Of a stretch of 64,000 nucleotides of DNA, positions 1 to 64,000 are shown piece after piece. The position numbers and the translations under genes were made by a program. The stretch comes from an uncultured Mycoplasmatota bacterium (GTDB taxonomy: Bacteria; Bacillota_I; Bacilli_A; RF39; UBA660), in assembly GCA_948434005.1 (NCBI GenBank), contig CAOJEH010000005.1, forward strand, positions 23,372 through 87,371. Direction: 5' to 3'. Below the pieces are notes generated by a model that had not been told where the DNA came from, ran no database searches, and worked only from the letters and a program-made list of their open reading frames with translations. Numbering within the stretch: the first letter of the stretch is position 1; each line of letters begins with the position of its first letter.

Positions 1-1
1 T

Positions 2-1585
2 GAATGGCCAATTGGGGCTGAATCTGAATTTACTGGAGTTATAGATTTAGTTACAATGAAGGCTTATAAATATGATGGTAAACAAGATGAAAATCCTGAA
101 GAAATTGATATACCTGCTGACTTAAAAGATATAGCAGAGGAGAAACGTGCTGAATTAATTGAAGCAGTTGCAGAATTTGATGATGAGATGATGATGATTT
201 ACCTTGATGGTGGAGAAGTTACAATCGATATGATCAAAAAAGCTATTCGTGCAGGAGTATTAAAGGCAGAGTTCTTTCCAGTTATGTGTGGAACTGCTTT
301 AGGAAATATGGGTATAAAATTACTTCTTGATGCTGTAGTTGACTATTTACCAAGCCCACTTGATATAGCATCAATTAAGGGAACTGATGCAAATGGTAAT
401 GAATGTGAAAGACATCCAAGTGATGATGAGCCATTTAGTGCTTTAGCATTCAAGGTTATGACTGATCCATTTGTTGGACGTTTAACATTCTTTAGAGTTT
501 ATTCAGGTCACTTATCTAGTGGTAGTTATGTATTAAACTCAACTAAGAGTTCAAAAGAAAGAATCGGTCGTATTTTACAAATGCATGCTAATACTCGTAA
601 GGAAATTAGTGATGTTTATACAGGAGATATTGCTGCAGCAGTAGGACTTAAGAATACTACAACAGGTGATACTCTATGTGATGAAAAGAAACCAGTTATT
701 TTGGAAAGTTTAATAGTTCCAGAACCAGTTATTCAGTTAGCTGTTGAACCTAAGTCTAAGGGTGATCAAGATAAGATGGCTCTAGCACTTCAAAAACTAG
801 CTGAAGAAGATCCAACATTTAAAGTTCATACTGATCATGAAACAGGTCAAACTGTTATTGCAGGTATGGGTGAATTACACTTAGATGTATTAGTTGATCG
901 TATGAAACGTGAATTTAATGTTGAAGCTAATGTTGGAGCACCACAAGTTGCTTATCGTGAAACAATTAAGCAAACTGGTGAGTGTGAAGGTAAATATATT
1001 AAACAATCTGGTGGTCGTGGACAATATGGTCACGTATGGGTTAAATTTGAACCAAATCCAGATAAGGGTTATGAATTTGTTGATGAAATCGTAGGAGGAG
1101 TTGTTCCTCGTGAATATATACCAGTAGTTGATAAAGGATTACAAGAGGCTTTACAAACCGGTATACTTGCAGGATATCCTATGATAGATGTTAAGGCTAC
1201 ATTATATGATGGTAGCTATCATGATGTAGATTCAAATGAAATGGCATTTAAGATTGCAGCTAGCTTATCATTAAAAGAAGCTAAGAATAAATGTAATCCT
1301 GTTCTTCTTGAACCAATAATGAAAGTTGATGTTACTACTCCAGAAGATTACTTTGGTAATGTTATGGGTGACTTAACTGCTCGTCGTGGTAAACCACTTG
1401 GTCAAGAATCTCAAGGAAATGCAGTTAAATTAAGTGCTATGGTTCCGCTTTCAGAAATGTTTGGATATGCTACTAACCTTCGTTCTAATACACAAGGTAG
1501 AGCAACATTCGTAATGTTTTTTGATCATTATGAAGAAGTCCCTAAAAATATTGCTGAAGAAATTATCAAAAAGAGTGGAAATTAA
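2..1585 (+). CDS. fusA: Translation elongation factor G, 5'-truncated by the window edge
   Basis: The frame is open from base 2 ([24 protein letters not shown]...), so the ATG at 56 is internal. EF-G C-terminal domains are recognisable ([42 protein letters not shown]). tuf follows, as in str operons. Confidence 0.95.
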
Positions 1586-1667
1586 TAAAAAAGTATCAAA
1601 ATAGTTGAAAATTATTCAATTATTAGATAAAATATATTTTGTAATAAATAAAGGAGGAAAAAAGTTT

Positions 1668-2852
1668 ATGGCAAAAGAAAAGTTTGATCGTTCAAAACCA
1701 CATGTTAACATTGGTACAATTGGACACGTAGATCATGGTAAAACTACTACTACTGCTGCTATCACTAAAGTTTTAGCAGGTAAAAATGGTAACAAAGAAG
1801 TAGAATTTGAAAATATTGATAAGGCACCAGAAGAAAGAGAACGTGGTATTACTATTAATACTGCTCACGTTGAATATAGTACTGATGCTAGACATTATGC
1901 ACACGTAGATTGTCCTGGACATGCTGATTATGTTAAGAACATGATTACAGGTGCAGCTCAAATGGATGGAGCAATCCTAGTTATTGCTTCTACAGATGGA
2001 CCTATGGCACAAACTCGTGAACATATCTTACTTGCTCGTCAAGTTGGAGTACCTAAAATGGTTGTATTCATGAATAAGTGTGATATGGTTGATGATCCAG
2101 AACTACTTGATTTAGTAGAAATGGAAATTCGTGATTTATTAAACGAATATGGATTCGAAGGAGACGATACTCCAGTTATCCGTGGTTCTGCTCTTAAAGC
2201 TCTTGAAGGTGACGCTGAATATGTTGCTAAGATTGAAGAGTTAATGAAAGCAGTTGATGAATGGATTCCAACTCCTGATAGAGATACTGACAAACCATTC
2301 TTAATGAGTATTGAAGATGTATTTACTATCACAGGTCGTGGAACTGTTTGTACTGGTCGTGTTGAACGTGGTAGATTAAATCTTAATGATGAAGTTGAAA
2401 TCGTTGGTATTAAAGAAACTCAAAAGACTGTTGTTACAGGAATTGAAATGTTTAGAAAACAATTAGATTTCGCTGAAGCTGGAGATAATGCTGGTGTATT
2501 ATTACGTGGTATTTCTCGTGAAGATGTTGAACGTGGTCAAGTTATTGCTAAACCAGGAAGTGTTACACCTCATCATAAATTTAAAGGTGCAGTTTATGTA
2601 CTAAGTAAAGAAGAGGGTGGACGTCATACACCATTCTTCAACAACTATCGTCCTCAATTCTATTTTAGAACTACAGACGTAACTGGTGTTATTACATTAC
2701 CAGCAGGTGTTGAAATGGTTATGCCAGGAGACAATGTTGATATGGAAGTTGAATTAATCCATTCAATAGCTCTTGAACAAGGTACTAAGTTCTCTATCCG
2801 TGAAGGTGGACGTACTGTAGGTGCTGGAACAGTTTCTGAAATTGTTGAATAA
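1668..2852 (+). CDS. tuf: Translation elongation factor Tu
   Basis: [27 protein letters not shown] starts at ATG 1668, just downstream of AAAGGAGG. GTPase motifs [13 protein letters not shown] and NKCD are present. The ORF-track start at 1605 is an in-frame upstream extension. Confidence 0.97.
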
Positions 2853-2864
2853 TAACTAAAAAAG

Positions 2865-2887
2865 AACCGAAGCAATTCGGTTTTTTT
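2865..2887. terminator. Bidirectional rho-independent terminator between tuf and the convergent FemAB-like gene
   Basis: The stem aaccgaa / ttcggtt (loop gcaa) is flanked by an A-run upstream and a T-run downstream, so it can terminate both convergent transcripts. Confidence 0.75.
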
Positions 2888-2906
2888 CGTGCATAAAAAA
2901 AGAGAT

Positions 2907-4145
2907 TTACTTCTCTTTTGTAAAGTTTTTATATATTCCATATTTAAAATTATTAAGAACTATATCATATTCTCCAATATATTCAGTAATAACTGAATTG
3001 AAACTTCCTTTAATCTCGTTTAGACCAGCAAATTTGCTTTTCTTATCAAAATCACCCGTTACAGCATTTAAATTAATATATTTAAGTTTTTCGTTATTAT
3101 AATCATTAATCATACGCCATTTTAATAAATAATTCGCATTTAAATTTTTAAATTCTTTATTAGAACCTTCAATTATTAAGTATGCAGCATTATCATAAAT
3201 AATACATAATCCTCCTGCAACAACAAGACCATTAGGATGTTCTTTAAGCATATTTGTAGCAAATATTAAATTGCTTTTATATATACCTAGTAATTTATCT
3301 GAAATAACCTTTTTATTAAAAATATCTCTTCTATCACCATTTTGTTGTGCTAGATTTTGAAATTCATCAGATAGCTTTTCATTCTTAGCAAGTTCGTCTT
3401 CATATTTCTTTTTACTATTTAAAACAAAGTTTTCTGTATTTAGTTTTGCATAAAATATATCAGCTTTATCTCCAAATTGTTCACAAAATCCTTTATAAAA
3501 TTTAATAGGATAGCCATTAGATTTTACAAAATTAAATAATTCTGTTAGGTTTTTATTTTTGTCTCTATAAATTTCTACACCACATTTTACAGCTTTGTTA
3601 ATCTTATTTCTAGCTCTTTTATCAAAATTTTGATATATATCTCTAATATTTTTTTCTAGTATAGTTAAAGCTTCCCATCTAGGTTTTTCTGTTTCAAAAT
3701 ATAAGTTTTCTCCTTTATGATTAAAACCACTATTTTTAAGATTTTCCATTATGATACTAGCTTCATTATTTATATTTATAATATTACCTTTACTATCTCT
3801 TATAGATAGTGGTATAGCAGGATCTATTCTAAGTGTTACAATTCCTTCTTTGCCTAAATCTTTTTTTAATGTATCAACTAATTCATCAACTTTATCAGAA
3901 TCAGTAAAATCAAATAATAATCCACGAGGAGCATATGCAAGTTTAGTTTTCATAACAGCTTCTTGAATTAATAATAGAGATGCTCCTATAAGGTTACCCT
4001 CATCATTTTCTATTCCTATATATCTAACTTCATAATTAAATTTGTTCATAATATTTCCATATTTAGAAGTTTGATAATAGTTTCTATATTTATGCTTTTT
4101 AGCAAAGTTATCAAATTGATCTGAATCTATTGTAACAATTTTCAT
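2907..4145 (-). CDS. FemAB-family peptidoglycan interpeptide-bridge aminoacyltransferase
   Basis: 412 aa. The N-terminal pattern (QTSKYGNIM..., LAYAPRGLLFDF) and a central coiled-coil insertion (KKKYEDELAKNEKLSDEFQNLAQ) are typical of FemA/FemB/FemX proteins. Confidence 0.75.
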   Translation of the reverse strand: MKIVTIDSDQFDNFAKKHKYRNYYQTSKYGNIMNKFNYEVRYIGIENDEGNLIGASLLLIQEAVMKTKLAYAPRGLLFDFTDSDKVDELVDTLKKDLGKEGIVTLRIDPAIPLSIRDSKGNIININNEASIIMENLKNSGFNHKGENLYFETEKPRWEALTILEKNIRDIYQNFDKRARNKINKAVKCGVEIYRDKNKNLTELFNFVKSNGYPIKFYKGFCEQFGDKADIFYAKLNTENFVLNSKKKYEDELAKNEKLSDEFQNLAQQNGDRRDIFNKKVISDKLLGIYKSNLIFATNMLKEHPNGLVVAGGLCIIYDNAAYLIIEGSNKEFKNLNANYLLKWRMINDYNNEKLKYINLNAVTGDFDKKSKFAGLNEIKGSFNSVITEYIGEYDIVLNNFKYGIYKNFTKEK

Positions 4146-4255
4146 TATGAAGCCTCCTTTACAACTACCTTAATTATAGCATACCTAATATATTGTTTCA
4201 ATAAATATTAATGCTAAAACCTGATATTTATAGTATAATTATAGTAGGTGATTTT

Positions 4256-5608
4256 ATGTTTGAAAATAAAAAGATTTTAATACTTGGTATGGCTAGAAGT
4301 GGTTATGAAGCTGCTAAAATTTTGATTAAGAAAAATAATAGAGTAGTTCTTAATGATAGTAAAAGTGAAGATAGTCAAAATGAAGAACAAGTTAGTGAAC
4401 TAAAAAAACTAGGAGTTGAATTAGTATTTGGTTCTCATCCAGATGAATTACTAGATAAAAGTTTTAGTTATTTAATAAAGAATCCTGGAGTACCAATAGA
4501 TCATAAATATGTTCTTAAAGCTAAAGAGTTAGGAATTGAAGTTATTAATGAGGTAGAGCTAGCATATAGGATGTTACCAAATGATATTACTTTAATAGGT
4601 ATTACAGGTACAAATGGAAAAACTACTACAACTACATTAACTTATGAAGTTTTAAAAGAAGCATATAAAGATAGAGTTCATTTAGCAGGTAATATAGGGT
4701 ATCCTTTATGTAGTTTTTTAGATAAATTAAAAAAAGATGACATTATTGTTATGGAAGTATCATGTCAACAAGGAGAAAATATAAAAGAATTTAGACCGCA
4801 TATTGGTTTGTTTACAAATATTAGTGAAGCGCATATAGATTTTATGAAGACATTTGATCATTATAAAGAGGTAAAGTCTAGAATGTTTTATAATCAGGAT
4901 TCTAATGATATATCTATAATTAATATGGAAAATGATGAAGTTATGAATGAGTTAAAGAATGTTAAATCTCAAGTGAAATATTTTTCCAGTAAAAATGAAA
5001 TAAATGGTTGTTATATAAAAAATGGTTTTATATATTATTATGATGAGCAAGTTATGGAAATTTCTAATATAAAAATACCTGGTATTCATAATTTAGAAAA
5101 CTGTTTAGGGGCTATTATGATTGCTAAAGAGCTTGATGTAGATAATAAAGTAATAGATAAAGTATTAAGTAATTTTAGGGGAGTAGAACATAGATTGGAA
5201 TATGTTGATACTATAGATGATGTCAGGTATTATAATGATACAGAGGCTACAAATATTAAGTGTACTCAAATAGCACTAGCTTCTTTTGTAGAACCAACTA
5301 CTATAATATTAGGAGGTTTAGAAAGAGGACAAAATTTTGATGATTTAGCGCCTTATATGAAAAATGTATCTAATATTATAGGTATAGGTGAATGTAGAAA
5401 TAGAGTTAAAGAATTTGGAGATAATTTAAATATACCAACTTATATATTTGAAAAATTATCAGATGGTTTTAAAAAATGTGTTGAAGTAACAGAAAAAGGT
5501 GGTATAGTATTATTAAGCCCTGCTTCAGCATCATGGGATCAATATAAGGAATGTGAAATAAGAGGGGCAGAATTTAAAAGGTATGTTAATGATATAAAGG
5601 AGAATTAA
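4256..5608 (+). CDS. murD: UDP-N-acetylmuramoyl-L-alanine--D-glutamate ligase
   Basis: The likely start is ATG 4256 (MFENKKILILGMARSGYEAAK) after TAGGTGA. It has a Rossmann-like N-terminus and the Mur ligase P-loop GITGTNGKTTTT. The ORF-track start at 4211 lacks an RBS. Confidence 0.88.
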   Translation: MFENKKILILGMARSGYEAAKILIKKNNRVVLNDSKSEDSQNEEQVSELKKLGVELVFGSHPDELLDKSFSYLIKNPGVPIDHKYVLKAKELGIEVINEVELAYRMLPNDITLIGITGTNGKTTTTTLTYEVLKEAYKDRVHLAGNIGYPLCSFLDKLKKDDIIVMEVSCQQGENIKEFRPHIGLFTNISEAHIDFMKTFDHYKEVKSRMFYNQDSNDISIINMENDEVMNELKNVKSQVKYFSSKNEINGCYIKNGFIYYYDEQVMEISNIKIPGIHNLENCLGAIMIAKELDVDNKVIDKVLSNFRGVEHRLEYVDTIDDVRYYNDTEATNIKCTQIALASFVEPTTIILGGLERGQNFDDLAPYMKNVSNIIGIGECRNRVKEFGDNLNIPTYIFEKLSDGFKKCVEVTEKGGIVLLSPASASWDQYKECEIRGAEFKRYVNDIKEN

Positions 5609-5612
5609 AAGT

Positions 5613-6053
5613 ATGGTTAATAAAACTGATGTACAGGATACATTATTATTAATTGTCAAAGAATCAGATGGAGTTGTAGCAGAATATCAAAGACAATTAT
5701 ATGAGGCTTCCTTGCTTGGAATTGAACGTGTGATATATTGTCTTGTCTGTGATTCGGAAGATAATAAAAGATTAGATCATATTATGGATAAATTAGAAAT
5801 GACATGTGATATATTAAAAATGCATTCATTAGATAAAGTTTTCTATGTATGGGACTCTTTTCTAAGTGATAGTAAAGTTATGCGAACAAATGCTGAGGGA
5901 TTTCTTATATCAAGTATTTCATCTAATGTTTATTTTAATAGTTATAAAGAAGAGAAAAAAGATCTATTACACAATAGAGAAAGAGTAGGTAAAGTTATTG
6001 TTAAAGGTATAGCTCAAAAATATAAATCTATAAAAGTAAGTAGTATAAATTAA
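5613..6053 (+). CDS. Hypothetical protein, translationally close-coupled to murD
   Basis: 146-aa ORF starting 4 nt after the murD stop, with AAGGAGA upstream. I recognise no motif. Confidence 0.5.
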
Positions 6054-6088
6054 TAAGAAAATATTTTGTAAATGAAAGGATTGATATT

Positions 6089-7333
6089 ATGAAAATTAAA
6101 AATGTTATTGGACGTGAAATATTGGATTCAAGGGGTAATCCTACAGTTGAGGTTGATGTTATATTAGAAAATGGTATAGTAGGACGTGCTGCAGTACCTA
6201 GTGGAGCATCAACTGGTGAAAGAGAAGCCTTGGAGATGCGTGATGGAGGTTCTAGATATAACGGAAAAGGTGTTTTAAATGCAGTTAACAATGTTAACAC
6301 AGTTTTGCGTGATGCAATTATAGGAATGGATGCAGCTGATCAAAAAACATTAGATTATAAAATGATAGAATTAGATGGAACAGATACTAAATCTAATTTA
6401 GGTGCTAATGCAATACTTGGTGTTTCTATGGCTGCAATGAGAGCAAGTGCTCTTAATCGTTCTATGCCATTATATAAATATATTAATGAGGAGTTTGGAA
6501 ATAGTAAGATGTCTCTCCCATATCCAATGATGAATATTCTTAATGGTGGTGCTCATGCAGATAATAAAGTTGATTTTCAAGAATTTATGATTATTCCACA
6601 AAAGGATACAATTAAAGAAAGAGTTCGTGTTGGAGCAGAAGTATTCCATAGTTTAAAAAAAGTACTTAATGAAAAGGGTTATTCAACAGGAGTTGGTGAT
6701 GAAGGTGGATTTGCGCCAGATCTTCAAAGTAATGAAGAAGGATTTGAACTTATAACGGAAGCAGTTAAAAGAGCTGGATATACACCTGGTGAAGATGTTT
6801 GTTATGCTATTGATGTTGCTGCATCAGAGTTTTATGATAATGAGTTAGGCAAATATAAATTTCGTTGGTCTACAGGAGAAGAGTTAACAACAGATCAACT
6901 TATTGCATTTTATGAAGATTTGGTTTCTAAATATCCAATTATATCTATTGAAGATCCTGTAGATGAAAATGATTGGGAAGGATTTAGTAAGGTTACAAAG
7001 TTACTTGGAGAAAAAATCCAAATAGTTGGTGATGATTTATTTGTTACTAATAAAAAGTGTTTACAAATGGGAATAGATAATAATGCAGGTAATGCTATTT
7101 TATTAAAAGTAAATCAAATAGGTACTATTACAGAAACATTAGAAGCAATTGAACTTGCTAGAAGTAATGGTTATAAAACAATAATATCACATAGAAGTGG
7201 TGAAACTGAGGATACAACAATTGCTGATTTAGCAGTAGGACTTGATTTAGGTCAAATTAAAACAGGTTCAATGTCTAGATCTGATAGAGTTTGTAAATAT
7301 AATCAATTAATAAGAATTGAAGAGGAATTATAG
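6089..7333 (+). CDS. eno: Enolase (phosphopyruvate hydratase)
   Basis: [35 protein letters not shown] and [17 protein letters not shown] are canonical enolase signatures. Confidence 0.96.
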
Positions 7334-7399
7334 AAATAATATTTGCTTTTTTAGACATATAATGCTATAATATGAGAAATTATTTTGGGGGAATATAAT

Positions 7400-8167
7400 A
7401 TGTCTAATAAAAATAAAAATCTTGAACCAAAAGAAGTTAGATTGGTTGAGAATAAAATAATTATTCCAAATATTTATAGTCTAAAGAGATTGGGTGCTGG
7501 GCATGATGGTATAGTTTTTAGGTATGGTGATTTAGCATTAAAGTTACTTAAGTATGATATTAATAAAAGAAAAGAAAAAGACTTAATGACCTTTTCAAAA
7601 GTTAATTATTTTCTTGAAACCCTTGATTTGAAAAGAGTTGTAGCACCTATTGATATATTACTAGATACAGATGGTATTTTTGCAGGTTATGTTATGGAAT
7701 GTATTGAAGATGTAACTAAGGATCATAAAGATCCTTCATATAAACCACCTGGTGAATTTAGTTGTCTTGATTTAGCTTATGCTATTGCAGAGTTAGAAGA
7801 AGATTTCTCTAATTTAACTGAAGCAAGAGTTCGTGCTGAGGATATTAATAGAGGTAGTTATATCATATCAACTGATTTTTTACATGTTTGTGATATGGAT
7901 AAGTTTCATAGGCTTTCTTCTACTAGTAAAGGTACAGCAGATTTAAATTTACGTACACTAAACTTTGCGATTGCTAAATTTTTATATTTTTTGATGGTAA
8001 AGACCGAGTTTTATCGTAAAGAGCATAATAAAACACTAAATAATTGGGTGAAAAAGTCTTCAAATTCGAGAACATTCTTAAAAGAACTTAGTGTAGAAAT
8101 AGGCTCTAGTTCTTCTACACAGATTGCCGAATATGTTGACTATAAAGTAAAAAAACTTACTCGTTAG
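7400..8167 (+). CDS. Protein-kinase-fold (kinase-like) hypothetical protein
   Basis: It has a glycine-rich loop LGAGHDGIVF followed by LALKLLK (VAIK-like lysine), and a later CDMDKF (DFG-like) motif. ATG 7400 follows GGGGGA; the TTG at 7385 is unlikely to be the start. Confidence 0.45.
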   Translation: MSNKNKNLEPKEVRLVENKIIIPNIYSLKRLGAGHDGIVFRYGDLALKLLKYDINKRKEKDLMTFSKVNYFLETLDLKRVVAPIDILLDTDGIFAGYVMECIEDVTKDHKDPSYKPPGEFSCLDLAYAIAELEEDFSNLTEARVRAEDINRGSYIISTDFLHVCDMDKFHRLSSTSKGTADLNLRTLNFAIAKFLYFLMVKTEFYRKEHNKTLNNWVKKSSNSRTFLKELSVEIGSSSSTQIAEYVDYKVKKLTR

Positions 8168-8224
8168 TTGCAATAAAAGATTAATTATGTTAAACTATTA
8201 CTAGTATTTTATGGGAGGTGCACT

Positions 8225-8443
8225 ATGGAAGTTGCATTACTTGTTATATCAATTTTATTAATAATTATAGTATTATTGCAAAGCGGAAAAGCGGAAGGCG
8301 CTGCACAAATTATAAGCGGTGGTAGTTCTGAACTTTTCAGTAATAGAAAAGAAAGAGGATCTGAATTAGTAATTAGTAGAGTTACAATGTTACTTGGATT
8401 ATCATTTTTCTTTATTTCGTTAATCGCAACATTTATTAATTAA
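8225..8443 (+). CDS. secG: Preprotein translocase subunit SecG
   Basis: 72 aa with two TM segments and the typical LLQSGKAEG...GGSSELFSNRKERG linker. It sits in the conserved position upstream of rnr-smpB. Confidence 0.85.
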   Translation: MEVALLVISILLIIIVLLQSGKAEGAAQIISGGSSELFSNRKERGSELVISRVTMLLGLSFFFISLIATFIN

Positions 8444-8507
8444 AAGGCTATTAATTTAGTCTTTTTTATTTTATAATATATATAGAAGAATATATGAAGG
8501 TGATAAT

Positions 8508-10610
8508 ATGAAAGATGAAATAATAAGAGTTTTAAAAAATAAAGATGGCGCCTTATCAATTTATGATATAAAAGATGAATTAGAATTAGAAGAAGTTAAT
8601 GAGTTAGAAGAATTAAGTAAAGCACTTAGAGAACTAGAAGAAGATTTTACAATATATCATTCTAATAAAGATAAATATATGCTTTTAGAAAATAGTCATT
8701 TACGAAAAGGAATATTACGCGCTAATAAAAAAGGTTTCGGCTTTGTACAAATTGATGATATGCAAGAAGATGTTTATGTTAGTTCTGATAATATGAATGG
8801 TGCTTTTAATGATGATATAGTTTTAGTAGAAGTAACTACAAAAATGAATATAGCAAAACCTGAAGGTAGAATTTTAAAAATTATAAAAAGAGAAACAAAT
8901 AGATATGTTGGAGAAATTAATTTTATAAAAGATAAAGGTACTGTAGTTTTAGATGATAAAAAAATTAATATAGAAATAGAAGTAAAAAAAGAAGACTCAA
9001 TGAATGCTGTAGATGGTCATAAGGTTATAGTTGAATTAGGTAGAAAAATTAATGCACATAAATATTACGGAAAAGTTATAGAAATTATTGGTCATAAGAA
9101 TGATCCGGGTGTTGATATTTTATCTATTGTTCGTAAATATAATATAAATACAGAGTTTCCAGATGATGTATGTGAAGAAGTTAAAGATATGCCTATGGAA
9201 GTAACTGAAGAGGAATGTAAGGATAGAAGAGATTTAAGAGATAAAGTAATTTTCACTATAGATGGTGATGATACAAAAGATATAGATGATGCTATATCAA
9301 TAAAAAAACTTGCTAATGGTCATTATGAGTTAGGTGTTCATATTGCAGATGTTTCATATTATGTAAAAGAAGGTAGCCCTCTTGATAAAGAAGCTATGGA
9401 AAGAGGAACTAGTGTATATTTAGTTGATAGAGTTATTCCTATGTTACCACATGAATTATCTAATGGTATATGTTCACTAAATCCTAATGTAGATAGATTA
9501 GCTATATCTTGTGTAATGGAATTTGACAGTAATGGTAAGCAAATAGATTATGAAATATTTCAAAGTGTAATTAAATCTAGAATTCAAATGACTTATAAAA
9601 AAGTAAATAGTATTTTAGAAAATAATGAAGTGCCTGAGGGATATGAACCATATGCCAATGATTTAAAACTAATGCAAGAACTTGCAAGTATTTTACGAAA
9701 AGCTAAAGAAGCACGTGGCTATATAGACTTTGAAGTAGATGAAGCTAAAATATTAGTAGATGAAAATTGTGTTCCAACCGAAATTATTAAAAGAGATAGA
9801 GGAACAGGAGAAATGCTTATAGAAGACTTTATGATTGCAGCTAATGAATGTGTAGCAACTCATATTTATTTTATGAATCTACCATTTATTTATCGTATTC
9901 ATGAAGTCCCAAAAGAAGAAAAGATTAGAAGTTATCTATCCTTTATTGCGACTCTTGGATATCAAGTACCTGGATATATTAAGGATACTAGACCTAAGAC
10001 TATTCAGAAATTAATTAAATTCTTAGAAGATAAAAAAGAGTTTAAAATATTATCAAGCTTATTACTTAGGAGTATGCAAAAGGCTGTATATAAACCTGAA
10101 AATTTAGGACACTATGGTCTTGCAAGTAAATGTTATACACATTTTACATCACCTATTAGGAGATATCCTGATACAACAGTACATAGATTACTTAGAACAT
10201 ACTTATTTAATAAGAAGTTAGATACAAAAACAATGAGATATTGGGAAGAAAAATTAGTTTTCGTTGCAGAACATTCATCAGAACAAGAGAGAGCTTCAGT
10301 TGATTGTGAAAGAGAAGTTGAAGATATGAAGATGGCTGAATATATGGAAAAACATATTGGTGAAGAATTTGAAGGAATGATTTCTACAGTAACAAGTTTT
10401 GGTATGTTTGTTGAATTAGATAACTTGGTAGAAGGATTGGTACCAATAAAAGAGATGAATGACTTTTTCCATTATGATGAAGAGAGAATGACTTTAACTG
10501 GAGAAAGAAGTCATATAAAATATACTATTGGAGAAAGAATAGTAGTAAAAGTTGTTAGAGCAATTAAAGAAGAAAAAATTATAGATTTTGAAATAGTAAG
10601 AAAACTATAG
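8508..10610 (+). CDS. rnr: Ribonuclease R
   Basis: 700 aa with N-terminal cold-shock-like domains, an RNB catalytic core (TIDGDDTKDIDDAIS, HYGLAS..YTHFTSPIRRYPD) and a C-terminal S1 domain (EFEGMISTVTSFGMFVEL). Confidence 0.93.
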   Translation: MKDEIIRVLKNKDGALSIYDIKDELELEEVNELEELSKALRELEEDFTIYHSNKDKYMLLENSHLRKGILRANKKGFGFVQIDDMQEDVYVSSDNMNGAFNDDIVLVEVTTKMNIAKPEGRILKIIKRETNRYVGEINFIKDKGTVVLDDKKINIEIEVKKEDSMNAVDGHKVIVELGRKINAHKYYGKVIEIIGHKNDPGVDILSIVRKYNINTEFPDDVCEEVKDMPMEVTEEECKDRRDLRDKVIFTIDGDDTKDIDDAISIKKLANGHYELGVHIADVSYYVKEGSPLDKEAMERGTSVYLVDRVIPMLPHELSNGICSLNPNVDRLAISCVMEFDSNGKQIDYEIFQSVIKSRIQMTYKKVNSILENNEVPEGYEPYANDLKLMQELASILRKAKEARGYIDFEVDEAKILVDENCVPTEIIKRDRGTGEMLIEDFMIAANECVATHIYFMNLPFIYRIHEVPKEEKIRSYLSFIATLGYQVPGYIKDTRPKTIQKLIKFLEDKKEFKILSSLLLRSMQKAVYKPENLGHYGLASKCYTHFTSPIRRYPDTTVHRLLRTYLFNKKLDTKTMRYWEEKLVFVAEHSSEQERASVDCEREVEDMKMAEYMEKHIGEEFEGMISTVTSFGMFVELDNLVEGLVPIKEMNDFFHYDEERMTLTGERSHIKYTIGERIVVKVVRAIKEEKIIDFEIVRKL

Positions 10611-10632
10611 GAAGTATTTAGGAGGTTTTATA

Positions 10633-11478
10633 ATGACTAGTAAAGAAATATATGATAGAATATATTCTTGTGAAAGCCAAGATGATGTAGAAGCTTTAGT
10701 AAATGAACGTATAGAAGAATTAGAAAAAAATAGCAATGAAGAAACTATGGGACAAGGTTATACTGATATTTATAGAAATTTTATATCAAGTAAAGTTCAT
10801 TATAAACCTGCTGCTAAGATTGGTGATGGGGATTGTCCTGATCTTTTATATGACGATGTTTCTGATTATGTTAGTTTAATAAATGATATTAGAAAAAGTA
10901 AATCTTATAATTTAACATCATTATTTACTTCAATGCTTTTTAGTATAGATAGTAGTCTTCCATCAAATAGAGATGAGAGAGATAGGTTATTTGTATATAT
11001 GTCTAATGCTAGTAGAAGTAGTATGTCTATTAAAGAAATTAAAAAAGAAGAATGTGCAATGTGTAGTGAAAAAGCTGGACTAGCTCATAATATGTTTAAA
11101 TTTTTAGGATATGACTCTGAACTTATTTGTGGTCAAAGAAATGGAATAAATCATGCATATAATTTAGTTTTTCCTAATGGATATGATAATGGCCCTGTAG
11201 TTTTATATGATCCATCTCATCATATTGATTATGTTAATGATATGGGACGTAAAGTTTCATTTGGTTATTTTATTGAATTGGATGAATCACAACATAATTT
11301 AATGTTAGTAGGAAATATGGTAGATTTAAGTACAGATAAATCAGTTTCTAGATTAGAACGCTTTTATGATATGAGTAATAGGTGTCAAGATTATAAAGCT
11401 AGAATAGATAATGTTGAATATGGAATAGGACTAAGAATTAAGAATAATACTGATTTAAATAGTAAAACTGTTGTGTAG
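10633..11478 (+). CDS. Transglutaminase-like cysteine-peptidase-fold protein (putative)
   Basis: The spacing of AMCSEKAGLAHNMFKFLGYDSELICGQ...NHAYNLVF...VLYDPS matches the Cys/His/Asp core of transglutaminase-like domains. It is inserted between rnr and smpB. Confidence 0.45.
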   Translation: MTSKEIYDRIYSCESQDDVEALVNERIEELEKNSNEETMGQGYTDIYRNFISSKVHYKPAAKIGDGDCPDLLYDDVSDYVSLINDIRKSKSYNLTSLFTSMLFSIDSSLPSNRDERDRLFVYMSNASRSSMSIKEIKKEECAMCSEKAGLAHNMFKFLGYDSELICGQRNGINHAYNLVFPNGYDNGPVVLYDPSHHIDYVNDMGRKVSFGYFIELDESQHNLMLVGNMVDLSTDKSVSRLERFYDMSNRCQDYKARIDNVEYGIGLRIKNNTDLNSKTVV

Positions 11479-11492
11479 ATGGATGTGATAAA

Positions 11493-11933
11493 ATGGAAAT
11501 TTATAATAGAAAGGCTAGACATGACTATTTTATAGAAGATACTTATGAAGCCGGTATAGCATTAACGGGTACTGAAATTAAATCTATTCGTATGGGTAAT
11601 GCTAATATTAAGGATAGTTATGGTATTATAAAAAATAATGAAGTATTTTTGTTAAATATGTTTGTTTCTGAATACTCTGAGGGAAATATATTTAATCATA
11701 ATGTAACTAGAACTAGAAAGTTATTACTTCATAAGAAGGAAATAAAAAAGATAAGCGAAAAAGTCGAGAGAGAGGGATTAACTTTAATACCTTTGAAATT
11801 ATATTTTAAAAATAATATTTTAAAAGTAGAACTTGGTGTTTGTCGTGGTAAAAAGAACTATGATAAAAGAGAATCTTTAAAAGAAAGAGATATAAAAAGA
11901 AATATAGATAAACAATTAAAAAATAGATATTAA
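11493..11933 (+). CDS. smpB: SsrA-binding protein SmpB
   Basis: 146 aa. NRKARHDYFIEDTYEAGIALTGTEIKS and LLLHKKEI are SmpB hallmarks. It lies immediately upstream of ssrA. Confidence 0.93.
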   Translation: MEIYNRKARHDYFIEDTYEAGIALTGTEIKSIRMGNANIKDSYGIIKNNEVFLLNMFVSEYSEGNIFNHNVTRTRKLLLHKKEIKKISEKVEREGLTLIPLKLYFKNNILKVELGVCRGKKNYDKRESLKERDIKRNIDKQLKNRY

Positions 11934-11961
11934 GTTATATAAAGTGTATTATAATAACAAT

Positions 11962-11993
11962 AAGTGGGAAGTAAAATATTTCCACTTTTATTT
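11962..11993 (+). terminator. Probable smpB terminator
   Basis: aagtgggaa ... ttccactt hairpin (one bulged G) followed by a T-rich run. Confidence 0.5.
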
Positions 11994-12005
11994 ATAATGG
12001 TTTTA

Positions 12006-12014
12006 TGTTATAAT
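12006..12014 (+). promoter_or_regulatory. Extended -10 (TGtTATAAT) promoter element for ssrA
   Basis: tgttataat ends 8 nt upstream of the GGGGCUGA tmRNA 5' end at 12023. Confidence 0.5.
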
Positions 12015-12022
12015 CTCCTCAT

Positions 12023-12399
12023 GGGGCTGATTGGTTTCGACAGGAATATTAGAGCATAGATGGCAAGTCGAAGGTTCACGTTACGAACAAACAAAAATAA
12101 ACGCAAACAAAATTAAAAATGCATTTGCAAACATGTTTGGTACAAACCAAGCTGTTTCTTTTGCCTAATAAAATAGGGCAATGCGCTCTTTCTTATCTTC
12201 ACCTATGAGATAATTAAGGGTTTATATTAATAGGTTATAGCTATCTTTTGTCTAGAAGATGGAAAGAATTTAGAGACTAGTATATTATCTTGGTCGTTAA
12301 CTACTTGGATGATATATGAATATAATTAGTTAACTAAACTTGTAGAGGTTTATGTATCGGTATTTTTGGACAGGAGTTCGATTCTCCTCAGCTCCACCA
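12023..12399 (+). ncRNA. ssrA: Transfer-messenger RNA (tmRNA, SsrA)
   Basis: The 5' end GGGGCTGATTGGTTTCGACAGG and the 3' end GGACAGGAGTTCGATTCTCCTCAGCTCCACCA form the tRNA-Ala-like acceptor/T-arm. The internal tag frame ends in tandem TAA TAA at 12166-12171. smpB is adjacent. Confidence 0.95.
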
Positions 12400-12469
12400 T
12401 TTTAGTATTAAACAAACAAAATAGTTTGTTTTTATAAATTTTATAATTATGATTAGTGAGTGATATAGA

Positions 12470-13348
12470 TTGAAAGAAATAGAAAATATGTTAAAAAAGT
12501 ATGATTTTTTTAAAGAAAAAGAATTTACGATATTTAGCATTCAAGATTATAGTCGAAAGTCAAAATTTAAAATGGAAATTGATGGAAAATATTATACTTT
12601 AATTTTGTCAGAAGAAAGAATAGAGCCTTATTTGAATAAAATGAGAGTTTTGGGAGAAAATTTTAAAAAAATTGTAGGATTTCAATATTTGTCGGAAGAT
12701 AAAAAAGTTTTAATTTTAGATTATTTTGGTAATGATAATGGAATTGATTTGATAAAAGTTAATAATACTTTAGTAAATAATGACTATGAATTACAATTAA
12801 AAAATATTCTTGATTACTTTCATTCAATTAAGTTACAATATGTTGATTTTAGTACTAATGGTTATAAAACGTGGAAAGACTATTATCTGTCAGAAATAAG
12901 TGAGAAAATAATAAATATATATAAACAAAATCTTATTACAGATGATGTGAAAAAAATATTACTAGAGAAGTTAGAAGAATCATCAAAAATTTATAATGAT
13001 TTTCAAACATCACTTATTCATGCAGATGTAACTCCTTTAAATGTTTGTATTAATCAGAAAAATCAAAGTTTATATTTAATAGATTATGATGATTTTAAAA
13101 TTGGTGACCCTATGATGGATATATCTAGAATTATTAATTGTAAAAACATGTCAAAAATTTTTTCTCTACTTGTTGATAAATATTATTATAAGTATGAAGA
13201 CAATATAAACCATTTATTTTATACTTTAAGAGTAAATATTAATTGGTATAATCATATTATTGAAAAAGGGCAAGAAGATTTATATGATTTAGATAAAGCA
13301 AAAGAAGAAGTATTTTTAGTCATTAATAATATAATGAATCATGCTTAG
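12470..13348 (+). CDS. Aminoglycoside/choline-kinase-family phosphotransferase (APH-like)
   Basis: Brenner motif LIHADVTPLN, followed by YLIDYDDFKIGDPMMDISR. The start is uncertain: TTG 12470 after GTGAGTGA, or ATG 12488. Confidence 0.65.
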   Translation: MKEIENMLKKYDFFKEKEFTIFSIQDYSRKSKFKMEIDGKYYTLILSEERIEPYLNKMRVLGENFKKIVGFQYLSEDKKVLILDYFGNDNGIDLIKVNNTLVNNDYELQLKNILDYFHSIKLQYVDFSTNGYKTWKDYYLSEISEKIINIYKQNLITDDVKKILLEKLEESSKIYNDFQTSLIHADVTPLNVCINQKNQSLYLIDYDDFKIGDPMMDISRIINCKNMSKIFSLLVDKYYYKYEDNINHLFYTLRVNINWYNHIIEKGQEDLYDLDKAKEEVFLVINNIMNHA

Positions 13349-13409
13349 GATTTTTTATAATTTTATTATTAAAGCAAATCCACAACTAAATACGAAGTAA
13401 TTTGTTTTT

Positions 13410-13429
13410 GACTCTGTCAGGTCCACCGG
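13410..13429 (+). repeat. Degenerate copy of the tmRNA 3' end (possible relic attachment-site repeat)
   Basis: gactctgtcaggtccaccgg compared with the tmRNA 3' end gattctcctcagctccacca (12380-12399): about 15 of 20 aligned positions with one gap, by hand alignment. Confidence 0.3.
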
Positions 13430-13527
13430 ATTTAAGGATAACTCGAACTTTTATGTTTCGAGTTTTAATATGTCCCAAATTTTGATATAATATTTTTGTA
13501 AGTAAATTGGATTCTGCCAGTTTAGTG
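13424..13527 (+). repeat. Intergenic terminator-plus-promoter module, copy 1
   Basis: It contains the hairpin actcgaa...ttcgagtttt and an extended -10 tgatataat (13483-13491). It aligns with 14314-14425 (see findings). Confidence 0.55.
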
Positions 13528-13586
13528 AAACACATTTGCATAATGACATTAATCATTATGCATACTTTTATATGTTGGTGATAAAT

Positions 13587-14297
13587 ATGGAGAAATATGT
13601 AATATCTTTAAATGATATAAATTCAAATTTTTTCCATTTTACATGGAAAAACAATTTAGTTAATATAGAAGAAAAAGGATTATTGCCTAAAAAGGGACTT
13701 CATGCAAAATATATAGAAGAAACAGAAAAAGTGTTTTTTGTTCATGGTCTTGATAACTTATTAATTCTATTTGATTGTTGGATAAATGTTTATAAAAAAG
13801 TCCCACTATTACCAAAATTGAATTTAACCTATGGGTTAGGCTCAAAAGTAATGCGTTCTAAGTATTTTCCTATGTTTTTAGTCGATTTTTATTTTATGAT
13901 AATTAGAAATAGTAAACGACATAAAAAATATGCTTATGAGGTGTTTGATAAATTACTCACTGAATGTATCCTATTAAGTCTTGATATTCAGGAGAATATA
14001 GATTTTAGTTTTTCTGATATCGACCAGATTAAAGCTAGAGGATATAGAAAAAGACATCTTATAGAATTAGGTTATTCAGAAAAGTACTCTGATATGAACT
14101 CTAATAAAATGGATAATTGGAATCTTCATACTTTAAGTGATAAAGGAATTAGTCCTAATAAATTAAAATTATGCTATATAAATGATTCCACTAGTATTAG
14201 AGATATTCTTAATTTTATTTTGGAAAATACAGAACTAAATTTAAAAGATATATGCCCAAATTTATATGATTATTTAAATTCATATAAAAGTTGTTGA
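13587..14297 (+). CDS. Uncharacterised protein, paralog A (ART-fold-like N-terminal motif, speculative)
   Basis: The likely start is ATG 13587 (MEKYVISL) after GGTGA. It is clearly homologous along its whole length to the ORF at 16222-16968 (FFHFT..NN...I...GLLPK.G, EK.FF..G, FD.W, DFS..DID..K.R, MNS.KMD.WN.HT.S..ISP.K, P.LY..LN.YK). Confidence 0.6.
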   Translation: MEKYVISLNDINSNFFHFTWKNNLVNIEEKGLLPKKGLHAKYIEETEKVFFVHGLDNLLILFDCWINVYKKVPLLPKLNLTYGLGSKVMRSKYFPMFLVDFYFMIIRNSKRHKKYAYEVFDKLLTECILLSLDIQENIDFSFSDIDQIKARGYRKRHLIELGYSEKYSDMNSNKMDNWNLHTLSDKGISPNKLKLCYINDSTSIRDILNFILENTELNLKDICPNLYDYLNSYKSC

Positions 14298-14313
14298 ATA
14301 TCCTCCCTTAAAT

Positions 14314-14425
14314 CACCAAATTTAAAGAAAATTCAACTTTTAAAATTTATAAGAGTCCGAGTTTTGTATTGCATGAAATTATGTTATAATTTTTATAGAT
14401 TTAAATTTGATTTTGTTAATTTAGA
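14314..14425 (+). repeat. Intergenic terminator-plus-promoter module, copy 2
   Basis: It shares blocks with 13424-13527: caccRRatttaaRgaWaa, tcYgagtttt, tgWtataat, aaattKgattYtg..agtttag/aatttag. The extended -10 tgttataat lies at 14382-14390. Confidence 0.55.
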
Positions 14426-14447
14426 AATATTATGTGGAGGATAAGTT

Positions 14448-14978
14448 ATGGATATTTATATTATAAGACATGGTCAAACTGAGTCTAATAAACAAAAAAA
14501 GTGGCTGGGTCGAAATGATGAGGATATAAATGATTCTGGGTATAAGCAAATTCTAGATGCTAAAAAAATGATTGAACATATAGAATTTGATATTTGTTTT
14601 TCCTCTCCCTATAAAAGAACAATGACAACGGCTAATATTTTATTAGGCGCAAAAGTGCCCATTTTAATTGATGAAAGATTATCTGACAGAGATTTTGGTT
14701 TTTTAGGTGATGGCTCGAATTCTCGATATACATCAGAATTTTGGAATTATTATTTAAATAAATCTGATTATGGAGTAGAACCATTACAAGAACTTTTTAG
14801 AAGAACAAAAACTTTTATTGATTATTTAAAAAATAAATACAATGATAAATGTATATTAATAGTTAGTCATGCTGCAACTATTAGGTCATTTCATTATAAT
14901 ATTGTAGGATATAATAATACTACAAATATGCTATCATTCCAAGTTAATAATGGACAAATTTTTAAATATCACTTATAG
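14448..14978 (+). CDS. Histidine phosphatase family protein (phosphoglycerate-mutase-like)
   Basis: N-terminal IIRHGQTESN catalytic motif and the distal VSHAATIR histidine; 176 aa. Confidence 0.8.
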   Translation: MDIYIIRHGQTESNKQKKWLGRNDEDINDSGYKQILDAKKMIEHIEFDICFSSPYKRTMTTANILLGAKVPILIDERLSDRDFGFLGDGSNSRYTSEFWNYYLNKSDYGVEPLQELFRRTKTFIDYLKNKYNDKCILIVSHAATIRSFHYNIVGYNNTTNMLSFQVNNGQIFKYHL

Positions 14979-15116
14979 GTTGGTATTATAAAGCTGTTGA
15001 AGGTCTATATTATTTTTATATTTTTATTTATAGTGTTTGACAGCAATTGTAATACTATAATTTTGAAATAGAAATATTCATAATAATTTTAATTATATAA
15101 AAAAGGTGGATACTAT

Positions 15117-15764
15117 ATGAAGTATAGGGTAGGAATAATTTTTTCAAAAAAAGATTATTCATATAATATTGATAATTATGGTAAAACTTACAATTTACTT
15201 TTTGTTACTGGACTTGTAGGTTCGGGTAAATCTACTATAGCAAAGAAAATGGCAAAAGAAAAAGAAATAACTATATTATCGCAAGATTGGTTATCTTGGA
15301 GTGAAGTATATACAAATGATAAGGTTGCAATGGAAGTATTGAATGAATTTTATAAAATATGTCCAAGAGCACAAGAGCTAGCTGATAATAATTTATGGCA
15401 TAAAGATTTTTTAAGTAAAAAAGAAAAAAATAAAATAAGAGTAGAATATAATAAGTTTTTGATAGATTATACTTTAAAGAATCACAATAAATTGTATATA
15501 ATTGAAGGAATAGATATTTATAGAGTAATAGATTCAGATGAAATTACTAGTCGTGGAATTATAGTTAAAGGTACTAGTGTTCTTAAATGCTTTATTAGAA
15601 GGTATAAAAGAGATAAGACAGATGAAAATCAAAAAAATTTAATAAATAAAATTAAGTATTTGATTATGGTTATAAAACAAAGTAAAAAATTTTATTTTAG
15701 AGATAGAAAAAAACTAAATAGTCTTATTACTGAAAGGTGGAATGTCTATGAAAAGTGGCACTGA
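15117..15764 (+). CDS. P-loop NTPase, small-molecule/nucleotide-kinase-like
   Basis: Walker A motif GLVGSGKST and a Walker-B-like LYIIEGID; 215 aa. The substrate is unknown. Confidence 0.55.
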   Translation: MKYRVGIIFSKKDYSYNIDNYGKTYNLLFVTGLVGSGKSTIAKKMAKEKEITILSQDWLSWSEVYTNDKVAMEVLNEFYKICPRAQELADNNLWHKDFLSKKEKNKIRVEYNKFLIDYTLKNHNKLYIIEGIDIYRVIDSDEITSRGIIVKGTSVLKCFIRRYKRDKTDENQKNLINKIKYLIMVIKQSKKFYFRDRKKLNSLITERWNVYEKWH

Positions 15765-16155
15765 ATTAGTAGTTTTGGAAGATATTGGCCTAAATAATGG
15801 TATTCTTGATTTTTTTAGAGGAAATTCACTAGAAGTATCTGAAGAAATAAAAGAGCGTTTTGTTCCTGATGAAATTGCAGGGCAATTTTATGATAGGGCT
15901 TTGAAGGATACAGTTACAGGCTATTCTATTACTTATAAATTAGGTACAGATAAAAAATCGTTTCGTTTAATAATGCGTGATGATAATGGACAAGGTTCAT
16001 TTGATAAGGAGTATATTTTAGACTGTTTGTTTGTGAATGGCGCAGATAATTTCCCTAACATAAATACTTACATCAATAATAGAACAGTAGATTATGAGGA
16101 CTTTAAAACACATTTTCAAGCACAAACTGTTCCTAAGAGGGGTATAAGAAGATAG
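15748..16155 (+). CDS. Hypothetical protein overlapping the 3' end of the P-loop gene
   Basis: AAGGTGG (15734-15740) is well spaced for ATG 15748 rather than the ORF-track ATG 15742. The overlap with the upstream gene suggests translational coupling. No motif is recognised. Confidence 0.5.
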   Translation: MKSGTELVVLEDIGLNNGILDFFRGNSLEVSEEIKERFVPDEIAGQFYDRALKDTVTGYSITYKLGTDKKSFRLIMRDDNGQGSFDKEYILDCLFVNGADNFPNINTYINNRTVDYEDFKTHFQAQTVPKRGIRR

Positions 16156-16221
16156 ATATTTAATTAATTTGTAAATAAAATATTAGCAGACTAATATCAT
16201 TACTAAAAGGAGTAAATAGTT

Positions 16222-16968
16222 ATGAAAGTAGAAGATATAAAAAATATAGATACTCAATTTACTTTTTTTCATTATACTAATAAAAATAATATTGAAAGTA
16301 TATCTAAAAATGGATTACTTCCTAAAATCGGTGATAGTGCAACTGGAATTGAAATAACAGAAAAGATATTCTTTGCTATTGGTTGTAATGGAGTTTTTTC
16401 AATTTTTGATGCATGGTTAAGATGGCTAATAGCAAAAAGATTAACTGACTTACCTGGAGAAAAGGCAGATATTCCGTTTTATCGCTTTTGTATGTTTGTG
16501 ATGAATTTACCACTAATACATTATATTGTTGCATTTATTGTTAATATAGTAGTTTGGTTAGAATTTAGAATTAAGCCTTTTAAGATTAAGTCTTTTAAAA
16601 TTATGAAAGATATATTAGATAATAGTTGTTTTTTGAAATTAGATTTAGAAGAAGAAAAAGACTTTTCATATAAAGATATTGACGAAGTAAAATCTAGAAA
16701 ATTTAATAAGAAAATGCTAAAATCTGTATATGCTAAACAAAGCAAAATGAATAGTAAAAAGATGGATTATTGGAATATGCACACTTTTAGTAATGTAAGT
16801 ATATCTCCTGATAAAATAACATTACTTAAACTTAATGGTTCTGATAATTGTTTAGATATATTATTATGGATGATAAAAAATACGAAAACAGATTTAAAAG
16901 TATTATCTCCATATTTATATGAATTTTTAAATTATTATAAGCTTTTAGATAAAAATAAAAAAGATTAA
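16222..16968 (+). CDS. Uncharacterised protein, paralog B of 13587-14297
   Basis: 248 aa sharing the conserved blocks listed for paralog A, with a longer hydrophobic insert (LPLIHYIVAFIVNIVVWLEF). AAAAGGAG RBS upstream. Confidence 0.6.
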   Translation: MKVEDIKNIDTQFTFFHYTNKNNIESISKNGLLPKIGDSATGIEITEKIFFAIGCNGVFSIFDAWLRWLIAKRLTDLPGEKADIPFYRFCMFVMNLPLIHYIVAFIVNIVVWLEFRIKPFKIKSFKIMKDILDNSCFLKLDLEEEKDFSYKDIDEVKSRKFNKKMLKSVYAKQSKMNSKKMDYWNMHTFSNVSISPDKITLLKLNGSDNCLDILLWMIKNTKTDLKVLSPYLYEFLNYYKLLDKNKKD

Positions 16969-17075
16969 TTTCTATGTTAGAGGAAACTTAATATGAAATC
17001 AGACATTATTTTTTCATATATTAAAAATTCGCACCTAGTGGTACGGTTTAATTTTTAATTTATAAAATGTATAGA

Positions 17076-17621
17076 TTATTTTCCTGCTTTATTCTTTTGC
17101 TGTACTTTTGGTTTATTATCATCTGTTATATCACTATATGTTATATTTTGGATAATAGAAGAAATATAAGGTTGATATACTTTAAGTTCTTCTTCACATG
17201 TATCGTATAATTTTTTAGTAATATCTATTGTAGTATCACTAGTAACACCATCTACACATTCCATAGCAAGACAATTATAAATTAAGTGTTTAGATGCAGT
17301 TTCATTAGTTAGTGAAGAATCATTAAAAGGCATTGCTCCTGTTTTAGCATCATAAACTAGGCGATCTACAAAAGCTTCTACTTCTGGATCTTTAATACTT
17401 TCTTTAAATTTTTTATAATTTTTCCTAGATTCGAAAGAATTTATAGTCTCATTTGAAATTGCATCAAACTCATGAATACTTATATAATCTGTTTGAAAAC
17501 CATTAATTACTGGATACCCTATTTCATTATAATGGTTATTTATCCTTTTCATCATATTATCTATTGATATACATATATTTATAAAATCATATACATCTCC
17601 ACATGATATATTATCTTTCAT
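17076..17621 (-). CDS. Hypothetical protein
   Basis: 181-aa ORF on the opposite strand to its neighbours, with GGGAGGAG upstream of the ATG on the minus strand. No motif is recognised. Confidence 0.45.
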   Translation of the reverse strand: MKDNISCGDVYDFINICISIDNMMKRINNHYNEIGYPVINGFQTDYISIHEFDAISNETINSFESRKNYKKFKESIKDPEVEAFVDRLVYDAKTGAMPFNDSSLTNETASKHLIYNCLAMECVDGVTSDTTIDITKKLYDTCEEELKVYQPYISSIIQNITYSDITDDNKPKVQQKNKAGK

Positions 17622-17778
17622 AAAAAAGCTCCTCCCTTTTGTGTAGTTATATTATATATATTATATTCAATTTGTCAATCATTTTTAATTATTCCTACTA
17701 TAGTATCATACGAAGTATAAAAATATAATATATTTATTATTAGTTTTTAGTATGCTATAATTAATTTGAGGTGATTAT

Positions 17779-18294
17779 ATGGAATTGGTAAAAATAGTTG
17801 ATAAAAACGGTAATTTTACAGGACAAATTATGGATAAAGATGAGGCTCATGATAAAAATTTATTACATAATGAGGTTGGCTTATTTTTAATAAATGATAA
17901 AGGACAAGTTTTACTTCAAAAGAGAAGCTCAAATAAAAGATTTGATCCTAACAAATGGGCATTATGTGCTGGACATGTAGAAGCCAATGAAAGTTTAGAA
18001 GATGCAATGATAAGAGAAGCTAGAGAAGAAATTGGAATTGATATACCTAAAGATGATTTGCATAGATTTGGTGAAAAAGATGTTTTAATAAGAAAAACTA
18101 ATTCTCATATAACATATTTTTATTATATTAAAACTAACAAATTGGAAAGTGAATTTACTATTCAAGAGGAAGAATTGTCTGAGGTAAAATGGTTTTATAT
18201 AGATGAAGTAATAGATATGATAAATAGAAAAGATACTTCAATAGTTTTTGGTGGTAATAGATTAAAACTATTTGAACAATTAAAAAATATATAG
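17779..18294 (+). CDS. NUDIX hydrolase
   Basis: Complete Nudix box GHVEANESLEDAMIREAREEIGI (G-x5-E-x7-REUxEExGU). Confidence 0.85.
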   Translation: MELVKIVDKNGNFTGQIMDKDEAHDKNLLHNEVGLFLINDKGQVLLQKRSSNKRFDPNKWALCAGHVEANESLEDAMIREAREEIGIDIPKDDLHRFGEKDVLIRKTNSHITYFYYIKTNKLESEFTIQEEELSEVKWFYIDEVIDMINRKDTSIVFGGNRLKLFEQLKNI

Positions 18295-18326
18295 TATAAT
18301 TTTATTATATTTTAGAGGTGAATTAT

Positions 18327-18875
18327 ATGAAAGATGAACTAATTGATGTACTTAATGAAGATGGAATACAAACAGGCGAAATTTTATCAAGAGCTGAAGT
18401 TCATAAAAGAGGTTTGTGGCATAGAGCAATTGTAGTTGCAATTATAAATGAAAAAAATGAAATATTATTACAACAAAGAAGTGATAATAAAGCAACTAAT
18501 GCTGGAATGTGGGATATTTCTGTAGCGGGTCATCTTTCTGCTGGACAAGATTCATTATCTGCAGCAGCACGTGAAATAAATGAAGAGGTAAGTGTTTTAC
18601 TTGGATATAGAACTGAAATAAAAGATTTTAGATATATGTACTGTTATAGAAAAGAACAAAAGTTTAGGGATGATTATATAGAAAGACAATTTTATGATTT
18701 CTTTATTTTAAGAACTTCTGGTGTTGATGATAAAACTTTATTTTTTCAAAAAGAAGAAGTTCAAGCAGTTAAATTTGTGGATATATTAACAATACAAAAA
18801 ATGATAGAGAATAATGAAATTGTTCAGAGACCTGAGGTTTATAATATACTAACTAATTTCTTATTTAGATTTTAA
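18327..18875 (+). CDS. NUDIX-family protein with a degenerate Nudix box
   Basis: The box GHLSAGQDSLSAAAREINEEVSV keeps the RE..EE core, but the first Glu is Gln and the last Gly is Ser. ATG 18327 follows AGAGGTG; the GTG at 18318 sits inside that RBS. Confidence 0.7.
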   Translation: MKDELIDVLNEDGIQTGEILSRAEVHKRGLWHRAIVVAIINEKNEILLQQRSDNKATNAGMWDISVAGHLSAGQDSLSAAAREINEEVSVLLGYRTEIKDFRYMYCYRKEQKFRDDYIERQFYDFFILRTSGVDDKTLFFQKEEVQAVKFVDILTIQKMIENNEIVQRPEVYNILTNFLFRF

Positions 18876-19006
18876 ATAGACTTTTAATAGGTCTATTTTT
18901 ATTTTTGAAAAATATATTAAATTTTGTACTATAATTCGTCAAAATATGATAAACTGAAGTTAATGAGAATATGGGGTTATAATTAGTTTAATAAAGGAGA
19001 AGTAAA

Positions 19007-20230
19007 ATGGATAAAATATTGGAAGATGCATTGAAAAAAGAAAGAGAAAGGCAAGAAAATAATATCGAACTTATAGCGAGTGAGAATTATGTCTCAAACG
19101 AAATTTTAAAATTACAAGGAAGTATTTTGACCAATAAGTATGCTGAAGGATATTCAGGTAAGAGATATTATGGTGGCTGTGAAAATATAGATATTTTTGA
19201 AACTCAAGCAATTGAATATGCTAAAAAATTATTTAAATGTGATTATGCTAATGTGCAACCTCATTCAGGTTCTAGTGCTAATATGGCTGTATATAGATCA
19301 TTACTTAATCATGGTGATAAAGTAATGGGAATGAACTTATCAAATGGTGGGCACTTAACTCACGGTCATAAACTTTCATTTAGTGGTAAAGATTACGAAA
19401 TAGTAGATTATGATGTTGATCCTGAAACAGAGATGATTGATTATGAAGAACTAGAAAGAAAAGTATTAAAAGAAAAACCCAAGATGGTAATAGCAGGCGC
19501 ATCTGCATACTCAAGAATTATCGATTTTAAAAAGTTTAGAGAGATATGTGATAAAGTTGGAGCATATTTAATGGTTGATATGGCTCACATTGCAGGTCTT
19601 GTAGCAGCAGGACTTCATCCATCTCCAATACCTTATGCTCATGTTGTTACAACTACAACTCATAAGACTTTAAGAGGACCTAGAGGAGGATTAATTCTTA
19701 CAAACGATGAAGAACTTGCTAAAAAAATAGATAAGACTGTTTTTCCTGGTATTCAGGGCGGTCCATTAATGCATGTTATTGGGGCTAAGGCTGAGTGTTT
19801 TTATGAAGCATTACAACCTGAATTTAAAACCTATCAGGAGCAAGTATTAAAAAATATTAAAGCTTTATCTAAAACATTAGAGGAAGAAGGATTTAAGATA
19901 GTATCTGGAGGAACAGATAATCATTTAATTTTAGTAGATGTTAAGTTTGGATGTGGACTAACTGGTAAAGAGGCAGAACAACTATTAGATAAAATTCATA
20001 TTACTACTAATAAAAATACTATTCCTGGTGATACAGAAAAACCTATGATTACAAGTGGAATTAGATTAGGAAGCCCTGCTATGACTACACGTGGTTTTAT
20101 GGAAGATGACTTTATCGAAGTTGGTCATATTATTGCAGAAGCATTAAAAAATCCTACAAATTCTAAAGTATTAGAACAATTAAGTAAAAGAGTTTTAAAT
20201 TTAACTAGTAAATATCCATTGTGGTATTAA
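19007..20230 (+). CDS. glyA: Serine hydroxymethyltransferase
   Basis: [22 protein letters not shown] and the PLP-lysine region [15 protein letters not shown] are diagnostic. Confidence 0.96.
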
Positions 20231-20247
20231 AAAGAGGGTGATGCATT

Positions 20248-21438
20248 ATGTTAAAAATAGAAATTATAAAAGCATATTTTGAAACTGAAGATAAGAAATT
20301 TGATTTAGATAAATCTTTAATGTTAAGTGGTAAGTTAGCAGGTGTTTGTTATAATATAGAAGGATTTAATAATTTAAAAGATGAAGATCCCGAAAAGACT
20401 AAAAGAAGAATAACACTTACTAAAAGTAATGGGCATCATAGTGTATATGATCACATTTATATGACCCTTAATATTGTTGATATACCAAAAATACTTGCTA
20501 TGGTTATAAATAATGAGAAGGAATATACAACTAGTGAAAAATCTCTTCGTTATACTCCTGTAGTATCAGGAGCTGATTCAATAATTAGTGAAAAAGAAGC
20601 AAAGCTATATGCTAAATGGATGGAAATATATAAAGATAAAATTAAAAAGGCATATGGTGATATATATAATGATAAAAAAATAGAGAAGCTTGCACAAGAA
20701 AATTCTAGAGCTATTGTAACTGTATTTATGCCAACTACGTTAGTATATACTGTGTCATTAAGACAAATTAATTATATTGTTTCTTATATGAAAAGATATA
20801 TAGATGAGCATGATTCTAATAATAAATTTGAAGTTAAATTGTCTAAATATATGCAAGAATTTATAGATAATATAGATGAACTTAATATATTAGATGAAGA
20901 TTTATTGAAAAATGAAAAAGATAGATCACTTTCATTATTTGGTAAAGATTTGGATAAGAAAGAGATATACTATGGTGAAGTATATTCTACTGTTTATAGG
21001 GTAACGTTTGCTGAACTTGCTCAGGCTCAAAGACATAGAACAATAGATTATAAAATAGAATTAACATCTAAAAAAGAATACTTCGTACCTCCTATAATTA
21101 GAGATGATGAAAAATTAGTTAAAGAATGGTTAAATGATATGGATTCTGTTAAAGATGTAACACCTATAGGAGAGTTAATTACAGTTTATGAAAGAGGAAC
21201 ATATGAAAACTTTATATTAAAATGTAAAGAAAGGTTATGTAGTGCTGCTCAATTAGAAGTTATGTTACAAACAAAAAATACACTTACAGAATATTATAAT
21301 GCTTTAGTTTCTAAAAATAGTGATCTTGCAAGTGATATGGAAAAATACACTCATGGTGCTAGATGTACTTTTTCAGGTTTTAAATGCTCTAGTCAATGTA
21401 AGTTTAAAGAGGGAATAAATCTAAGTAGAAAAATCTAA
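20248..21438 (+). CDS. Tandem-domain flavin-dependent thymidylate synthase (ThyX)-like protein
   Basis: The first half aligns to the ThyX core (GHHSVYDHIYMTLNI...TTSEKSLRYT; SRAIVTVFMPTTLVYTVSLRQINY). The second half is a second ThyX-like repeat carrying FAELAQAQRHRTIDY and ERLCSAAQLEV. At 396 aa it is roughly double a normal ThyX. Confidence 0.55.
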   Translation: MLKIEIIKAYFETEDKKFDLDKSLMLSGKLAGVCYNIEGFNNLKDEDPEKTKRRITLTKSNGHHSVYDHIYMTLNIVDIPKILAMVINNEKEYTTSEKSLRYTPVVSGADSIISEKEAKLYAKWMEIYKDKIKKAYGDIYNDKKIEKLAQENSRAIVTVFMPTTLVYTVSLRQINYIVSYMKRYIDEHDSNNKFEVKLSKYMQEFIDNIDELNILDEDLLKNEKDRSLSLFGKDLDKKEIYYGEVYSTVYRVTFAELAQAQRHRTIDYKIELTSKKEYFVPPIIRDDEKLVKEWLNDMDSVKDVTPIGELITVYERGTYENFILKCKERLCSAAQLEVMLQTKNTLTEYYNALVSKNSDLASDMEKYTHGARCTFSGFKCSSQCKFKEGINLSRKI

Positions 21439-21487
21439 TATTTATTAAAAAATAGTTTAAGGAGTTTATCTCCTTTTTATTTTAATG

Positions 21488-21543
21488 TTGACAATTGAAT
21501 AAGCGTTCAACTATAATAGATATATAATTGAATATATATTCAA
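21488..21543 (+). promoter_or_regulatory. Sigma-A-type promoter with two ArsR/CadC-type palindromic operators
   Basis: TTGACA (21488-21493), an 18-nt spacer, then TATAAT (21512-21517). The spacer holds the imperfect palindrome ATTGAATAAGCGTTCAA (21494-21510). The perfect 16-nt palindrome TTGAATATATATTCAA lies at 21528-21543. Confidence 0.65.
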
Positions 21544-21573
21544 CTATTGTAATATAGTTATATGGAGGTTATT

Positions 21574-21948
21574 ATGTCAAAAAATGAATTTATTTGTGAT
21601 TGTAATGTTATTCATAAAGATTTAGTAGAAAATGTTTCTAGTGAAATGTTAAGTGATGATTTATTTTATAAAATTGCAGATTTTTTTAAGATACTTGGAG
21701 ATACTACTAGGATGAAAATACTTTATGCTTTAGATAAAAGTGAATTATGTGTCTGTGATATAGCAAATGTTTTAGGTATGAGTAAATCATCTATTTCTCA
21801 TCAACTAAGTACTTTAAGAAGAAGTGGTATTGTAAGATGCCGTAAGGTTGGTAAAGAAGTTTATTATATGCTTGATGATGAACATGTAAAAGAAGTTACA
21901 GAGATTGGGTCAATACATATTAAACATAGAGAGGGTGATGTAAACTAA
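21574..21948 (+). CDS. cadC: ArsR/SmtB-family metal-sensing repressor (CadC-like)
   Basis: It has N-terminal Cys residues (CDCNV), DTTRMKILYAL, the alpha3 metal site ELCVCDIANVLGMS and SSISHQLSTLR. ATG 21574 is 5 nt after GGAGG. Confidence 0.85.
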   Translation: MSKNEFICDCNVIHKDLVENVSSEMLSDDLFYKIADFFKILGDTTRMKILYALDKSELCVCDIANVLGMSKSSISHQLSTLRRSGIVRCRKVGKEVYYMLDDEHVKEVTEIGSIHIKHREGDVN

Positions 21949-23807
21949 TGAAGGAGATATTAGAAGATGAAAAATATAGAGTTATAATTAGTTTTATTTT
22001 ATTTCTAGTAGCTCTTATAGTAAAATTTGATAATGTTTTAATTAACAATATCCTATATATTATAAGTTATTTATTAGTAGGATTTGAAATATTAAAGAAT
22101 GCTTTATTAAATATTGTAAAAGGAAAAATATTTGATGAAAATTTTCTAATGACTATTGCAACAATAGGCGCTTTTATAATAGGTGAAATTCCTGAAGCTG
22201 TTGCAGTTATGTTATTTTATCAGGTAGGAGAGTTGTTTCAAGATTATGCAGTAGATAAATCAAAAAAATCTATAACAGAATTAATGAATATTAGACCTGA
22301 TATTGCTAATGTGTTAGAAAAAGATAAAATAAGAAAAGTTAGTCCAGAAGAAGTAGCAGTTGGTTCTATAATTGTAATTTCACCTGGAGAAAAGATACCT
22401 TTAGATGGAGTTATTATAGAAGGAAATAGTAGTGTTGATACTAAAGCTTTAACAGGTGAAGCTATGCCTTCTAATGTTTCTATAGGTGATAATATTATAA
22501 GTGGTTGTATTAATTTAAATGGTGTCATAAAAGTTAAGGTAACTAAAGACTTTGAAGAATCTACCATAAGTAAAATACTTGATTTAGTAGAAAATGCAAC
22601 TAGTAGAAAATCTAAATCAGAAAAGTTTATTACAAAATTTGCTAGATTTTATACACCAATAGTTGTTGTAATTGCTATTATTTTAGGAACTGTTATACCT
22701 TTTATAACAGATGGAAATTACAAAGAATGGATTTATAGAGCATTATCATTTTTAGTAGTATCTTGTCCATGTGCTTTAGTTATTTCAATTCCATTAAGTT
22801 TTTTTGGAGGGATTGGTGGAGCTAGTAAAATAGGTGTATTAATTAAGGGTAGTAATTATTTAGAAATGTTATCTGGAGTTGATACAATGTTATTTGATAA
22901 AACTGGTACATTAACTGAAGGTGTATTTTTTATTCAAAAGGTTAATCCTATAGATATTAGTGATGATAAGTTATTGGAAATAGTTGCTTATGCAGAGAAT
23001 TATTCTAATCATCCTATAGCAGATACTATAAAAAGATTTTATAATAAAAAAATAGATGAAAAAAAGATTAAAAATATAGAAGAGTTAGCAGGATTAGGTA
23101 TTAGCGCTGTAATTGATAATAAAAAGGTCTTAGTAGGTAATGAAAAACTAATGAAAGAAAAGAAAATAGACTTTAAAAAATGTAATGATATTGGTACTAT
23201 TTTATATGTTGCAATAAATAGTAAGTATAGTGGTTATATAGTAATTTCAGATCAGATTAAAACGGATTCTAAAGATTTAGTTAAGTCACTTAAATTAAAT
23301 GGCGTGAAAAATATAATAATGCTTACTGGTGATAAGGATAAAGTGGCCAAAGATATTAGTAAAGAATTAAATATTGATCGATATCATGCAGAGTTATTAC
23401 CTCAAGATAAGTATAAAATAGTTGAAACAATTATTAAAAATAAAAATAGTGATAAATTTGTATCTTTTGTAGGTGATGGAATAAATGATGCTCCTGTTCT
23501 CGCTTTAGCAGATGTTGGTATTGCTATGGGAGGAGTAGGTGCAGATAGTGCAATTGAGGCAGCAGATATTGTTATTATGAATGATGAGATATCGAAAATA
23601 GTTAGTGCAATAAATATTTCTAGAAAGACAATGAAAATAGTTAAAGAAAATATTTTCTTTGCGATAATAGTAAAAATAGCAATACTTATTTTCTCAGCAT
23701 TAGGAATAGCTTCAATGTGGCATGCAGTTTTTGCAGATGTTGGTGTTTCAATTATTGCTATATTAAATTCACTTAGAATGTTACGAGTAAAAAAGATAGG
23801 AGATTAG
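21948..23807 (+). CDS. cadA: P1B-type heavy-metal (Cd/Zn/Co-type) translocating ATPase without an N-terminal metal-binding domain
   Basis: CPC motif (SCPCALVIS), phosphorylation site DKTGTLT, hinge GDGINDAP. TAATG overlap with the cadC stop. No MxCxxC domain at the N-terminus. Confidence 0.85.
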   Translation: MKEILEDEKYRVIISFILFLVALIVKFDNVLINNILYIISYLLVGFEILKNALLNIVKGKIFDENFLMTIATIGAFIIGEIPEAVAVMLFYQVGELFQDYAVDKSKKSITELMNIRPDIANVLEKDKIRKVSPEEVAVGSIIVISPGEKIPLDGVIIEGNSSVDTKALTGEAMPSNVSIGDNIISGCINLNGVIKVKVTKDFEESTISKILDLVENATSRKSKSEKFITKFARFYTPIVVVIAIILGTVIPFITDGNYKEWIYRALSFLVVSCPCALVISIPLSFFGGIGGASKIGVLIKGSNYLEMLSGVDTMLFDKTGTLTEGVFFIQKVNPIDISDDKLLEIVAYAENYSNHPIADTIKRFYNKKIDEKKIKNIEELAGLGISAVIDNKKVLVGNEKLMKEKKIDFKKCNDIGTILYVAINSKYSGYIVISDQIKTDSKDLVKSLKLNGVKNIIMLTGDKDKVAKDISKELNIDRYHAELLPQDKYKIVETIIKNKNSDKFVSFVGDGINDAPVLALADVGIAMGGVGADSAIEAADIVIMNDEISKIVSAINISRKTMKIVKENIFFAIIVKIAILIFSALGIASMWHAVFADVGVSIIAILNSLRMLRVKKIGD

Positions 23808-23809
23808 TT

Positions 23810-24019
23810 ATGAAAAAAATAGAATTAAAGGTAAATAAAATGATGTGTCAGGGTTGTGAAAATAGAATAAAAAATTCTTTAAATATGTTAGAAGAAGTTG
23901 AGTCTGTAGAAGCAGATCATACTAAAGGTACTGTTAAGATTTCCTATTCAAGTGATATAGATATTAATACAATAAAAGAATTGATTAATAGCTTAGATTT
24001 TGAAGTAGTGGAAGATTAA
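23810..24019 (+). CDS. copZ: Heavy-metal-associated (HMA) domain metallochaperone
   Basis: 69 aa with MMCQGCENRI (MxCxxC) in a ferredoxin-like HMA pattern. Confidence 0.85.
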   Translation: MKKIELKVNKMMCQGCENRIKNSLNMLEEVESVEADHTKGTVKISYSSDIDINTIKELINSLDFEVVED

Positions 24020-24020
24020 T

Positions 24021-26204
24021 ATGAAAAAGGTTATTTTAAGTATTGAAGGAATGACTTGTAGTGCTTGTTCAAATGGTTTAGAAAAGTTTTTAAATAAACA
24101 AAATGGAGTACAAGCCAATGTTAATTTAGTTATGGCAACTGCTAGTATAGAGTATGATGAAAAAATAACTATTAGTGATTTGGAAAAATATGTAGCACTG
24201 GCAGGTTTTAAATCATTAGGTATTGCTAACCTTGAAGAGGAAAATAAGAAAAATAGAGTATTACCTTTTATTGTTTACGGAGTGTTAGCTATAATTTTAA
24301 TGTATATCTCTATGGCACATATGTTAGATATAGAAATTCCATTTTTAAAGATGAGTAAGTATCCTGTTAATTACAGCTTAGTATTATTAATTTTAACTAT
24401 CCCATTTTTGTATTATGGCTTTGATATTATAAAAAGTGGTATTAATAATTCAATTCATAAGATGCCTAATATGGATACATTAGTTTCTCTTGGAATAATA
24501 AGTAGTTTTTTATATAGCTTATTTGGAGTTTTAATGGTTATAATAGGTAATGTAAGTTATGTTCATAATCTATATTTTGAATCAACTACTTTTGTAATTT
24601 ATTTTATAAAGCTTGGTAGATATATTGATTTTAATAGTAAAGAAAAAACTAAAAGTGCTATTAAAGGATTAGTTACTATAACTCCTAAGATTGCTAAAAT
24701 AAAAACTTCGGAAGGTATTAAAGAGGTTACTATTGATGAGGTGAAAAAAGGCGATATATTAGTTTGTTATGCAGGAGAAAAAATTGCTACAGATGGTGTT
24801 ATAACAGATGGAGAAAGTCACTTTGATGAAGCTTTTATTACTGGAGAAAGTGTGCCTGTTAATAAAAAGAAAGGTGATAAGGTAATTGCTGGATCAATTA
24901 ATTTTGATGGTACTATTTTTTACAAAGCTGAAAAGATTGGTAAAGATTCTATGATATCTGAAGTTGTTAATTTAGTAATGGAAGCGACTAATACGAAGGC
25001 TCCTATATCTTTATATGCTGATAGAGTAAGTAGTTATTTTGTACCAATAGTTTTAATTATTTCATTTATAACATTTATATGTTGTTTATTATTTGAATTT
25101 TCTTTTAGCTATAGTTTAACTCGTTTTGTTACAGTTTTAGTAGTATCTTGTCCATGTGCATTAGGTCTTGCTACTCCACTAGCTATAGTTGTTAGTGAAG
25201 GAAAACTTGCTAAAAGAGGAATTCTTGTGAAATCTAGTGAAGTAATAGAAGAAGCTAACAAAATAGATACAATTATATTTGATAAAACAGGAACACTAAC
25301 AAAAGGTAATCTAACTATTTCTAAGGTATATAATTATTCATCATATAGCGATAAAAAATTATTATCTATTTTAGGTGGTATAGAATATTCATCTACACAT
25401 CCTATTGCAAAAGGAGTTATTAGTTATATAGATAATAAAAAAATAGATTATAATAAGAATTTAAAAATAAAAAATATCTCTGGTTATGGTCTAAAAACTA
25501 CTATTGATGGAGTAGCTTATTTTGTAGGCAATGAAAAATTATTAAAGAAATTAAATATAAATAATGATTATATTAGTGATTTGGAAGATTTGAAATCTAA
25601 TGGTAATAGTATTGTTTATATTATAGAAGATTCTAATATAATTGGTCTTATTGGTGTAAAAGATACTATAAGAGATAATGCTAAAGAAGTAATTAATACT
25701 CTAAAGAGTAATAATATAGAAGTTATTATGCTTACAGGAGATAATAAAACTACAGCGTCTATAGTTGGAAAAGAGTTAGGTATTACTAATATTATTTCTG
25801 ATGTTATTCCTAAGGAAAAATCTAATGTAATAAAAAAATTAAAAAAAGATAATAAAAAGATAATTATGGTAGGAGATGGGATAAACGATGCTCCTAGTTT
25901 AACAATTTCTGATATAGGAATATCTATATCTAGTGGTACAGATATTGCTATGGACTCTGCAGATGTTATTTTAATGAAAGATGATTTGTCAAAAATTATA
26001 GATTTTCTAAATATTAGCAAAAAAACATTAAGAAATATAAAACAAAATTTATTTTGGGCTTTTTTATATAATATCTGTATGATTCCTATAGCGATGGGTT
26101 TATTTATAAATTATGGTATTTCTATTAATCCAATGATTGCTTGTATATCTATGATTATTAGTAGTTTATTTGTAATATTTAATGCACTTAGATTAAAAAA
26201 ATAA
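24021..26204 (+). CDS. copA: Copper-translocating P1B-type ATPase
   Basis: N-terminal HMA domain GMTCSACSNGLEKFL, CPC motif SCPCALGLATP, DKTGTLT and GDGINDAP. Confidence 0.88.
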   Translation: MKKVILSIEGMTCSACSNGLEKFLNKQNGVQANVNLVMATASIEYDEKITISDLEKYVALAGFKSLGIANLEEENKKNRVLPFIVYGVLAIILMYISMAHMLDIEIPFLKMSKYPVNYSLVLLILTIPFLYYGFDIIKSGINNSIHKMPNMDTLVSLGIISSFLYSLFGVLMVIIGNVSYVHNLYFESTTFVIYFIKLGRYIDFNSKEKTKSAIKGLVTITPKIAKIKTSEGIKEVTIDEVKKGDILVCYAGEKIATDGVITDGESHFDEAFITGESVPVNKKKGDKVIAGSINFDGTIFYKAEKIGKDSMISEVVNLVMEATNTKAPISLYADRVSSYFVPIVLIISFITFICCLLFEFSFSYSLTRFVTVLVVSCPCALGLATPLAIVVSEGKLAKRGILVKSSEVIEEANKIDTIIFDKTGTLTKGNLTISKVYNYSSYSDKKLLSILGGIEYSSTHPIAKGVISYIDNKKIDYNKNLKIKNISGYGLKTTIDGVAYFVGNEKLLKKLNINNDYISDLEDLKSNGNSIVYIIEDSNIIGLIGVKDTIRDNAKEVINTLKSNNIEVIMLTGDNKTTASIVGKELGITNIISDVIPKEKSNVIKKLKKDNKKIIMVGDGINDAPSLTISDIGISISSGTDIAMDSADVILMKDDLSKIIDFLNISKKTLRNIKQNLFWAFLYNICMIPIAMGLFINYGISINPMIACISMIISSLFVIFNALRLKK

Positions 26205-26335
26205 TTATAAAAACAAAAGTAACTAGTTTAAATTAAACAACTAAATTTATTACTTTTGGGTATATTATAAATAATTTGATTTGTGATAGTTTAATATTTT
26301 GATATATGTTATACTTGTTTTAGGTGAAATTAATT

Positions 26336-27115
26336 ATGCTTAAAGATTTTAATATAGGAAATATTAAAAAAATATTTTTAGATTATACTGATTTATATGA
26401 ACATTCTAGTAGAATAACTTTAAAAATTCGACATACTTTGAGAGTTGCTGATAATTGTTATGATATTGCTAAAAGTCTAGGATTAAATGAGGATGATATA
26501 TTTCTAGCTTATGTAATTGGGATATGTCATGATATTGGAAGATTTGAACAAGTTAAAAATTTTGATTCATTTGATGATAAAACTTGTGGTATTGATCATG
26601 CTTCTTATAGTAATAAAGTTTTATTTGAGGATAATTTGATTAAAAAATTTAATATAGATAAATCTTTATATCCAATTATTAAACTTGCAGTATATAATCA
26701 TAATAAAAAAAGTGTTCCTACTAATTTAAATGAAAGAGAACTATTATTTTGTAATATAATACGTGATGCTGATAAATTAGATATTTTATATGCACTTTCA
26801 ACAGACAATTTAGAAGATCTTTTTTGGTATAATGATTTTGATATTTCAAGTATTAGTGATAAAACTTTAGATTATTTTTATCAAGGAGTTTTAATTCCGT
26901 ATTCATATGTTAAAAATAATGCTGATCAAATAGCGGTGTTTTATGGTTATATAAATGATTTGAATTTTAAGATAAGTTATTTAAAAATTAAAGAATCTGA
27001 AATTTATAATATATTTACTGAAAGACTTAAAAAGAAATTCACCTCAGAAAAAGTCCATAATCAAATAAAAGATATCAACGCTTATATTAATAAATTAGTT
27101 GATAATAAAATATAA
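26336..27115 (+). CDS. HD-domain phosphohydrolase
   Basis: H...HD metal motif (HTLRVADN ... ICHDIGRFEQ ... HN ... RDADKLD). ATG 26336 follows TAGGTGA. Confidence 0.75.
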   Translation: MLKDFNIGNIKKIFLDYTDLYEHSSRITLKIRHTLRVADNCYDIAKSLGLNEDDIFLAYVIGICHDIGRFEQVKNFDSFDDKTCGIDHASYSNKVLFEDNLIKKFNIDKSLYPIIKLAVYNHNKKSVPTNLNERELLFCNIIRDADKLDILYALSTDNLEDLFWYNDFDISSISDKTLDYFYQGVLIPYSYVKNNADQIAVFYGYINDLNFKISYLKIKESEIYNIFTERLKKKFTSEKVHNQIKDINAYINKLVDNKI

Positions 27116-27208
27116 TCTTTTATCATATTTTTTAAGTTTTTATAATAAATTATATTAAATAGAATAAATAGATTTTTTTTGTAAACACTATAACTGAAAG
27201 GAGTGTTT

Positions 27209-27409
27209 ATGGAGACATTACAAAAGATAGCTTTAGTATTTACAATTATTGGAGCATTAAATTGGTTATTAATTGGTTTGTTTGATTTTAATTTAGTTAC
27301 TGCTATTTTTCAAGAGGGATCATTTTTAACTAATTTAATTTATATAATAGTAGGTATATGTGGGCTTATAAATATTGGAATATTATTTAAACATTTAAAA
27401 TATGAATAA
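27209..27409 (+). CDS. DUF378-family small membrane protein
   Basis: It has two TM helices with the characteristic IGALNWLLIGLFDFNLV motif. ATG 27209 follows AAAGGAG. Confidence 0.7.
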   Translation: METLQKIALVFTIIGALNWLLIGLFDFNLVTAIFQEGSFLTNLIYIIVGICGLINIGILFKHLKYE

Positions 27410-27469
27410 TTGAGACTTTTAGTATTTAAAAGTTTCTTTTTTTTTGATAAAATATTTTTATAGTTTATT

Positions 27470-27545
27470 GCCGATTTAGCTTAGTTGGTAGAGCAACTCA
27501 TTCGTAATGAGTAGGTCGAAGGTTCAAATCCTTTAATCGGCACCA
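27470..27545 (+). tRNA. tRNA-Thr (anticodon CGT)
   Basis: 76-nt cloverleaf read by hand: acceptor gccgatt/aatcggc, D-arm gctt-agttggta-gagc, anticodon stem actca/tgagt with loop ttCGTaa, T-arm gaagg-ttcaaat-ccttt, and an encoded CCA. Confidence 0.9.
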
Positions 27546-27629
27546 AATTGATAGGAAAATCGAGCTTTTTGAGTATTAAGTAATATGCACTAGACGTATG
27601 TCTTATATATATTAGAAGGAGTTTTTGAA

Positions 27630-28880
27630 ATGAATGATAAAATAATAGTTAATAATTTAAATGATATGAATACTTTAGAACAAAAATATATTAATTTATT
27701 ATTAAAAAGATGTATTAATTTTAAAAATTCTAATTCTTTACTTATTAGTTATCAATCTGAAAATATTGATTTTATTAATAAACTTGTAAAAAGTGCAAGA
27801 CAATATGGAATTAATGATATATATCTTTATGATGAAAATATTTATCAAAAGCATGAAATATTAAAAAATATATCAATTGATGAAATAGAAAATCATCCAA
27901 TTTTTAATAAAAAAGTGTGGGATGAATATGCATTAAAAGGTGCCTCATTTTTAATATTAGAATCTGAATTTCCTGGTTTGATGGATGATATTAGTCCAGA
28001 AAAACTTGCTAAAGCTCGTTATATTGATAGAGCAACTAGACCTATTTATAAAAAACTCCAATTAGAATTTAAAATTCCTTGGTGTATCGCTAGTTTACCA
28101 TCTAAGACTTGGGCAGCTAATCTTTTTCCTGATTTAGCAGATAATGATGCATACAATAAATTATTTGATCTAATTTGTGAAATGTGTATGGTAAAAACAG
28201 TTGATCCAATAGAAAGTTGGAATAATTTTTTTAAAAAACAAGAAATTTTAAAAGAAAAGTTGAATTCTTTAAAAATATCAAGAATGCACTATCAAAATAG
28301 TCTAGGAACTGACCTTCAGGTTGAACTTACACCTAATACTCTATGGCATAGTGCAGGGAGTTTAGGGAAGGATATGTTAGTTAATTTACCATCATATGAA
28401 ATTTTTTCTAATCCCAATTTTCGTAAAACAAATGGTATTGTCTATAGTTCAAAACCACTTTGTTATAATGGCTCATTTATAAAGGATTTCTATTTAAAAT
28501 TTAAAGATGGCAAAGTAATTAATTATGGTGCTAAAGAAGGGGAAGAATTATTAAAAGGTATAATTGAAAGTGATGATTATTCATCATATTTAGGAGAAGT
28601 AGCTTTAGTTTCTTGTGATTCACCTATATCTAATACAAATATTGTTTATGGAAACACAACTTTTGATGAAAATGCATCATGTCATTTGGCTTTAGGAAAT
28701 GGATTCTCAGAATGTATTATGAATAATGAAAGATTTAGTGAGGAAGAATTATTTGATATAGGTGTAAATCCATCTAAAAATCATATTGATTTTATGATAG
28801 GAACAAATGATTTAGAAATTGAGGCAGAAACACATAAGGGAAAAATTTTAATATTTAAAAACGGGAAATATAATATTTAA
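27630..28880 (+). CDS. M29-family aminopeptidase (AmpS/PepS-like)
   Basis: 416 aa with the typical M29 C-terminal metal-ligand region (GEVALV, TFDENASCHLALGNGF, HIDFMIG). Confidence 0.75.
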   Translation: MNDKIIVNNLNDMNTLEQKYINLLLKRCINFKNSNSLLISYQSENIDFINKLVKSARQYGINDIYLYDENIYQKHEILKNISIDEIENHPIFNKKVWDEYALKGASFLILESEFPGLMDDISPEKLAKARYIDRATRPIYKKLQLEFKIPWCIASLPSKTWAANLFPDLADNDAYNKLFDLICEMCMVKTVDPIESWNNFFKKQEILKEKLNSLKISRMHYQNSLGTDLQVELTPNTLWHSAGSLGKDMLVNLPSYEIFSNPNFRKTNGIVYSSKPLCYNGSFIKDFYLKFKDGKVINYGAKEGEELLKGIIESDDYSSYLGEVALVSCDSPISNTNIVYGNTTFDENASCHLALGNGFSECIMNNERFSEEELFDIGVNPSKNHIDFMIGTNDLEIEAETHKGKILIFKNGKYNI

Positions 28881-28961
28881 TTTATTTTTTTTAAAATACT
28901 AAATGTATAAAAAGCTCGGAATTTTTATATCCCGAGTTTTAATATTTTGTAAATAATTTAT

Positions 28962-29984
28962 TTACTTCTTTAATAGTCTTTTTTGCTCTTCTGCTGTAAA
29001 GAAACAATTATTTTTTTTGATTCCAAAATATGAATTAGTTAAGTTATCATTACCATCTTGATAGTTTGGTTTTCTTCTATTTAAACCTAGTAAAGCATTT
29101 AATTGATCATCAGTATAGCTATCATAGCATACACTAATTAAATTATCTAATAAAGATATATCACCAATTAGTAATACTTCTCTTAGCTTTATAATTTTAT
29201 CAAACATATCAGGGTCTAAAAATTCCATTAACGCTCCTTTTTGTATTACAAGCTCTTCAGAATTATCATCACCTTTTTTTGGTATAAGTTCATTTCTATA
29301 AGATATTTGATTATCCCACTCTGTTTCTGATAAAAATAAATGTAGTTTATCTTCATTTCCTTTGCCAGCTGAGAAAACTCCCACATATTTTCTATATTCA
29401 TGTTTATATCTTTGTTTATCATATTCACCTTTTGTAATTATATGTTTAATAAAACCATTACAATCGTCATAAGGCATTATGTCAATTGTTTCATTATAAT
29501 CTTCGAAAGTAGTTTTGTATCCAAATGTTTTACTATTTCTTAATATTTTTAAAGTTATATTTCCCTTATCAGCTATATTACAATTTATTAATGGATGACA
29601 AAAACAAGAAATTCCATATTCAGAATCTACAGAACTGCTTAGTAAAAATTCACCAGATAGTTTTATATTATTTTCTTTTTTTAATTCAAAAATAATTTTA
29701 CTATTCCATTCTCCAAATAAAGCATTTCCACATTCTATATCAACAAAACCAATCATTTTAGCAATTTCGAAGCTTGCATCTAATACACTATTATTATAAT
29801 TTGCGGACATTATAACTTTATCATTATCAAAGTATAATTGTCCAACTTCATTTGTATTCTTATCAAATATTTTTATTTTTGAAGATTCATCGATATCACT
29901 TGTATTTCCCAATATAAGACCAAAAGTATTTAAAAATATTCTAGCAGCGCATGTATTTTGTTGTGGGGTCAAGTCTTTTTCCAT
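28962..29984 (-). CDS. Hypothetical protein
   Basis: 340-aa ORF with AGGAGG upstream on the minus strand and no recognised motif. Confidence 0.5.
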   Translation of the reverse strand: MEKDLTPQQNTCAARIFLNTFGLILGNTSDIDESSKIKIFDKNTNEVGQLYFDNDKVIMSANYNNSVLDASFEIAKMIGFVDIECGNALFGEWNSKIIFELKKENNIKLSGEFLLSSSVDSEYGISCFCHPLINCNIADKGNITLKILRNSKTFGYKTTFEDYNETIDIMPYDDCNGFIKHIITKGEYDKQRYKHEYRKYVGVFSAGKGNEDKLHLFLSETEWDNQISYRNELIPKKGDDNSEELVIQKGALMEFLDPDMFDKIIKLREVLLIGDISLLDNLISVCYDSYTDDQLNALLGLNRRKPNYQDGNDNLTNSYFGIKKNNCFFTAEEQKRLLKK

Positions 29985-30158
29985 AATCTATAAAGCCTCC
30001 TTCATAATGCTTAATATTATAACACATAATTTCTTTATTTTATAGTAAATCTATAATAAATTTATTGAAATATGTTATACTTATATTAATTATTTATATA
30101 AATTGATTATACTATGGAAATATATGTAACTGTTTTAAAATTATAGGAGGAATATGAT

Positions 30159-30746
30159 ATGGAAAGTCTAACATATGTAACAGGTAATTATGGTAAATAT
30201 ATTGAAGTAAAAGAAGCGTTTGAATCTGAAGGAATAACTATAGATTATTATAAATGTGATTTAGATGAACCTGATGTAAATGATATCGAAATTATTTCTA
30301 AAGAAAAGGCAAAGCAAGCATATGAATTATTAGGTAAACCTGTTTTTGTTGCAGACTCAGGATTTTATATTGAAAACTATCCGGATAATCCAGGTTATCC
30401 AGGCGCTTTTGTAAAAAGAAGTGGTGTTGCCTCTAATATTACAGAGCTTCTAGAAATTATGAAGGATGTTGATAATAGAAGTTGTCATTTCCTAGATTGC
30501 CTAACATTATATGATGGATTAGAGTATCATCAATTTTTTGGTGTAAGCAAGGGTACATTATCATATGAAATAAGAGGTAATAAAACAGAGAAGATAAAAT
30601 CAAATTTATGGTATGTTTTTATTCCTAATAATTGCACTAAAACACTTGCAGAAATGACCGATGAAGAAAGAAATAATAGACCTGATAACAGAGTAAGTGC
30701 TGTAGATGAATTTATAAAATGGTATAAACATAAAGTAAGCGTTTAA
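30159..30746 (+). CDS. Ham1/RdgB-family non-canonical purine NTP pyrophosphatase (ITPase-like)
   Basis: VTGNYGKYIEVKE, EP, KAKQAY and FVADSGFYIE...PGYPGAF follow the TGNxGK / E / KA / DSG / PG pattern of the family. Confidence 0.6.
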   Translation: MESLTYVTGNYGKYIEVKEAFESEGITIDYYKCDLDEPDVNDIEIISKEKAKQAYELLGKPVFVADSGFYIENYPDNPGYPGAFVKRSGVASNITELLEIMKDVDNRSCHFLDCLTLYDGLEYHQFFGVSKGTLSYEIRGNKTEKIKSNLWYVFIPNNCTKTLAEMTDEERNNRPDNRVSAVDEFIKWYKHKVSV

Positions 30747-30783
30747 TTAAATGTTAATTAGTTAAAGATTTGGAGGTTAAAAA

Positions 30784-31125
30784 ATGGACATTAGTGGAAT
30801 TGAAAAAGGATTAGGTGCATCTTATGGTGCAAGAAGAGTTGACAATGATCAGGAAGTTTATGGTATAGGAGTTATAAAAAAAGATAATGAGATAAGTTAT
30901 TTAATTCAACTATTTCAAACTAATGATTTTACAGATGGAGCTCCTGCTTTAGCACATTATACTTCTGTTTTTACGGATTCTATTTTTATTTTAAGTGAAG
31001 ATGATTTATCTTTAGAAACAAGTGATTCTTATGATAATAAAACTTCAGAAAATACTGTAAAACAATATAAAAAGTCTAGTTGTAACTTTGGACAGAGTTT
31101 AATAACACCACTTATAGATGAATAA
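30784..31125 (+). CDS. Hypothetical protein
   Basis: 113-aa ORF with a GGAGG RBS and no recognised motif. Confidence 0.45.
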   Translation: MDISGIEKGLGASYGARRVDNDQEVYGIGVIKKDNEISYLIQLFQTNDFTDGAPALAHYTSVFTDSIFILSEDDLSLETSDSYDNKTSENTVKQYKKSSCNFGQSLITPLIDE

Positions 31126-31160
31126 AGAATAATGGTTATTGATAAAAGGAGAATGATAAT

Positions 31161-31460
31161 ATGGCTACTACAAAAGATTATAAAAATTTTATTTTAGAAC
31201 AATTAAGTTTATTAGATAATATTACATGTAGATCTATGATGGGAGAATATTTACTTTATTATAATAATATATTATTTGGAGGTATATATGATAGTAGATT
31301 ACTTGTTAAAATAACAAATAGTAATAAAAAATATGAAATGCAGGAAGCTATACCTTATAAAGGGGCTAAACCTATGTATTTAATTGATGATATAGATAAT
31401 CAAGAAATTATAAAAGAAATAGTAATAGATACCTGTAAAGACTTACCTTGTAAGAAGTAA
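31161..31460 (+). CDS. TfoX N-terminal-domain family protein
   Basis: 99 aa. The pattern L......RSMMGEYLLYYNNILFGGIYDSRLLVK resembles the TfoX_N fold signature (MFGGyglY..g..fg.i.d..Lylk). Confidence 0.55.
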   Translation: MATTKDYKNFILEQLSLLDNITCRSMMGEYLLYYNNILFGGIYDSRLLVKITNSNKKYEMQEAIPYKGAKPMYLIDDIDNQEIIKEIVIDTCKDLPCKK

Positions 31461-31633
31461 TTATAATGTTGTTTATATGTATGTAATATATAATAAAAGA
31501 TAACTAATAATATTAATAATGAATAATAGATTAACTTAATATAATTAAATAGTGCTAGTCATTATTTTTTTATTTATATTGTAAAATTTCTATTAGAATG
31601 TTATTATAATAGTATAGAATAGAGGGTGTTTAG

Positions 31634-31963
31634 ATGGATATTATAGTAGTCTTTTTTAGAGATATTTTAGATGGACCACTTTATATAATTGTTGCACTTA
31701 TTTCTGGTATTTTATTTTGTTCATGTATTGGATATTTAGCAGAACAAAATAATTTGAAAAAAGCTGCAAAGGAGAAATTTAATAATAGTTATGCTACTGT
31801 AGCTAATATAGATAACTCAGTAACTGCTATGCAAACCGCACCAACTCAATCTAATGTTTTGAATACTCCTGTTAATACTCCTACTGATATACCTCAAAGT
31901 ATTCAAGCAACTCCGCCTCAGGCTGTAAATAATGGTCAAGGTGGTAATAATCTACCTAGTTGA
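31634..31963 (+). CDS. Small membrane protein with a Q/P/T/N-rich tail
   Basis: One N-terminal TM segment (LYIIVALISGILFCSCIGYL) is followed by a low-complexity tail. Confidence 0.45.
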   Translation: MDIIVVFFRDILDGPLYIIVALISGILFCSCIGYLAEQNNLKKAAKEKFNNSYATVANIDNSVTAMQTAPTQSNVLNTPVNTPTDIPQSIQATPPQAVNNGQGGNNLPS

Positions 31964-32022
31964 TGTTTACTATTTTAGAAATATTTTGTATACTTAAATA
32001 ACGTGGTAAAGGAGATGATAGA

Positions 32023-32856
32023 ATGGTAATAACAGTAACTGATATTGTATCGATAGTTCAAAAAGTAGTTGATGTATTATTAGTATGGTTAATATTTTAC
32101 TTTATCTTAAAAAATATAAAAAATAATGTAAAACTTTCTTTAATATTTAAGGGAGTAGCAATGATAATTCTTTTAAAGGTTATAAGTCACTATTTGGGGC
32201 TTACAACACTAGAAGTTTTATTGGAATATATGATTCAATGGGGACCAATTGCATTAATTGTAATTTTCCAACCAGAAATAAGAAATATTTTAGAACAGTT
32301 AGGTAGAAGTCAATTATTAGGAAGACATAAAGTCTTAACCGTTGATGAGAGAGAACATTTAGTATATGAAATTATCCAATCAATGGAATATTTAAGAAAG
32401 AATAGAATTGGAGCTTTAATAACAATAGAAAGAGATATAAGTTTAGGTAATTACATTGATAAAGCAAAGAAATTATATGCTGATTTATCTAATGATTTAT
32501 TAATAGCAATATTCTATGAGGGAAATCCTCTACATGATGGTGCGGTTATTATCCAAGGTGATAGAATAACATGTGCAGGAGCAGTATTCCCAACTAGTAG
32601 TAACTCTAAAATTAATAAGAGATTAGGTACAAGACATAGAGCAGCTTTAGGTATATCAGAAGAAACTGATTCAATTTCACTTGTTGTTTCAGAAGAAACT
32701 GGTAGAATGTCAGTTGCAGTTAAGGGTGAGTTATATTATAACTTATCACTTGATGATATTAGAATAATGCTTATTGATGAATTAAGACCAAAACAAGATA
32801 TAGAAATAGATGAAGAAGAAATAGATGAGGAAGAGATATATGAAGAAAATAATTAG
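32023..32856 (+). CDS. cdaA: Diadenylate cyclase CdaA (membrane-bound c-di-AMP synthase)
   Basis: Three N-terminal TM helices and a DAC domain (GALITIERD, PLHDGAVII, LGTRHRAALGISEETD, VVSEETG). Confidence 0.93.
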   Translation: MVITVTDIVSIVQKVVDVLLVWLIFYFILKNIKNNVKLSLIFKGVAMIILLKVISHYLGLTTLEVLLEYMIQWGPIALIVIFQPEIRNILEQLGRSQLLGRHKVLTVDEREHLVYEIIQSMEYLRKNRIGALITIERDISLGNYIDKAKKLYADLSNDLLIAIFYEGNPLHDGAVIIQGDRITCAGAVFPTSSNSKINKRLGTRHRAALGISEETDSISLVVSEETGRMSVAVKGELYYNLSLDDIRIMLIDELRPKQDIEIDEEEIDEEEIYEENN

Positions 32857-34192
32857 AGGTATAGGTAAATTTTTCCGTCATATTGGTTTATTCTTTGATA
32901 AATGGTTAATTAGTCCAATTACTAAATTTATTCTAAAAATAACAAACTTTAAGGATAATAGTAAAGGAATTGATAGATTTTTAGGAAAAAAGTCAACCCT
33001 CATTGTAATAAGTTTGATATTAGCGTTTGTAGTTTTTATAATTATTGATCAGGAATCTAGTGTTATGGCAGACCAATATGCTGAGATATTATATAATCAA
33101 CCAGTTACTGCAGTATATAATGAAGAATTATATGTAGTTGAGGGGTTACCTAAAACCGTGGATATTACTTTAGTAGGAGAAAAAAGACATATATTTTTAG
33201 CTAAACAATCTCCATCTAAAGGAGTATCTGTAGATTTAACAGGACTTAGTGAAGGTAATCATAAAGTTACTTTAAAGTATTCCCAAAAACTAAAGTCTCT
33301 TGACTATAAATTAGATCCATCAGAAGTAACTGTTACTTTATATCCAAAAGTTTCAGAAACTAGAAGTTTAACTTATGATGTATTACATTCAGATGATTTA
33401 GATAGTAAACTATCAATTGATAGTGTTGAGTTAGATAGAGATGATGTTATTATTAAAGGTGCTCAATATAAATTAGATAAGGTTGCTACTGTTAAAGCAT
33501 TAGTAGATGTTGATGATATAGCACATCCTAAGGCTGGTGAAATTGAACTTAAGAATGTAGATTTAGTTGCTTATGATACTAAAGGTAAAGTAGTTGATGT
33601 TGAGATAGTTCCAACTTCTGTAACTGCTAAGGTAAAAATTACATCACCAAGTAAAGAAGTTTCAATAAAAGTAGTACCTAAGGGGAATCTTGCTACTGGT
33701 AAAGCTATTAAATCAGCAGATACAAGTATTGCAAAAGTAATTGTTTATGGTAGTGAAGAGGCAGTTAATGACTTAGAATATTTACCTGTTGAGATAGATG
33801 TTACAGGTTTATCTGAAAGCAAGGAATACAAAGTTACACTTAAAAAGCCAACGGGTATTACAGATATCAGTACTAAAACATTAACTGTAAAAGTAGAAGT
33901 TGATAACTCAATATCTAAAGAATTTGCAGATATATCTATTGCAACAGAAAACTTAGCTGATAAGTATAAAGTTCAAGCTTTATCTGAGGCAGATAGTAGA
34001 GTTATAGTAGTTGCAAAAGGTAGTGAAGCTGTAATTAAAGATTTAGATTCATCAGGAATAACCGCATATATAGATTTAGATGGTTATGGAGTAGGAGAAC
34101 ATGAAGTTCCAGTAAAAGTAAAAGGAACAGACTTAAGAGTTAAATACTCATCTAAAACTAAAAAAGTAAAAGTTAGAATAAGTGAGAAGTAG
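32840..34192 (+). CDS. cdaR: CdaA regulator CdaR (YbbR-domain protein)
   Basis: An N-terminal TM anchor is followed by repeated YbbR-like beta modules. It overlaps the cdaA 3' end. ATG 32840 follows GAGGAAGAG; the ORF-track start is 32825. Confidence 0.8.
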   Translation: MKKIIRGIGKFFRHIGLFFDKWLISPITKFILKITNFKDNSKGIDRFLGKKSTLIVISLILAFVVFIIIDQESSVMADQYAEILYNQPVTAVYNEELYVVEGLPKTVDITLVGEKRHIFLAKQSPSKGVSVDLTGLSEGNHKVTLKYSQKLKSLDYKLDPSEVTVTLYPKVSETRSLTYDVLHSDDLDSKLSIDSVELDRDDVIIKGAQYKLDKVATVKALVDVDDIAHPKAGEIELKNVDLVAYDTKGKVVDVEIVPTSVTAKVKITSPSKEVSIKVVPKGNLATGKAIKSADTSIAKVIVYGSEEAVNDLEYLPVEIDVTGLSESKEYKVTLKKPTGITDISTKTLTVKVEVDNSISKEFADISIATENLADKYKVQALSEADSRVIVVAKGSEAVIKDLDSSGITAYIDLDGYGVGEHEVPVKVKGTDLRVKYSSKTKKVKVRISEK

Positions 34193-34215
34193 TTTTATAA
34201 CTACTTTTCTTTTTC
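34187..34215 (+). terminator. cdaR terminator
   Basis: Stem aagtagtt / aactactt (loop ttat) followed by ttctttttc. Confidence 0.65.
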
Positions 34216-34230
34216 GACAAAACTTGTCAA
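34213..34230 (+). promoter_or_regulatory. Inverted pair of 0A-box-like sequences upstream of spo0A
   Basis: TTCGACA (the reverse complement of the consensus 0A box TGTCGAA) lies at 34213-34219 and TGTCAAA (one mismatch) at 34224-34230. Confidence 0.45.
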
Positions 34231-34301
34231 AAAATTACCTAGGAAAAATATTTCTATTGAGTTATAATAGTTTTGCAGAGTAGTATATGGAAGGAGAAAA
34301 A

Positions 34302-35078
34302 ATGAGTAAAACTAAGCTGTTAGTAATTGATGATAATAAAGATTTAGTTAGTATGATAAAGGAATATTTTAAAAATCATAATGATATAGTTGTTTCTTTA
34401 GATGCTAATGATGGAGTAGAAGGATTAAAACTAATTGAGAAAAGAAGGGAAGATTATGATGTAATTATTCTTGACTTAATAATGCCTAATAAAGATGGTA
34501 TAAGTGTTTTAGAAACTATGAGAAAGAAGAATATTTCTAAAAAGGTTGTAGTATTAACTTCTTATAATAATCCTGAAATTATAAGAAGAGTATCAGAATT
34601 AGGAGTTAATTATTATATTTTAAAACCTTTTGAACTATCCGAATTAGAAAAGAGAGTTATGGAACTATCAGATAATTTATTATATAATGGTAAAACTGTA
34701 GATTTATATCATAATAATTTGCAAATATCAACAACTAAGATATTACATGAGTTAGGAGTTCCATCACATATTAAAGGTTATCTATATATTAGAGAAGGTA
34801 TAATGATGCTTTATGAAAGACCTGAAGTTATTGGTGGAATAACTAAAGAGTTATATCCAGAAATTGCTAGTAAGTATAATACTACAGTTTCTCGTGTTGA
34901 AAGAGCAATAAGACATGCAATAGAAGTTAGTTGGAATAGAGGTAATTGGCAACTTATGGAAGAAATATTTGGTCATAGTGTTGATATAGATAAAGCAAAA
35001 CCTACGAATTCAGAGTTTATAGTTACAGTAGCAGATAAACTTAGATTAGAATTTAATAAACCTTCAGTAGTAAATTAG
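34302..35078 (+). CDS. spo0A: Sporulation master response regulator Spo0A
   Basis: Receiver domain ([19 protein letters not shown]) plus the Spo0A-specific C-terminal DNA-binding domain ([36 protein letters not shown]). ATG 34302 follows AAGGAG. Confidence 0.92.
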
Positions 35079-35189
35079 CATATGTAACAATAAAGACGAG
35101 CAGTAGTAGTCTTTTTATTTTGGAAAATATTGACTAAAAATACAATCTGAGTTATACTTATTATGAAATATGTAAGGTGGTGTCATTTT

Positions 35190-36467
35190 ATGGAACGAAA
35201 AATAGTGTCATTCTTTCAGAAATGGAAAACTGACATTATTAGGAAACCTTTAATGTTATATGGACCTAAACAAATAGGAAAAACTTTTACAGTATTAGAA
35301 TTTGGTAAGGTTGAGTATAAGAATGTTGTGTACTTTAATGCTTCAAATAATAAGGGATTAGTTGAATTATTTAAAAAGGAGAAAGCTACAGATAAAATTA
35401 TTATAAATTTATCTATGATTTCTGGGGAAACAATTCTTGAAGAAGATACTTTAATAGTATTTGATAATGTAGATGATATAGAAATTGTAAGGGGATTAAA
35501 ACTATTTGGTAGTGAAGTTAGTAAATATCATATTATTGCAATTACTTCAAGACGTGAAAATCTTAATAGCTTTAAAGGAGAAGGCTTACAATTTAAAGGT
35601 ATGTATGAGATGGATTTTGAAGAATTTTTATGGTCTAGAGATGAAAAACAATTAGCTAATCTAATTAGAGAATCTTATGAAAAGAAAAAAACATGTCCAT
35701 TCCATAAAGTTGCTTTAGATTTATTTTATGAATATTTGTTTACTGGTGGTTTTCCAGAAGTTGTTAATGCTTTTAATAATGGTTTAGGTGATAATGAGAT
35801 AGAAGCTATAAAAAATAAAATTATAGATTCATATAAAAAAGAGGTTGCTCTAAATCCAGTTCTTATTGATATACCTAGGGGTTTAGAAGTAGTTAACTCT
35901 ATACCAGAACAATTAAGAAAAGAAAATAAAAAGTTTCAATATGGATTAATGGGATATGGAAAAAGGGCTAAAGAATATGAATCTACTATTAAATATTTAA
36001 TAGATAATCAGATTGTTTATAGAAGTTATAAAATAACAAATATAAAGTCACCTCTTAGTAGTTGTAGAGAAACAGATAGTTTTAAATTATATTTACCAGA
36101 TGATGGATTATTATTTTCAATGTTACATATAAATAGAAAAGAGTTTTTATCTAATGAAAATATAAAAGAAACTATGTATGAAAATCATATAGCCAAAACA
36201 CTTGCTGAAGCTAACTATTCACTATATTATTACCAGTCAGGTGGTAAAGCAGAAGTTAATTTTGTTGTTCAAAATAGAATGGGAGAAGTTATTCCTATTG
36301 AAATAACAATTAAGTCTATGTCTAAAGCTAAGTCGTTATCTGTGTTAATGAAAAGATTTACTGTTAATAATGCATATCGTATAACTGAAAATAATTTTTC
36401 TACAAAAAAAGAAGTAAGATACTTACCTATATATGCAGTATTTTGTTTGAATGATAATGTAATATAA
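35190..36467 (+). CDS. AAA-family ATPase (AAA_14/DUF4143-type architecture)
   Basis: Walker A motif LYGPKQIGKT, Walker B motif LIVFDNVDD, and a C-terminal region typical of DUF4143 proteins. ATG 35190 follows AAGGTGG. Confidence 0.65.
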   Translation: MERKIVSFFQKWKTDIIRKPLMLYGPKQIGKTFTVLEFGKVEYKNVVYFNASNNKGLVELFKKEKATDKIIINLSMISGETILEEDTLIVFDNVDDIEIVRGLKLFGSEVSKYHIIAITSRRENLNSFKGEGLQFKGMYEMDFEEFLWSRDEKQLANLIRESYEKKKTCPFHKVALDLFYEYLFTGGFPEVVNAFNNGLGDNEIEAIKNKIIDSYKKEVALNPVLIDIPRGLEVVNSIPEQLRKENKKFQYGLMGYGKRAKEYESTIKYLIDNQIVYRSYKITNIKSPLSSCRETDSFKLYLPDDGLLFSMLHINRKEFLSNENIKETMYENHIAKTLAEANYSLYYYQSGGKAEVNFVVQNRMGEVIPIEITIKSMSKAKSLSVLMKRFTVNNAYRITENNFSTKKEVRYLPIYAVFCLNDNVI

Positions 36468-36484
36468 TAAATTTTTAAATTATA

Positions 36485-36509
36485 AACTCGATTTTTTCGA
36501 GTTTTTTTC
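36485..36509 (+). terminator. Rho-independent terminator
   Basis: Stem aactcga / tcgagtt (loop ttttt) followed by a T-run. Confidence 0.7.
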
Positions 36510-36546
36510 TATAATAAAACTTCTTTATAATAGTTGTTTGTAATTC

Positions 36547-36575
36547 TTGACAATAGAACAAATGTGTTATATATT
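36547..36575 (+). promoter_or_regulatory. dinB promoter with an SOS (Cheo-box)-like sequence in the spacer
   Basis: TTGACA (36547-36552), a 17-nt spacer, then TATATT (36570-36575). The spacer contains aGAACAAATGTgTt, a near match to the Firmicute LexA site CGAACRNRYGTTYC. Confidence 0.4.
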
Positions 36576-36604
36576 TACGATATAAGTGAAATGTTGGTGA
36601 TTGC

Positions 36605-37807
36605 ATGGATAAAAGAATAATTTTTCATATAGATGTTAATAATGCTTTTTTATCATGGAGTGCGGTTAAACTATTAAAAGATGGTTATAAAATAGATATT
36701 AGAACTATTCCTTCTATAATAGGTGGAGATGAATCAAAAAGACATGGTATTGTTCTAGCTAAAAGTCCTATAGCTAAAAAGTATGGAATTAAAACTGCAG
36801 AAACTTTATATGCTGCTAGAAAGAAATGTCCTAATTTAAAAATATATAATCCTGATTATAAATGGTATTATGAACAGTCTTTATTATTTCATAATTACTT
36901 AAAACAATATTCGCCTAATATTTTAAAGTATTCTGTAGATGAAGCTTTCATAGATTTAACTGGTACTAAATATATATATGATGATTATATTAAACTAGCT
37001 TATAAAATAAAAGATGATATAAAGAACTTGTTCGGTTTTACAGTTAATGTTGGTGTAGCTAATAATATGCTTTGTGCTAAGATGGCAAGTGATTTTTTAA
37101 AACCTGATAGAGTCCATACATTATTTGAAGATGAAGTTAAAACTAAAATGTGGCCTCTTCCAATAGAAGATTTGTTTATGGTAGGAAAATCTAGTTCTAA
37201 AGTACTTAGAGATTTAGGTATTAATACAATTGGTGAACTTGCTAATGCAGATTTAGGTGTACTTAATAAACATTTTAAAAATAGGGCACAGTTTTTATTA
37301 GATTCTGCTAATGGTATTGATTATAGTAAAGTAGAGAAATCTATTTCTAAAACTGAAAGTATTAGTACTACTGAAACATTAATTAAAGATATCTCTGATA
37401 AAGAAGAATTAAAAGATATATTATTTAGACAAACTGATGATGTTGCTAGACAATTAAGAAAAAAAGAAAAATATTGTAGTGTAGTAGCGATAATATATAA
37501 AAATAATAATTTTGAAAGTTATAGTAAACAGATAAAATTAGAGAATGTTACTAATAGTACTAGTGAAATATATGATGTAGTATTACATTTACTTGATATA
37601 AGTTTTAGAGGAGAAGCTATAAGGTTAATTGGAGTAAGACTTGCTGATTTAAGTGCTAATCGAGTAGAACAAGTATCAATATTTGATAGTGATGAAAAAA
37701 AAGATTCATCTAATGATGAATTTCAAAAAATAGTAGATTCCTTAAATGATAAATTTGGTGGTAATGTAGTAGTACCTGCTGTGATGAAAAAGAAAAATAA
37801 TTCTTAA
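36605..37807 (+). CDS. dinB: Y-family DNA polymerase IV
   Basis: IFHIDVNNAFLSWS, SVDEAFIDLTG and ANNMLCAKMASD are the conserved Y-family palm motifs. Confidence 0.88.
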   Translation: MDKRIIFHIDVNNAFLSWSAVKLLKDGYKIDIRTIPSIIGGDESKRHGIVLAKSPIAKKYGIKTAETLYAARKKCPNLKIYNPDYKWYYEQSLLFHNYLKQYSPNILKYSVDEAFIDLTGTKYIYDDYIKLAYKIKDDIKNLFGFTVNVGVANNMLCAKMASDFLKPDRVHTLFEDEVKTKMWPLPIEDLFMVGKSSSKVLRDLGINTIGELANADLGVLNKHFKNRAQFLLDSANGIDYSKVEKSISKTESISTTETLIKDISDKEELKDILFRQTDDVARQLRKKEKYCSVVAIIYKNNNFESYSKQIKLENVTNSTSEIYDVVLHLLDISFRGEAIRLIGVRLADLSANRVEQVSIFDSDEKKDSSNDEFQKIVDSLNDKFGGNVVVPAVMKKKNNS

Positions 37808-37952
37808 AAATATATAAAGGATACAATCAATATATGTTATAATCTAAATATATAGTAAAGATTTAATTTTTACTAAAACTAGGTAGTATTCAATTTGTTT
37901 TTGGGTACTATTTTATTTTTTTGGTAATACATGAGTGTAAAGGGGTATATAT

Positions 37953-38267
37953 ATGTCAAAAGAAAGGTATGTTTATGATAAAGTCTTTAAAGATTATGGT
38001 AAAGTCATTTTGACAGTTAGTGATGTACTTAAAGAAAGAAATATTAATATGTATAAATTAAGTAAATTAACAGGTATTAAATGGAATATTATAAAAAAGT
38101 ATGTAGAGGGTAGATTATATAGAGTAGATTTAGATTTGCTATCACGGATCTGTTATGCGTTAGATTGTTCACTGGATGAATTGATTCATTATGAGTATTC
38201 CCCTAACGAGAGTATAAGTATAGTAAAAAAACGGAATAAAAAAAGAAATTATATTATATCAAAATAA
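37953..38267 (+). CDS. XRE-family helix-turn-helix transcriptional regulator
   Basis: The Cro/C1-type HTH (NMYKLSKLTGIKWNIIKKYVEG) is followed by DLDLLSRICYALDCSLDELI. Confidence 0.75.
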   Translation: MSKERYVYDKVFKDYGKVILTVSDVLKERNINMYKLSKLTGIKWNIIKKYVEGRLYRVDLDLLSRICYALDCSLDELIHYEYSPNESISIVKKRNKKRNYIISK

Positions 38268-38390
38268 TAAAACTATGTCTTATATAGACTATATCTAAAT
38301 AGATGATACTTAAACAATTATATTCTAATTATGGAGATATTTATAACTCTTTTTTTTTGCTATTATATTTTGTCAACAGGGGTGTTCAAT

Positions 38391-38852
38391 ATGAGTAAAA
38401 AACAAAAGATTAGTAAATTTGAATCTATTTATGAAATAAAGAGTTGTCCTAAAAGTTTTGAAAATTATTATTATAAAATTTCTATTGTATGTAAAGATTT
38501 GCCATATGACTTTAGAAGTAAATTAAGATATTTGAGAGATAGTATAGGTCTAACTAGAGAAAAATTAGAGGAACAATCTTATATAAGTTCTCAAACAATA
38601 AAAGAAATAGAAACTAATGAGAAGAGAGGATATTCACTTGAAACAATTATTGCTTTGTGTGTAGGGATGAAATTGCCACCAGAATTTAGTTTTGATTTAC
38701 TTAGAGTAGCTGGTTTTTATATAGAAAATTATAATAATGAAAAATATTGTCTGTATTGTTATATATTACGTAACCTATATTTTTGTGAAATAGACTATGT
38801 TAATCAAGTATTAAAAATGAATAACTTATCTCCTATAAGCCAACAAAAATAG
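38391..38852 (+). CDS. XRE-type HTH-domain protein
   Basis: The probable start is ATG 38391 (MSKKQKISKF) after GGGGTG. The central HTH is LRDSIGLTREKLEEQSYISSQTIKEIE. The ORF-track N-terminal extension (from 38331) has no RBS. Confidence 0.55.
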   Translation: MSKKQKISKFESIYEIKSCPKSFENYYYKISIVCKDLPYDFRSKLRYLRDSIGLTREKLEEQSYISSQTIKEIETNEKRGYSLETIIALCVGMKLPPEFSFDLLRVAGFYIENYNNEKYCLYCYILRNLYFCEIDYVNQVLKMNNLSPISQQK

Positions 38853-38880
38853 ATTAAATTTATAATTTTTATTTTCAAAT

Positions 38881-38967
38881 GGTACATCACACGTACTGTA
38901 AACTTAATCTTTATTATGAGAGAGTAATCATATAAAGGAGGTAGTTTAGTATGAAATAGTTAATTTA
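38881..38967 (+). promoter_or_regulatory. Conserved upstream module, copy A (precedes the lysis cassette)
   Basis: It starts with GGTACATCACACGTACTG (GTAC-N7-GTAC inverted arms). It aligns without gaps with 40671-40757 at roughly 55 of 87 positions (hand count), including TAYTATGAGA and AGTATG...TAATTTA blocks. Confidence 0.6.
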
Positions 38968-39012
38968 TTTATATGTTATTGATCTATATTAATTAGGAAA
39001 GAAGGGATAAGT

Positions 39013-39318
39013 ATGATTATTAATTATTTACCAATTATATCTATTATTTGCACTATAATTACCGTATTATTAACTTTTTTAACATATAAGGGAAATATGA
39101 ATAGTGATAATAAAGAGGAAATAGAGGAACGAGTAAAAAGAGATACAACTATATCTACAAAACTAGATTTAGTTATTACTGGTAACGTAGAATTGAAAAA
39201 TGAGATTAAAAATTTAAATAATAAATTTGATGATATTAGCCAACGTGTTGCAAGATGTGAAGAAAATACAAAACATGCACACGAAAGAATTGATAATTTA
39301 GAAAGAAGATTGAGTTAG
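39013..39318 (+). CDS. Membrane-anchored coiled-coil protein in the XhlA-like position of a lysis cassette
   Basis: An N-terminal TM segment (YLPIISIICTIITVLLTFLTY) is followed by a heptad-rich region (ELKNEIKNLNNKFDDISQRVARCEENTKHAHERIDNLERRL). It lies immediately upstream of the holin. Confidence 0.4.
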   Translation: MIINYLPIISIICTIITVLLTFLTYKGNMNSDNKEEIEERVKRDTTISTKLDLVITGNVELKNEIKNLNNKFDDISQRVARCEENTKHAHERIDNLERRLS

Positions 39319-39329
39319 AAGGTGATGTA

Positions 39330-39566
39330 ATGAAGAAGATAAAAAAGAAATTAAGTTCCATTTTTAAAAATGATATTGTAAGAAGAATTTTTTGGACATT
39401 TATAGAAGGGTTTTTAGGTGGATTTTATGTAACCTTATCTACAGCTTCAAATTATAATATAGCAATCTTTAAGAGTGCTTGTATTGGAGGTTTAGCAGCA
39501 GCAATTTCTGCTATAAAGAATTTACTTGTAAATTATATAAGAAAAAAGAAAGACGGAGTAATATGA
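39330..39566 (+). CDS. Phage-type holin
   Basis: 78 aa with a basic N-terminus, the motif VRRIFWTFIEGFLGGF typical of Firmicute phage holins, two hydrophobic segments and a charged C-terminus (RKKKDG). Its stop overlaps the next gene's start (ATGA). Confidence 0.7.
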   Translation: MKKIKKKLSSIFKNDIVRRIFWTFIEGFLGGFYVTLSTASNYNIAIFKSACIGGLAAAISAIKNLLVNYIRKKKDGVI

Positions 39567-40501
39567 GAAAGGGTCAGAAATCTAGTAATAAAGGAATTGA
39601 AAACTTTTTATGTCCTTTTACTGATATGTATATTAGCCAAGATAGTGGAGGTGCATATTCACATAAAGGAATAATGGCAAATGATGTTAGAGGAGTTCAA
39701 GCTGGAGTTAGATATCCTTATTATGCTCCATGTACCTGTAAATGTCTTAAAACTTATCCTATTACTGGACAAGTAATGTGGCAATCAGTAAATAAAGTTA
39801 GATTTGCTAATGGAAGAATAGACTACGCAACATTTATAACAGCTCACGATGATACTATGGATGTCAAAATTGGGCAAGTTATTAAACAGGGTAAACAAAT
39901 TGGAAATATGGGTATAAAAGGAAATGCAACAGGCGTACATTGCCATATTCAAGTATCACAATCTAGTGATACTTCTTGGATTAAAAATCAATATGGAAAT
40001 TATCGGTTTAATCACGAGTATGATTTGAATGATTGTTACTTTGTTGATGATACTAATATTATTAAAGGTAATGATAAAAAATGGAGAACCACTAAAGATA
40101 TAACAGTAAAGGAAGTTTCTGTTAATAATATAGAAATAGTTGATCAAATACTTCATGTTGGTTCAAAAGTTAAGTTTGATGGAATTTTCAAAGTAGATAT
40201 ATTGAAAAGCCCATTATCAACAAATTTATTTGGAAATATAAAATTGACCGGTGTTTCGTATGACGAATACTACCACGAATCAGCAAAAGCATATCATTGG
40301 ATACCATTAGATGATTTTACAGAAGTAGATAAATATGGTTCTTCTAAAAATCAGGATGATATTGTAGTGGGTGGGAAGAGTTATGTTATTAACAAAAATA
40401 TTTATACAGTAAAGAAAATAGATGTAAAAACAAATTCTGCTCAATTAGAATTAAATGGTCGAGATATTTGGGTATATAGTACCTATTTGTATGAGGTATG
40501 A
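39563..40501 (+). CDS. M23 (LytM-type) peptidoglycan endopeptidase with a C-terminal SH3-like wall-binding region (endolysin-like)
   Basis: ATG 39563 follows GACGGAG and overlaps the holin stop. M23 metal motifs are present (YSHKGIMANDV; GNMGIKGNATGVHCHIQV, equivalent to G.tG.HLH). There is no signal peptide. The ORF-track start at 39479 lies inside the holin gene. Confidence 0.7.
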   Translation: MRKGQKSSNKGIENFLCPFTDMYISQDSGGAYSHKGIMANDVRGVQAGVRYPYYAPCTCKCLKTYPITGQVMWQSVNKVRFANGRIDYATFITAHDDTMDVKIGQVIKQGKQIGNMGIKGNATGVHCHIQVSQSSDTSWIKNQYGNYRFNHEYDLNDCYFVDDTNIIKGNDKKWRTTKDITVKEVSVNNIEIVDQILHVGSKVKFDGIFKVDILKSPLSTNLFGNIKLTGVSYDEYYHESAKAYHWIPLDDFTEVDKYGSSKNQDDIVVGGKSYVINKNIYTVKKIDVKTNSAQLELNGRDIWVYSTYLYEV

Positions 40502-40542
40502 TATTATGGATTTTTAAAGATTAATAACAATGAATAAAAATT

Positions 40543-40563
40543 AGGCTAAATTTAGCCTTTTTT
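40543..40563 (+). terminator. Terminator after the endolysin-like gene
   Basis: Perfect hairpin aggcta-aatt-tagcct followed by ttttt. Confidence 0.75.
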
Positions 40564-40582
40564 AGTTTTTTTAATACAAAAT

Positions 40583-40599
40583 GGTACATCATACGTACT
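40583..40599 (+). promoter_or_regulatory. Extra copy of the GTAC-N7-GTAC box
   Basis: GGTACATCATACGTACT differs from the box at 38881-38897 by a single base. Confidence 0.55.
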
Positions 40600-40670
40600 A
40601 TTTTGGTCTAACTTTTATAAAGAAAGAACCATATTTCGATTAAAATCCTTATAACTAAAGGAAAAATAAT

Positions 40671-40757
40671 AGTACATTCAGTATACTGTTAAATTCTTTT
40701 TTACTATGAGAAATTACTCTTAGAAAGTGAGATGGTGAGTATGGTTTGAGTAATTTA
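40671..40757 (+). promoter_or_regulatory. Conserved upstream module, copy B (precedes the collar-RHS unit)
   Basis: AGTACATTCAGTATACTG ... TACTATGAGAAATTACTC ... GAGTATGGTTTGAGTAATTTA aligns colinearly with 38881-38967. Confidence 0.6.
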
Positions 40758-40830
40758 ACGGTATATACATGCTTAACAATATTTTATAAAAGGTTATATA
40801 AAAATTTAAAAGAAAAGAGGAGAAATAAAA

Positions 40831-41394
40831 ATGAATGAATATATAACAGATGCCTTTACAAGAGAAGGCAATAATACAAATTTAGAGGTAAATAATTTAA
40901 ATGTAGGATGTATAACATCTACAAATAATAAGTTTGAACTAGATAGTAATGGTAATCTTACTGTACAAGGTTTAACTGTTCAAAATCAAAATATTGATAC
41001 TATCACTATGAGAGACTTTATATATCCAGTAGGATCTATTTATATGTCTGTAAATGGGACTAATCCAAGTACATTATTTGGTGGCACATGGGAGCAATTG
41101 AAGGATAGGTTTTTATTAGGTTGCGGTGATACATATCAAAATGGCACAACAGGAGGAGAGGCAACACATAAATTAACAACAGAAGAATTAGCATCACATA
41201 GTCATAGTTACTATAGGTATTCAACAACTACAGCAGCTACTGCATCTGGTCAAGGTCAAATATTAGATGCCAATAAAAGATGGTCTGCAGCAGCTGGTAG
41301 TAATACAAATTTAATATTTAATTCTGGTGGGGACCAACCACATAATAATATGCCTCCATATTTAGTAGTTTATATGTGGAAAAGAGTTAGTTAG
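40831..41394 (+). CDS. Phage tail-fibre / tail-collar-domain-like protein
   Basis: YPVGSIYMS...PSTLFGGTWEQLKDRFLLGCG...GTTGGEATHKLTTEELASHSHS...GGDQPHNNMPPYLVVYMWKR matches the collar/receptor-binding tip pattern of Firmicute phage tail fibres. The N-terminus is fibre-like (NLEVNNLNVG...LTVQGLTV). Confidence 0.65.
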   Translation: MNEYITDAFTREGNNTNLEVNNLNVGCITSTNNKFELDSNGNLTVQGLTVQNQNIDTITMRDFIYPVGSIYMSVNGTNPSTLFGGTWEQLKDRFLLGCGDTYQNGTTGGEATHKLTTEELASHSHSYYRYSTTTAATASGQGQILDANKRWSAAAGSNTNLIFNSGGDQPHNNMPPYLVVYMWKRVS

Positions 41395-41409
41395 GAGGAA
41401 TTCTAAAAA

Positions 41410-44400
41410 ATGAAAGAAATTGAATTAATAGAAAAAAGAAAACCTCGTGAAAAACATTTTTTACAAGAAGATGGTACTATAATAGCTAAAGTTTATAATG
41501 AAGATATTCATTATTTAAAAGATGGTGAATATAAAGAAATTGATAATACTCTAGTAAATAAAGATGGAATAATAAGTAATAAGAGTAATGATTATAAAGT
41601 TGAGTTTAAAGAAAACTTTAAAGAATCATTAATGAAAATGACTAAAGGTAATCACTATATTGACTTTAAAATAAGAGAATCAAAATTAGATAATTTAAGT
41701 ACAGAGAAAAGAAAACTATCTAAAAAAACAAAGAATATTACTTATAATAATATTACCGATGATATTAAAATCGAATATCAAACACTATCAGATAAAGTTA
41801 AAGAAACTATAGTTTTACAAAATGCAAATTATTCAGAATTAAGTTTTGAATTAGATACTAATTTAAGTTTGACAGAAGAAAATGGAGAAATTATATCAAA
41901 AGATATAAATGGGAATATAATTTTTAGAATTGAGAAACCATTTATGATAGATTCAAATGATATTAGGAATGATGATATTCATTACTCATTAAAAAGTTTT
42001 GATGATGGATATATTTTGACCCTAATTTTAGATGATGAATGGCTTAATTCTGAAGAAAGGGTATTCCCAGTATATGTTGATCCAACTATTACTAATAATA
42101 GTCAAAGTATAAGTTTATATGATACGTATATTTATCCAGGTGATACTAATGATACAAGAAGCAATAAACCTTATTTAAAAGCAGGTGTAGAAAAGGTTAA
42201 TGGAGTGGATAGAATTAATAGAACACTAATTAAATTTGATTTACCTGAGATAGGGACTGGGAGTGAAATAATATATGCTGAATTGGCTTTTATTGGATAT
42301 CCATCAACAATTAATTCATCAAATGTAAACTCAAAACTTGTAACTGTTCATAAAGTTACAAAAGATTGGAATGAGGATACTGCTAATTGGAATGAGATGA
42401 ATGATAGCTATGAAAAAAAGGTAGAAGCAATATTTGAGTGTTGGAGAAGCCAGATTTCTGGATCAGTTATTACACCTGTATTAGTAGGTGGTGGAATCAC
42501 TAATTTAGTAAAAAAATGGTATAAGGATACTCCTAATTATGGTCTTCTTATAAAATCTGTTGATGAAATATATACTGATTCGGACTATCCAGCATTCTTT
42601 TCTAAAAATAACACAATGTCAGAAAATCCTAAACCATGTTTTACTATATGTTATAGAAATCAAAATGGAATTGAACCTTATTTAAATTATAATGAGCAGT
42701 CTTTTTCTTCTGGAAAAACTTGTATTAATACATATAATGGAAATTTAACAGGTATTTTTGATATAGGTAAAACTAATGGGGGAAAACTTCCTATAAATTT
42801 ACAGCTAATATATAATACTAATGATGTAGTATTAAATAAGAATATTGGTTTTGGAAAAGGCTATAAATTAAATTATTATCAAACTATTAAAAAAGTTGAT
42901 ATATATGATGCAGAGTATTTAGAGTATGAAGATGAGGATGGGACACTTCATTATTTTCAAAAAAAACAAAAGTATTTTCCAATTGCTGATTGTGAAGATA
43001 ACATATATTTAGATGAGGATGGATTAGGTTTAGAAATAACAGAATTCAATAATAATTTAAATATGACAGATAAAAATGGTAATAAAATGATATTTGAAAG
43101 GAATGATGAAGTTTATTATCTTACAAAAATAATTGATGCTGATGAAAATTGTGTTATCATAGCTTATAGTAATAATAAAATCTCAAAAATCAAAGATCAA
43201 AGTAATCAAGAAATAAGCATTATATATAATAGCAATACAATTAATATAGTAACGCCAGAAGATGAAATTGTAGTAAATTATAGTGATAATAAACCAATAT
43301 CAATTCAAAGTATTAATGGAATACTATATATTGAATATAATGAAAATAATATTATTTCTAGTATTGAGGATATAACGAAAATAAAAATGAAATATTTTTA
43401 CTATCCAAAAAAACCATATAAAATTAAAAGTGTTCAACAATATGGTGTTAATAATACTATAGGGAAAACAATAGATTTGGAATATGGTTTTAAATCCACT
43501 ACCTTAAAAGATGATAAGAATAGATGCGAAACACTTATATTTAATGATGATGGAAATTTACTTTCTAAAAATAATTTGGAGGAAATTGATAGTATTGATA
43601 ATGCATATTCATTATCATTAGAATATGGTAAGTATGATTTTGGTATTACTAACAAAATAATATCTAGTTCAATTCCAACAAAATATATAAAGAATTATTT
43701 AAAAAATACAAGTTTTGAAACTGATGAAACAAATTTTTTAGTAGATGGTGAAATGTTAACTAAAAGCTTTTCAAGTGATATTGCTTATAGTGGAAAACGC
43801 TCGTTAAAGGTTGAATCTCAACATGCAGGTCAATCATTAACCCAATTAATATCTGTAAAAAAAGGAGAATATTATACATTTAGTGGTTATTTTAAAAATA
43901 GTGATCCATTTGTAATCTCTTTAAGTTATATTGATGAAAATGGTTCAAAGGTATTCAGTGAACAAACAGTAGAAACTTCTGATAAATTTGCTAGAAATGA
44001 TGTTACTATTTATTATAGTGATACTGCAACAAGTGATTTAAAAATATCTATAGAATTTATTTCTACTAATTTAACTTATATTGATGATATTCAACTTGAA
44101 GAGGGTGAAGTTGCAAATGCCTATAATCTAATAGAAAATTCTGATTTTTCGAGTGGTATTGCAGATTGGGAATTAACAGCAATAAATGAAAAAGGTGAAT
44201 ATGTATCTCCTAATCAATTTTTTGAATTAGTAAAATTTAATAATAATAAAAACACAGCATTAAAAGTTAAAATGGATCCTTCATACACTACTCGTTTTGA
44301 AAAAAAGTTTCCTATAAGTGGAGAATATGGAGATTTATATACGGTTTCTTTTTGGTATAAAAATGAGGGTGTAGAGGAATGCAGACAATATTCGGGTAAT

Positions 44401-47400
44401 AAGGTTGCAATTTATTACGAAGAAGGTGAGAATCAGGAGGGTCACTGTCCATTTTCAAGTCTGAATTTTGATAGAAATGAAAAATGGCAATTTTATAGTT
44501 ATAGAGTTAGATCACTGGAAGATTTTAAATCAATTAGATTAGTTTTTTCACAAAATACTCAAGCTAATGATTTTTACATAACAAATATTTCATTTTACAG
44601 AGAACCTACGAGTGGAGATTTTCAATATGATGAAAATGGTAATCTAGTTTCTATCACAAATCAATCAAAAGAAAAATATACTTTCAATTATGATAAGAAA
44701 AATCAATTGATTGAAACAAAAAGTGCATCAGGTGAGAGTATAAAATATGAATATGATAATGAGAAGCAGGATAGAGTATTAAGTTCAATGTCGGAAACAG
44801 GTATTGTTACTAAAATAGAATATGATAATTTTGGTAATGAAATAATGAAGTCTATAAAGAAATGCTATGTAAACGAGATTAAAAATGGAAATTATAGAAT
44901 TAGATGTAAAGGAACAAATAAATATTTAAAAGCAGAATTAAACTATGTTATGGCAGAAAAAGACTTGTGCAGTAATACTATTTGGGTAATTGAAAAGGAA
45001 AATGAAAAATTGATAATTAAATATTCAATTAATCCATCTTACTCAATTACATATGATAATGATAATATTTCACTATTAGAAAGTAATATTAATAATTCCT
45101 TTAGTTTTGAAGTAAATAGTGATGGAAGTATTTATATTTTTGTTGATAATGGAGAAGAAAGAAAATATTTAAAAGAAAGCGAAGGTAATATTATATTAGC
45201 TAGTACTAATGATAAAAATGAATCATGTAAGTTTTATATAGAGGACATTAGTGATATATTTTTAGAATCTAAAATTACATATACTAATGATGGTAAATAT
45301 ATATCAAGTATAACTAATGATAATAATCATACGACATTATATGAAACTAATCCAACAAAGGGACTGGTTACTTCAATTACCAATCCCAATGGTGTAAAAA
45401 CAGAGTATGATTATAATACTAAAAATCAAGTTTCATCAATAACTACAAAAGAAAAATCTGTTAACTATTCGTATAATACAGAAAATCTATTGTCAAGTAT
45501 TAGTTTAGGAAATAAAACTTATAATATTGAATATGATGATTTTCAAAATATTAAATCTATGAAAATAGGTAATTCTATAAAATTATTTGAAAAAATTTAT
45601 GAACTACAAAATGGAAATTTACTTAAAAATGTTTATGGTAATGATGATATTGTAATGTATGAATATGATAGATTTGATAGAAAAACAAAAATTATTAAAC
45701 AAAATGATACTTATGAAATAAAGTATGATAATAATGGAAGAGTTGCTAAAATCTTATCAAATGATAGAATTATTAAAAATAATTTTGATATTAGCGGAAG
45801 ACTATTTGAACATACAAATAATAATTTTAAAGTTAATTATACTTATGATTCTGAAAATAATATTATTAAAAAAATATACAAGTTAAATAATCGAAGAAAT
45901 ATTATAGAAAATACTATTAGTAATGAAAAATTGATAGAAAAATTTTCTGTAAACAATGATTTCGTTAATTATCAGTATGATGATTTAACTAGACTTATCG
46001 GAAAGACTATTAATAATAATTATAATATTTCATATAGATATAAAAATTATGGAAAAAAATCGACAATGTTAGTAGAGAGTATAAAAAATGGAGACGACGA
46101 ATATTCATATGAATATGATAGTCTTGATAATATAACACATATATATCATAATAATGAAATATTAAAAAAGTATGATTACAATGATTATAATGAATTAGTC
46201 TCAGAAGAGGATTATTTTGAAAATCAAAAAATCATATATAGTTATGATTTGTATGGAAATATTTTATCAAAAGTTAGAAAGACTTTAATTGATAATGAGA
46301 TTACATCTACAAATAGCTACGAATATGGTAATAATAATTGGAAAGATTTATTAACTAAGTATGATAATAAAGAAATAACATATGATGAAATAGGGAATCC
46401 TTTATCAATAGGAGAATTTATAAATCTTTCATGGATGAATGGTAAAGAATTAGTATCATATACAGATTCATCTAAACAATTGAATATTTCTTATAAATAT
46501 AATGAAGATGGCCTTAGGACAAGCAAAACAATAAATGGTATTAAAACTAACTACTATTTAGAAGGATCACAAATAGTTTTAGAAGAAAAAGATAATAATA
46601 TTAAACTATTTGTTAGAGACGAAACTGGGTTGATTGGTTTTAAATATAATAATAAAATGTATTATTATGTTAAAAATATTCAAGATGATATAATTGGTAT
46701 TTTAGATACAAATTATGAACAAATAGTAAAGTATTGTTATGATTCTTGGGGAAATATAACAAATATTATAGATAATAGTGATGAAAATATAGGATTAGAA
46801 AATCCGTATAGATATCGTTCTTATTATTATGATAATGAGACTGAATTATACTATTTAAATATGAGGTATTATAATTCGAAATGGGGAAGATTTATTAATG
46901 CAGATGAGATAGTAGGTGCAAGTGATACTCATACAGGTTATAATTTGTTTACATATGTTGGAAATAATCCAGTTAATAATATAGACGTTTCTGGAAGATT
47001 TTTAGGAAAATTAACAAAAACAATAAAAAAAGTTGCAAAAAAGGTTATAAACAAGATAACTAATGCAGTGTCAAAACCTAAAAAAACAAAATCATCTAGT
47101 AGTAAAAATGCATCCACTTCAATTAAAAAGACTTCATCTACAAAATCCAAATCTTCAAGTAAAAAAAGTGGTACTTTTGTAGCTGAATTTGGTGCTGGTT
47201 TTGGTGGATCAGTAAACATAGACTCTGTTGGTATTGGCGCATATCAAGATAAAACATTTGGATATAGTTTTCGAGATGGAGGATATTCAAATATCTCTGG
47301 TAATGGTTCAATTGGAATTGGTATTATAGGTGGTGGATTTAGCTATACACATGAATATCCATTTGATAAGGATGATTCAGGCCCATTACATAGCTCTTCA

Positions 47401-47556
47401 AGTCTTAATATCATTGATTGTGATAGAACAGAGCATGGTTGGAACTTTAAATTTTTAATATTTAGTTTTAATGATGATGGTAGTGGATTTGTTGGTATAG
47501 ATGCGGATATACATATAGCTCTTGGTGGCCATATCAAAATTGGTTTTGAATGGTAA
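41410..47556 (+). CDS. Giant DNRLRE-domain / RHS (YD-repeat) polymorphic toxin with an unassigned C-terminal domain
   Basis: 2048 aa with no N-terminal signal peptide. A DNRLRE-type domain starts around aa 224 (VYVDP...LIKFDL...VHKVTKDWNEDTANWN). Two carbohydrate-binding-like modules lie at about nt 43690-44610. There are many YD repeats (YDxxGN/YxYD). The RHS core is NPYRYRSYYYDNETELYYLNMRYYNSKWGRFINAD ... GNNPVNNIDVSGR, followed by a 185-aa tail. Confidence 0.85.
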   Translation: MKEIELIEKRKPREKHFLQEDGTIIAKVYNEDIHYLKDGEYKEIDNTLVNKDGIISNKSNDYKVEFKENFKESLMKMTKGNHYIDFKIRESKLDNLSTEKRKLSKKTKNITYNNITDDIKIEYQTLSDKVKETIVLQNANYSELSFELDTNLSLTEENGEIISKDINGNIIFRIEKPFMIDSNDIRNDDIHYSLKSFDDGYILTLILDDEWLNSEERVFPVYVDPTITNNSQSISLYDTYIYPGDTNDTRSNKPYLKAGVEKVNGVDRINRTLIKFDLPEIGTGSEIIYAELAFIGYPSTINSSNVNSKLVTVHKVTKDWNEDTANWNEMNDSYEKKVEAIFECWRSQISGSVITPVLVGGGITNLVKKWYKDTPNYGLLIKSVDEIYTDSDYPAFFSKNNTMSENPKPCFTICYRNQNGIEPYLNYNEQSFSSGKTCINTYNGNLTGIFDIGKTNGGKLPINLQLIYNTNDVVLNKNIGFGKGYKLNYYQTIKKVDIYDAEYLEYEDEDGTLHYFQKKQKYFPIADCEDNIYLDEDGLGLEITEFNNNLNMTDKNGNKMIFERNDEVYYLTKIIDADENCVIIAYSNNKISKIKDQSNQEISIIYNSNTINIVTPEDEIVVNYSDNKPISIQSINGILYIEYNENNIISSIEDITKIKMKYFYYPKKPYKIKSVQQYGVNNTIGKTIDLEYGFKSTTLKDDKNRCETLIFNDDGNLLSKNNLEEIDSIDNAYSLSLEYGKYDFGITNKIISSSIPTKYIKNYLKNTSFETDETNFLVDGEMLTKSFSSDIAYSGKRSLKVESQHAGQSLTQLISVKKGEYYTFSGYFKNSDPFVISLSYIDENGSKVFSEQTVETSDKFARNDVTIYYSDTATSDLKISIEFISTNLTYIDDIQLEEGEVANAYNLIENSDFSSGIADWELTAINEKGEYVSPNQFFELVKFNNNKNTALKVKMDPSYTTRFEKKFPISGEYGDLYTVSFWYKNEGVEECRQYSGNKVAIYYEEGENQEGHCPFSSLNFDRNEKWQFYSYRVRSLEDFKSIRLVFSQNTQANDFYITNISFYREPTSGDFQYDENGNLVSITNQSKEKYTFNYDKKNQLIETKSASGESIKYEYDNEKQDRVLSSMSETGIVTKIEYDNFGNEIMKSIKKCYVNEIKNGNYRIRCKGTNKYLKAELNYVMAEKDLCSNTIWVIEKENEKLIIKYSINPSYSITYDNDNISLLESNINNSFSFEVNSDGSIYIFVDNGEERKYLKESEGNIILASTNDKNESCKFYIEDISDIFLESKITYTNDGKYISSITNDNNHTTLYETNPTKGLVTSITNPNGVKTEYDYNTKNQVSSITTKEKSVNYSYNTENLLSSISLGNKTYNIEYDDFQNIKSMKIGNSIKLFEKIYELQNGNLLKNVYGNDDIVMYEYDRFDRKTKIIKQNDTYEIKYDNNGRVAKILSNDRIIKNNFDISGRLFEHTNNNFKVNYTYDSENNIIKKIYKLNNRRNIIENTISNEKLIEKFSVNNDFVNYQYDDLTRLIGKTINNNYNISYRYKNYGKKSTMLVESIKNGDDEYSYEYDSLDNITHIYHNNEILKKYDYNDYNELVSEEDYFENQKIIYSYDLYGNILSKVRKTLIDNEITSTNSYEYGNNNWKDLLTKYDNKEITYDEIGNPLSIGEFINLSWMNGKELVSYTDSSKQLNISYKYNEDGLRTSKTINGIKTNYYLEGSQIVLEEKDNNIKLFVRDETGLIGFKYNNKMYYYVKNIQDDIIGILDTNYEQIVKYCYDSWGNITNIIDNSDENIGLENPYRYRSYYYDNETELYYLNMRYYNSKWGRFINADEIVGASDTHTGYNLFTYVGNNPVNNIDVSGRFLGKLTKTIKKVAKKVINKITNAVSKPKKTKSSSSKNASTSIKKTSSTKSKSSSKKSGTFVAEFGAGFGGSVNIDSVGIGAYQDKTFGYSFRDGGYSNISGNGSIGIGIIGGGFSYTHEYPFDKDDSGPLHSSSSLNIIDCDRTEHGWNFKFLIFSFNDDGSGFVGIDADIHIALGGHIKIGFEW

Positions 47557-47566
47557 AGTAATAAAA

Positions 47567-47593
47567 GGGGGGAATTTTATAATCCTCCTTTTT
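47567..47593. terminator. Bidirectional terminator between the RHS gene and the convergent membrane-protein gene
   Basis: ggggggaatt / aatcctcc hairpin (one mismatch, one G-U pair), with an A-run before and a T-run after. Confidence 0.6.
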
Positions 47594-47635
47594 ATGCAAT
47601 GAATTTATACTACATTATATAAAATATTTATTATT

Positions 47636-47956
47636 TTATTCTTTTTTTTCTACGTTAACAAAATATTGATATTTTGTTTTTTTTCCATAATTATTTTCAA
47701 TAACAAAAGTTATTCTCTTTTCTCCGGGGGTTGTTGTATCAAGTTTTTTCGGTTTTGATATTACCTTTCCATACTTTATATTTTTTATATAAGATATATC
47801 TGTTCTATCTTCATATTGAGTAGCTTCCAAATTATTAAGTGATACAATTGGTCGTGTATGAAAAATATTAAGAAAATATATCCAAAATGTTATATATCCG
47901 ATTATACCTGAAACTGAGGATAGTATACCAAAACTAATTAAAACTTTTCTTTTCAA
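47636..47956 (-). CDS. Signal-anchored small membrane protein with a beta-rich ectodomain
   Basis: The best start is TTG 47956 (MKRKVLISFGILSSVSGIIGYITFWIYFL), preceded by GAGGTGAT. The ORF-track ATG at 47995 has no RBS. The C-terminal roughly 70 aa (TTPGEKRITFVIENNYGKKTKYQYFVNV) looks like a small beta-sandwich. Confidence 0.55.
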   Translation of the reverse strand: MKRKVLISFGILSSVSGIIGYITFWIYFLNIFHTRPIVSLNNLEATQYEDRTDISYIKNIKYGKVISKPKKLDTTTPGEKRITFVIENNYGKKTKYQYFVNVEKKE

Positions 47957-48430
47957 GAAAATCACCTCTTTTAATAATCTTGTTTCTAATATCATATCAT
48001 ATTATTTAACAAATATGAAGTTCTGCTAAATAAAATTAGAAGTGAAACTTAGCTGATTTTGAGTATTTATTTTTTCTATCTAAAATCCACTCTGCAGGAT
48101 AATTATATTTTTACATAATAATAAGTTTAAAGTAGTTATAAGTATTTTTCTATTTTTTATAAGATTATCAAGTTTCTTGATTGATACCAATATTTTTCTA
48201 TATTCTATATTGTGATATTTTTTATTGTAACTTATTTATCGTTAATAATTGAAAAATTTAAATTATCATTATAAACTATATTTATATTATTAGTTGATAA
48301 TGATTTATAATAAAGAGGTTATATTAATAGTAAAATAAGTTAAAATGTTAAGTGCAGTTGACAAATTTCCAACTACAATTGGTAGAGTGCAACTATAATA
48401 AAGTATATAATTTTTTTGAGGTGAGAGAAT

Positions 48431-49054
48431 ATGGATATTGGTGAAAGACTATTAGATTTAAGAAAATCTAAGAACTTATCACAAGAAGAGGTAGCTTATA
48501 AACTTAGTGTATCTCGTCAAACTATTTCAAAGTGGGAGACTAATCAAAGTAGTCCTGACTTTGATAAGATATTACCATTATGTGATTTATATGGTGTATC
48601 TACAGATTATTTGTTAATAGGAAATATGAAAAATGATAAAGAAAGTGATATTACTAAACAAGATATAAGAGAATTAAGAGCTAAGGGTATAGGAATTTCT
48701 GTACTTATGTATATTTTATCTGTTGCATGGATAACTATTGCAATACCATTTTTGGATATGGATCCTATTTTAGCGTCATCTATATTTTTAGTTATTTGTG
48801 GAATAGCTACTTATAAGATTGTTTATACTTGTATTAGATATAAGATAAAAAAAGAAGTAAAAGAAAATAAAAATAATAAAGTTGCAAAACAAATAAATGA
48901 GATTATATCATTAATAGTAGTCATAACATATTTTATAGTTAGTTTTACTACAGGATCATGGCATATTACCTGGATACTATTTATAGTTTGCGGACTATGT
49001 GAAGCGGTAGTAAAATTAGTATTTATGCTAAAGGAGGATAATAATGAAAAATAA
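48431..49054 (+). CDS. XRE-family HTH regulator fused to membrane-spanning segments
   Basis: The N-terminal HTH (LSQEEVAYKLSVSRQTISKWETNQSSPD) is followed by three or four TM helices. Confidence 0.75.
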   Translation: MDIGERLLDLRKSKNLSQEEVAYKLSVSRQTISKWETNQSSPDFDKILPLCDLYGVSTDYLLIGNMKNDKESDITKQDIRELRAKGIGISVLMYILSVAWITIAIPFLDMDPILASSIFLVICGIATYKIVYTCIRYKIKKEVKENKNNKVAKQINEIISLIVVITYFIVSFTTGSWHITWILFIVCGLCEAVVKLVFMLKEDNNEK

Positions 49055-49925
49055 GCCACTAATTATAACATTAATATGTTTATTAGTAATTACCTCTATA
49101 GGTTTAATTATATTTATGATATCAGTTATGAATAAAAAGATAAATTTTAGAGGCTTTTCTTATACTTATAAAGTTAGTAATAAATTAGTAATGGATAAAA
49201 ACTATAATAATAAATATGATAGTATAGAAATTAATTCTAATGATGCAGATATTTATATAAAAGATACTGATGCAGATAATATTAGAGTTGTTATTTATGG
49301 TGATAAAGAAAGATTAAATGTTAAAGATGATTCAAAATTAAAAATAGAGTTTGATGCAACTAAATGTATTGGTTTTTGTTTTAATAAAAAAATAAATAAA
49401 ATAGAAGTATATTTACCTAGTAATTATAATAAAGATTTAATTATTAATAATAACTATGGTGATATAAAAATAGGTAATACTTCTGCGAATATTATAGTTA
49501 ATGAAGATTGTGGAGATGTAGAAGTATCATCTGCTAAAAAAGTTAATGTAAAAAATAAGTATGGAGATATTAATATAGGTAAGGCTACTAATATAAATAT
49601 TAAAGCTGATTGTGGAGATGTAGATATAGGAGAAGCTAATTATCTTAATGTAAGTAATAAATATGGAGATGTTACTATAGATAAAGTTAACAATTATGTA
49701 AATATTATAGATAATTGTGGAGATATAGAAATTGATAATTTAAATATTACAAAAAATTCTAAAATAGAAGATAATTATGGTGATATAGAAATAGGTAATA
49801 CTAATGAAATTTACATTGATGCTAAAACTTCTTTAGGAGATGTAGATATAAATAAAAATTATCGTAAATCTGATGTTGTTTTAGATATTAAAAATGATTG
49901 CGGAGATATAGAAGTAGATAATTAA
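49044..49925 (+). CDS. DUF4097-family beta-repeat protein (putative adhesin-like)
   Basis: An N-terminal TM anchor is followed by alternating YGD[IV]xI and CGD[IV][ED][IV] beta-strand repeats, characteristic of DUF4097. It overlaps the upstream regulator gene by 11 nt. Confidence 0.7.
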   Translation: MKNKPLIITLICLLVITSIGLIIFMISVMNKKINFRGFSYTYKVSNKLVMDKNYNNKYDSIEINSNDADIYIKDTDADNIRVVIYGDKERLNVKDDSKLKIEFDATKCIGFCFNKKINKIEVYLPSNYNKDLIINNNYGDIKIGNTSANIIVNEDCGDVEVSSAKKVNVKNKYGDINIGKATNINIKADCGDVDIGEANYLNVSNKYGDVTIDKVNNYVNIIDNCGDIEIDNLNITKNSKIEDNYGDIEIGNTNEIYIDAKTSLGDVDINKNYRKSDVVLDIKNDCGDIEVDN

Positions 49926-49962
49926 TATAAGGTATGATATTATATAAGTATAGGTGATATTT

Positions 49963-50346
49963 ATGGATATAGTAATTGAATTTGTAGTAAAGGATATATT
50001 TAAGTCTTCTGAGTTTTATACAAAGTATTTGGGATTTAATATAGAATTTACAGAGTATGAGCCAACTTCATGGATGCAATTAAGAAATGGAAATACAATT
50101 ATAATGTTAGTTACATATGATTATGCTAAAAAGGATATTCCTAATTTAAAAGATTTTTCTTTATCTACTAATTTATATAAGTTTCGTTATGATACTTTAG
50201 ATAAAGTTAAGGAAATTTATGAGAGTTTAAAAAATGATGATAAAAGAATATTTCTAGATTTAAGAAAGTCTGATTATAGATATGAGTTTGGTGTATATGA
50301 TGAAGATAATAATATGATTTTAGTTACAAAGGTGACAGATGATTAA
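49963..50346 (+). CDS. VOC/glyoxalase-bleomycin-resistance-fold protein
   Basis: About 127 aa with FVVKDIFKSSEFYTKYLGF at the N-terminus, as in VOC-family proteins. ATG 49963 follows AGGTGA. Confidence 0.5.
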   Translation: MDIVIEFVVKDIFKSSEFYTKYLGFNIEFTEYEPTSWMQLRNGNTIIMLVTYDYAKKDIPNLKDFSLSTNLYKFRYDTLDKVKEIYESLKNDDKRIFLDLRKSDYRYEFGVYDEDNNMILVTKVTDD

Positions 50347-50466
50347 AGATAATTAGGTTTAATTATCTTTTTATATTGTAGAGATATATTTCTATTAGGG
50401 TAAATCATATTATAGTATATATCTATCTAAAAAGATTGATATTAAATAAAAAAATATGAAAAAGGC

Positions 50467-50618
50467 TTGCAAAATAAGGGGAAAGTATGTTATACTTTTA
50501 TCTGTGTGACTGCTTAGATATGCGAGGTTGTCGATACGCCAGGTTAAGTTGTTAATCTGCTATCGGGTTATTTGCATGGAGCAAGTCTATACTAGATATA
50601 GGCGAAGGGAGGATTTAT
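50467..50618 (+). promoter_or_regulatory. S10 operon promoter and roughly 120-nt leader
   Basis: TTGCAA (50467-50472), an 18-nt spacer, then TATACT (50491-50496). The leader has potential pairings (gactgc / gcaagtc) and a direct repeat tagatatgcg / tagatataggcg. Confidence 0.4.
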
Positions 50619-50930
50619 ATGTCAACAGAAAAGGTTCGCATTAAGTTAAAAGCATATGATCATAGAATATTAGATAATGCTGCAACAAAAATTGTTGAAA
50701 CTATCAAAAGATCAGGTGGTATAATTTCAGGACCAGTTCCACTACCAACTGAGATTGAAAAGTTTACAATACTTAGAGCTGTTCACAAATATAAAGATTC
50801 ACGTGAACAATTCGAGATGCGTACACATAAAAGACTTATTGATATCAAAAATCCTAGCAAGGAAACTATTGATGCTTTAGCACATTTAGATTTACCTAGC
50901 GGTGTAGATATTGAAATTAAGACAAAATAA
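50619..50930 (+). CDS. rpsJ: 30S ribosomal protein S10
   Basis: [14 protein letters not shown]...[28 protein letters not shown] is an unmistakable S10 sequence. Confidence 0.97.
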
Positions 50931-50947
50931 TTTAGGAGGAAATATTT

Positions 50948-51754
50948 ATGAAAGGAATCTTAGGTAAAAAAATCGGGATGACTCAAGTATTTACTAAAGA
51001 AGGTAAATTAATTCCGGTTACTGTTGTTAGTGTGGAACCTAATGTGGTTACTCAAATTAAGACAGTTGAAAAAGATGGTTATGATGCTATACAACTTGCT
51101 ACTGAAACAGTAAGAGAAAAAGTTAGTAATAAACCAAAGATGGGTCATACAAACAAAGCAAATACAACACCTAAGCGCTTCTTAAGAGAAATTAGAGGTG
51201 TGAATACAGCTGATTATACTTTAGGGCAAACAGTTAGTGTTGATATCTTTAGCGAAGGTGAAATGGTAGACGTTAGTGGAGTTAGTAAAGGTAAAGGCTT
51301 CCAAGGAGTTATTAAACGTCACAATCAATCATGTGGTCCAATGGGACATGGTTCTCAATATCATAGAGGTGTAGGATCACTTGGTACGATGTTACCAATG
51401 CACGTATTGAAAGGTAAAAAAATGCCTGGACATATGGGTAACGTTAATAGAACAATTCAAAATCTTGAAGTTGTATCTATAGATAAAGAAAATAATTTAA
51501 TCCTTATTAAAGGAAATGTTCCAGGTCCAAAACAATCATTAGTTATAATTCGTACAGCGGTTAAGAATCCAGATGCTAAGAAAACACCAGCAGATTTAAT
51601 ATCTTATGTAGAGAAAGTAGAAACTCTTGAAGAAGAAAATCAAGAAGAAGTTGTAGAAACTATAGTTGAAGAAACTAAAGAAGAAACAGCTACTGAAACA
51701 ACTGAGGTTCTTGAAGAAACTACTACTGATGCAGAAGAAACTGCAGCTGAATAG
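50948..51754 (+). CDS. rplC: 50S ribosomal protein L3 with an acidic C-terminal extension
   Basis: [15 protein letters not shown]...[12 protein letters not shown] is L3. A 61-aa E/T-rich tail follows the usual end (see findings). Confidence 0.95.
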
Positions 51755-51816
51755 TCATCACAGGGCGATATATAAAATGATTAAGTTAGTAAATTGTGAT
51801 GGAAGGAGGAAAAGAT

Positions 51817-52443
51817 ATGAAAAAAGTTGATATTTTCAATCTTAAAGGTGAAAAAATTAATGATGTTAAATTAAATGACAATATATTTGGAATTACTCCA
51901 AATGATAAAGTTTTATATGATGCAATTATTTTAGGACGTGCATCACTTAGACAAGGAACACATTCCACTAAAACTCGTTCAGAAGTTAGAGGTGGAGGAA
52001 GAAAACCATGGAGACAAAAAGGAACTGGACATGCTCGTCAAGGTTCTATTAGAGCTGTACAATGGGTAGGTGGAGGAAGATATGGAACTCCAGTACCTCG
52101 TGATTACAGCAAAAAAATGAATCGTAAAGAAAGAGTTATTGCTATTAAATCAGCATATGCTCACAAAGCTATTGATAACGAAATTATAGTTTTAGAGGAT
52201 TTAGTATTATCAACTCCAAAAACTAAAGATTTCATTAAAGTATTAGATTCATTAAAAATTACAGATAAGAAGATATTATTAGTAGTTAAAGAATTAGATG
52301 AAAACGTAATTTTAGCTACTCGTAATTTAAGTAATATAATATTAGTAACACCAGAAGAAATTAGTGTGTTAGATCTAGTTGGAGCTGATTTATTAGTTGC
52401 AACAAGTGATGCATTAAAACGCATTGAGGAGGTGCTAGCATAA
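51817..52443 (+). CDS. rplD: 50S ribosomal protein L4
   Basis: Starts at ATG 51817 after [28 protein letters not shown] is diagnostic. Confidence 0.95.
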
Positions 52444-52727
52444 TGACAGATACTAAATATTTAGATATTATTAAAGCACCAGTTATTACTGAAAAAAGTG
52501 AGATGGCAAAACAATCAGGTCAATATACATTTAAGGTTGATCCTAAAGCTAATAAAACAGAAATAAAAAGTGCTATTGAAAAAATATTTAATGTAAAGGT
52601 TGCTTCAATTAAAACAATTAATGAAAAACCTAAGAAAAGAAGAGTCGGCCGTTATAGTGGTATGACAAATAGATCTAAGAAAGCTATTGTTACACTAAAA
52701 GACGGTGGAACAATAGATCTTGGTTAA
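52443..52727 (+). CDS. rplW: 50S ribosomal protein L23
   Basis: [11 protein letters not shown]...[23 protein letters not shown] is an L23 sequence. Confidence 0.95.
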
Positions 52728-52741
52728 GGAGGAGATAAACT

Positions 52742-53572
52742 ATGGCAATAAAAAGTTATAACCCTACTACACCAGGACGTAGAGGAATGAGTACTTTAAT
52801 AAATAGTGAGATTACAAAAAGTACTCCAGAAAAAAGTTTAACCGTTATTATTAAGAAAAATGGTGGACGTAATAATCAAGGTAAGATAACAGTTCGTCAT
52901 CACGGTGGAGGAGCTAGAAGAAAATATCGTATCATTGATTTTAAAAGAAATAAATTAAACGTACCTGGAGTTGTAGCGAGTATTGAATATGATCCAAATA
53001 GAACTGCAAATATCGCTTTAATAAATTATGTAGATGGAGAAAAAAGATATATTATTGCTCCTAAGAATTTAAAAGTTGGTATGGAAGTTATGTCTGGTGA
53101 AGGTGCTGATATTAAAGTTGGTAATGCCTTACCTTTAATGTCAATACCAGTAGGAACTACAATACATAATATTGAACTTCGTCCTGGTAAAGGTGGAGAA
53201 TTAGCTAGATCAGCTGGAGCTTCAGCTCAAATACTTGGACGTGAAGGTAAATATGTAATGATTAGATTATCAAGTGGAGAACAAAGAAAAGTTCTTGGAA
53301 CTTGTATGGCAACAATTGGTGAAGTTGGAAATGAAGATTCATCACTTGTAAAAGTAGGTAAAGCAGGACGTAAACGTCATATGGGAGTAAGACCTACAGT
53401 ACGTGGTTCAGTTATGAATCCTAATGACCATCCACACGGTGGTGGTGAAGGACGTGCGCCAATCGGACGTAAAGCACCAGTTACACCTTGGGGTAAACCT
53501 GCACTTGGATATAAGACACGTAAGAAAAAACAATCTGATAAATTTATAGTACGTCGTCGTAATGGTAAATAG
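52742..53572 (+). CDS. rplB: 50S ribosomal protein L2
   Basis: [16 protein letters not shown] and [14 protein letters not shown] are L2 motifs. Confidence 0.97.
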
Positions 53573-53587
53573 AAAGGATGATATAAA

Positions 53588-53854
53588 ATGGCAAGAAGTT
53601 TAAAAAAAGGACCTTATGTATTTGAAAGATTATTAAAAAAGGTTCAAGAGTTAAATAAGTCTGGAAAAAAAGAAGTTATAAAAACTTGGTCACGTCGTTC
53701 TACTATTTTTCCTGATTTTATAGGACACACATTTGCAGTTCACAACGGTCGTGAATTCATACCAGTTTATGTTACCGAAGATATGGTAGGACATAAGCTT
53801 GGGGAATTTGCATTAACTCGTAAATTCGGTGGACATGGTTCAGATAAGAAATAA
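53588..53854 (+). CDS. rpsS: 30S ribosomal protein S19
   Basis: [11 protein letters not shown]...[22 protein letters not shown] is an S19 sequence. Confidence 0.97.
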
Positions 53855-53877
53855 AAAAATGACTAGGAGGATATAAT

Positions 53878-54210
53878 ATGGAAGCAAAGGCAAGTGCTAA
53901 GACACTTCGTATTTCTCCAATTAGAGCTCGTTTAGTAATAGATCTAATTCGTGGAAAAAGTACAAGTGAAGCATTAAACATATTAATAAATAAAAACAAT
54001 AAAGCAGCTAGACTTACAAAAAAAGTTTTAGATTCTGCTATTGCTAATGCTATTAATAATGAAGGTGCTCAAGAAGACACTTTATATGTTAAAGAAGCAA
54101 GAGTAGACGCTGGTCCTGTTATGAAACGTCATATGTTTGATTCTCGTTCTCATATAGGACATAACAATCATAGAACTAGTCACATAATTATAGTAGTGGC
54201 TACAAAATAA
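53878..54210 (+). CDS. rplV: 50S ribosomal protein L22
   Basis: [18 protein letters not shown] and its operon position identify it as L22. Confidence 0.95.
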
Positions 54211-54227
54211 TTAAAGGAGGTTACAGT

Positions 54228-54881
54228 ATGGGACAAAAAGTAAATCCTAATGGACTAAGGCTTGGTATTAATAAAGACTGGGAAGCTAGATGGTATTCAA
54301 ATAAAAAGGATTTTTCTAAAAACTTAAATAAAGATATAAAAATTCGTGAGTATTTAGAAAAGAATATGAAATCAGCTGGTATTGCTAAAGTTGAAATTGA
54401 AAGAAATGCCAAGAGATGTGAGGTAGTTATTCATACTTCTAAACCGGGTGTTATGATTGGACGCGGGGGAGAAGAAATAGAAAAACTAAAGAAAAAGTTA
54501 TCAAGTATTGTTTTAGAAAATGTTCAAATATCAATAGTTGATATTAAAAAAGTAGATTTAAATGCAGAGCTAGTTGCTCAGTCAATTGCAAATCAAATTA
54601 GTAATAGAGCATCATTCCGTATGGCTCAAAAACGTGCTATAAGAAATGCTATGAAAGCAGGAGCTAAAGGAATTAAAACATCAGTATCTGGACGTTTAGG
54701 CGGAGCAGATATGGCACGTAGTGAAGGATACACAGAAGGAACTATTCCTCTACATACATTAAGAGCAGATGTTGATTATGCACAAGCAGAAGCTGATACA
54801 ACATTTGGTAAAATTGGTGTAAAGGTATGGATCTATAAAGGTGAAATCCTAAATTCTAAAAAGACTAAGGGAGGTAATTAA
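54228..54881 (+). CDS. rpsC: 30S ribosomal protein S3
   Basis: [14 protein letters not shown]...[14 protein letters not shown] (KH domain). Confidence 0.97.
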
Positions 54882-54882
54882 T

Positions 54883-55302
54883 ATGTTAATACCATCAAGA
54901 ACTAAATATCGTCGTGTTCATAGATTACCTTATGAAGGAAAGTCTAGAGGAAATACAACATTAAGCTTTGGTGATTATGGACTTCAAGCTAAAAAAGGTG
55001 CTTGGATTACAGCTAATCAAATTGAAGCAGCTCGTGTTGCTATGACTCGTTATATGAAACGTGGCGGTAAAGTTTGGATAAATATATTTCCACATATGCC
55101 ACTTACTAAAAAGCCAATAGGTACTCGTCAAGGAAAAGGTAAAGGTAATGTTGAAGGATGGGTTGCAGTTGTTAAGGAAGGTAAAATCATGTTTGAAATT
55201 TCTGGTGTAACAGAAGAAGTAGCACGTGAAGCCTTAAGATTAGCATCTCATAAATTACCTGTTCCCACAAAATTTGTAAAGAAAGAAAATGGTGGTGAAT
55301 AA
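54883..55302 (+). CDS. rplP: 50S ribosomal protein L16
   Basis: [14 protein letters not shown]...[25 protein letters not shown] is an L16 sequence. Confidence 0.97.
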
Positions 55303-55303
55303 T

Positions 55304-55504
55304 ATGAAGGTTGCAGAAATTAGAGAATTATCTACTGAAGATATCGAAAAGAAACTAGTAGAAACTAAAAAAGAATTATTTAATCTACGTTTTCAACAAG
55401 CTACAGGTAATCTTGAAAAACCTTCAAGAATTAGAGATTTAAGACACACCGTTGCTAGAATGAAGACAGTTCTAAAAGAACGTCAAGTAGAGGCAAATGA
55501 TTAG
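55304..55504 (+). CDS. rpmC: 50S ribosomal protein L29
   Basis: ATG 55304 ([26 protein letters not shown]) lies directly after the L16 stop. The ORF-track start at 55289 overlaps L16. Confidence 0.93.
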
Positions 55505-55514
55505 GAGGATGAAT

Positions 55515-55775
55515 ATGGAAAAAACTATTAAGAAAGAGTTAGTTGGAAAAGTTGTTAGTGCTACTAATAATAAAACTATTACAGTATTAGTCGAAAGTTA
55601 TAAGAATCATCCATTATATCATAAAAGAGTTAAAAGCTCTAAGAAATATTGTGTTCATGATGAAACAAATAAAGCTAAAGTTGGAGATGTTGTTCGTATC
55701 GTTTCAACTAGACCAATATCTAAAACTAAGCATTTCTATTTAAAAGAAATAGTAAAAGAAGCAGTTATTATTTAA
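55515..55775 (+). CDS. rpsQ: 30S ribosomal protein S17
   Basis: ATG 55515 follows GGAGG. LVGKVVS...KTITVLVE...HPLYHKRV is an S17 sequence. Confidence 0.93.
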
Positions 55776-55799
55776 CGCTTAGGTGAGGAGGAATAATTT

Positions 55800-56168
55800 A
55801 TGTTACAACAAGAAAGTCGTATGAAAGTTGCTGACAATTCTGGAGCACGTGAATTACTAGTAATTCGTGTACTTGGTGGAAGTAACAGAAAAACAGGAAA
55901 TATCGGTGATGTTGTTGTTGGTACAGTTAAAAATGCTATACCAAATTCAAACATGCAAAAGGGTAAAGTTGTAAAAGCAGTTATCGTTCGTAGCCGTCAA
56001 GGTGTTCGTCGTGAAGATGGAAGTTATATTAAGTTCGATGACAATGCTTGTGTCATTATTAAAGATGACAAGAGTCCAGTAGGAACTCGTATTTTTGGAC
56101 CAGTAGCAAGAGAACTTCGTGATAAAGATTATATGAGAATAGTTTCTTTAGCAAAAGAAGTGCTATAA
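55800..56168 (+). CDS. rplN: 50S ribosomal protein L14
   Basis: [18 protein letters not shown] is an L14 sequence. Confidence 0.97.
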
Positions 56169-56180
56169 GAGGAGGATAAT

Positions 56181-56489
56181 ATGTACTTAAAAGTAGGAGA
56201 CAAGGTTGTAGTTAAAACTGGTTCTGATAAAGGAAAAGAAGGAAAGATAATTAACATAGATAGAGCTAAGAATAGAGTTACAGTTGAAGGCGTACATATG
56301 GTAAAAAAACATCAAAAAGGTAATGGTCAAGAAGCTGGTGGAATTATTGAAATGGAAGCTTCTATTGATGCATCAAATGTTCAAATTATCGATCCTAAGA
56401 CTAAAAAAGGAACTAGAATTGGACACACAACTGATAAAAATGGTAAAAAAATAAGAATATCAAAAAAATCAAATGAAAAACTTGATTAA
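56181..56489 (+). CDS. rplX: 50S ribosomal protein L24
   Basis: It has a KOW motif (VGDKVVVKTGSDKGKEGKI) and the expected operon position. Confidence 0.95.
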   Translation: MYLKVGDKVVVKTGSDKGKEGKIINIDRAKNRVTVEGVHMVKKHQKGNGQEAGGIIEMEASIDASNVQIIDPKTKKGTRIGHTTDKNGKKIRISKKSNEKLD

Positions 56490-56507
56490 TTGGAAGGAGG
56501 GTGAATT

Positions 56508-57047
56508 ATGAACCGCCTAAAAGAGAAATACTTAAAAGAAGTTGTTCCAAGTTTAATGAGTAAATATAATTATAAATCAGTAATGGAAGCTCCTAAACTT
56601 GAAAAAATTGTTATAAATATGGGAGTTGGTGATGCTACTACTAATTCTAAATTAATGGATGCAGCTGTAGCAGATTTAGCAAAGATTTCTGGACAAAAAC
56701 CGGTAGTTACAAGAGCTAGAAAATCAATCGCAGGATTTAAGGTAAGAGAAGGACAAGCAATTGGTTGTAAAGTTACACTTAGAGGAGACAATATGTATGA
56801 CTTTATGGATAAATTGATATCTATATCTTTGCCACAAGTTCGTGATTTTAGAGGTGTATCTCCAAAAGCATTTGATGGTAGAGGTAACTACACAATGGGA
56901 ATTAAAGAACAATTAATCTTTGCAGAAATAGATTATGATGATGTTGTTAAAGTTCGTGGTATGGATATAGTATTCGTAACCACAGCTAAAACTAATGAGG
57001 AATCATTCGACTTGTTAAATGGACTTGGAATTCCTTTTAGAAAGTAA
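56508..57047 (+). CDS. rplE: 50S ribosomal protein L5
   Basis: MNRLKEKY...[12 protein letters not shown]...[18 protein letters not shown] is an L5 sequence. Confidence 0.97.
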
Positions 57048-57060
57048 TTGGAGGGTAGAA

Positions 57061-57246
57061 ATGGCAAAAAAGAGTATGATTGTAAAAGCTAATAGACCAC
57101 AAAAATTCAAAGTACGTGAATACACAAGATGTTCAAGATGCGGAAGACCACATGCTGTTATGAGTAAATTTGGTGTATGTCGTATTTGCTTTCGTGAATT
57201 AGCTTATAAAGGACAAATACCAGGTGTTAAGAAATCAAGCTGGTAA
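57061..57246 (+). CDS. rpsN: 30S ribosomal protein S14, zinc-binding type Z
   Basis: A 61-aa protein [10 protein letters not shown]... with CSRCGRP...CRIC (C-x2-C / C-x2-C). ATG 57061 follows GGAGGG; the ORF-track start at 57019 lies inside rplE. Confidence 0.95.
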
Positions 57247-57267
57247 TTTGGAAAGGAGGAAATAATT

Positions 57268-57669
57268 ATGGCAGTAGTAACAGATACAATTGCAGATATG
57301 TTAACACGTATTCGTAATGCTAACCAAATGCGTTATGAAGAAGTAAAAGTTCCTGCTTCAAAGGTAAAAGCTGAAATTGCTAGAATCTTAAAGGAAGCTG
57401 GATTTATAAAAGATTACAAATTAGTTAAAGAAGATGTTCAAGGAACTCTAGTTTTAACTTTAAAATATACTGAAACACGTGAAAGAGTTATCACTGGACT
57501 TAAAAGAATTTCCAAACCAGGACTTCGTGTTTATGCGAAAAATGATGAAATTCCTAAAGTTTTAAATGGTTTAGGTATTGCTATCATTTCAACATCTAAA
57601 GGAATAATGACAGATAAAGAAGCTCGTAAAGAAAATATAGGTGGAGAAGTTCTAGCTTATATTTGGTAA
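57268..57669 (+). CDS. rpsH: 30S ribosomal protein S8
   Basis: [15 protein letters not shown] is an S8 motif. Confidence 0.97.
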
Positions 57670-57696
57670 TTTAAATAAATATAAGGAGGTGTTATA

Positions 57697-58227
57697 ATGA
57701 GCCGTATTGGAAATCGTATAATTAAAGTACCTGAAGGTGTTACTGTTACAGAAGCAGATGGAGAAGTTACAGTAAAAGGACCTAAAGGTGAATTAAAACA
57801 AGTAATGTTAAAAGATATTACTATGAAACAAGAGAATGATGAAATAGTTTTAGAACGTAAAAATGAAGCAGCAAAAGCAATGCATGGTACAATGAATTCT
57901 TTAATTACTAATATGATTATTGGAGTTACAAAAGGTTATGAAAAAGCTTTAGAGATTGTTGGTGTTGGTTATCGTTTTAATGTTCAAGGAAAGAAACTAG
58001 TAATAAATGCCGGTTATTCACACCCAGTTGAAATGGTAATTCCTGAAGGATTAACTGTAACAGCTGAGAGTAATACTGAAATAACTGTTAAAGGTATTGA
58101 TAAAGTATTAGTTGGAGAATTTGCAGCTAATATAAGAAAGGTAAGAAAACCTGAACCATATAAAGGTAAAGGAATTCGTTATAAAGACGAACATATTCGT
58201 CGTAAAGAAGGAAAGAAAGCTGCTTAA
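57697..58227 (+). CDS. rplF: 50S ribosomal protein L6
   Basis: MSRIGNRIIKVPEGV...PEPYKGKGIRY is an L6 sequence. Confidence 0.97.
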   Translation: MSRIGNRIIKVPEGVTVTEADGEVTVKGPKGELKQVMLKDITMKQENDEIVLERKNEAAKAMHGTMNSLITNMIIGVTKGYEKALEIVGVGYRFNVQGKKLVINAGYSHPVEMVIPEGLTVTAESNTEITVKGIDKVLVGEFAANIRKVRKPEPYKGKGIRYKDEHIRRKEGKKAA

Positions 58228-58255
58228 TATAGGTAGATAGAAGGGAGAAATAATT

Positions 58256-58618
58256 ATGATAAAAAAAGAATCTCGTAATAGTATGCGTGTAGTACGTCAT
58301 GAAAGAATTCGTTCTAAAATAATGGGTACAGCACAAATACCAAGATTATGTGTATTTCGTTCAAATAAAGAAATTTATGCACAAATTATAGATGACGAGG
58401 CTAAAACTACTCTTTGTTCTGCTTCAACTCTTGATAAAGACCTAAAAATAAAAAATGGAAGTAATATTGAGGCAGCTAAAGTTGTTGGAGAGGCAATCGC
58501 AAAGAAAGCTTCAAAAGCAAAAATTACAAAAGTAGTATTTGATAGAGGTGGATATCTTTATCATGGTCGTGTAAAAGCATTAGCAGATGCTGCACGTGAA
58601 AATGGATTAGAATTCTAA
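58256..58618 (+). CDS. rplR: 50S ribosomal protein L18
   Basis: [11 protein letters not shown]...[19 protein letters not shown]...[21 protein letters not shown] is an L18 sequence. Confidence 0.97.
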
Positions 58619-58630
58619 TAGGAGGGTATT

Positions 58631-59140
58631 ATGCAAAAAAGAGCACAAGAAGGTAAAGACAAGACTTTAGAAGAATTAGTAATTGAGATTAAAAGCGTTG
58701 TTAAAGTTACTAAAGGTGGACGTCAAAGAAGATTCTCTGCTATAGTCGTTGTCGGAGATAGAAAAGGTCGTGTTGGATTAGGTATTGGTAAAGCAAATGA
58801 AGTACCTGATGCAATTAAAAAAGCTATTCAAGATGCTAATAAGAATTTAGTTAGAATACCTTTAATTGATGGAAGAACAGTTGCTCATGAAGCTATCGGA
58901 ACAGCTGGTGCTGCAAGAGTTATATTAAAACCTGCTGCCGCTGGTACTGGAGTTATTGCTGGTGGATCTGTTCGTGCCGTTCTTGAATTAGCTGGAGTTC
59001 GTGATATTGTTTCAAAGTCCCTTGGAGCGAGAACTAAATTAAATATGGCAAGAGCTGCGTTAAATGCACTTAAGTCTATTAAGACACCTGAAGAAGTTGC
59101 AAAATTACGTGGTAAAACAGTAGAGGAGATATTAGGATAA
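58631..59140 (+). CDS. rpsE: 30S ribosomal protein S5
   Basis: [32 protein letters not shown] is an S5 sequence. Confidence 0.97.
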
Positions 59141-59583
59141 TGAAGTTACATGAATTAGAAAAAAATATTGGCGCTACACATAGAAAAAAACGTCTAGGAT
59201 GTGGACGTGGAAGTGGCCTTGGAAAGACTTCAGGAAAAGGTCAAAAGGGACAAAAAGCACGTAGTGGTGTAAGTATAAGTCCAGTATTTGAAGGTGGACA
59301 ATTACCATTATATAGAAGGCTTCCAAAAAGAGGTTTTACAAATCATATGTTTAAGACTGAATATGCAGTAATTAATGTATCAGCTTTAAATAGATTTGAT
59401 AATGGTACAGTAGTTACTCCAGCATTATTAAAGGATAAGGGAATAATTAAGAATCAATTAAGTGGAATTAAAGTACTTGGTGATGGTAAATTAGAGAAGA
59501 AAATAACTATTCAAGCTCATAAATTTACTAAGAGTGCTTTAGAGAAGATTAAAGAGTCAGGAAGTAAAGCTGAGGTGATTTAG
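59140..59583 (+). CDS. rplO: 50S ribosomal protein L15
   Basis: MKLHEL...GRGSGLGKTSGKGQKGQKARSG. Its ATG overlaps the S5 stop (TAATG). Confidence 0.96.
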   Translation: MKLHELEKNIGATHRKKRLGCGRGSGLGKTSGKGQKGQKARSGVSISPVFEGGQLPLYRRLPKRGFTNHMFKTEYAVINVSALNRFDNGTVVTPALLKDKGIIKNQLSGIKVLGDGKLEKKITIQAHKFTKSALEKIKESGSKAEVI

Positions 59584-59584
59584 T

Positions 59585-60856
59585 ATGTTTAGAGTCATGA
59601 AGCAATTATTTACTTCAACAAATAAAGACTTGAGACATAGAATTTATTTTACACTAGGAGCATTATTAATATTTATTTTAGGTATTTCTGTTAGAGTACC
59701 TGGAACAGAAGATTTAGGGAAAAACCTTGGTTTCTTGGAACTTCTAAATACTATGGGTGGAGGAGCTATGAAAAACTTCTCAATATTTGCTCTAGGTGTT
59801 ATGCCATACATTACGGCATCAATAGTAATGCAATTATTACAAATGGATATAATTCCATATTTTACAGAATTAAATAAACAAGGACCAACGGGTAGACAAA
59901 AGATTAATCAAATAACAAGGTATATTGGTATCGCTTTTGCCTTTATAGAAGGTTATGCATTTGCATTTGCTTTTATAGGTAAAAATGGTGATCCATTAGA
60001 GTATATGTATATTTCTACAGTATTAACTGCAGGAACTGCATTCTTGTTATGGTTAGGTGATCAAATAACACAAAAAGGAATTGGTAATGGTATTAGTTTA
60101 ATAATTATGGCAGGTATTATTGCAACTCTTCCTCAAATGTTTGTAACCGCTTTTCAAAGTTTAGTTACTTTTGATACAGCACAAGTTGCAGCATTAGGAA
60201 TTGCAAAATTTACATTATTTGTAATAGTATATTTTGCTATTGTAATTGGAATGATTTTTGTACAAGAGTCAGAAAGAAGAATTCCTATACAATATGCTAA
60301 TAAATCAACTTCTGCTTATGGTAAGGCAGGACAATCATTTATGCCAATAAAGATTAATACAGCCGGAGTTATTCCAGTAATATTTGCATCTAGTTTGGCT
60401 TCTGTACCAGGTGTTATTGCAAGTGTTGTTAAGAATGAGAAATTCTCAGTAATAGTTTCTAAGTATTTATCATATACAACTCCAGTAGGTTTTATAATAT
60501 ATGTATTATTAATATTCTTCTTTGCATATTTTTATACATTTATTCAATTAAAACCAGAGGAATTTGCAAAAAACTTACAAGATAATGGTGGTTATATTCC
60601 AGGAGTTAGACCAGGTGAAGAAACTAAAAAGCATTTAAGTAAAGTTCTTTCAAGACTTACAGTTTTGGGAGCTACATTCTTAGTAGTAATAGCAGGTATA
60701 CCAATCTTATTTTCAAATTTTACTAGTTTACCAACAACTGTTTCTATTGGAGGAACCGGACTTTTAATTGTTGTAGGTGTTGCACTTGAAACATATAAGC
60801 AATTAGAAGGTAGTATTCTAGCAAGGAATTATAAGAGGGGCTATAGAAGAAAATGA
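59585..60856 (+). CDS. secY: Preprotein translocase subunit SecY
   Basis: Ten-TM protein with FALGVMPYITASIVMQLL and GISLIIMAGI motifs, in the expected operon position. Confidence 0.96.
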   Translation: MFRVMKQLFTSTNKDLRHRIYFTLGALLIFILGISVRVPGTEDLGKNLGFLELLNTMGGGAMKNFSIFALGVMPYITASIVMQLLQMDIIPYFTELNKQGPTGRQKINQITRYIGIAFAFIEGYAFAFAFIGKNGDPLEYMYISTVLTAGTAFLLWLGDQITQKGIGNGISLIIMAGIIATLPQMFVTAFQSLVTFDTAQVAALGIAKFTLFVIVYFAIVIGMIFVQESERRIPIQYANKSTSAYGKAGQSFMPIKINTAGVIPVIFASSLASVPGVIASVVKNEKFSVIVSKYLSYTTPVGFIIYVLLIFFFAYFYTFIQLKPEEFAKNLQDNGGYIPGVRPGEETKKHLSKVLSRLTVLGATFLVVIAGIPILFSNFTSLPTTVSIGGTGLLIVVGVALETYKQLEGSILARNYKRGYRRK

Positions 60857-61515
60857 AAAGTATAATGTTTATTGCACCGCCAGCTGCCGGTAAAGGTACA
60901 CAGGCAGACTTGGTTATAGAAAAATATAACATACCTCATATATCAACAGGAGATATCCTAAGGGATATATCTAAAGAAGATAGTGAACTTGGTAGTTATG
61001 TTTTAGAAACTTTATCAAGTGGTGGTTTAGTAAAAGATGAGATAACTTATCAATTGATTGAAAATAGACTTAAAAAAGATGATTGTAAAAAGGGATTTGT
61101 AATTGATGGATTCCCTAGAACTTTAGATCAAGCTATAGAATATGGTAAAATACTTGAAAGATTAAATTATTCTATTGGTGAAGTCTTCTTAATTGATATA
61201 GATAAAGATGTCTTAGAAAAAAGAGTTACAGGCAGAAGAATTTGTGAAAACTGTAAAGCTATTTATAATATTAATAGTGAAGATAGTAAACCACAAATAG
61301 AGTCTACTTGTGATGAATGTGGTGGTAGACTTTATCAGAGAAATGATGATAATGTTGAAGCCTTTAATAATAGGTATGAATTATATGAAAAGAAAACAGA
61401 ACCTATTATTAAGTATTATGAAGAAAAAGGTGTTTTATATCACATTGATGGTAATAAATCTATCGATGAGGTATTTAAACAAATAGATGATATTATTAGT
61501 GGAGTTGGTAAGTAA
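60853..61515 (+). CDS. adk: Adenylate kinase (zinc-lid type)
   Basis: GKGTQ, ISTGDILR, GFPRTLDQA and the lid C-x2-C...C-x2-C (CENC...CDEC) are present. The P-loop reads APPAAGKGT rather than GxPGxGKGT. Confidence 0.93.
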   Translation: MKSIMFIAPPAAGKGTQADLVIEKYNIPHISTGDILRDISKEDSELGSYVLETLSSGGLVKDEITYQLIENRLKKDDCKKGFVIDGFPRTLDQAIEYGKILERLNYSIGEVFLIDIDKDVLEKRVTGRRICENCKAIYNINSEDSKPQIESTCDECGGRLYQRNDDNVEAFNNRYELYEKKTEPIIKYYEEKGVLYHIDGNKSIDEVFKQIDDIISGVGK

Positions 61516-62273
61516 TGATTACTTTAAAAAGTAAAAGAGAAATCGAACTTATGAGAACAGCTGGTAATATAGTTTATAAAACTCACCAATACTTAAAACC
61601 CTATTTAAAAGAGGGAATAACAACAAAAGAAATAGATGATTTAGCAGCAGACTATATTAAGAGTTTAGATGCTACACCATCTTGTCAAAATTATGAAGGA
61701 TATCCTGCCAATATATGTATATCTATTAATGAAGAAGTAGTACATGGTATTGCTTCTAATAGAAAATTACATAATGGTGACATTGTAACACTTGATATAT
61801 GTGCTTGTTATAAGGGATATCATGGTGATTCTGCTTGGAGTTATCAAATAGGCGAAATAGATGATGAAAAAAAACATTTGATGGAATATACAGAAAAAGC
61901 GTTATTTGTAGGTCTTGAGCAAGTTGCACCTGGTAAAAGAATTGGTGATATAGGAAACGCAATTCAAACTTTTGCAGAAGAAAATGGACTAGGAGTAGTT
62001 AGAGAATTGTGTGGACATGGTATTGGTACTAATTTGCATGAAGATCCAGATGTCCCAAACTTTGGTATTCCAAATACTGGAGTTAAATTAAGGGAAGGTA
62101 TGGTTATAGCAGTAGAACCAATGCTTACAGCAAAAAGTCCAAGAGTAGAACAGTTAGATGATGATTGGACTATTGTAACAATAGATGGTCATCCAGCAGC
62201 TCACTTCGAACATACGGTAGTTGTAACTGCGGATGGATATGAAATCTTGACAGGAGAGTGGAAAGATGGCTAA
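61515..62273 (+). CDS. map: Methionine aminopeptidase type I
   Basis: VHGI, the D..D metal ligands ([17 protein letters not shown]), GHGIG and EPM are present. Confidence 0.95.
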
Positions 62274-62481
62274 AGAAGATACAATTGAAGTAGAAGGTAA
62301 AGTCCTTGAGATAATACCGGGTGGTAAATTCAAAGTCGAGTTAGAAAACGGACACATTATAGAAGCTCACGTTTCTGGTAAAATACGAATGCACTATATT
62401 CGAATTTTAGCAGGGGATACTGTAATGATAGAATTATCACCTTATGATTTAACACGTGGGCGTATTACCTATCGTAAATGA
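62266..62481 (+). CDS. infA: Translation initiation factor IF-1
   Basis: [13 protein letters not shown]...[30 protein letters not shown] is an IF-1 sequence. Confidence 0.97.
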
Positions 62482-62497
62482 AAGGATGAGATGAAAA

Positions 62498-62611
62498 ATG
62501 AAAGTAAAAGCATCAGTAAAGAAGATTTGTCCAAAATGTAAGATTGTTAAACGTAAAGGAAGAATTAGAATAATTTGTGAAAATCCAAAGCACAAACAAA
62601 GACAAGGTTAA
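62498..62611 (+). CDS. rpmJ: 50S ribosomal protein L36
   Basis: It is not in the ORF track because it is too short. Hand translation gives [37 protein letters not shown], with GGATGAG upstream. Confidence 0.93.
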
Positions 62612-62627
62612 ATAGGAGGTGTATTGA

Positions 62628-62996
62628 ATGGCACGTATTAAAGGTGTAGATATTCCAAATGATAAACATATTGTTATATCATTAACTTATATCTATGGAA
62701 TTGGTAGAAGTCTTGCTCAAACTATATGTAAAGATGCAGGAGTAGAACCAACTAAAAAAGCAGGAGAGTTAACACAAGATGAATTAATCAAACTTCGTGA
62801 TGAAATTAATAAGTATTTAACTGAAGGTGATTTACGTCGTGAAGTTAATATGAACATTAAGACTAAGATGGAAATTAATTCATATCAAGGAAGTCGTCAT
62901 AAGAAAAAACTACCTGTAAGAGGACAAAGAACAAATCGTAATGCTCGTACTCGTAAGGGTAAAGGTAAAACAGTAGCAAATAAGAAAAAAGTATAG
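62628..62996 (+). CDS. rpsM: 30S ribosomal protein S13
   Basis: [13 protein letters not shown]...LTYIYGIG is an S13 sequence. Confidence 0.97.
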
Positions 62997-63032
62997 TTAA
63001 ATAACTAAATATTAAAAAAGGAGGGTAAACTT

Positions 63033-63416
63033 ATGGCTTATAAAACAAGAAAGAAAAAAGTTAAAAAGAATGTTCCTGAAGGTATAGCTCATATTAGATC
63101 ATCTTTTAATAATACTATAACAACTATTACAGATAAAGAAGGAAATACAATAAGTTGGTCAGCTCCAGGTGCAATTGGTTTTAAGGGAAGTAAAAAATCA
63201 ACACCATATGCTGCAGGTATGGCAGCAGAAGCAGCAGCTAAGGCAGCTTATGATATGGGAATGCGTAAAGTAGAAGTTTATGTAAAAGGATTAGGACCTG
63301 GTCGTGAAACAGCAATTAGATCACTTGCAACTGCAGGTTTAGAAGTAACAGTTATTTATGATGTTACACCAATACCACATAATGGATGTCGTCCACCAAA
63401 AAGACCACGTGGTTAA
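63033..63416 (+). CDS. rpsK: 30S ribosomal protein S11
   Basis: [19 protein letters not shown]...W.S.G..GFKGS.KSTP.AA is an S11 sequence. Confidence 0.97.
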
Positions 63417-63439
63417 ATAAATTAAGGGAGGTTAGTTTC

Positions 63440-64000
63440 ATGTTACAATTTGAAAAACCAATATATAAAATTACAGATTCTGTAGAAAGCAATTTTTATG
63501 GAAGATTCGAACTTGAACCATTAGAGAGAGGATTTGGTACTACTTTAGGTAATGCGTTAAGACGTGTTATGTTATCATCACTTCCAGGAAGTGCTATAAG
63601 TAGTATTAAAATTGATGGAGTTTTACATGAATTCCAAACAATTGAAGGAGTTTATGAAGATGTTACAACAATTATTTTAAATTTGAAAGGTGTAGTATTT
63701 AAGAATCATTCAAATGAAGCAAAGGTTGTAAGAATTGATGTAGATAAAGAAGGAGAAGTAACTGCAGGAGATATCGATCATGATGCTGATATTGAAATTG
63801 TTAACCCAGATAAGGTTATTGCTACAGTTGCTAAAGGTGGTCACTTAAGCATGGAAATGACTGTAACAAATGGTCGTGGATATGTTAAGAGTGAAGAAAA
63901 TAAGAGATTATATGACTTAAGAAAAGCAGGAGTTATTGCAATTGACTCATTATATTCTCCAATCGAAAGAGTATCATATGAGGTTGGTAGTGCTCGTGTT
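63440..64000 (+). CDS. rpoA: DNA-directed RNA polymerase alpha subunit, 3'-truncated by the window edge
   Basis: ATG 63440 follows AAGGGAGG. MLQFEKP...FELEPLERGFGTTLGNALRRVMLSSLPG is the RpoA N-terminal domain. The frame is still open at base 64000. Confidence 0.95.
   Translation, partial: MLQFEKPIYKITDSVESNFYGRFELEPLERGFGTTLGNALRRVMLSSLPGSAISSIKIDGVLHEFQTIEGVYEDVTTIILNLKGVVFKNHSNEAKVVRIDVDKEGEVTAGDIDHDADIEIVNPDKVIATVAKGGHLSMEMTVTNGRGYVKSEENKRLYDLRKAGVIAIDSLYSPIERVSYEVGSARV

Follow-up and report, generated by a model that had tools for sequence, protein, structure and literature searches.

Toxin release by a lysis cassette is established for colicins, tailocins and the Yersinia Tc toxin, and RHS proteins are known to enclose a C-terminal toxin within a shell of YD repeats. 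A hallmark of exported toxins is a polymorphic C-terminus accompanied by immunity genes. Holin-dependent secretion of a non-lytic kind has been documented for TcdE, ChiWXYZ and TtsA (PMC9527704, PMC10109510, PMC13284979). Here we describe a locus from an uncultured Mycoplasmatota bacterium, located in a window of 64,000 nucleotides (the whole stretch of DNA that was analyzed), in which a phage-type lysis cassette precedes a fiber-like gene and a giant RHS gene. We consider it fairly probable that the locus is the domesticated end of a phage or tailocin late operon, now a self-contained module that would make a bacteriocin-like toxin and release it by lysis.

A preliminary description, made from the letters of the window, had placed two XRE genes, a lysis unit and a fiber-RHS unit here, with virion genes absent nearby. 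All of these elements were recovered by sequence reading and profile searches, with Peptidase_M23, DNRLRE, Rhs_assc_core and RHS_repeat each matched in window proteins, and a search for capsid, portal, terminase, tail-tube, tape-measure and integrase genes between 27.6 kb and the S10 operon found none. The upstream flank encodes an M29 peptidase, Ham1, CdaA/YbbR, Spo0A, a DUF4143 ATPase and dinB, and the downstream flank an XRE-TM/toastrack pair. The first regulator (104 aa; 37953..38267, + strand) matches Pfam HTH_26 at 2.7e-15 and has an orthologue at the same position in related locus L010. The second (153 aa; 38391..38852, +), whose start at 38391 is backed by homologs of 153-156 aa, matches HTH_3 (9e-6) and phrog_4031 (2.4e-20) and shares homology with the C-terminal HTH domain found in 570-590-aa IrrE/M78-peptidase-HTH regulators, which fill its position in related loci (cluster c12, Peptidase_M78 plus HTH_3). 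XRE and IrrE-type regulators resemble those of mobile-element and defense loci, and an AAA_21 ATPase adjoins one relative, as might suit an abortive-infection or other defense island whose toxin and lysis genes would kill an infected host cell; such a role is highly implausible, because the 2048-aa product carries carbohydrate-binding modules, has a partner of receptor-binding type and belongs to a family with polymorphic C-termini and immunity genes, all of which point to extracellular action on other cells. The analysis also yielded no evidence of a defense family.

The lysis unit begins with an XhlA-like membrane coiled-coil accessory protein (101 aa; 39013..39318, +), which has an N-terminal TM segment and matches phrog_1863 at 5e-17 and, weakly, Pfam XhlA. 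It is followed by a 78-aa ORF with two hydrophobic segments (39330..39566, +), which we call holin-like from a weak phrog_443 holin match (3e-3 for the window protein, 5.5e-5 for one family member) and from its place after the XhlA-like gene and before the endolysin gene. The holin stop overlaps the start of the next gene in the sequence ATGA at 39563-39566, as had been reported. This third gene encodes an endolysin-type M23 peptidoglycan endopeptidase (312 aa; 39563..40501, +) that scores 29.9 bits against Pfam Peptidase_M23, for which the cut-off is 28.7 bits, and matches phrog_11037 (5.6e-31) and the endolysin family phrog_9066 (2.2e-20); it has a C-terminal domain of about 120 aa without assigned function and carries no signal peptide. 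The trio had been read as a TM coiled-coil protein, a holin and an M23 peptidase. Purifying selection acts on these lysis genes: dN/dS is 0.05-0.18 for the XhlA-like gene and 0.09-0.19 for the M23 gene, and across all three genes mostly 0.05-0.2, below that of the RHS gene. They are intact in all 13 of the related loci that have the cassette upstream of the toxin.

The second unit encodes a receptor-binding-protein-like partner, COL (187 aa; 40831..41394, +), and, after a gap of 15 nt, the RHS protein. COL had been taken for a tail-collar-like protein; the Collar family PF07484 was rejected, and the match is to PF21939 Gp10_C (6.6e-25), with PHROG tail and tail-fiber families. Its conservation profile shows an N-terminal neck (48 aa) that is conserved, a Gp10_C head domain whose loops vary, and no virion-anchoring N-terminal domain. 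Antireceptors of Lactobacillus delbrueckii phages share 42-47% identity with COL in their C-terminal parts. Like the RHS and M23 proteins, COL lacks a hydrophobic signal. A gene of this type lies directly 5' of the RHS gene in almost all of about 75 genome loci, so that the fiber-like gene, rather than the lysis cassette, is the universal partner of the RHS gene.

The RHS polymorphic toxin (2048 aa, with a cocoon of about 230 kDa; 41410..47556, +) matches NCBIfam DNRLRE (2.7e-22), YD_repeat_2x and Rhs_assc_core (2.7e-17) as well as Pfam RHS_repeat. Together with an AF2 model and Foldseek, these matches delimit an N-terminal all-beta domain (residues 1-230), a DNRLRE/CBM96-like domain (237-409), a CBM-like region (about 750-1060), the YD/RHS shell from about residue 1073, the Rhs-associated core (1777-1862) and the C-terminal toxin (1863-2048; nt 46996-47553). 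As the preliminary description had it, the protein has no hydrophobic N-terminus, and no LXG, PAAR or WXG domain was matched in it by Pfam or NCBIfam. The family has more than 500 homologs of about 2050 aa in uncultured gut Bacilli; the N-terminus is conserved, hydrophobic signals are absent from every one of 120 homologs, and the C-termini of 115 homologs fall into 21 unrelated groups. Past the RHS stop, the + strand of the window has no ORF of at least 31 aa, so no immunity gene is recognizable on the toxin strand, a point against the reading that we favor. The only candidate is a convergent ORF for a 119-aa membrane-anchored protein (47636..47995, - strand), which has no family match and uncertain membership in the locus. 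A related minus-strand ORF lies 3' of RHS in one relative (L008), and Imm44 lies 3' of RHS in another (L084).

Both units are preceded by a similar regulatory module. Copy 1 (38876..38959, +), conserved 5' of the xhlA-like gene in 13 loci, holds the inverted repeat GTAC-N7-GTACTGT (38882-38900), a TATGAGAGAG block (38915-) and the Shine-Dalgarno sequence GGAGG, and ends with a 2-codon mini-ORF, ATG AAA TAG (38951-38959). Copy 2 (40666..40749, +), conserved 5' of the fiber-like gene in related loci, holds GTAC-N7-ATACTGT (40672-40690), a TATGAGAAAT block, a Shine-Dalgarno-like GTGAGATGG and the mini-ORF ATG GTT TGA (40741-40749). The resemblance, already remarked upon, amounts to 63% identity over 82 aligned positions, against 30 +/- 6% and a maximum of 58% for random window pairs. 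The core GTAC-N7-RTACT occurs four times in the window (0.66 expected), three of them inside the locus. The terminator reported after the lysis unit is likewise present (40543..40568, +), with a 6-bp GC-containing stem and a 4-nt loop (stem-loop 40543-40558) followed by a T run. It splits the lysis unit from the fiber-RHS unit in the window, an observation that counts against our preferred reading of the locus. Just 3' of it lies a third, longer operator-like palindrome, AAAATGGTAC-N7-GTACTATTTT (40578..40603), also found 3' of the M23 terminator in L003, L005, L009, L016, L018, L019 and L023. In 1.58 Mb of related loci, the composite GTAC-N7-RTACTGT...TATGAGAAA...GGAGGTG occurs 28 times, always 5' of an xhlA-like or fiber-like gene and nowhere else, and regulator and operator module are found together in 13 of 13 loci with the upstream cassette.

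At least 13 species-level genomes have the order regulator-XhlA-holin-M23-fiber-RHS, in contexts that include an ICE (PrgI, VirB4-like, serine recombinases), a Mob_Pre element and housekeeping neighborhoods, all without virion genes; the predicted recurrence of holin, M23, fiber and RHS genes apart from phage structural genes is thus borne out. All carriers of the locus family are uncultured MAGs. A second architecture, seen in about 12 further loci, runs sigma-like gene, fiber, RHS and immunity genes, then holin and M23. Its own motif, GTCTAGTG-N5-6-YNAGT, occurs 14 times, always 5' of the fiber-like gene or the downstream holin. We infer that toxin and lysis units are co-regulated in each architecture, through a promoter/operator motif that its two units share. 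Across loci there are four holin families, including PF05105 (the TcdE family), which is present in some relatives with the second architecture, and other endolysin types as well. Linkage of lysis genes to the fiber-RHS pair is not universal: among 31 fully flanked loci, 22 have a holin or M23 gene near RHS, 15 have the two paired (always on the RHS strand, 0.3-3.1 kb away) and nine have no detected lysis gene within a search that covered about 5 kb 3' of RHS and modeled M23-type lysins. When 154 non-redundant flanking proteins were compared with PHROG families, endolysins and regulators recurred and no recurrent head, portal or tape-measure family was found; tail genes are missing within 10 kb of most loci.

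The relationship to phages is nevertheless evident on two IMG/VR contigs (L084 and L085), where lysis, fiber and RHS genes follow a siphovirus-type tail module: major tail protein, tape-measure-like protein, DUF6711, a 632-aa protein and a 650-aa Gp10_C fiber, then an M23 lysin (261 aa) that falls into the PHROG families of the window cassette, the fiber-like gene and RHS. No head genes were seen 5' of the tail module. Because of these contigs the module likely descends from a phage or tailocin late operon, and the adjacency of its genes could therefore be partly inherited and not selected. The view that the locus is no prophage late region holds for the missing virion genes and needs qualifying for this gene order. 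Every cassette protein, moreover, matches phage families, and the regulator family phrog_4031 is phage-associated. The locus might, then, be a decayed prophage or tailocin end in which cassette and fiber-RHS pair are neighbors by descent only, the RHS protein being moron-type cargo exported otherwise or never, and the lysis genes being relics or serving another element. We judge this unlikely, in view of intact lysis genes with low dN/dS in all 13 loci, a conserved promoter/operator restricted to the two units, a rearranged architecture that keeps the same coupling with other holin families and another motif, and ICE, mobilizable-element and chromosomal contexts free of virion genes.

A likeness to phage tail proteins is seen at the N-terminus of the RHS protein as well. 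By tblastn (1e-8), its residues 5-426 align with gp18 of Bacillus phage PBC1, whose gene lies 3' of the tape measure in place of Dit (PMC9128512), and among BFVD structures the N-terminal model is matched best by a Siphoviridae protein of 1379 aa (E 1.5e-26, TMq 0.69). COL corresponds to a head-plus-neck fragment of phage receptor-binding proteins, and L085 together with L098 looks like an F-type tailocin, with tail and lysis genes but without head genes over the upstream 10 kb. One could imagine the pair as part of the adsorption apparatus of a phage or tailocin encoded elsewhere, with RHS a toxin-bearing tail-tip protein and the cassette freeing particles, not a soluble complex. This seems distinctly unlikely when most loci lack nearby tail genes, the pair on L084 and L085 lies 3' of the lysis cassette and outside the tail module, COL has no anchoring domain, and the polymorphic C-termini and immunity genes mark exported toxins.

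In the lysis-released module that we favor, the XRE-type repressors would bind GTAC-N7-GTAC operators over the identical promoters of the XhlA-like/holin/M23 unit and the receptor-binding-like/RHS unit; upon induction, probably in some cells only, both would be transcribed together, as the conserved common module suggests. The RHS protein, with its core motifs, would fold in the cytoplasm, its shell enclosing the toxin, and would probably pair with a trimeric Gp10_C protein, to judge from near-obligate adjacency and two strongly conserved N-termini. The holin would give the M23 endopeptidase access to the wall, and the lysing cell would free the complex. Because RHS is signal-less and shares its promoter/operator element with the lysis cassette, release probably occurs by the bursting of some cells. 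Outside, the Gp10_C head and the RHS CBM-like domains may bind surface glycans of a target, to which the toxin would be delivered; freed M23 enzyme may also help to breach the target wall, and kin would be protected by immunity genes such as those seen in relatives. The original proposal, that the holin/M23 module frees the RHS toxin, is supported in part: it gains from recurrence without virion genes, purifying selection, the common module and the second architecture; it loses in that the fiber-like gene, and not lysis linkage, is universal, and in the phage kinship of the module.

TcdE, ChiWXYZ and TtsA, with the PF05105 holin of some relatives, offer precedents for a non-lytic, type-10-like route, in which the holin would be a conduit, M23 would remodel the producer wall locally or the target wall from outside, and the producer would survive. 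That route appears improbable here: the PHROG families are those of the phage-context lysin, and the cassette has the same full three-gene set, XhlA-like protein, holin and endolysin, as Bacillus and Clostridium phage lysis modules. We found no prior description of a lysis-linked, fiber-paired RHS module, and lysis would be a release route so far unreported for the RHS toxins of Gram-positive bacteria. The proposed release step would resemble those of colicins, tailocins and the Yersinia Tc toxin.

The genes named in the preliminary description were all recovered by ORF listing combined with Pfam, NCBIfam and PHROG scans of the window, which has a G+C content of ~25%. Two XRE regulators, identified by family scan (37953-38267 and 38391-38852), are followed, with every gene on the + strand, by a 101-aa membrane coiled-coil protein (39013-39318) that matches phrog_1863 (5e-17) and, weakly, XhlA; by a 78-aa holin-like protein (39330-39566), assigned from its TM segments, its position between the XhlA-like gene and the endolysin, and a weak PHROG holin match; and by a 312-aa M23 endopeptidase (39563-40501), which scores 29.9 bits against Pfam (cut-off 28.7) and matches the endolysin family phrog_9066 at 2e-20. 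Beyond the M23 gene lie a 187-aa fibre-like protein (40831-41394), the C-terminal 125 residues of which form a Gp10_C domain (PF21939, 6.6e-25), and, as the last gene of the set, a 2048-aa RHS protein (41410-47556) that contains DNRLRE, YD-repeat and Rhs-associated-core domains. Smaller features were confirmed too: read from the sequence, the M23 start overlaps the holin stop as ATGA (39563-39566), a terminator with a T run is located at 40543-40558, 15 nt separate the fibre-like and RHS genes, and the RHS, fibre-like and M23 proteins are devoid of hydrophobic segments. The Gp10_C, M23, RHS and DNRLRE domains were matched by family HMMs; the homology of the holin is weak, with phrog_443 matched at 3e-3 by the window protein and at 5.5e-5 by a family member.

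The upstream flank is of housekeeping character, with genes for an M29 peptidase, Ham1, CdaA/YbbR, Spo0A, a DUF4143 ATPase and dinB; downstream, an XRE-TM/toastrack pair precedes the S10 operon. Family scans of the window detected no phage structural or integrase gene within 10 kb on either side of the locus. The XRE-TM/toastrack pair (48431-49925), in which an XRE-HTH protein with C-terminal TM segments overlaps a toastrack DUF4097/LiaG-like protein by 11 nt, looks like a separate membrane-stress module directly 3' of the toxin locus. Elsewhere in the window we noted a tmRNA (12023-12399) whose tag peptide, ANKIKNAFANMFGTNQAVSFA, is unusually long, a tRNA-Thr(CGT) (27470-27545), and the location of the Spo0A gene (34287-35078), found here in a Firmicute of small-genome type and 25% G+C.

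More than 500 homologues of the RHS protein were retrieved from a collection of 5.8 billion proteins. Among the 120 matches listed, nearly all are 2030-2110 aa in length with 43-79% identity, and in many the match is limited to ~91% of the query, owing to a different C-terminus. These 120 homologues hardly vary at the N-terminus, MKEIELIEKRKPREKHFLQEDGTI..., which is hydrophobic in none of them; the start MKEIELIEKRKPREKHFL is kept in all of the sampled homologues, and a signal peptide was found in none of the 120 members. The last 150 aa of 115 homologues sort into 21 unrelated groups, and the toxin domains PF15607 and PF15654 are present in some homologues according to precomputed Pfam annotation. 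A conserved body joined to unrelated C-termini thus identifies a polymorphic toxin family. The shell of the window protein is covered by Pfam RHS_repeat (1.6e-21), NCBIfam YD_repeat_2x (7e-19) and a partial RHS_core match, its residues 1777-1862 score 63 bits against TIGR03696 Rhs_assc_core (cut-off 32.5), and TEN_YD-shell matches occur among its homologues. On this domain content, the protein is a predicted member of the RHS polymorphic toxin class. The suspected absence of LXG, WXG and PAAR domains was borne out, there being no Pfam or NCBIfam match to them in the window RHS, and profile searches of PDB sequences found no export or anchoring domain at its N-terminus. Small genes, Imm44 among them, lie downstream of RHS in relatives; in the window, no + strand ORF follows the toxin and the sole immunity candidate is a convergent 119-aa TM ORF.

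The toxin domain of the window protein (residues 1863-2048, nt 46996-47553) belongs to a recurrent group with at least 15 family members and is composed of an amphipathic helix rich in Lys, a Ser/Lys linker and an unclassified beta domain rich in glycine. This beta domain carries the conserved motifs FVAExGxGxG ... YQD ... HEYP ... FIGID ... GGHIKIGFE. Neither Pfam nor NCBIfam gave a match, a PDB sequence search was not significant, and an AF2 model (pLDDT 68) showed just an insignificant resemblance to small 8-stranded membrane beta-barrels (E ~0.07). The domain may define a family of membrane-active toxins that is new.

A profile of the first 440 RHS residues, designated A1, matched 75 loci in species-representative genomes, most of them with labels that denote uncultured Bacilli or gut MAGs of 'Tenericutes' type; a small number carry the labels Muribaculaceae, Bacteroides, Ruminococcaceae or Eubacteriales, and named examples are Clostridium sp. 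CAG:1000 and Candidatus Faecimonas. In essentially every one of these loci a fibre-like gene lies directly 5' of RHS, encoding 179-475 aa and occasionally up to ~650 aa with a collagen-like shaft. Matches of the window protein extend to tail-fibre families of PHROG, and it shares 42-47% identity with the C-termini of antireceptors from Lactobacillus delbrueckii phages. Residues 1-48 are 70-99% conserved over 39 species and the loops of the head domain are variable, as one would expect, at the level of sequence, for a receptor-binding protein that has a conserved docking or neck segment. Additionally, a coiled-coil protein of 65-158 aa (cluster c4), absent from the window, is encoded between the fibre-like and RHS genes in 19 loci, including L028, L031, L032, L037, L039, L042, L046, L049 and L053. 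It has no Pfam or PHROG match and may be an adaptor or chaperone.

To compare gene neighbourhoods, ORFs were called in all loci and clustered, and family HMMs were built and mapped back onto the loci. Two architectures emerged. The upstream type, found in 13 loci including the window, has the order regulator, XhlA-like protein, holin, M23, fibre-like protein, RHS; its regulator is either an XRE protein like the second one of the window or a protein of 570-590 aa in which an IrrE/M78 peptidase domain is joined to the same HTH. The downstream type, comprising ~12 more divergent loci, begins with a small sigma70-region-4 protein and the fibre-like gene and continues with an optional coiled-coil gene, RHS, an immunity-like gene, an optional small TM protein, a holin and M23. 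Its holins belong to three further families, one of them PF05105, to which C. difficile TcdE belongs. Other loci combine a holin with a non-M23 lysin, such as an SH3_3 protein in L095, and several endolysin PHROGs recur in proteins flanking RHS loci. Flanks of at least 9 kb on the upstream side and 5 kb on the downstream side were available for 31 loci. A holin or M23 gene was found in 22 of them, and the two are paired in 15 of the 31, in every case on the same strand as RHS and at a distance of 0.3-3.1 kb; these counts are a lower bound, because retrieval reached only ~5 kb past RHS and M23 lysins alone were modelled.

A complete prophage as the source was rejected for the window and the sampled loci. 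When 154 flanking proteins (non-redundant, at least 280 aa) were scanned against PHROGs, no head, portal or tape-measure family recurred; structural-type matches comprised two moderate ones (best E 3e-13) to one terminase-large-subunit family, a single tail protein and a single tail-collar protein. Capsid, portal, terminase and tail genes were absent from five individual loci (L003, L005, L094, L095 and L096). By precomputed Pfam annotation, L003 lies in an ICE, with PrgI, a VirB4-like ATPase and three serine recombinases, L094 in a Mob_Pre element, and L005 between housekeeping genes. The anticipated co-occurrence of holin, M23, fibre-like and RHS genes outside a phage structural context is thus seen in the 13 upstream-type loci, the settings of which include an ICE, a Mob_Pre element and housekeeping genes. 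Little supports the reading of the locus as a defence island. A further alternative, that the locus is the decaying end of a phage, is weakened by the recurrence of these neighbourhoods without virion genes. Selection points the same way: pairwise Nei-Gojobori dN/dS for six locus pairs is 0.05-0.18 for the XhlA-like gene, 0.09-0.19 for M23 and ~0-0.7 for the holin, a short gene with few sites. As these values are low, equal to or below those of the fibre-like gene and RHS, the lysis genes are maintained by selection, which argues against decay.

The regulatory elements shared by the toxin and lysis units speak against a decaying phage end as well. The repeated upstream module claimed for the window proved to be real, since its two copies, before the XhlA-like gene (38876-38959) and before the fibre-like gene (40666-40749), are 63% identical, a value that stands at 30 +/- 6% for random window pairs. 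GTAC-N7-RTACT, the core, has 4 matches in the window where 0.66 would be expected, and 3 of these 4 are in the locus. A composite element, consisting of aATrGTAC-N7-rTACTGT, a spacer of ~17 nt, TATGAGAAAnT...AGAAAnGGAGGTG and a mini-ORF of 2-5 codons, is located 5' of the xhlA-like gene in 13/13 upstream-type loci and also 5' of the fibre-like gene in most. The strict pattern has 28 matches in 1.58 Mb on both strands, all of them before an xhlA-like or fibre-like gene, and a longer palindrome with the same half-sites is present 3' of the M23 terminator in many loci. Most module copies end in a strong Shine-Dalgarno, GGAGGTG, followed by the mini-ORF, in the same position in the modules of loci L003-L076; the window mini-ORFs are ATG AAA TAG (38951-38959) and ATG GTT TGA (40741-40749), and they are reminiscent of minigene or leader-peptide devices.

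An RNA element in the module was considered and rejected. RNAalifold recovered the GTAC palindrome alone, with covariation absent, and the window leader had no match in Rfam, even when E values as high as 10 were admitted; therefore, the module is read as a DNA operator/promoter with a Shine-Dalgarno/mini-ORF leader. Because the element is found only where the XRE/IrrE-HTH regulator occurs, we infer that this regulator is its likely binder. SOS control was also rejected: the LexA (Cheo) box has 15 one-mismatch matches in the window against 10 expected, none of them meaningfully placed.

The sigma-type loci carry a different signal, GTCTAGTG-N5-6-YNAGT, with 14 occurrences that are always 39-97 nt upstream of a fibre-like gene (11 times) or a downstream PF05105 holin (3 times). 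Three of these loci have it before both units (L031 at 8737 and 16984, L039 at 8379 and 16995, L042 at 8757 and 17029), and in eight others it precedes the fibre-like gene. The motif is promoter-like and the loci that carry it encode the small sigma70-region-4 protein, which suggests a dedicated TcdR-like sigma factor. With two different shared motifs in two architectures, two independent regulatory solutions would tie the toxin to the lysis unit, so that cargo and cassette are linked and, as far as motifs can tell, co-regulated in both. In six sigma-type relatives, a known cis-regulatory leader precedes the fibre-RHS operon: the Rfam pemK RNA motif (RF02913; 44-60 bits, gathering score 34.8) lies ~50-150 nt 5' of the fibre-like gene in L063 (8623-8689), L065 (4457-4522), L062 (6106-6184), L050 (2391-2468), L054 (8678-8735) and L059 (7842-7921 and 21063-21142). 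This motif is absent from the window.

In IMG/VR, three close members of the family were detected with the A1 profile. In two of these viral-database contigs, L084 and L085, the genes before the pair encode a major tail protein, a tape-measure-like protein of 518 aa, DUF6711, a protein of 632 aa and a tail protein of 650 aa with Gp10_C at its end; two small ORFs come next, and then an M23 lysin of 261 aa, which falls into the same PHROG families as the window M23; the fibre-like gene and RHS close the cluster, with Imm44 next in L084. No head genes were found in 10 kb further upstream on the L085 contig, where LysR, radical SAM, NUDIX, AAA_21 ATPase and ABC transporter genes are located. L085:1-14899 and L098:1-13352 are IMGVR_UViG_3300006217_000383. 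This cluster looks like a candidate F-type tailocin with an RHS toxin, or a head-less prophage remnant. A further homologue, of 2178 aa, is encoded on the unannotated 'Bacteriophage sp.' scaffold MT835902, where the upstream genes are on the opposite strand.

The RHS N-terminus has phage relatives of its own. Residues 5-426 match gp18 of Bacillus phage PBC1 (tblastn 1e-8, identity ~23%), a 'YD repeat protein' that adjoins the tape measure on its 3' side and takes the place of Dit (PMC9128512). An AF2 model of residues 1-440 is all-beta (pLDDT 79), with a 1379-aa Siphoviridae protein as its best viral structural match (E 1.5e-26, TMq 0.69). Foldseek against the PDB matched the DNRLRE part to CBM96-type carbohydrate-binding modules only, gave no convincing match for residues 1-230 and did not recover a Dit-like fold. 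Together, the tail-module contigs and the phage relatives of the N-terminus argue for descent: the module most likely originated as the terminal part of a late operon of a phage or tailocin and, in most genomes, most likely shed the tail genes and kept the lysis genes, fibre head and toxin. The same affinities and tail modules support another possibility, that RHS and the fibre-like protein are parts of a particle encoded elsewhere, but the tail tube, tape-measure and baseplate genes are absent from the window and most loci, only L084 and L085 having a tail module, and even there the pair sits outside it.

Taking together the gene content, the absence of export signals, the linkage, the shared regulatory elements, the purifying selection and the C-terminal polymorphism seen in these loci, the best-supported reading is that of a co-regulated module which would make a toxin and release it by lysis. 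In this scheme, repressors binding at both promoters would keep them off; upon co-induction, the RHS cocoon and a Gp10_C trimer would build up in the cytoplasm, where they may form a complex, and holin, XhlA and M23 would then lyse the cell and free both proteins. Targeting would follow from binding of the Gp10_C head and the CBM-like RHS domains to glycans of the target cell, on which the C-terminal toxin would act. Non-lytic, type-10-like export and a target-side role for M23 are less probable variants of this model that would look the same in sequence. A bolder and decidedly tentative extension of the lytic model is that these loci constitute an undescribed class of Gram-positive weapon, a 'tail-less tailocin', in which a PBC1-type tail-tip module, a docked receptor-binding protein and a toxin cocoon are released by lysis. 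The ancestor of the RHS N-terminal module would then be the tail-tip protein found in place of Dit in PBC1-like siphophages, and a truncated phage receptor-binding protein would dock on it, making the pair a minimal adsorption device fused to a toxin cocoon. Such a device would be made in the cytoplasm, freed by the co-regulated holin/XhlA/M23 programme, widespread in uncultured gut Bacilli, and mobile on ICEs and mobilisable elements.

To our knowledge, the only characterised Firmicute RHS toxins are of the WapA type, exported by Sec and acting by contact. The family gives a testable answer to how signal-less RHS toxins might exit Gram-positive cells and find their targets, namely programmed lysis coupled through a shared promoter/operator, and targeting by a phage receptor-binding domain. 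Its scale is considerable, with >500 members and ~75 species-level genomes of poorly known gut Bacilli; the members are known from uncultured hosts, and the predicted coupling is seen in two independent ways. The supposition that the architecture is undescribed stands, in that a Firmicute RHS protein with holin/endolysin and a receptor-binding-like partner was not found in the full-text literature, the coverage of which was partial and in which absence is not proof; it is also missing from a 2012 catalogue of the trafficking modes of polymorphic toxins (PMC3482391). If correct, the lytic model would bring the interbacterial RHS toxins of Firmicutes under the lysis-cassette/type-10 logic already seen with Tc toxins, large clostridial toxins and colicins, document the paring-down of tailocin/phage late operons to a lysis-plus-toxin module, and offer a modular scaffold with swappable receptor-binding head and toxin, possibly for engineered targeted antibacterials. 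A defined regulatory element (operator, promoter and mini-ORF leader) is also supplied for experiments.

The Tc toxin loci of Yersinia entomophaga and Y. enterocolitica, where a lysis cassette mediates T10SS-dependent lytic release (PMC10847048, PMC10847046, PMC9718411), are alike in linking a large signal-less RHS-cocoon toxin to a phage-derived holin/endolysin cassette and in the proposed lysis of a producing subpopulation. Unlike the window locus, they are Gram-negative, include a spanin and direct a tripartite TcA/TcB/TcC complex against insect cells. The window locus comes from a Firmicute of Gram-positive type, an M23 endopeptidase serves as its hydrolase, and its RHS is one chain, from a family with immunity genes and with polymorphic C-termini of antibacterial type; in place of TcA there is a small phage receptor-binding-like protein. 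No large TcA-like neighbour gene and no SpvB/TcB-type Pfam match was found in the window, and the only PDB sequence match of the RHS C-terminal end, TcdB2-TccC3, is not significant (E 0.07).

The C. difficile PaLoc and related large-clostridial-toxin loci, with the sigma factor TcdR, the PF05105 holin TcdE and the endolysin remnant TcdL, likewise join a signal-less giant toxin to a co-regulated phage-type holin in a Firmicute, and a small sigma-like regulator together with a PF05105 holin also occurs in relatives of the window locus. The window itself is not of PaLoc type, having XRE regulators, no sigma factor and a holin of another family than PF05105. Furthermore, the PaLoc toxins are glucosyltransferases aimed at host cells rather than RHS proteins and have no receptor-binding-like partner, and TcdL is a degenerate fragment, whereas the M23 endolysin here is intact and under purifying selection. 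Colicin operons encode SOS-induced toxin, immunity and lysis genes, the lysis proteins being small lipoproteins and the colicins carrying their own receptor-binding and translocation domains; the bacteriocin BCN5 of Clostridium perfringens is associated with UviA/UviB. In these systems, as proposed here, an antibacterial toxin gets out through dedicated, co-regulated lysis of a few producers, and immunity shields kin. The loci described here differ from colicins in using a holin-endolysin pair, in having an RHS cocoon and a separate receptor-binding-like protein, and, in the window, in the absence of a LexA box.

Tailocins (F-type pyocins, monocins and diffocins) are phage-derived weapons that are released by their own holin/endolysin and use phage receptor-binding proteins for targeting, and in L085/L098 the fibre-RHS pair ends a head-less tail-plus-lysis cluster. 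Unlike tailocins, the window and most loci are devoid of tail tube, tape-measure and baseplate genes, and killing would be done by the RHS toxin and not by a tail. PBC1 gp18 shares its N-terminal ~420 aa, including DNRLRE, with the RHS family but is a 1063-aa virion tail protein with no polymorphic toxin end and no immunity gene. WapA-type toxins, such as those of Bacillus subtilis and Streptococcus suis (PMC12704120), likewise are RHS/YD polymorphic toxins of Firmicutes in which DNRLRE lies at the N-terminus and the toxin at the C-terminus; an immunity gene accompanies them. WapA, however, has a Sec signal peptide and wall anchors (LysM or wall-binding repeats) and acts by contact, while the window RHS family has no signal peptide (120/120) and no LysM, and is tied to lysis genes and a receptor-binding-like protein. 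No Pfam match to LysM or wall-binding repeats was obtained for the window RHS, and the annotated RHS neighbourhoods contained no LXG/WXG100 or EssC/Esx. The window locus therefore falls outside the complete prophages, the tailocins, the Tc toxins, the WapA/Sec toxins and the LXG/T7SS toxins. By analogy, its logic matches that of four systems: the release of Yersinia Tc toxins by a lysis cassette (PMC10847048), the C. difficile PaLoc, the colicin lysis genes and tailocin release.

Follow-up and report, generated by a model that had tools for sequence, protein, structure and literature searches.

The 185-residue tail of a giant RHS protein may be a new membrane-acting payload of a Gram-positive RHS polymorphic toxin, a reading to which we give about an even chance. 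The protein comes from an uncultured bacterium of the gut, of Gram-positive type, and is encoded in the window, by which we mean the whole 64,000-nucleotide stretch of DNA that was analysed. Computation recovers a family of such tails, its RHS context, its predicted secondary structure, its amphipathic pattern and its membrane-protein neighbours. The membrane-payload reading draws on the position of the tail at the RHS core end, its cassette behaviour and conservation, the structure predicted by AF2 with its two faces and asymmetric turns, the flavour of the Foldseek lists, the neighbouring membrane proteins, and the precedents of Tse5 and the ABP toxins.

The RHS protein and its C-terminal tail

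The gene and the parts of its 3′-end are placed as follows:

41410 to 47556, + strand: RHS/YD-repeat giant protein, 2048 aa (ORF with Pfam/NCBIfam profiles)
46960 to 46998, + strand: RHS-core end GNNPVNNIDVSGR, aa 1851-1863 (TIGR03696 and alignment to 8h8a)
46999 to 47070, + strand: cationic amphipathic helix FLGKLTKTIKKVAKKVINKITNAV, aa 1864-1887, net +7 (AF2 single-sequence model and muH)
47071 to 47169, + strand: Lys/Ser-rich disordered linker, aa 1888-1920, net about +11
47170 to 47553, + strand: all-beta module, aa 1921-2048, net -10, 19% Gly (AF2 with alignment, column statistics)

The coordinates and strings of the first-pass annotation are exact, with the 2048-aa ORF at 41410-47556 (+) and codon 1864 starting at 46999. 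Its domains are DNRLRE (aa 237-409), CBM_4_9 (aa 761-881) and the RHS-associated core (aa 1777-1862), and its YD/RHS shell repeats are matched by PF05593 (E 1.6e-21), TIGR01643 and, partially, the NF041261 RHS_core model. Twelve contigs, from different samples, encode an identical protein. Inspection of the sequence found no signal peptide or hydrophobic N-terminus, and Pfam and NCBIfam give only DNRLRE and CBM_4_9 in the region where an N-terminal trafficking module (signal peptide, PAAR/VgrG link or LXG) was sought.

The NCBIfam RHS-associated core model TIGR03696 matches aa 1777-1862 over model positions 1-75 of 76, scoring 63 bits against a cutoff of 32.5. The terminal '…NPIQWIDPTG' of the solved Rhs chain 8h8a aligns with 'NNPVNNIDVSG' of our protein, the Asp of 'IDVSG' falling on the D of 'IDPTG', while upstream 'INADE' is aligned to 'IQQDP', with the 'NADE' Asp on the D of 'QQDP'. 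Since TIGR03696 ends at aa 1862 and the solved chain aligns there, the earlier placement of a DPxGL equivalent at this site was correct: by alignment, GNNPVNNIDVSGR is the positional equivalent of the PxxxxDPxGL autoproteolysis motif, in a degenerate form (DVSGR) of the kind found among relatives (DxxG). Autoproteolytic cleavage would occur at this core end, behind which (…NNIDVSGR) the 185-aa tail occupies 46999-47556.

The tail had been described as an unassigned domain belonging to no enzymatic toxin family, and our searches bear this out. Zero matches were found for it in Pfam and NCBIfam (E<=0.1) or PHROGs (E<=0.01), none was significant among PDB sequences (best E 1.5), and the profile of the tail family likewise matched no known family in these collections. 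An exhaustive phmmer scan of 1.84 billion representatives recovered about 15 relatives sharing the motif FVAExGxGxG…YQDxTxG…YSNISG…HxYPF…FxGIDxxLHxGxGGHIKxGW, in which E1926, G1928/1930/1932, Y1945, D1947, T1949, G1974, F2027, H2035, G2039, H2041, K2043 and G2045 are near-invariant. Since the beta module is kept in these relatives, and since the identical protein recurs on 12 contigs, it is not a chance end of an open reading frame; on sequence grounds the tail is a rare, real, conserved and previously unannotated C-terminal family.

All relatives but one lie after an RHS core end or form orphan cassettes in RHS arrays, and orphan copies are found in an RHS/immunity array together with Imm70 and Imm53 genes (L008). 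Related RHS cores carrying the same helix and Lys/Ser linker bear a different tail, Tox-WTIP (L011/L012). Such exchange of tails among related cores, together with orphan cassettes, is, going by gene content, classic polymorphic-toxin behaviour.

Predicted structure of the tail

The single-sequence AF2 model places a helix at tail residues 2-24 (pLDDT about 87-94). Its muH of 0.66 compares with 0.22±0.11 in shuffles, and 0 of 5000 shuffles reach 0.66. Once autoproteolysis has occurred, this helix would be the new N-terminus. The first-pass annotation had treated the beginning of the tail as a 58-aa low-complexity stretch; aa 1888-1920 are indeed true K/S low complexity, whereas the first 24 residues are the confidently predicted cationic amphipathic helix. 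Since a similar helix and K/S linker precede the unrelated Tox-WTIP tail in the L011/L012 translations, the two together are a generic element that comes before the toxin in this RHS clade.

The remainder had been likened to a glycine zipper, as in CdzC/D and some T6SS pore formers; these toxins, and TelE, are like the module Gly-rich, have no enzymatic motif and have a presumed membrane target. A glycine zipper consists of GxxxG repeats on hydrophobic helices. In the tail GxxxG occurs twice against 4.3±1.7 expected from shuffles, GxG seven times against 4.3 expected (p about 0.1), and [GAS]xxx[GAS]xxx[GAS] three times against 4.4 in shuffles. No 19-residue window reaches helical-TM hydropathy (maximum KD 0.95), and no match to a Gly-zipper Pfam family was found. 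We rejected the likeness because GxxxG is not above chance, no helical membrane segment is present and AF2 models the module as all-beta with no hydrophobic helix; unlike in glycine-zipper toxins, its glycines are spaced i,i+2 in beta strands.

Given an alignment of only 15 sequences, AF2 folds the module into an all-beta up-and-down meander (pLDDT 83.8, pTM 0.73) consisting only of strands of 10-22 residues each and one 25-residue loop, with no helix. The number of strands may be seven rather than eight, as DSSP returns seven elements with residues 106-127 as a single strand. Across the family, a hydrophobic face of 40 positions is 76% aliphatic or aromatic, 4% charged and has zero identity-conserved columns, while a polar face of 42 positions is 22% Gly, 24% charged, 15% hydrophobic and holds 13 of 13 near-invariant columns; as the faces were assigned from the hydrophobicity pattern itself, the conservation contrast is the sole independent part of this comparison. 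Dyad moments reach z 2.6-3.2 in four of eight strands. The alternating hydrophobic pattern noticed earlier is thus real, and column statistics extend it to the whole family. In the model, the conserved Gly/polar face and the variable hydrophobic face together give the inside-out pattern known from membrane beta-barrels. Provided that every connection is a hairpin, one side has short turns (7.8 residues, 0.4 charges per sequence) and the opposite side has both termini plus 33 residues with 8.6 charges, an asymmetry that would suit one-sided insertion.

Foldseek with the AF2 module gave zero significant matches (TM-score <=0.42), the best being non-significant both in PDB (E 0.19-0.3, TM 0.15-0.40) and in BFVD (E 0.02, TM 0.26). 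At the top of both non-significant lists, most entries are OmpX, PagL, PagP, NspA, designed transmembrane barrels and phage 'OMP beta-barrel' proteins. Like the module, the small outer-membrane barrels OmpX, PagP, PagL and NspA and the de novo barrels have long antiparallel up-and-down strands in a strict dyad pattern; they also share its variable hydrophobic and conserved Gly/polar faces, and in the window subfamily a terminal aromatic residue (…GFEW). In contrast to these barrels, the module has no Pfam OMP match, scores E>=0.02 and TM<=0.42, belongs to a host with Gram-positive features and probably no outer membrane and, if all connections are hairpins, has its long loop and its termini on one side. 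Spo0A, FemAB, a LiaG-like protein and lysis genes of Gram-positive type are encoded in the window, and no outer-membrane marker was found within its 64 kb.

The same structure could instead belong to a soluble, extracytoplasmic beta-rich enzyme or ligand binder, whose targets at the cell wall or membrane surface would be, for instance, phospholipid head groups, teichoic acids, lipid II or undecaprenyl carriers. We consider this unlikely, while granting it appreciable weight. The near-invariant polar residues (module E6, Y25, D27, T29, H115, H121, K123) all fall on one face and would cluster, so that the Glu/Asp/Tyr/His/His/Lys group would be an active or binding site, and soluble barrels (TTM/CYTH, Diels-Alderases) also appear in the Foldseek list at similarly weak scores. 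However, 40 hydrophobic positions on strands of 10-22 residues would need burying in a module with neither a second layer nor helices, and no catalytic family or motif matches. In P0011, the most divergent member, H2035, H2041 and K2043 are missing, which speaks against such a site and counts against the membrane payload as well.

Neighbouring genes

The genes around the RHS gene in the window are:

39013 to 40501, + strand: lysis-cassette-like genes (weak profile matches)
39013 to 39318, + strand: TM and coiled-coil protein, weak XhlA match (E 0.0097)
39330 to 39566, + strand: holin-like 78-aa protein, weak phrog_443 match (E 0.003)
39563 to 40501, + strand: M23 peptidase
40831 to 41394, + strand: tail-fibre-like protein (Gp10_C domain), immediately upstream of the RHS gene
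47558 to 47597, no strand assigned: A-run, 15-bp hairpin and U-run between two convergent genes (fold)
47636 to 47995, - strand: convergent gene for a single-pass membrane protein, candidate immunity (ORF and TM prediction)

A small membrane protein is encoded next to the tail in nine of the ten loci with readable downstream sequence, and these proteins fall into three unrelated families. In four independent loci a 3-TM RDD protein of about 121 aa, almost wholly membrane-embedded, overlaps the toxin stop; three loci have a 2-TM family with a soluble domain of about 120 aa; and two, the window and L025, have a 1-TM family. No homolog of the RDD or 2-TM partners is present within the 64-kb window. 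In L017 the gene after the tail encodes a soluble protein of 216 aa that lacks a TM segment, a point against a membrane payload. The membrane-protein neighbours in nine of ten loci are independent evidence for action of the tail at the membrane or envelope, and together with the family-wide inside-out amphipathic beta pattern they support the membrane target suggested earlier.

The partner gene of the window has a longest ORF of 119 aa (gene callers start it at 47956, giving 106 aa), and its product has a short Lys/Arg-rich N-terminus (KRK), one TM segment and then a tail of about 70 aa. In L025-27, where a 2052-aa RHS protein has a tail of the same subfamily, a 57%-identical homolog is separated from the RHS stop by 18 nt, and orphan homologs are found among other immunity-like genes (L022-24). 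We regard the product as the candidate immunity protein of the window locus. The gene is convergent with the RHS gene and not co-transcribed with it, which counts against the membrane payload. The sequence between them (47558-47597) folds at -15.5 kcal/mol (z -3.6; 0 of 200 shuffles reach it); a simple terminator scan made no call there, and it is plausibly a bidirectional intrinsic terminator. On the other side, the adjacency of the Gp10_C and RHS genes is conserved in L010 and L025, the latter also having an M23 gene upstream of its RHS gene, and the lysis-like genes at 39013-40501 might let the signal-less RHS protein out of the cell.

The partners bear on the soluble enzyme or binder in both directions. 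The window-type partner, with one TM segment and its tail of about 70 aa, and the 2-TM family, with its soluble domain, would suit membrane-anchored proteins that neutralise the module on the outside of the membrane, and envelope-acting Gram-positive toxins with membrane-tethered immunity proteins are known, e.g. TelC/TipC. In contrast, the RDD partners expose little surface with which to bind a soluble enzyme.

If the module were a cytoplasm-acting enzymatic toxin (a nuclease, NADase or similar) of an undescribed fold, with the helix and linker serving only translocation, the cognate immunity protein would be soluble and cytoplasmic, yet in nine of ten loci the neighbour is a membrane protein, from one of three unrelated families. 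RHS and polymorphic-toxin tails are mostly enzymes of that kind (Zhang et al. 2012, PMC3482391), the module has conserved His/His/Lys/Glu residues, and in ABP systems a cationic helix ahead of the toxin domain is a proposed import aid (PMC13460014). ABP toxin domains are cationic, however, while the module is acidic (PMC13460014), and no enzymatic profile matches it; we hold this explanation to be very unlikely. Still less credence goes to a tail that is no toxin but serves structure, anchoring or adhesion or plugs the cocoon, with unrelated membrane-protein genes beside it. In its favour, tail and body diverged roughly in parallel in three full-length orthologs (identity 62% against 71-77%, and 37% against 44-52%), resembling vertical descent rather than cassette swapping; the window neighbour is convergent; and P0003, a surface lipoprotein with a Big_2 domain, bears the module minus its first strand, which also counts against the membrane payload. 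Against it stand the tail's place exactly at the RHS-toxin position, orphan cassettes that have a partner gene of their own within RHS/immunity arrays, three partner families that recur in independent loci with their stops overlapping or lying very close, and the clustering of window-partner homologs with other immunity-like genes. An outer-membrane anchor would also make no sense here, since the host has FemAB and Spo0A and the window shows no sign of an outer membrane.

Possible mode of action and known systems

For the membrane-acting payload, we propose that the RHS core would cleave itself after …IDVSGR, and that the freed 185-aa fragment would dock on the anionic envelope or membrane surface of the target through its cationic helix and Lys/Ser linker (about +18). 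The acidic 128-aa module would stay unfolded or shielded inside the cocoon until release, after which its long amphipathic strands may enter the cytoplasmic membrane and close into a small barrel-like beta structure. Lipid would lie against the variable hydrophobic face, and the conserved Gly/polar face (E1926, Y1945, D1947, T1949, H2035, H2041, K2043) would make up the interior. We infer that insertion would dissipate an ion gradient, depolarising the target, or disturb a process within the membrane, and that the producer would be protected by the adjacent small integral membrane protein, with one TM segment in the window and three (RDD) or two elsewhere. The strong acidity of the module (-10) counts against this route. 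So do two points of background: natural 8-stranded barrels are usually non-conductive, and we know of no monomeric beta-barrel toxin of cytoplasmic membranes.

WapA is exported by a signal peptide, and the known WapA tails are nucleases. The RHS protein differs from it in having no signal peptide and another N-terminal architecture (DNRLRE, CBM_4_9). WapA proteins are Gram-positive YD-repeat polymorphic toxins whose C-terminal toxins vary and whose immunity genes lie next to them, as outlined in PMC12704120 and by Koskiniemi et al. 2013 (via PMC13460014). In the ABP toxins (AbpT/AbpP/AbpI), proteolysis frees a fragment that starts with a cationic amphipathic helix, a proposed membrane binder, but the toxin domains are cationic enzymes that act in the cytoplasm, immunity is cytoplasmic too, and a separate serine protease does the processing (PMC13460014). 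The tail differs from them in its acidic module, in having membrane proteins as partners, and in that RHS autoproteolysis would free it. CDI ionophore toxins (CdiA-CT) are polymorphic-toxin tails that dissipate the membrane potential; they have a highly polymorphic cognate immunity protein, CdiI, and a two-part tail in which an entry region precedes a membrane-active domain (PMC11630599). Their ionophore domains are predicted five-helix bundles that need specific inner-membrane receptors (PMC11630599), in contrast to a beta module on an RHS rather than a CdiA scaffold.

A precedent in concept is Tse5, an Rhs pore-forming toxin (RhsP1-type T6SS effector) of Pseudomonas aeruginosa whose immunity protein Tsi5 is a small integral membrane protein with two predicted TM segments (PMC9637101, PMC10684867). 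Its autoproteolytically freed fragment has no enzymatic signature, inserts into membranes and depolarises target cells (PMC9637101, PMC10684867), as we suggest for the tail. Tse5-CT, however, is predicted helical and likely an alpha-PFT (PMC9637101), whereas our module is all-beta, and Tse5 is delivered by the T6SS via PAAR/VgrG in a Gram-negative, whereas our RHS protein has no PAAR or signal peptide and lies beside tail-fibre-like and lysis-like genes in a genome of Gram-positive type. No homology to Tse5-CT was seen, the tail having no significant match in PDB chain sequences, a set that may not hold full-length Tse5. Given the Tse5 precedent (PMC9637101, PMC10684867), the earlier suggestion that a depolarising payload in an RHS cocoon is in itself new finds no support; what looks new here is the beta architecture and the RDD-type partners.

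Architecture of the RHS protein and its tail

Features of the RHS protein and of the genes directly upstream (window coordinates or residues of the full-length protein)
39013–41394: lysis-cassette-like gene set and Gp10_C gene, directly upstream of the signal-less RHS gene
41410–47556, + strand: RHS protein, 2048 aa, with YD/RHS repeats
aa 237–409: DNRLRE domain
aa 761–881: CBM_4_9 domain
aa 1777–1862: RHS-associated core domain (TIGR03696)
aa 1851–1863: end of the core, GNNPVNNIDVSGR
aa 1864–1887: helix FLGKLTKTIKKVAKKVINKITNAV, net charge +7, single-sequence AF2 pLDDT ∼87–94
aa 1888–1920: Lys/Ser low-complexity linker, 14 Ser and 11 Lys in 34 residues, net charge +11
aa 1921–2048: module, acidic (net charge −10), 19% Gly

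The RHS protein, found in identical form on 12 contigs from different samples, was aligned to the solved Rhs protein 8h8a, whose last residues, ‘…NPIQWIDPTG’, align with ‘NNPVNNIDVSG’ of the window protein and whose ‘FIQQDPISIA’ aligns with ‘FINADEIVGA’. This alignment confirms that the first-pass annotation had correctly placed an equivalent of the DPxGL motif at the end of the core. The tail beyond the core is exactly 185 aa long (46999–47553), as annotated, and all the strings quoted from it were found. Its first ∼58 residues had been described as low complexity, which holds for the K/S stretch at aa 1888–1920 and not for aa 1864–1887, a predicted helix that is strongly amphipathic (muH 0.66 versus 0.22 ± 0.11 in shuffled sequences, reached in 0 of 5000). 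A single-sequence AF2 model of the whole tail (pLDDT 41) is informative for this helix only. Related RHS cores (loci L011 and L012) carry a similar helix and K/S linker ahead of a Tox-WTIP tail, to which the module is unrelated; the two elements are therefore generic to the pre-toxin region in this RHS clade and lie outside the new domain.

Neither a signal peptide nor a PAAR or LXG domain is present in the window RHS protein. The genes upstream of it encode a transmembrane (TM) and coiled-coil protein with a weak XhlA match (E 0.0097), a 78-aa holin-like protein (phrog_443, E 0.003) and an M23 peptidase, whose reading frame begins before the holin-like one has ended. A gene for a tail-fibre-like Gp10_C protein comes next. 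The Gp10_C gene lies directly upstream of RHS in all three loci with this architecture (the window, L010 and L025), and the M23 gene recurs in L025. This arrangement suggests lysis- or holin-dependent release, in which the fibre-like partner may serve for targeting. An insertion in the YD-repeat region (window 44800–45400, ∼aa 1130–1330; ‘NGNYRIRCKGTNKYLKA…WVIEKENEKL…’) resembles, by eye, a ricin-type β-trefoil lectin, with no supporting Pfam match; taken with the DNRLRE and CBM_4_9 domains, it hints at a cocoon surface that binds carbohydrates.

Judging from Spo0A, FemAB, the LiaG-like gene and the lysis genes, the host appears to be a Gram-positive-type member of the Bacillota. Just past the island (48431–49925) lie genes for an HTH_3 regulator whose C-terminal part is a membrane region and for a LiaG-like (DUF4097) ‘toastrack’ protein, a pairing typical of envelope-stress modules, and these genes flank the island in all of its copies (L002–L006). 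The window opens with EF-G and EF-Tu (56–2852) and ends in the S10 ribosomal-protein operon (50619–64000), which are adjacent in many bacteria; the ∼48 kb between them here hold FemAB, enolase, RNase R, SHMT, P-type ATPases, CdaA, Spo0A and the RHS island.

A rare family found behind RHS cores

The annotation of the tail as an unassigned domain stands, as it matched nothing in Pfam or NCBIfam at E ≤ 0.1 or in PHROGs at E ≤ 0.01, and its best match among PDB sequences had an E of 1.5. The family profile likewise found nothing among PDB sequences, and no family member matched Pfam at a meaningful level. A deaminase or peptidase reading of ‘THEY’ plus a Cys was rejected: of the 15 members, 10 have His at residue 61, 6 have Glu at residue 62 and 9 have the Cys, and the reading has no profile support.

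Only an exhaustive phmmer search over 1.84 billion representatives recovered the family, with 17 matches at E ≤ 1e-3; two (P0005 and P0017), long repeat proteins with many weak stretches, were discarded. The 15 relatives kept share the motif FVAExGxGxG…YQDxTxG…YSNISG…HxYPF…FxGIDxxLHxGxGGHIKxGW. A word-indexed search of 5.8 billion proteins returned one relative with the single module as query and three with a profile. Among 185,579 species-representative genomes there were no loci for the window subfamily and one for the wider family, while JGI metagenomes gave none on a first scan and then three further loci. The family is thus very rare, and it appears to be restricted to uncultured, AT-rich Gram-positive-type bacteria seen only in metagenome assemblies. 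A scan of IMG/VR viral contigs found no tail, which argues that it is not phage-borne. The one species-representative genome with the family (L018, CAYNHT010000004.1) is labelled ‘uncultured Muribaculaceae’ (Bacteroidota). Two other loci with the same P0009 cassette (L008 and L009) carry Clostridia-type genes (RsgI_M, a FeoAB arrangement) and AT-rich RHS arrays, and the label or binning of L018, which has Clostridia-type genes of its own, looks doubtful.

All relatives except one either follow the end of an RHS core (…YNLYAYxxNNPIxxxDxxG) or are orphan cassettes that start just past it, such as P0009, whose array also contains an RHS fragment and genes for Imm70 and Imm53. Two relatives share the overall architecture of the window protein: P0010 (2073 aa, L010; body identity 44–52%, module identity 37%) and a 2052-aa protein of L025 (71–77% and 62%). 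The exception, P0003 (121–1029 of a 1088-bp contig, L014), starts with a lipoprotein signal and a Big_2 domain, to which the module is joined without its first strand; it could be either a true second delivery context or an assembly chimera. In L001 (1–320) an apparent frameshift falls inside the A-rich Lys linker, between RHS junction and module, and in L026 (8337–14551) another splits the RHS gene into two ORFs; these may be homopolymer sequencing errors, or real pseudogenes or phase variation.

Predicted strands with two faces

With the shallow 15-sequence alignment, AF2 modeled the module at pLDDT 83.8 and pTM 0.73 (71–84 across five models), with strands at module residues 2–17, 20–33, 37–50, 53–62, 88–95, 98–101 and 106–127 (add 1920 for full-length numbering), a 25-residue loop at 63–87 and no helix. 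The model would have seven or eight strands, since the in-phase alternation across G119–G120 is as compatible with a single long strand that is kinked as with a turn of three residues. Foldseek gave no significant match (best E 0.19 against the PDB and 0.02 against BFVD, TM-scores ≤ 0.42); its non-significant lists consist mostly of OmpX, PagL, PagP, NspA, designed transmembrane barrels and phage ‘outer membrane protein beta-barrel’ entries, along with a few soluble barrels.

The glycine zipper proposed in the first-pass annotation did not hold up: GxxxG occurs twice against 4.3 expected and the top 19-residue hydropathy window reaches 0.95, while GxG occurs seven times against 4.3 expected. 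Instead, the strands alternate between two faces. Across the family, the hydrophobic face (40 positions) is 76% aliphatic or aromatic and 4% charged, with no column conserved in identity, and the polar face (42 positions) is 22% Gly, 24% charged and 38% S/T/N/Q/H. All 13 near-invariant columns (E6, G8, G10, G12, Y25, D27, T29, G54, F107, H115, H121, K123 and G125) lie on the polar face. Dyad moments reach z 2.6–3.2 in four of eight strands and 2.3 in the last; the face assignment is partly built on the hydrophobic pattern itself, and the independent part is the conservation contrast. A variable hydrophobic face with a conserved Gly/polar face is characteristic of integral membrane β-barrels, and soluble proteins show the reverse. 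The main rival explanation takes the conserved E/D/Y/H/H/K cluster as the working part of an extracytoplasmic enzyme or binder, which we regard as a rather unlikely alternative to a membrane-inserting barrel. If all connections are hairpins, one side of such a barrel would carry four tight and nearly uncharged turns (7.8 residues and 0.4 charges per sequence) and the opposite side both termini, the long loop and 8.6 charges, an asymmetry that would suit insertion from one side.

Membrane-protein neighbours and a proposed mode of action

HMMs of the tail and of three partner families were run over all collected loci. RDD-family (PF06271) 3-TM proteins of ∼121–126 aa, mutually 42–69% identical, overlap the tail stop codon in four independent loci.

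RDD 3-TM genes overlapping the tail stop codon
L008 6816–7181: one gene; L008, L009, L018 and L019 are counted as one independent locus
L010 12207–13049: tandem duplication
L015 5960–6340: one gene
L016 1564–1929: one gene

This arrangement suggests that the RDD proteins act as immunity proteins. We found no immunity role for RDD proteins in the literature searched, and what they do was still given as unknown in a survey from 2025 (PMC12419801). A 2-TM family of ∼200 aa follows the tail in L001 and L011–L013 (convergent) and in L020 and L021 (co-directional). A 1-TM family of ∼105 aa faces the tail in convergent orientation, both in the window (47636–47995) and in L025–L027, where the homolog is 57% identical, ends 18 nt from the RHS stop and lies at a different genomic location. 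Between the two convergent genes of the window lies a hairpin (47558–47597, −15.5 kcal/mol, z −3.6) flanked by runs of A and U. No RDD or 2-TM homolog was found in the window by tblastn, and its 119-aa partner is unrelated to the 2-TM family. Only L017 has a soluble neighbour.

A small-gene cluster with no RHS tail nearby (L022 6694–10281, also L023 and L024) encodes a multi-TM protein of 359 aa with repeats of a PH-like segment and a protein of 171 aa that is either secreted or anchored. It also contains a DUF2691 gene, and the 1-TM partner family of the window is represented there by two copies and one fragment. DUF2691 is also the gene after the Tox-WTIP tails in L011 and L012. The orphan 1-TM copies adjoin other small membrane proteins as well, and the cluster looks like an orphan-immunity-gene island.

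Because of its position after the RHS core, its cassette behaviour and the recurrent adjoining small genes, the only comfortable reading of the tail is as a polymorphic-toxin payload. That three unrelated neighbour families are membrane proteins, with RDD almost wholly embedded, argues for an encounter with the toxin in or at the membrane rather than in the cytoplasm. These neighbours and the inside-out amphipathic β pattern are the grounds on which we favour, at about even odds, the reading of the tail as a membrane-inserting barrel-like toxin. A fuller version of this reading is more tentative: a monomeric OMP-like β-barrel would leave the RHS cocoon unfolded and insert itself into the cytoplasmic membrane of Gram-positive competitors, with RDD proteins giving in-membrane immunity in sister lineages. 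A cytoplasmic enzyme is improbable, as the same neighbours point to the membrane, and a non-toxic role is, if anything, less probable. The post-cleavage-site position, the orphan-cassette behaviour and the Gram-positive markers rule against an outer-membrane anchor in a diderm Firmicute.

As a membrane-inserting toxin, the tail would be docked on the anionic Gram-positive envelope by its cationic helix and linker, a parallel to the helix proposed to bind membranes in the Gram-positive ABP toxins (PMC13460014). An RHS cocoon with a depolarising payload and a membrane immunity protein is already established in Pseudomonas aeruginosa Tse5/Tsi5, where Tse5-CT is the part that depolarises cells, Tsi5 is predicted to have two TM segments and the D1141A exchange prevents release (PMC9637101, PMC10684867). 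Helical folds are predicted for Tse5-CT and for the CDI ionophore domains (PMC9637101, PMC11630599), whereas the window module is modeled as all-β. No homolog of the module is detectable among the toxin domains described. Colicin-type pore formers are helical too, and TspA and TelE are likewise predicted to be so.

If the fuller version is true, this would be the first β-barrel-type interbacterial membrane toxin. A toxin tail of long amphipathic β-strands would be a new structural solution, and the RHS cocoon would be able to chaperone hydrophobic β-barrel-type cargo. The neighbourhoods would offer a first functional handle on RDD-family membrane proteins and make two unannotated small membrane-protein families candidate immunity factors. 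Given its apparent restriction to uncultured AT-rich Gram-positive-type bacteria, the family may contribute to strain competition in their habitat.
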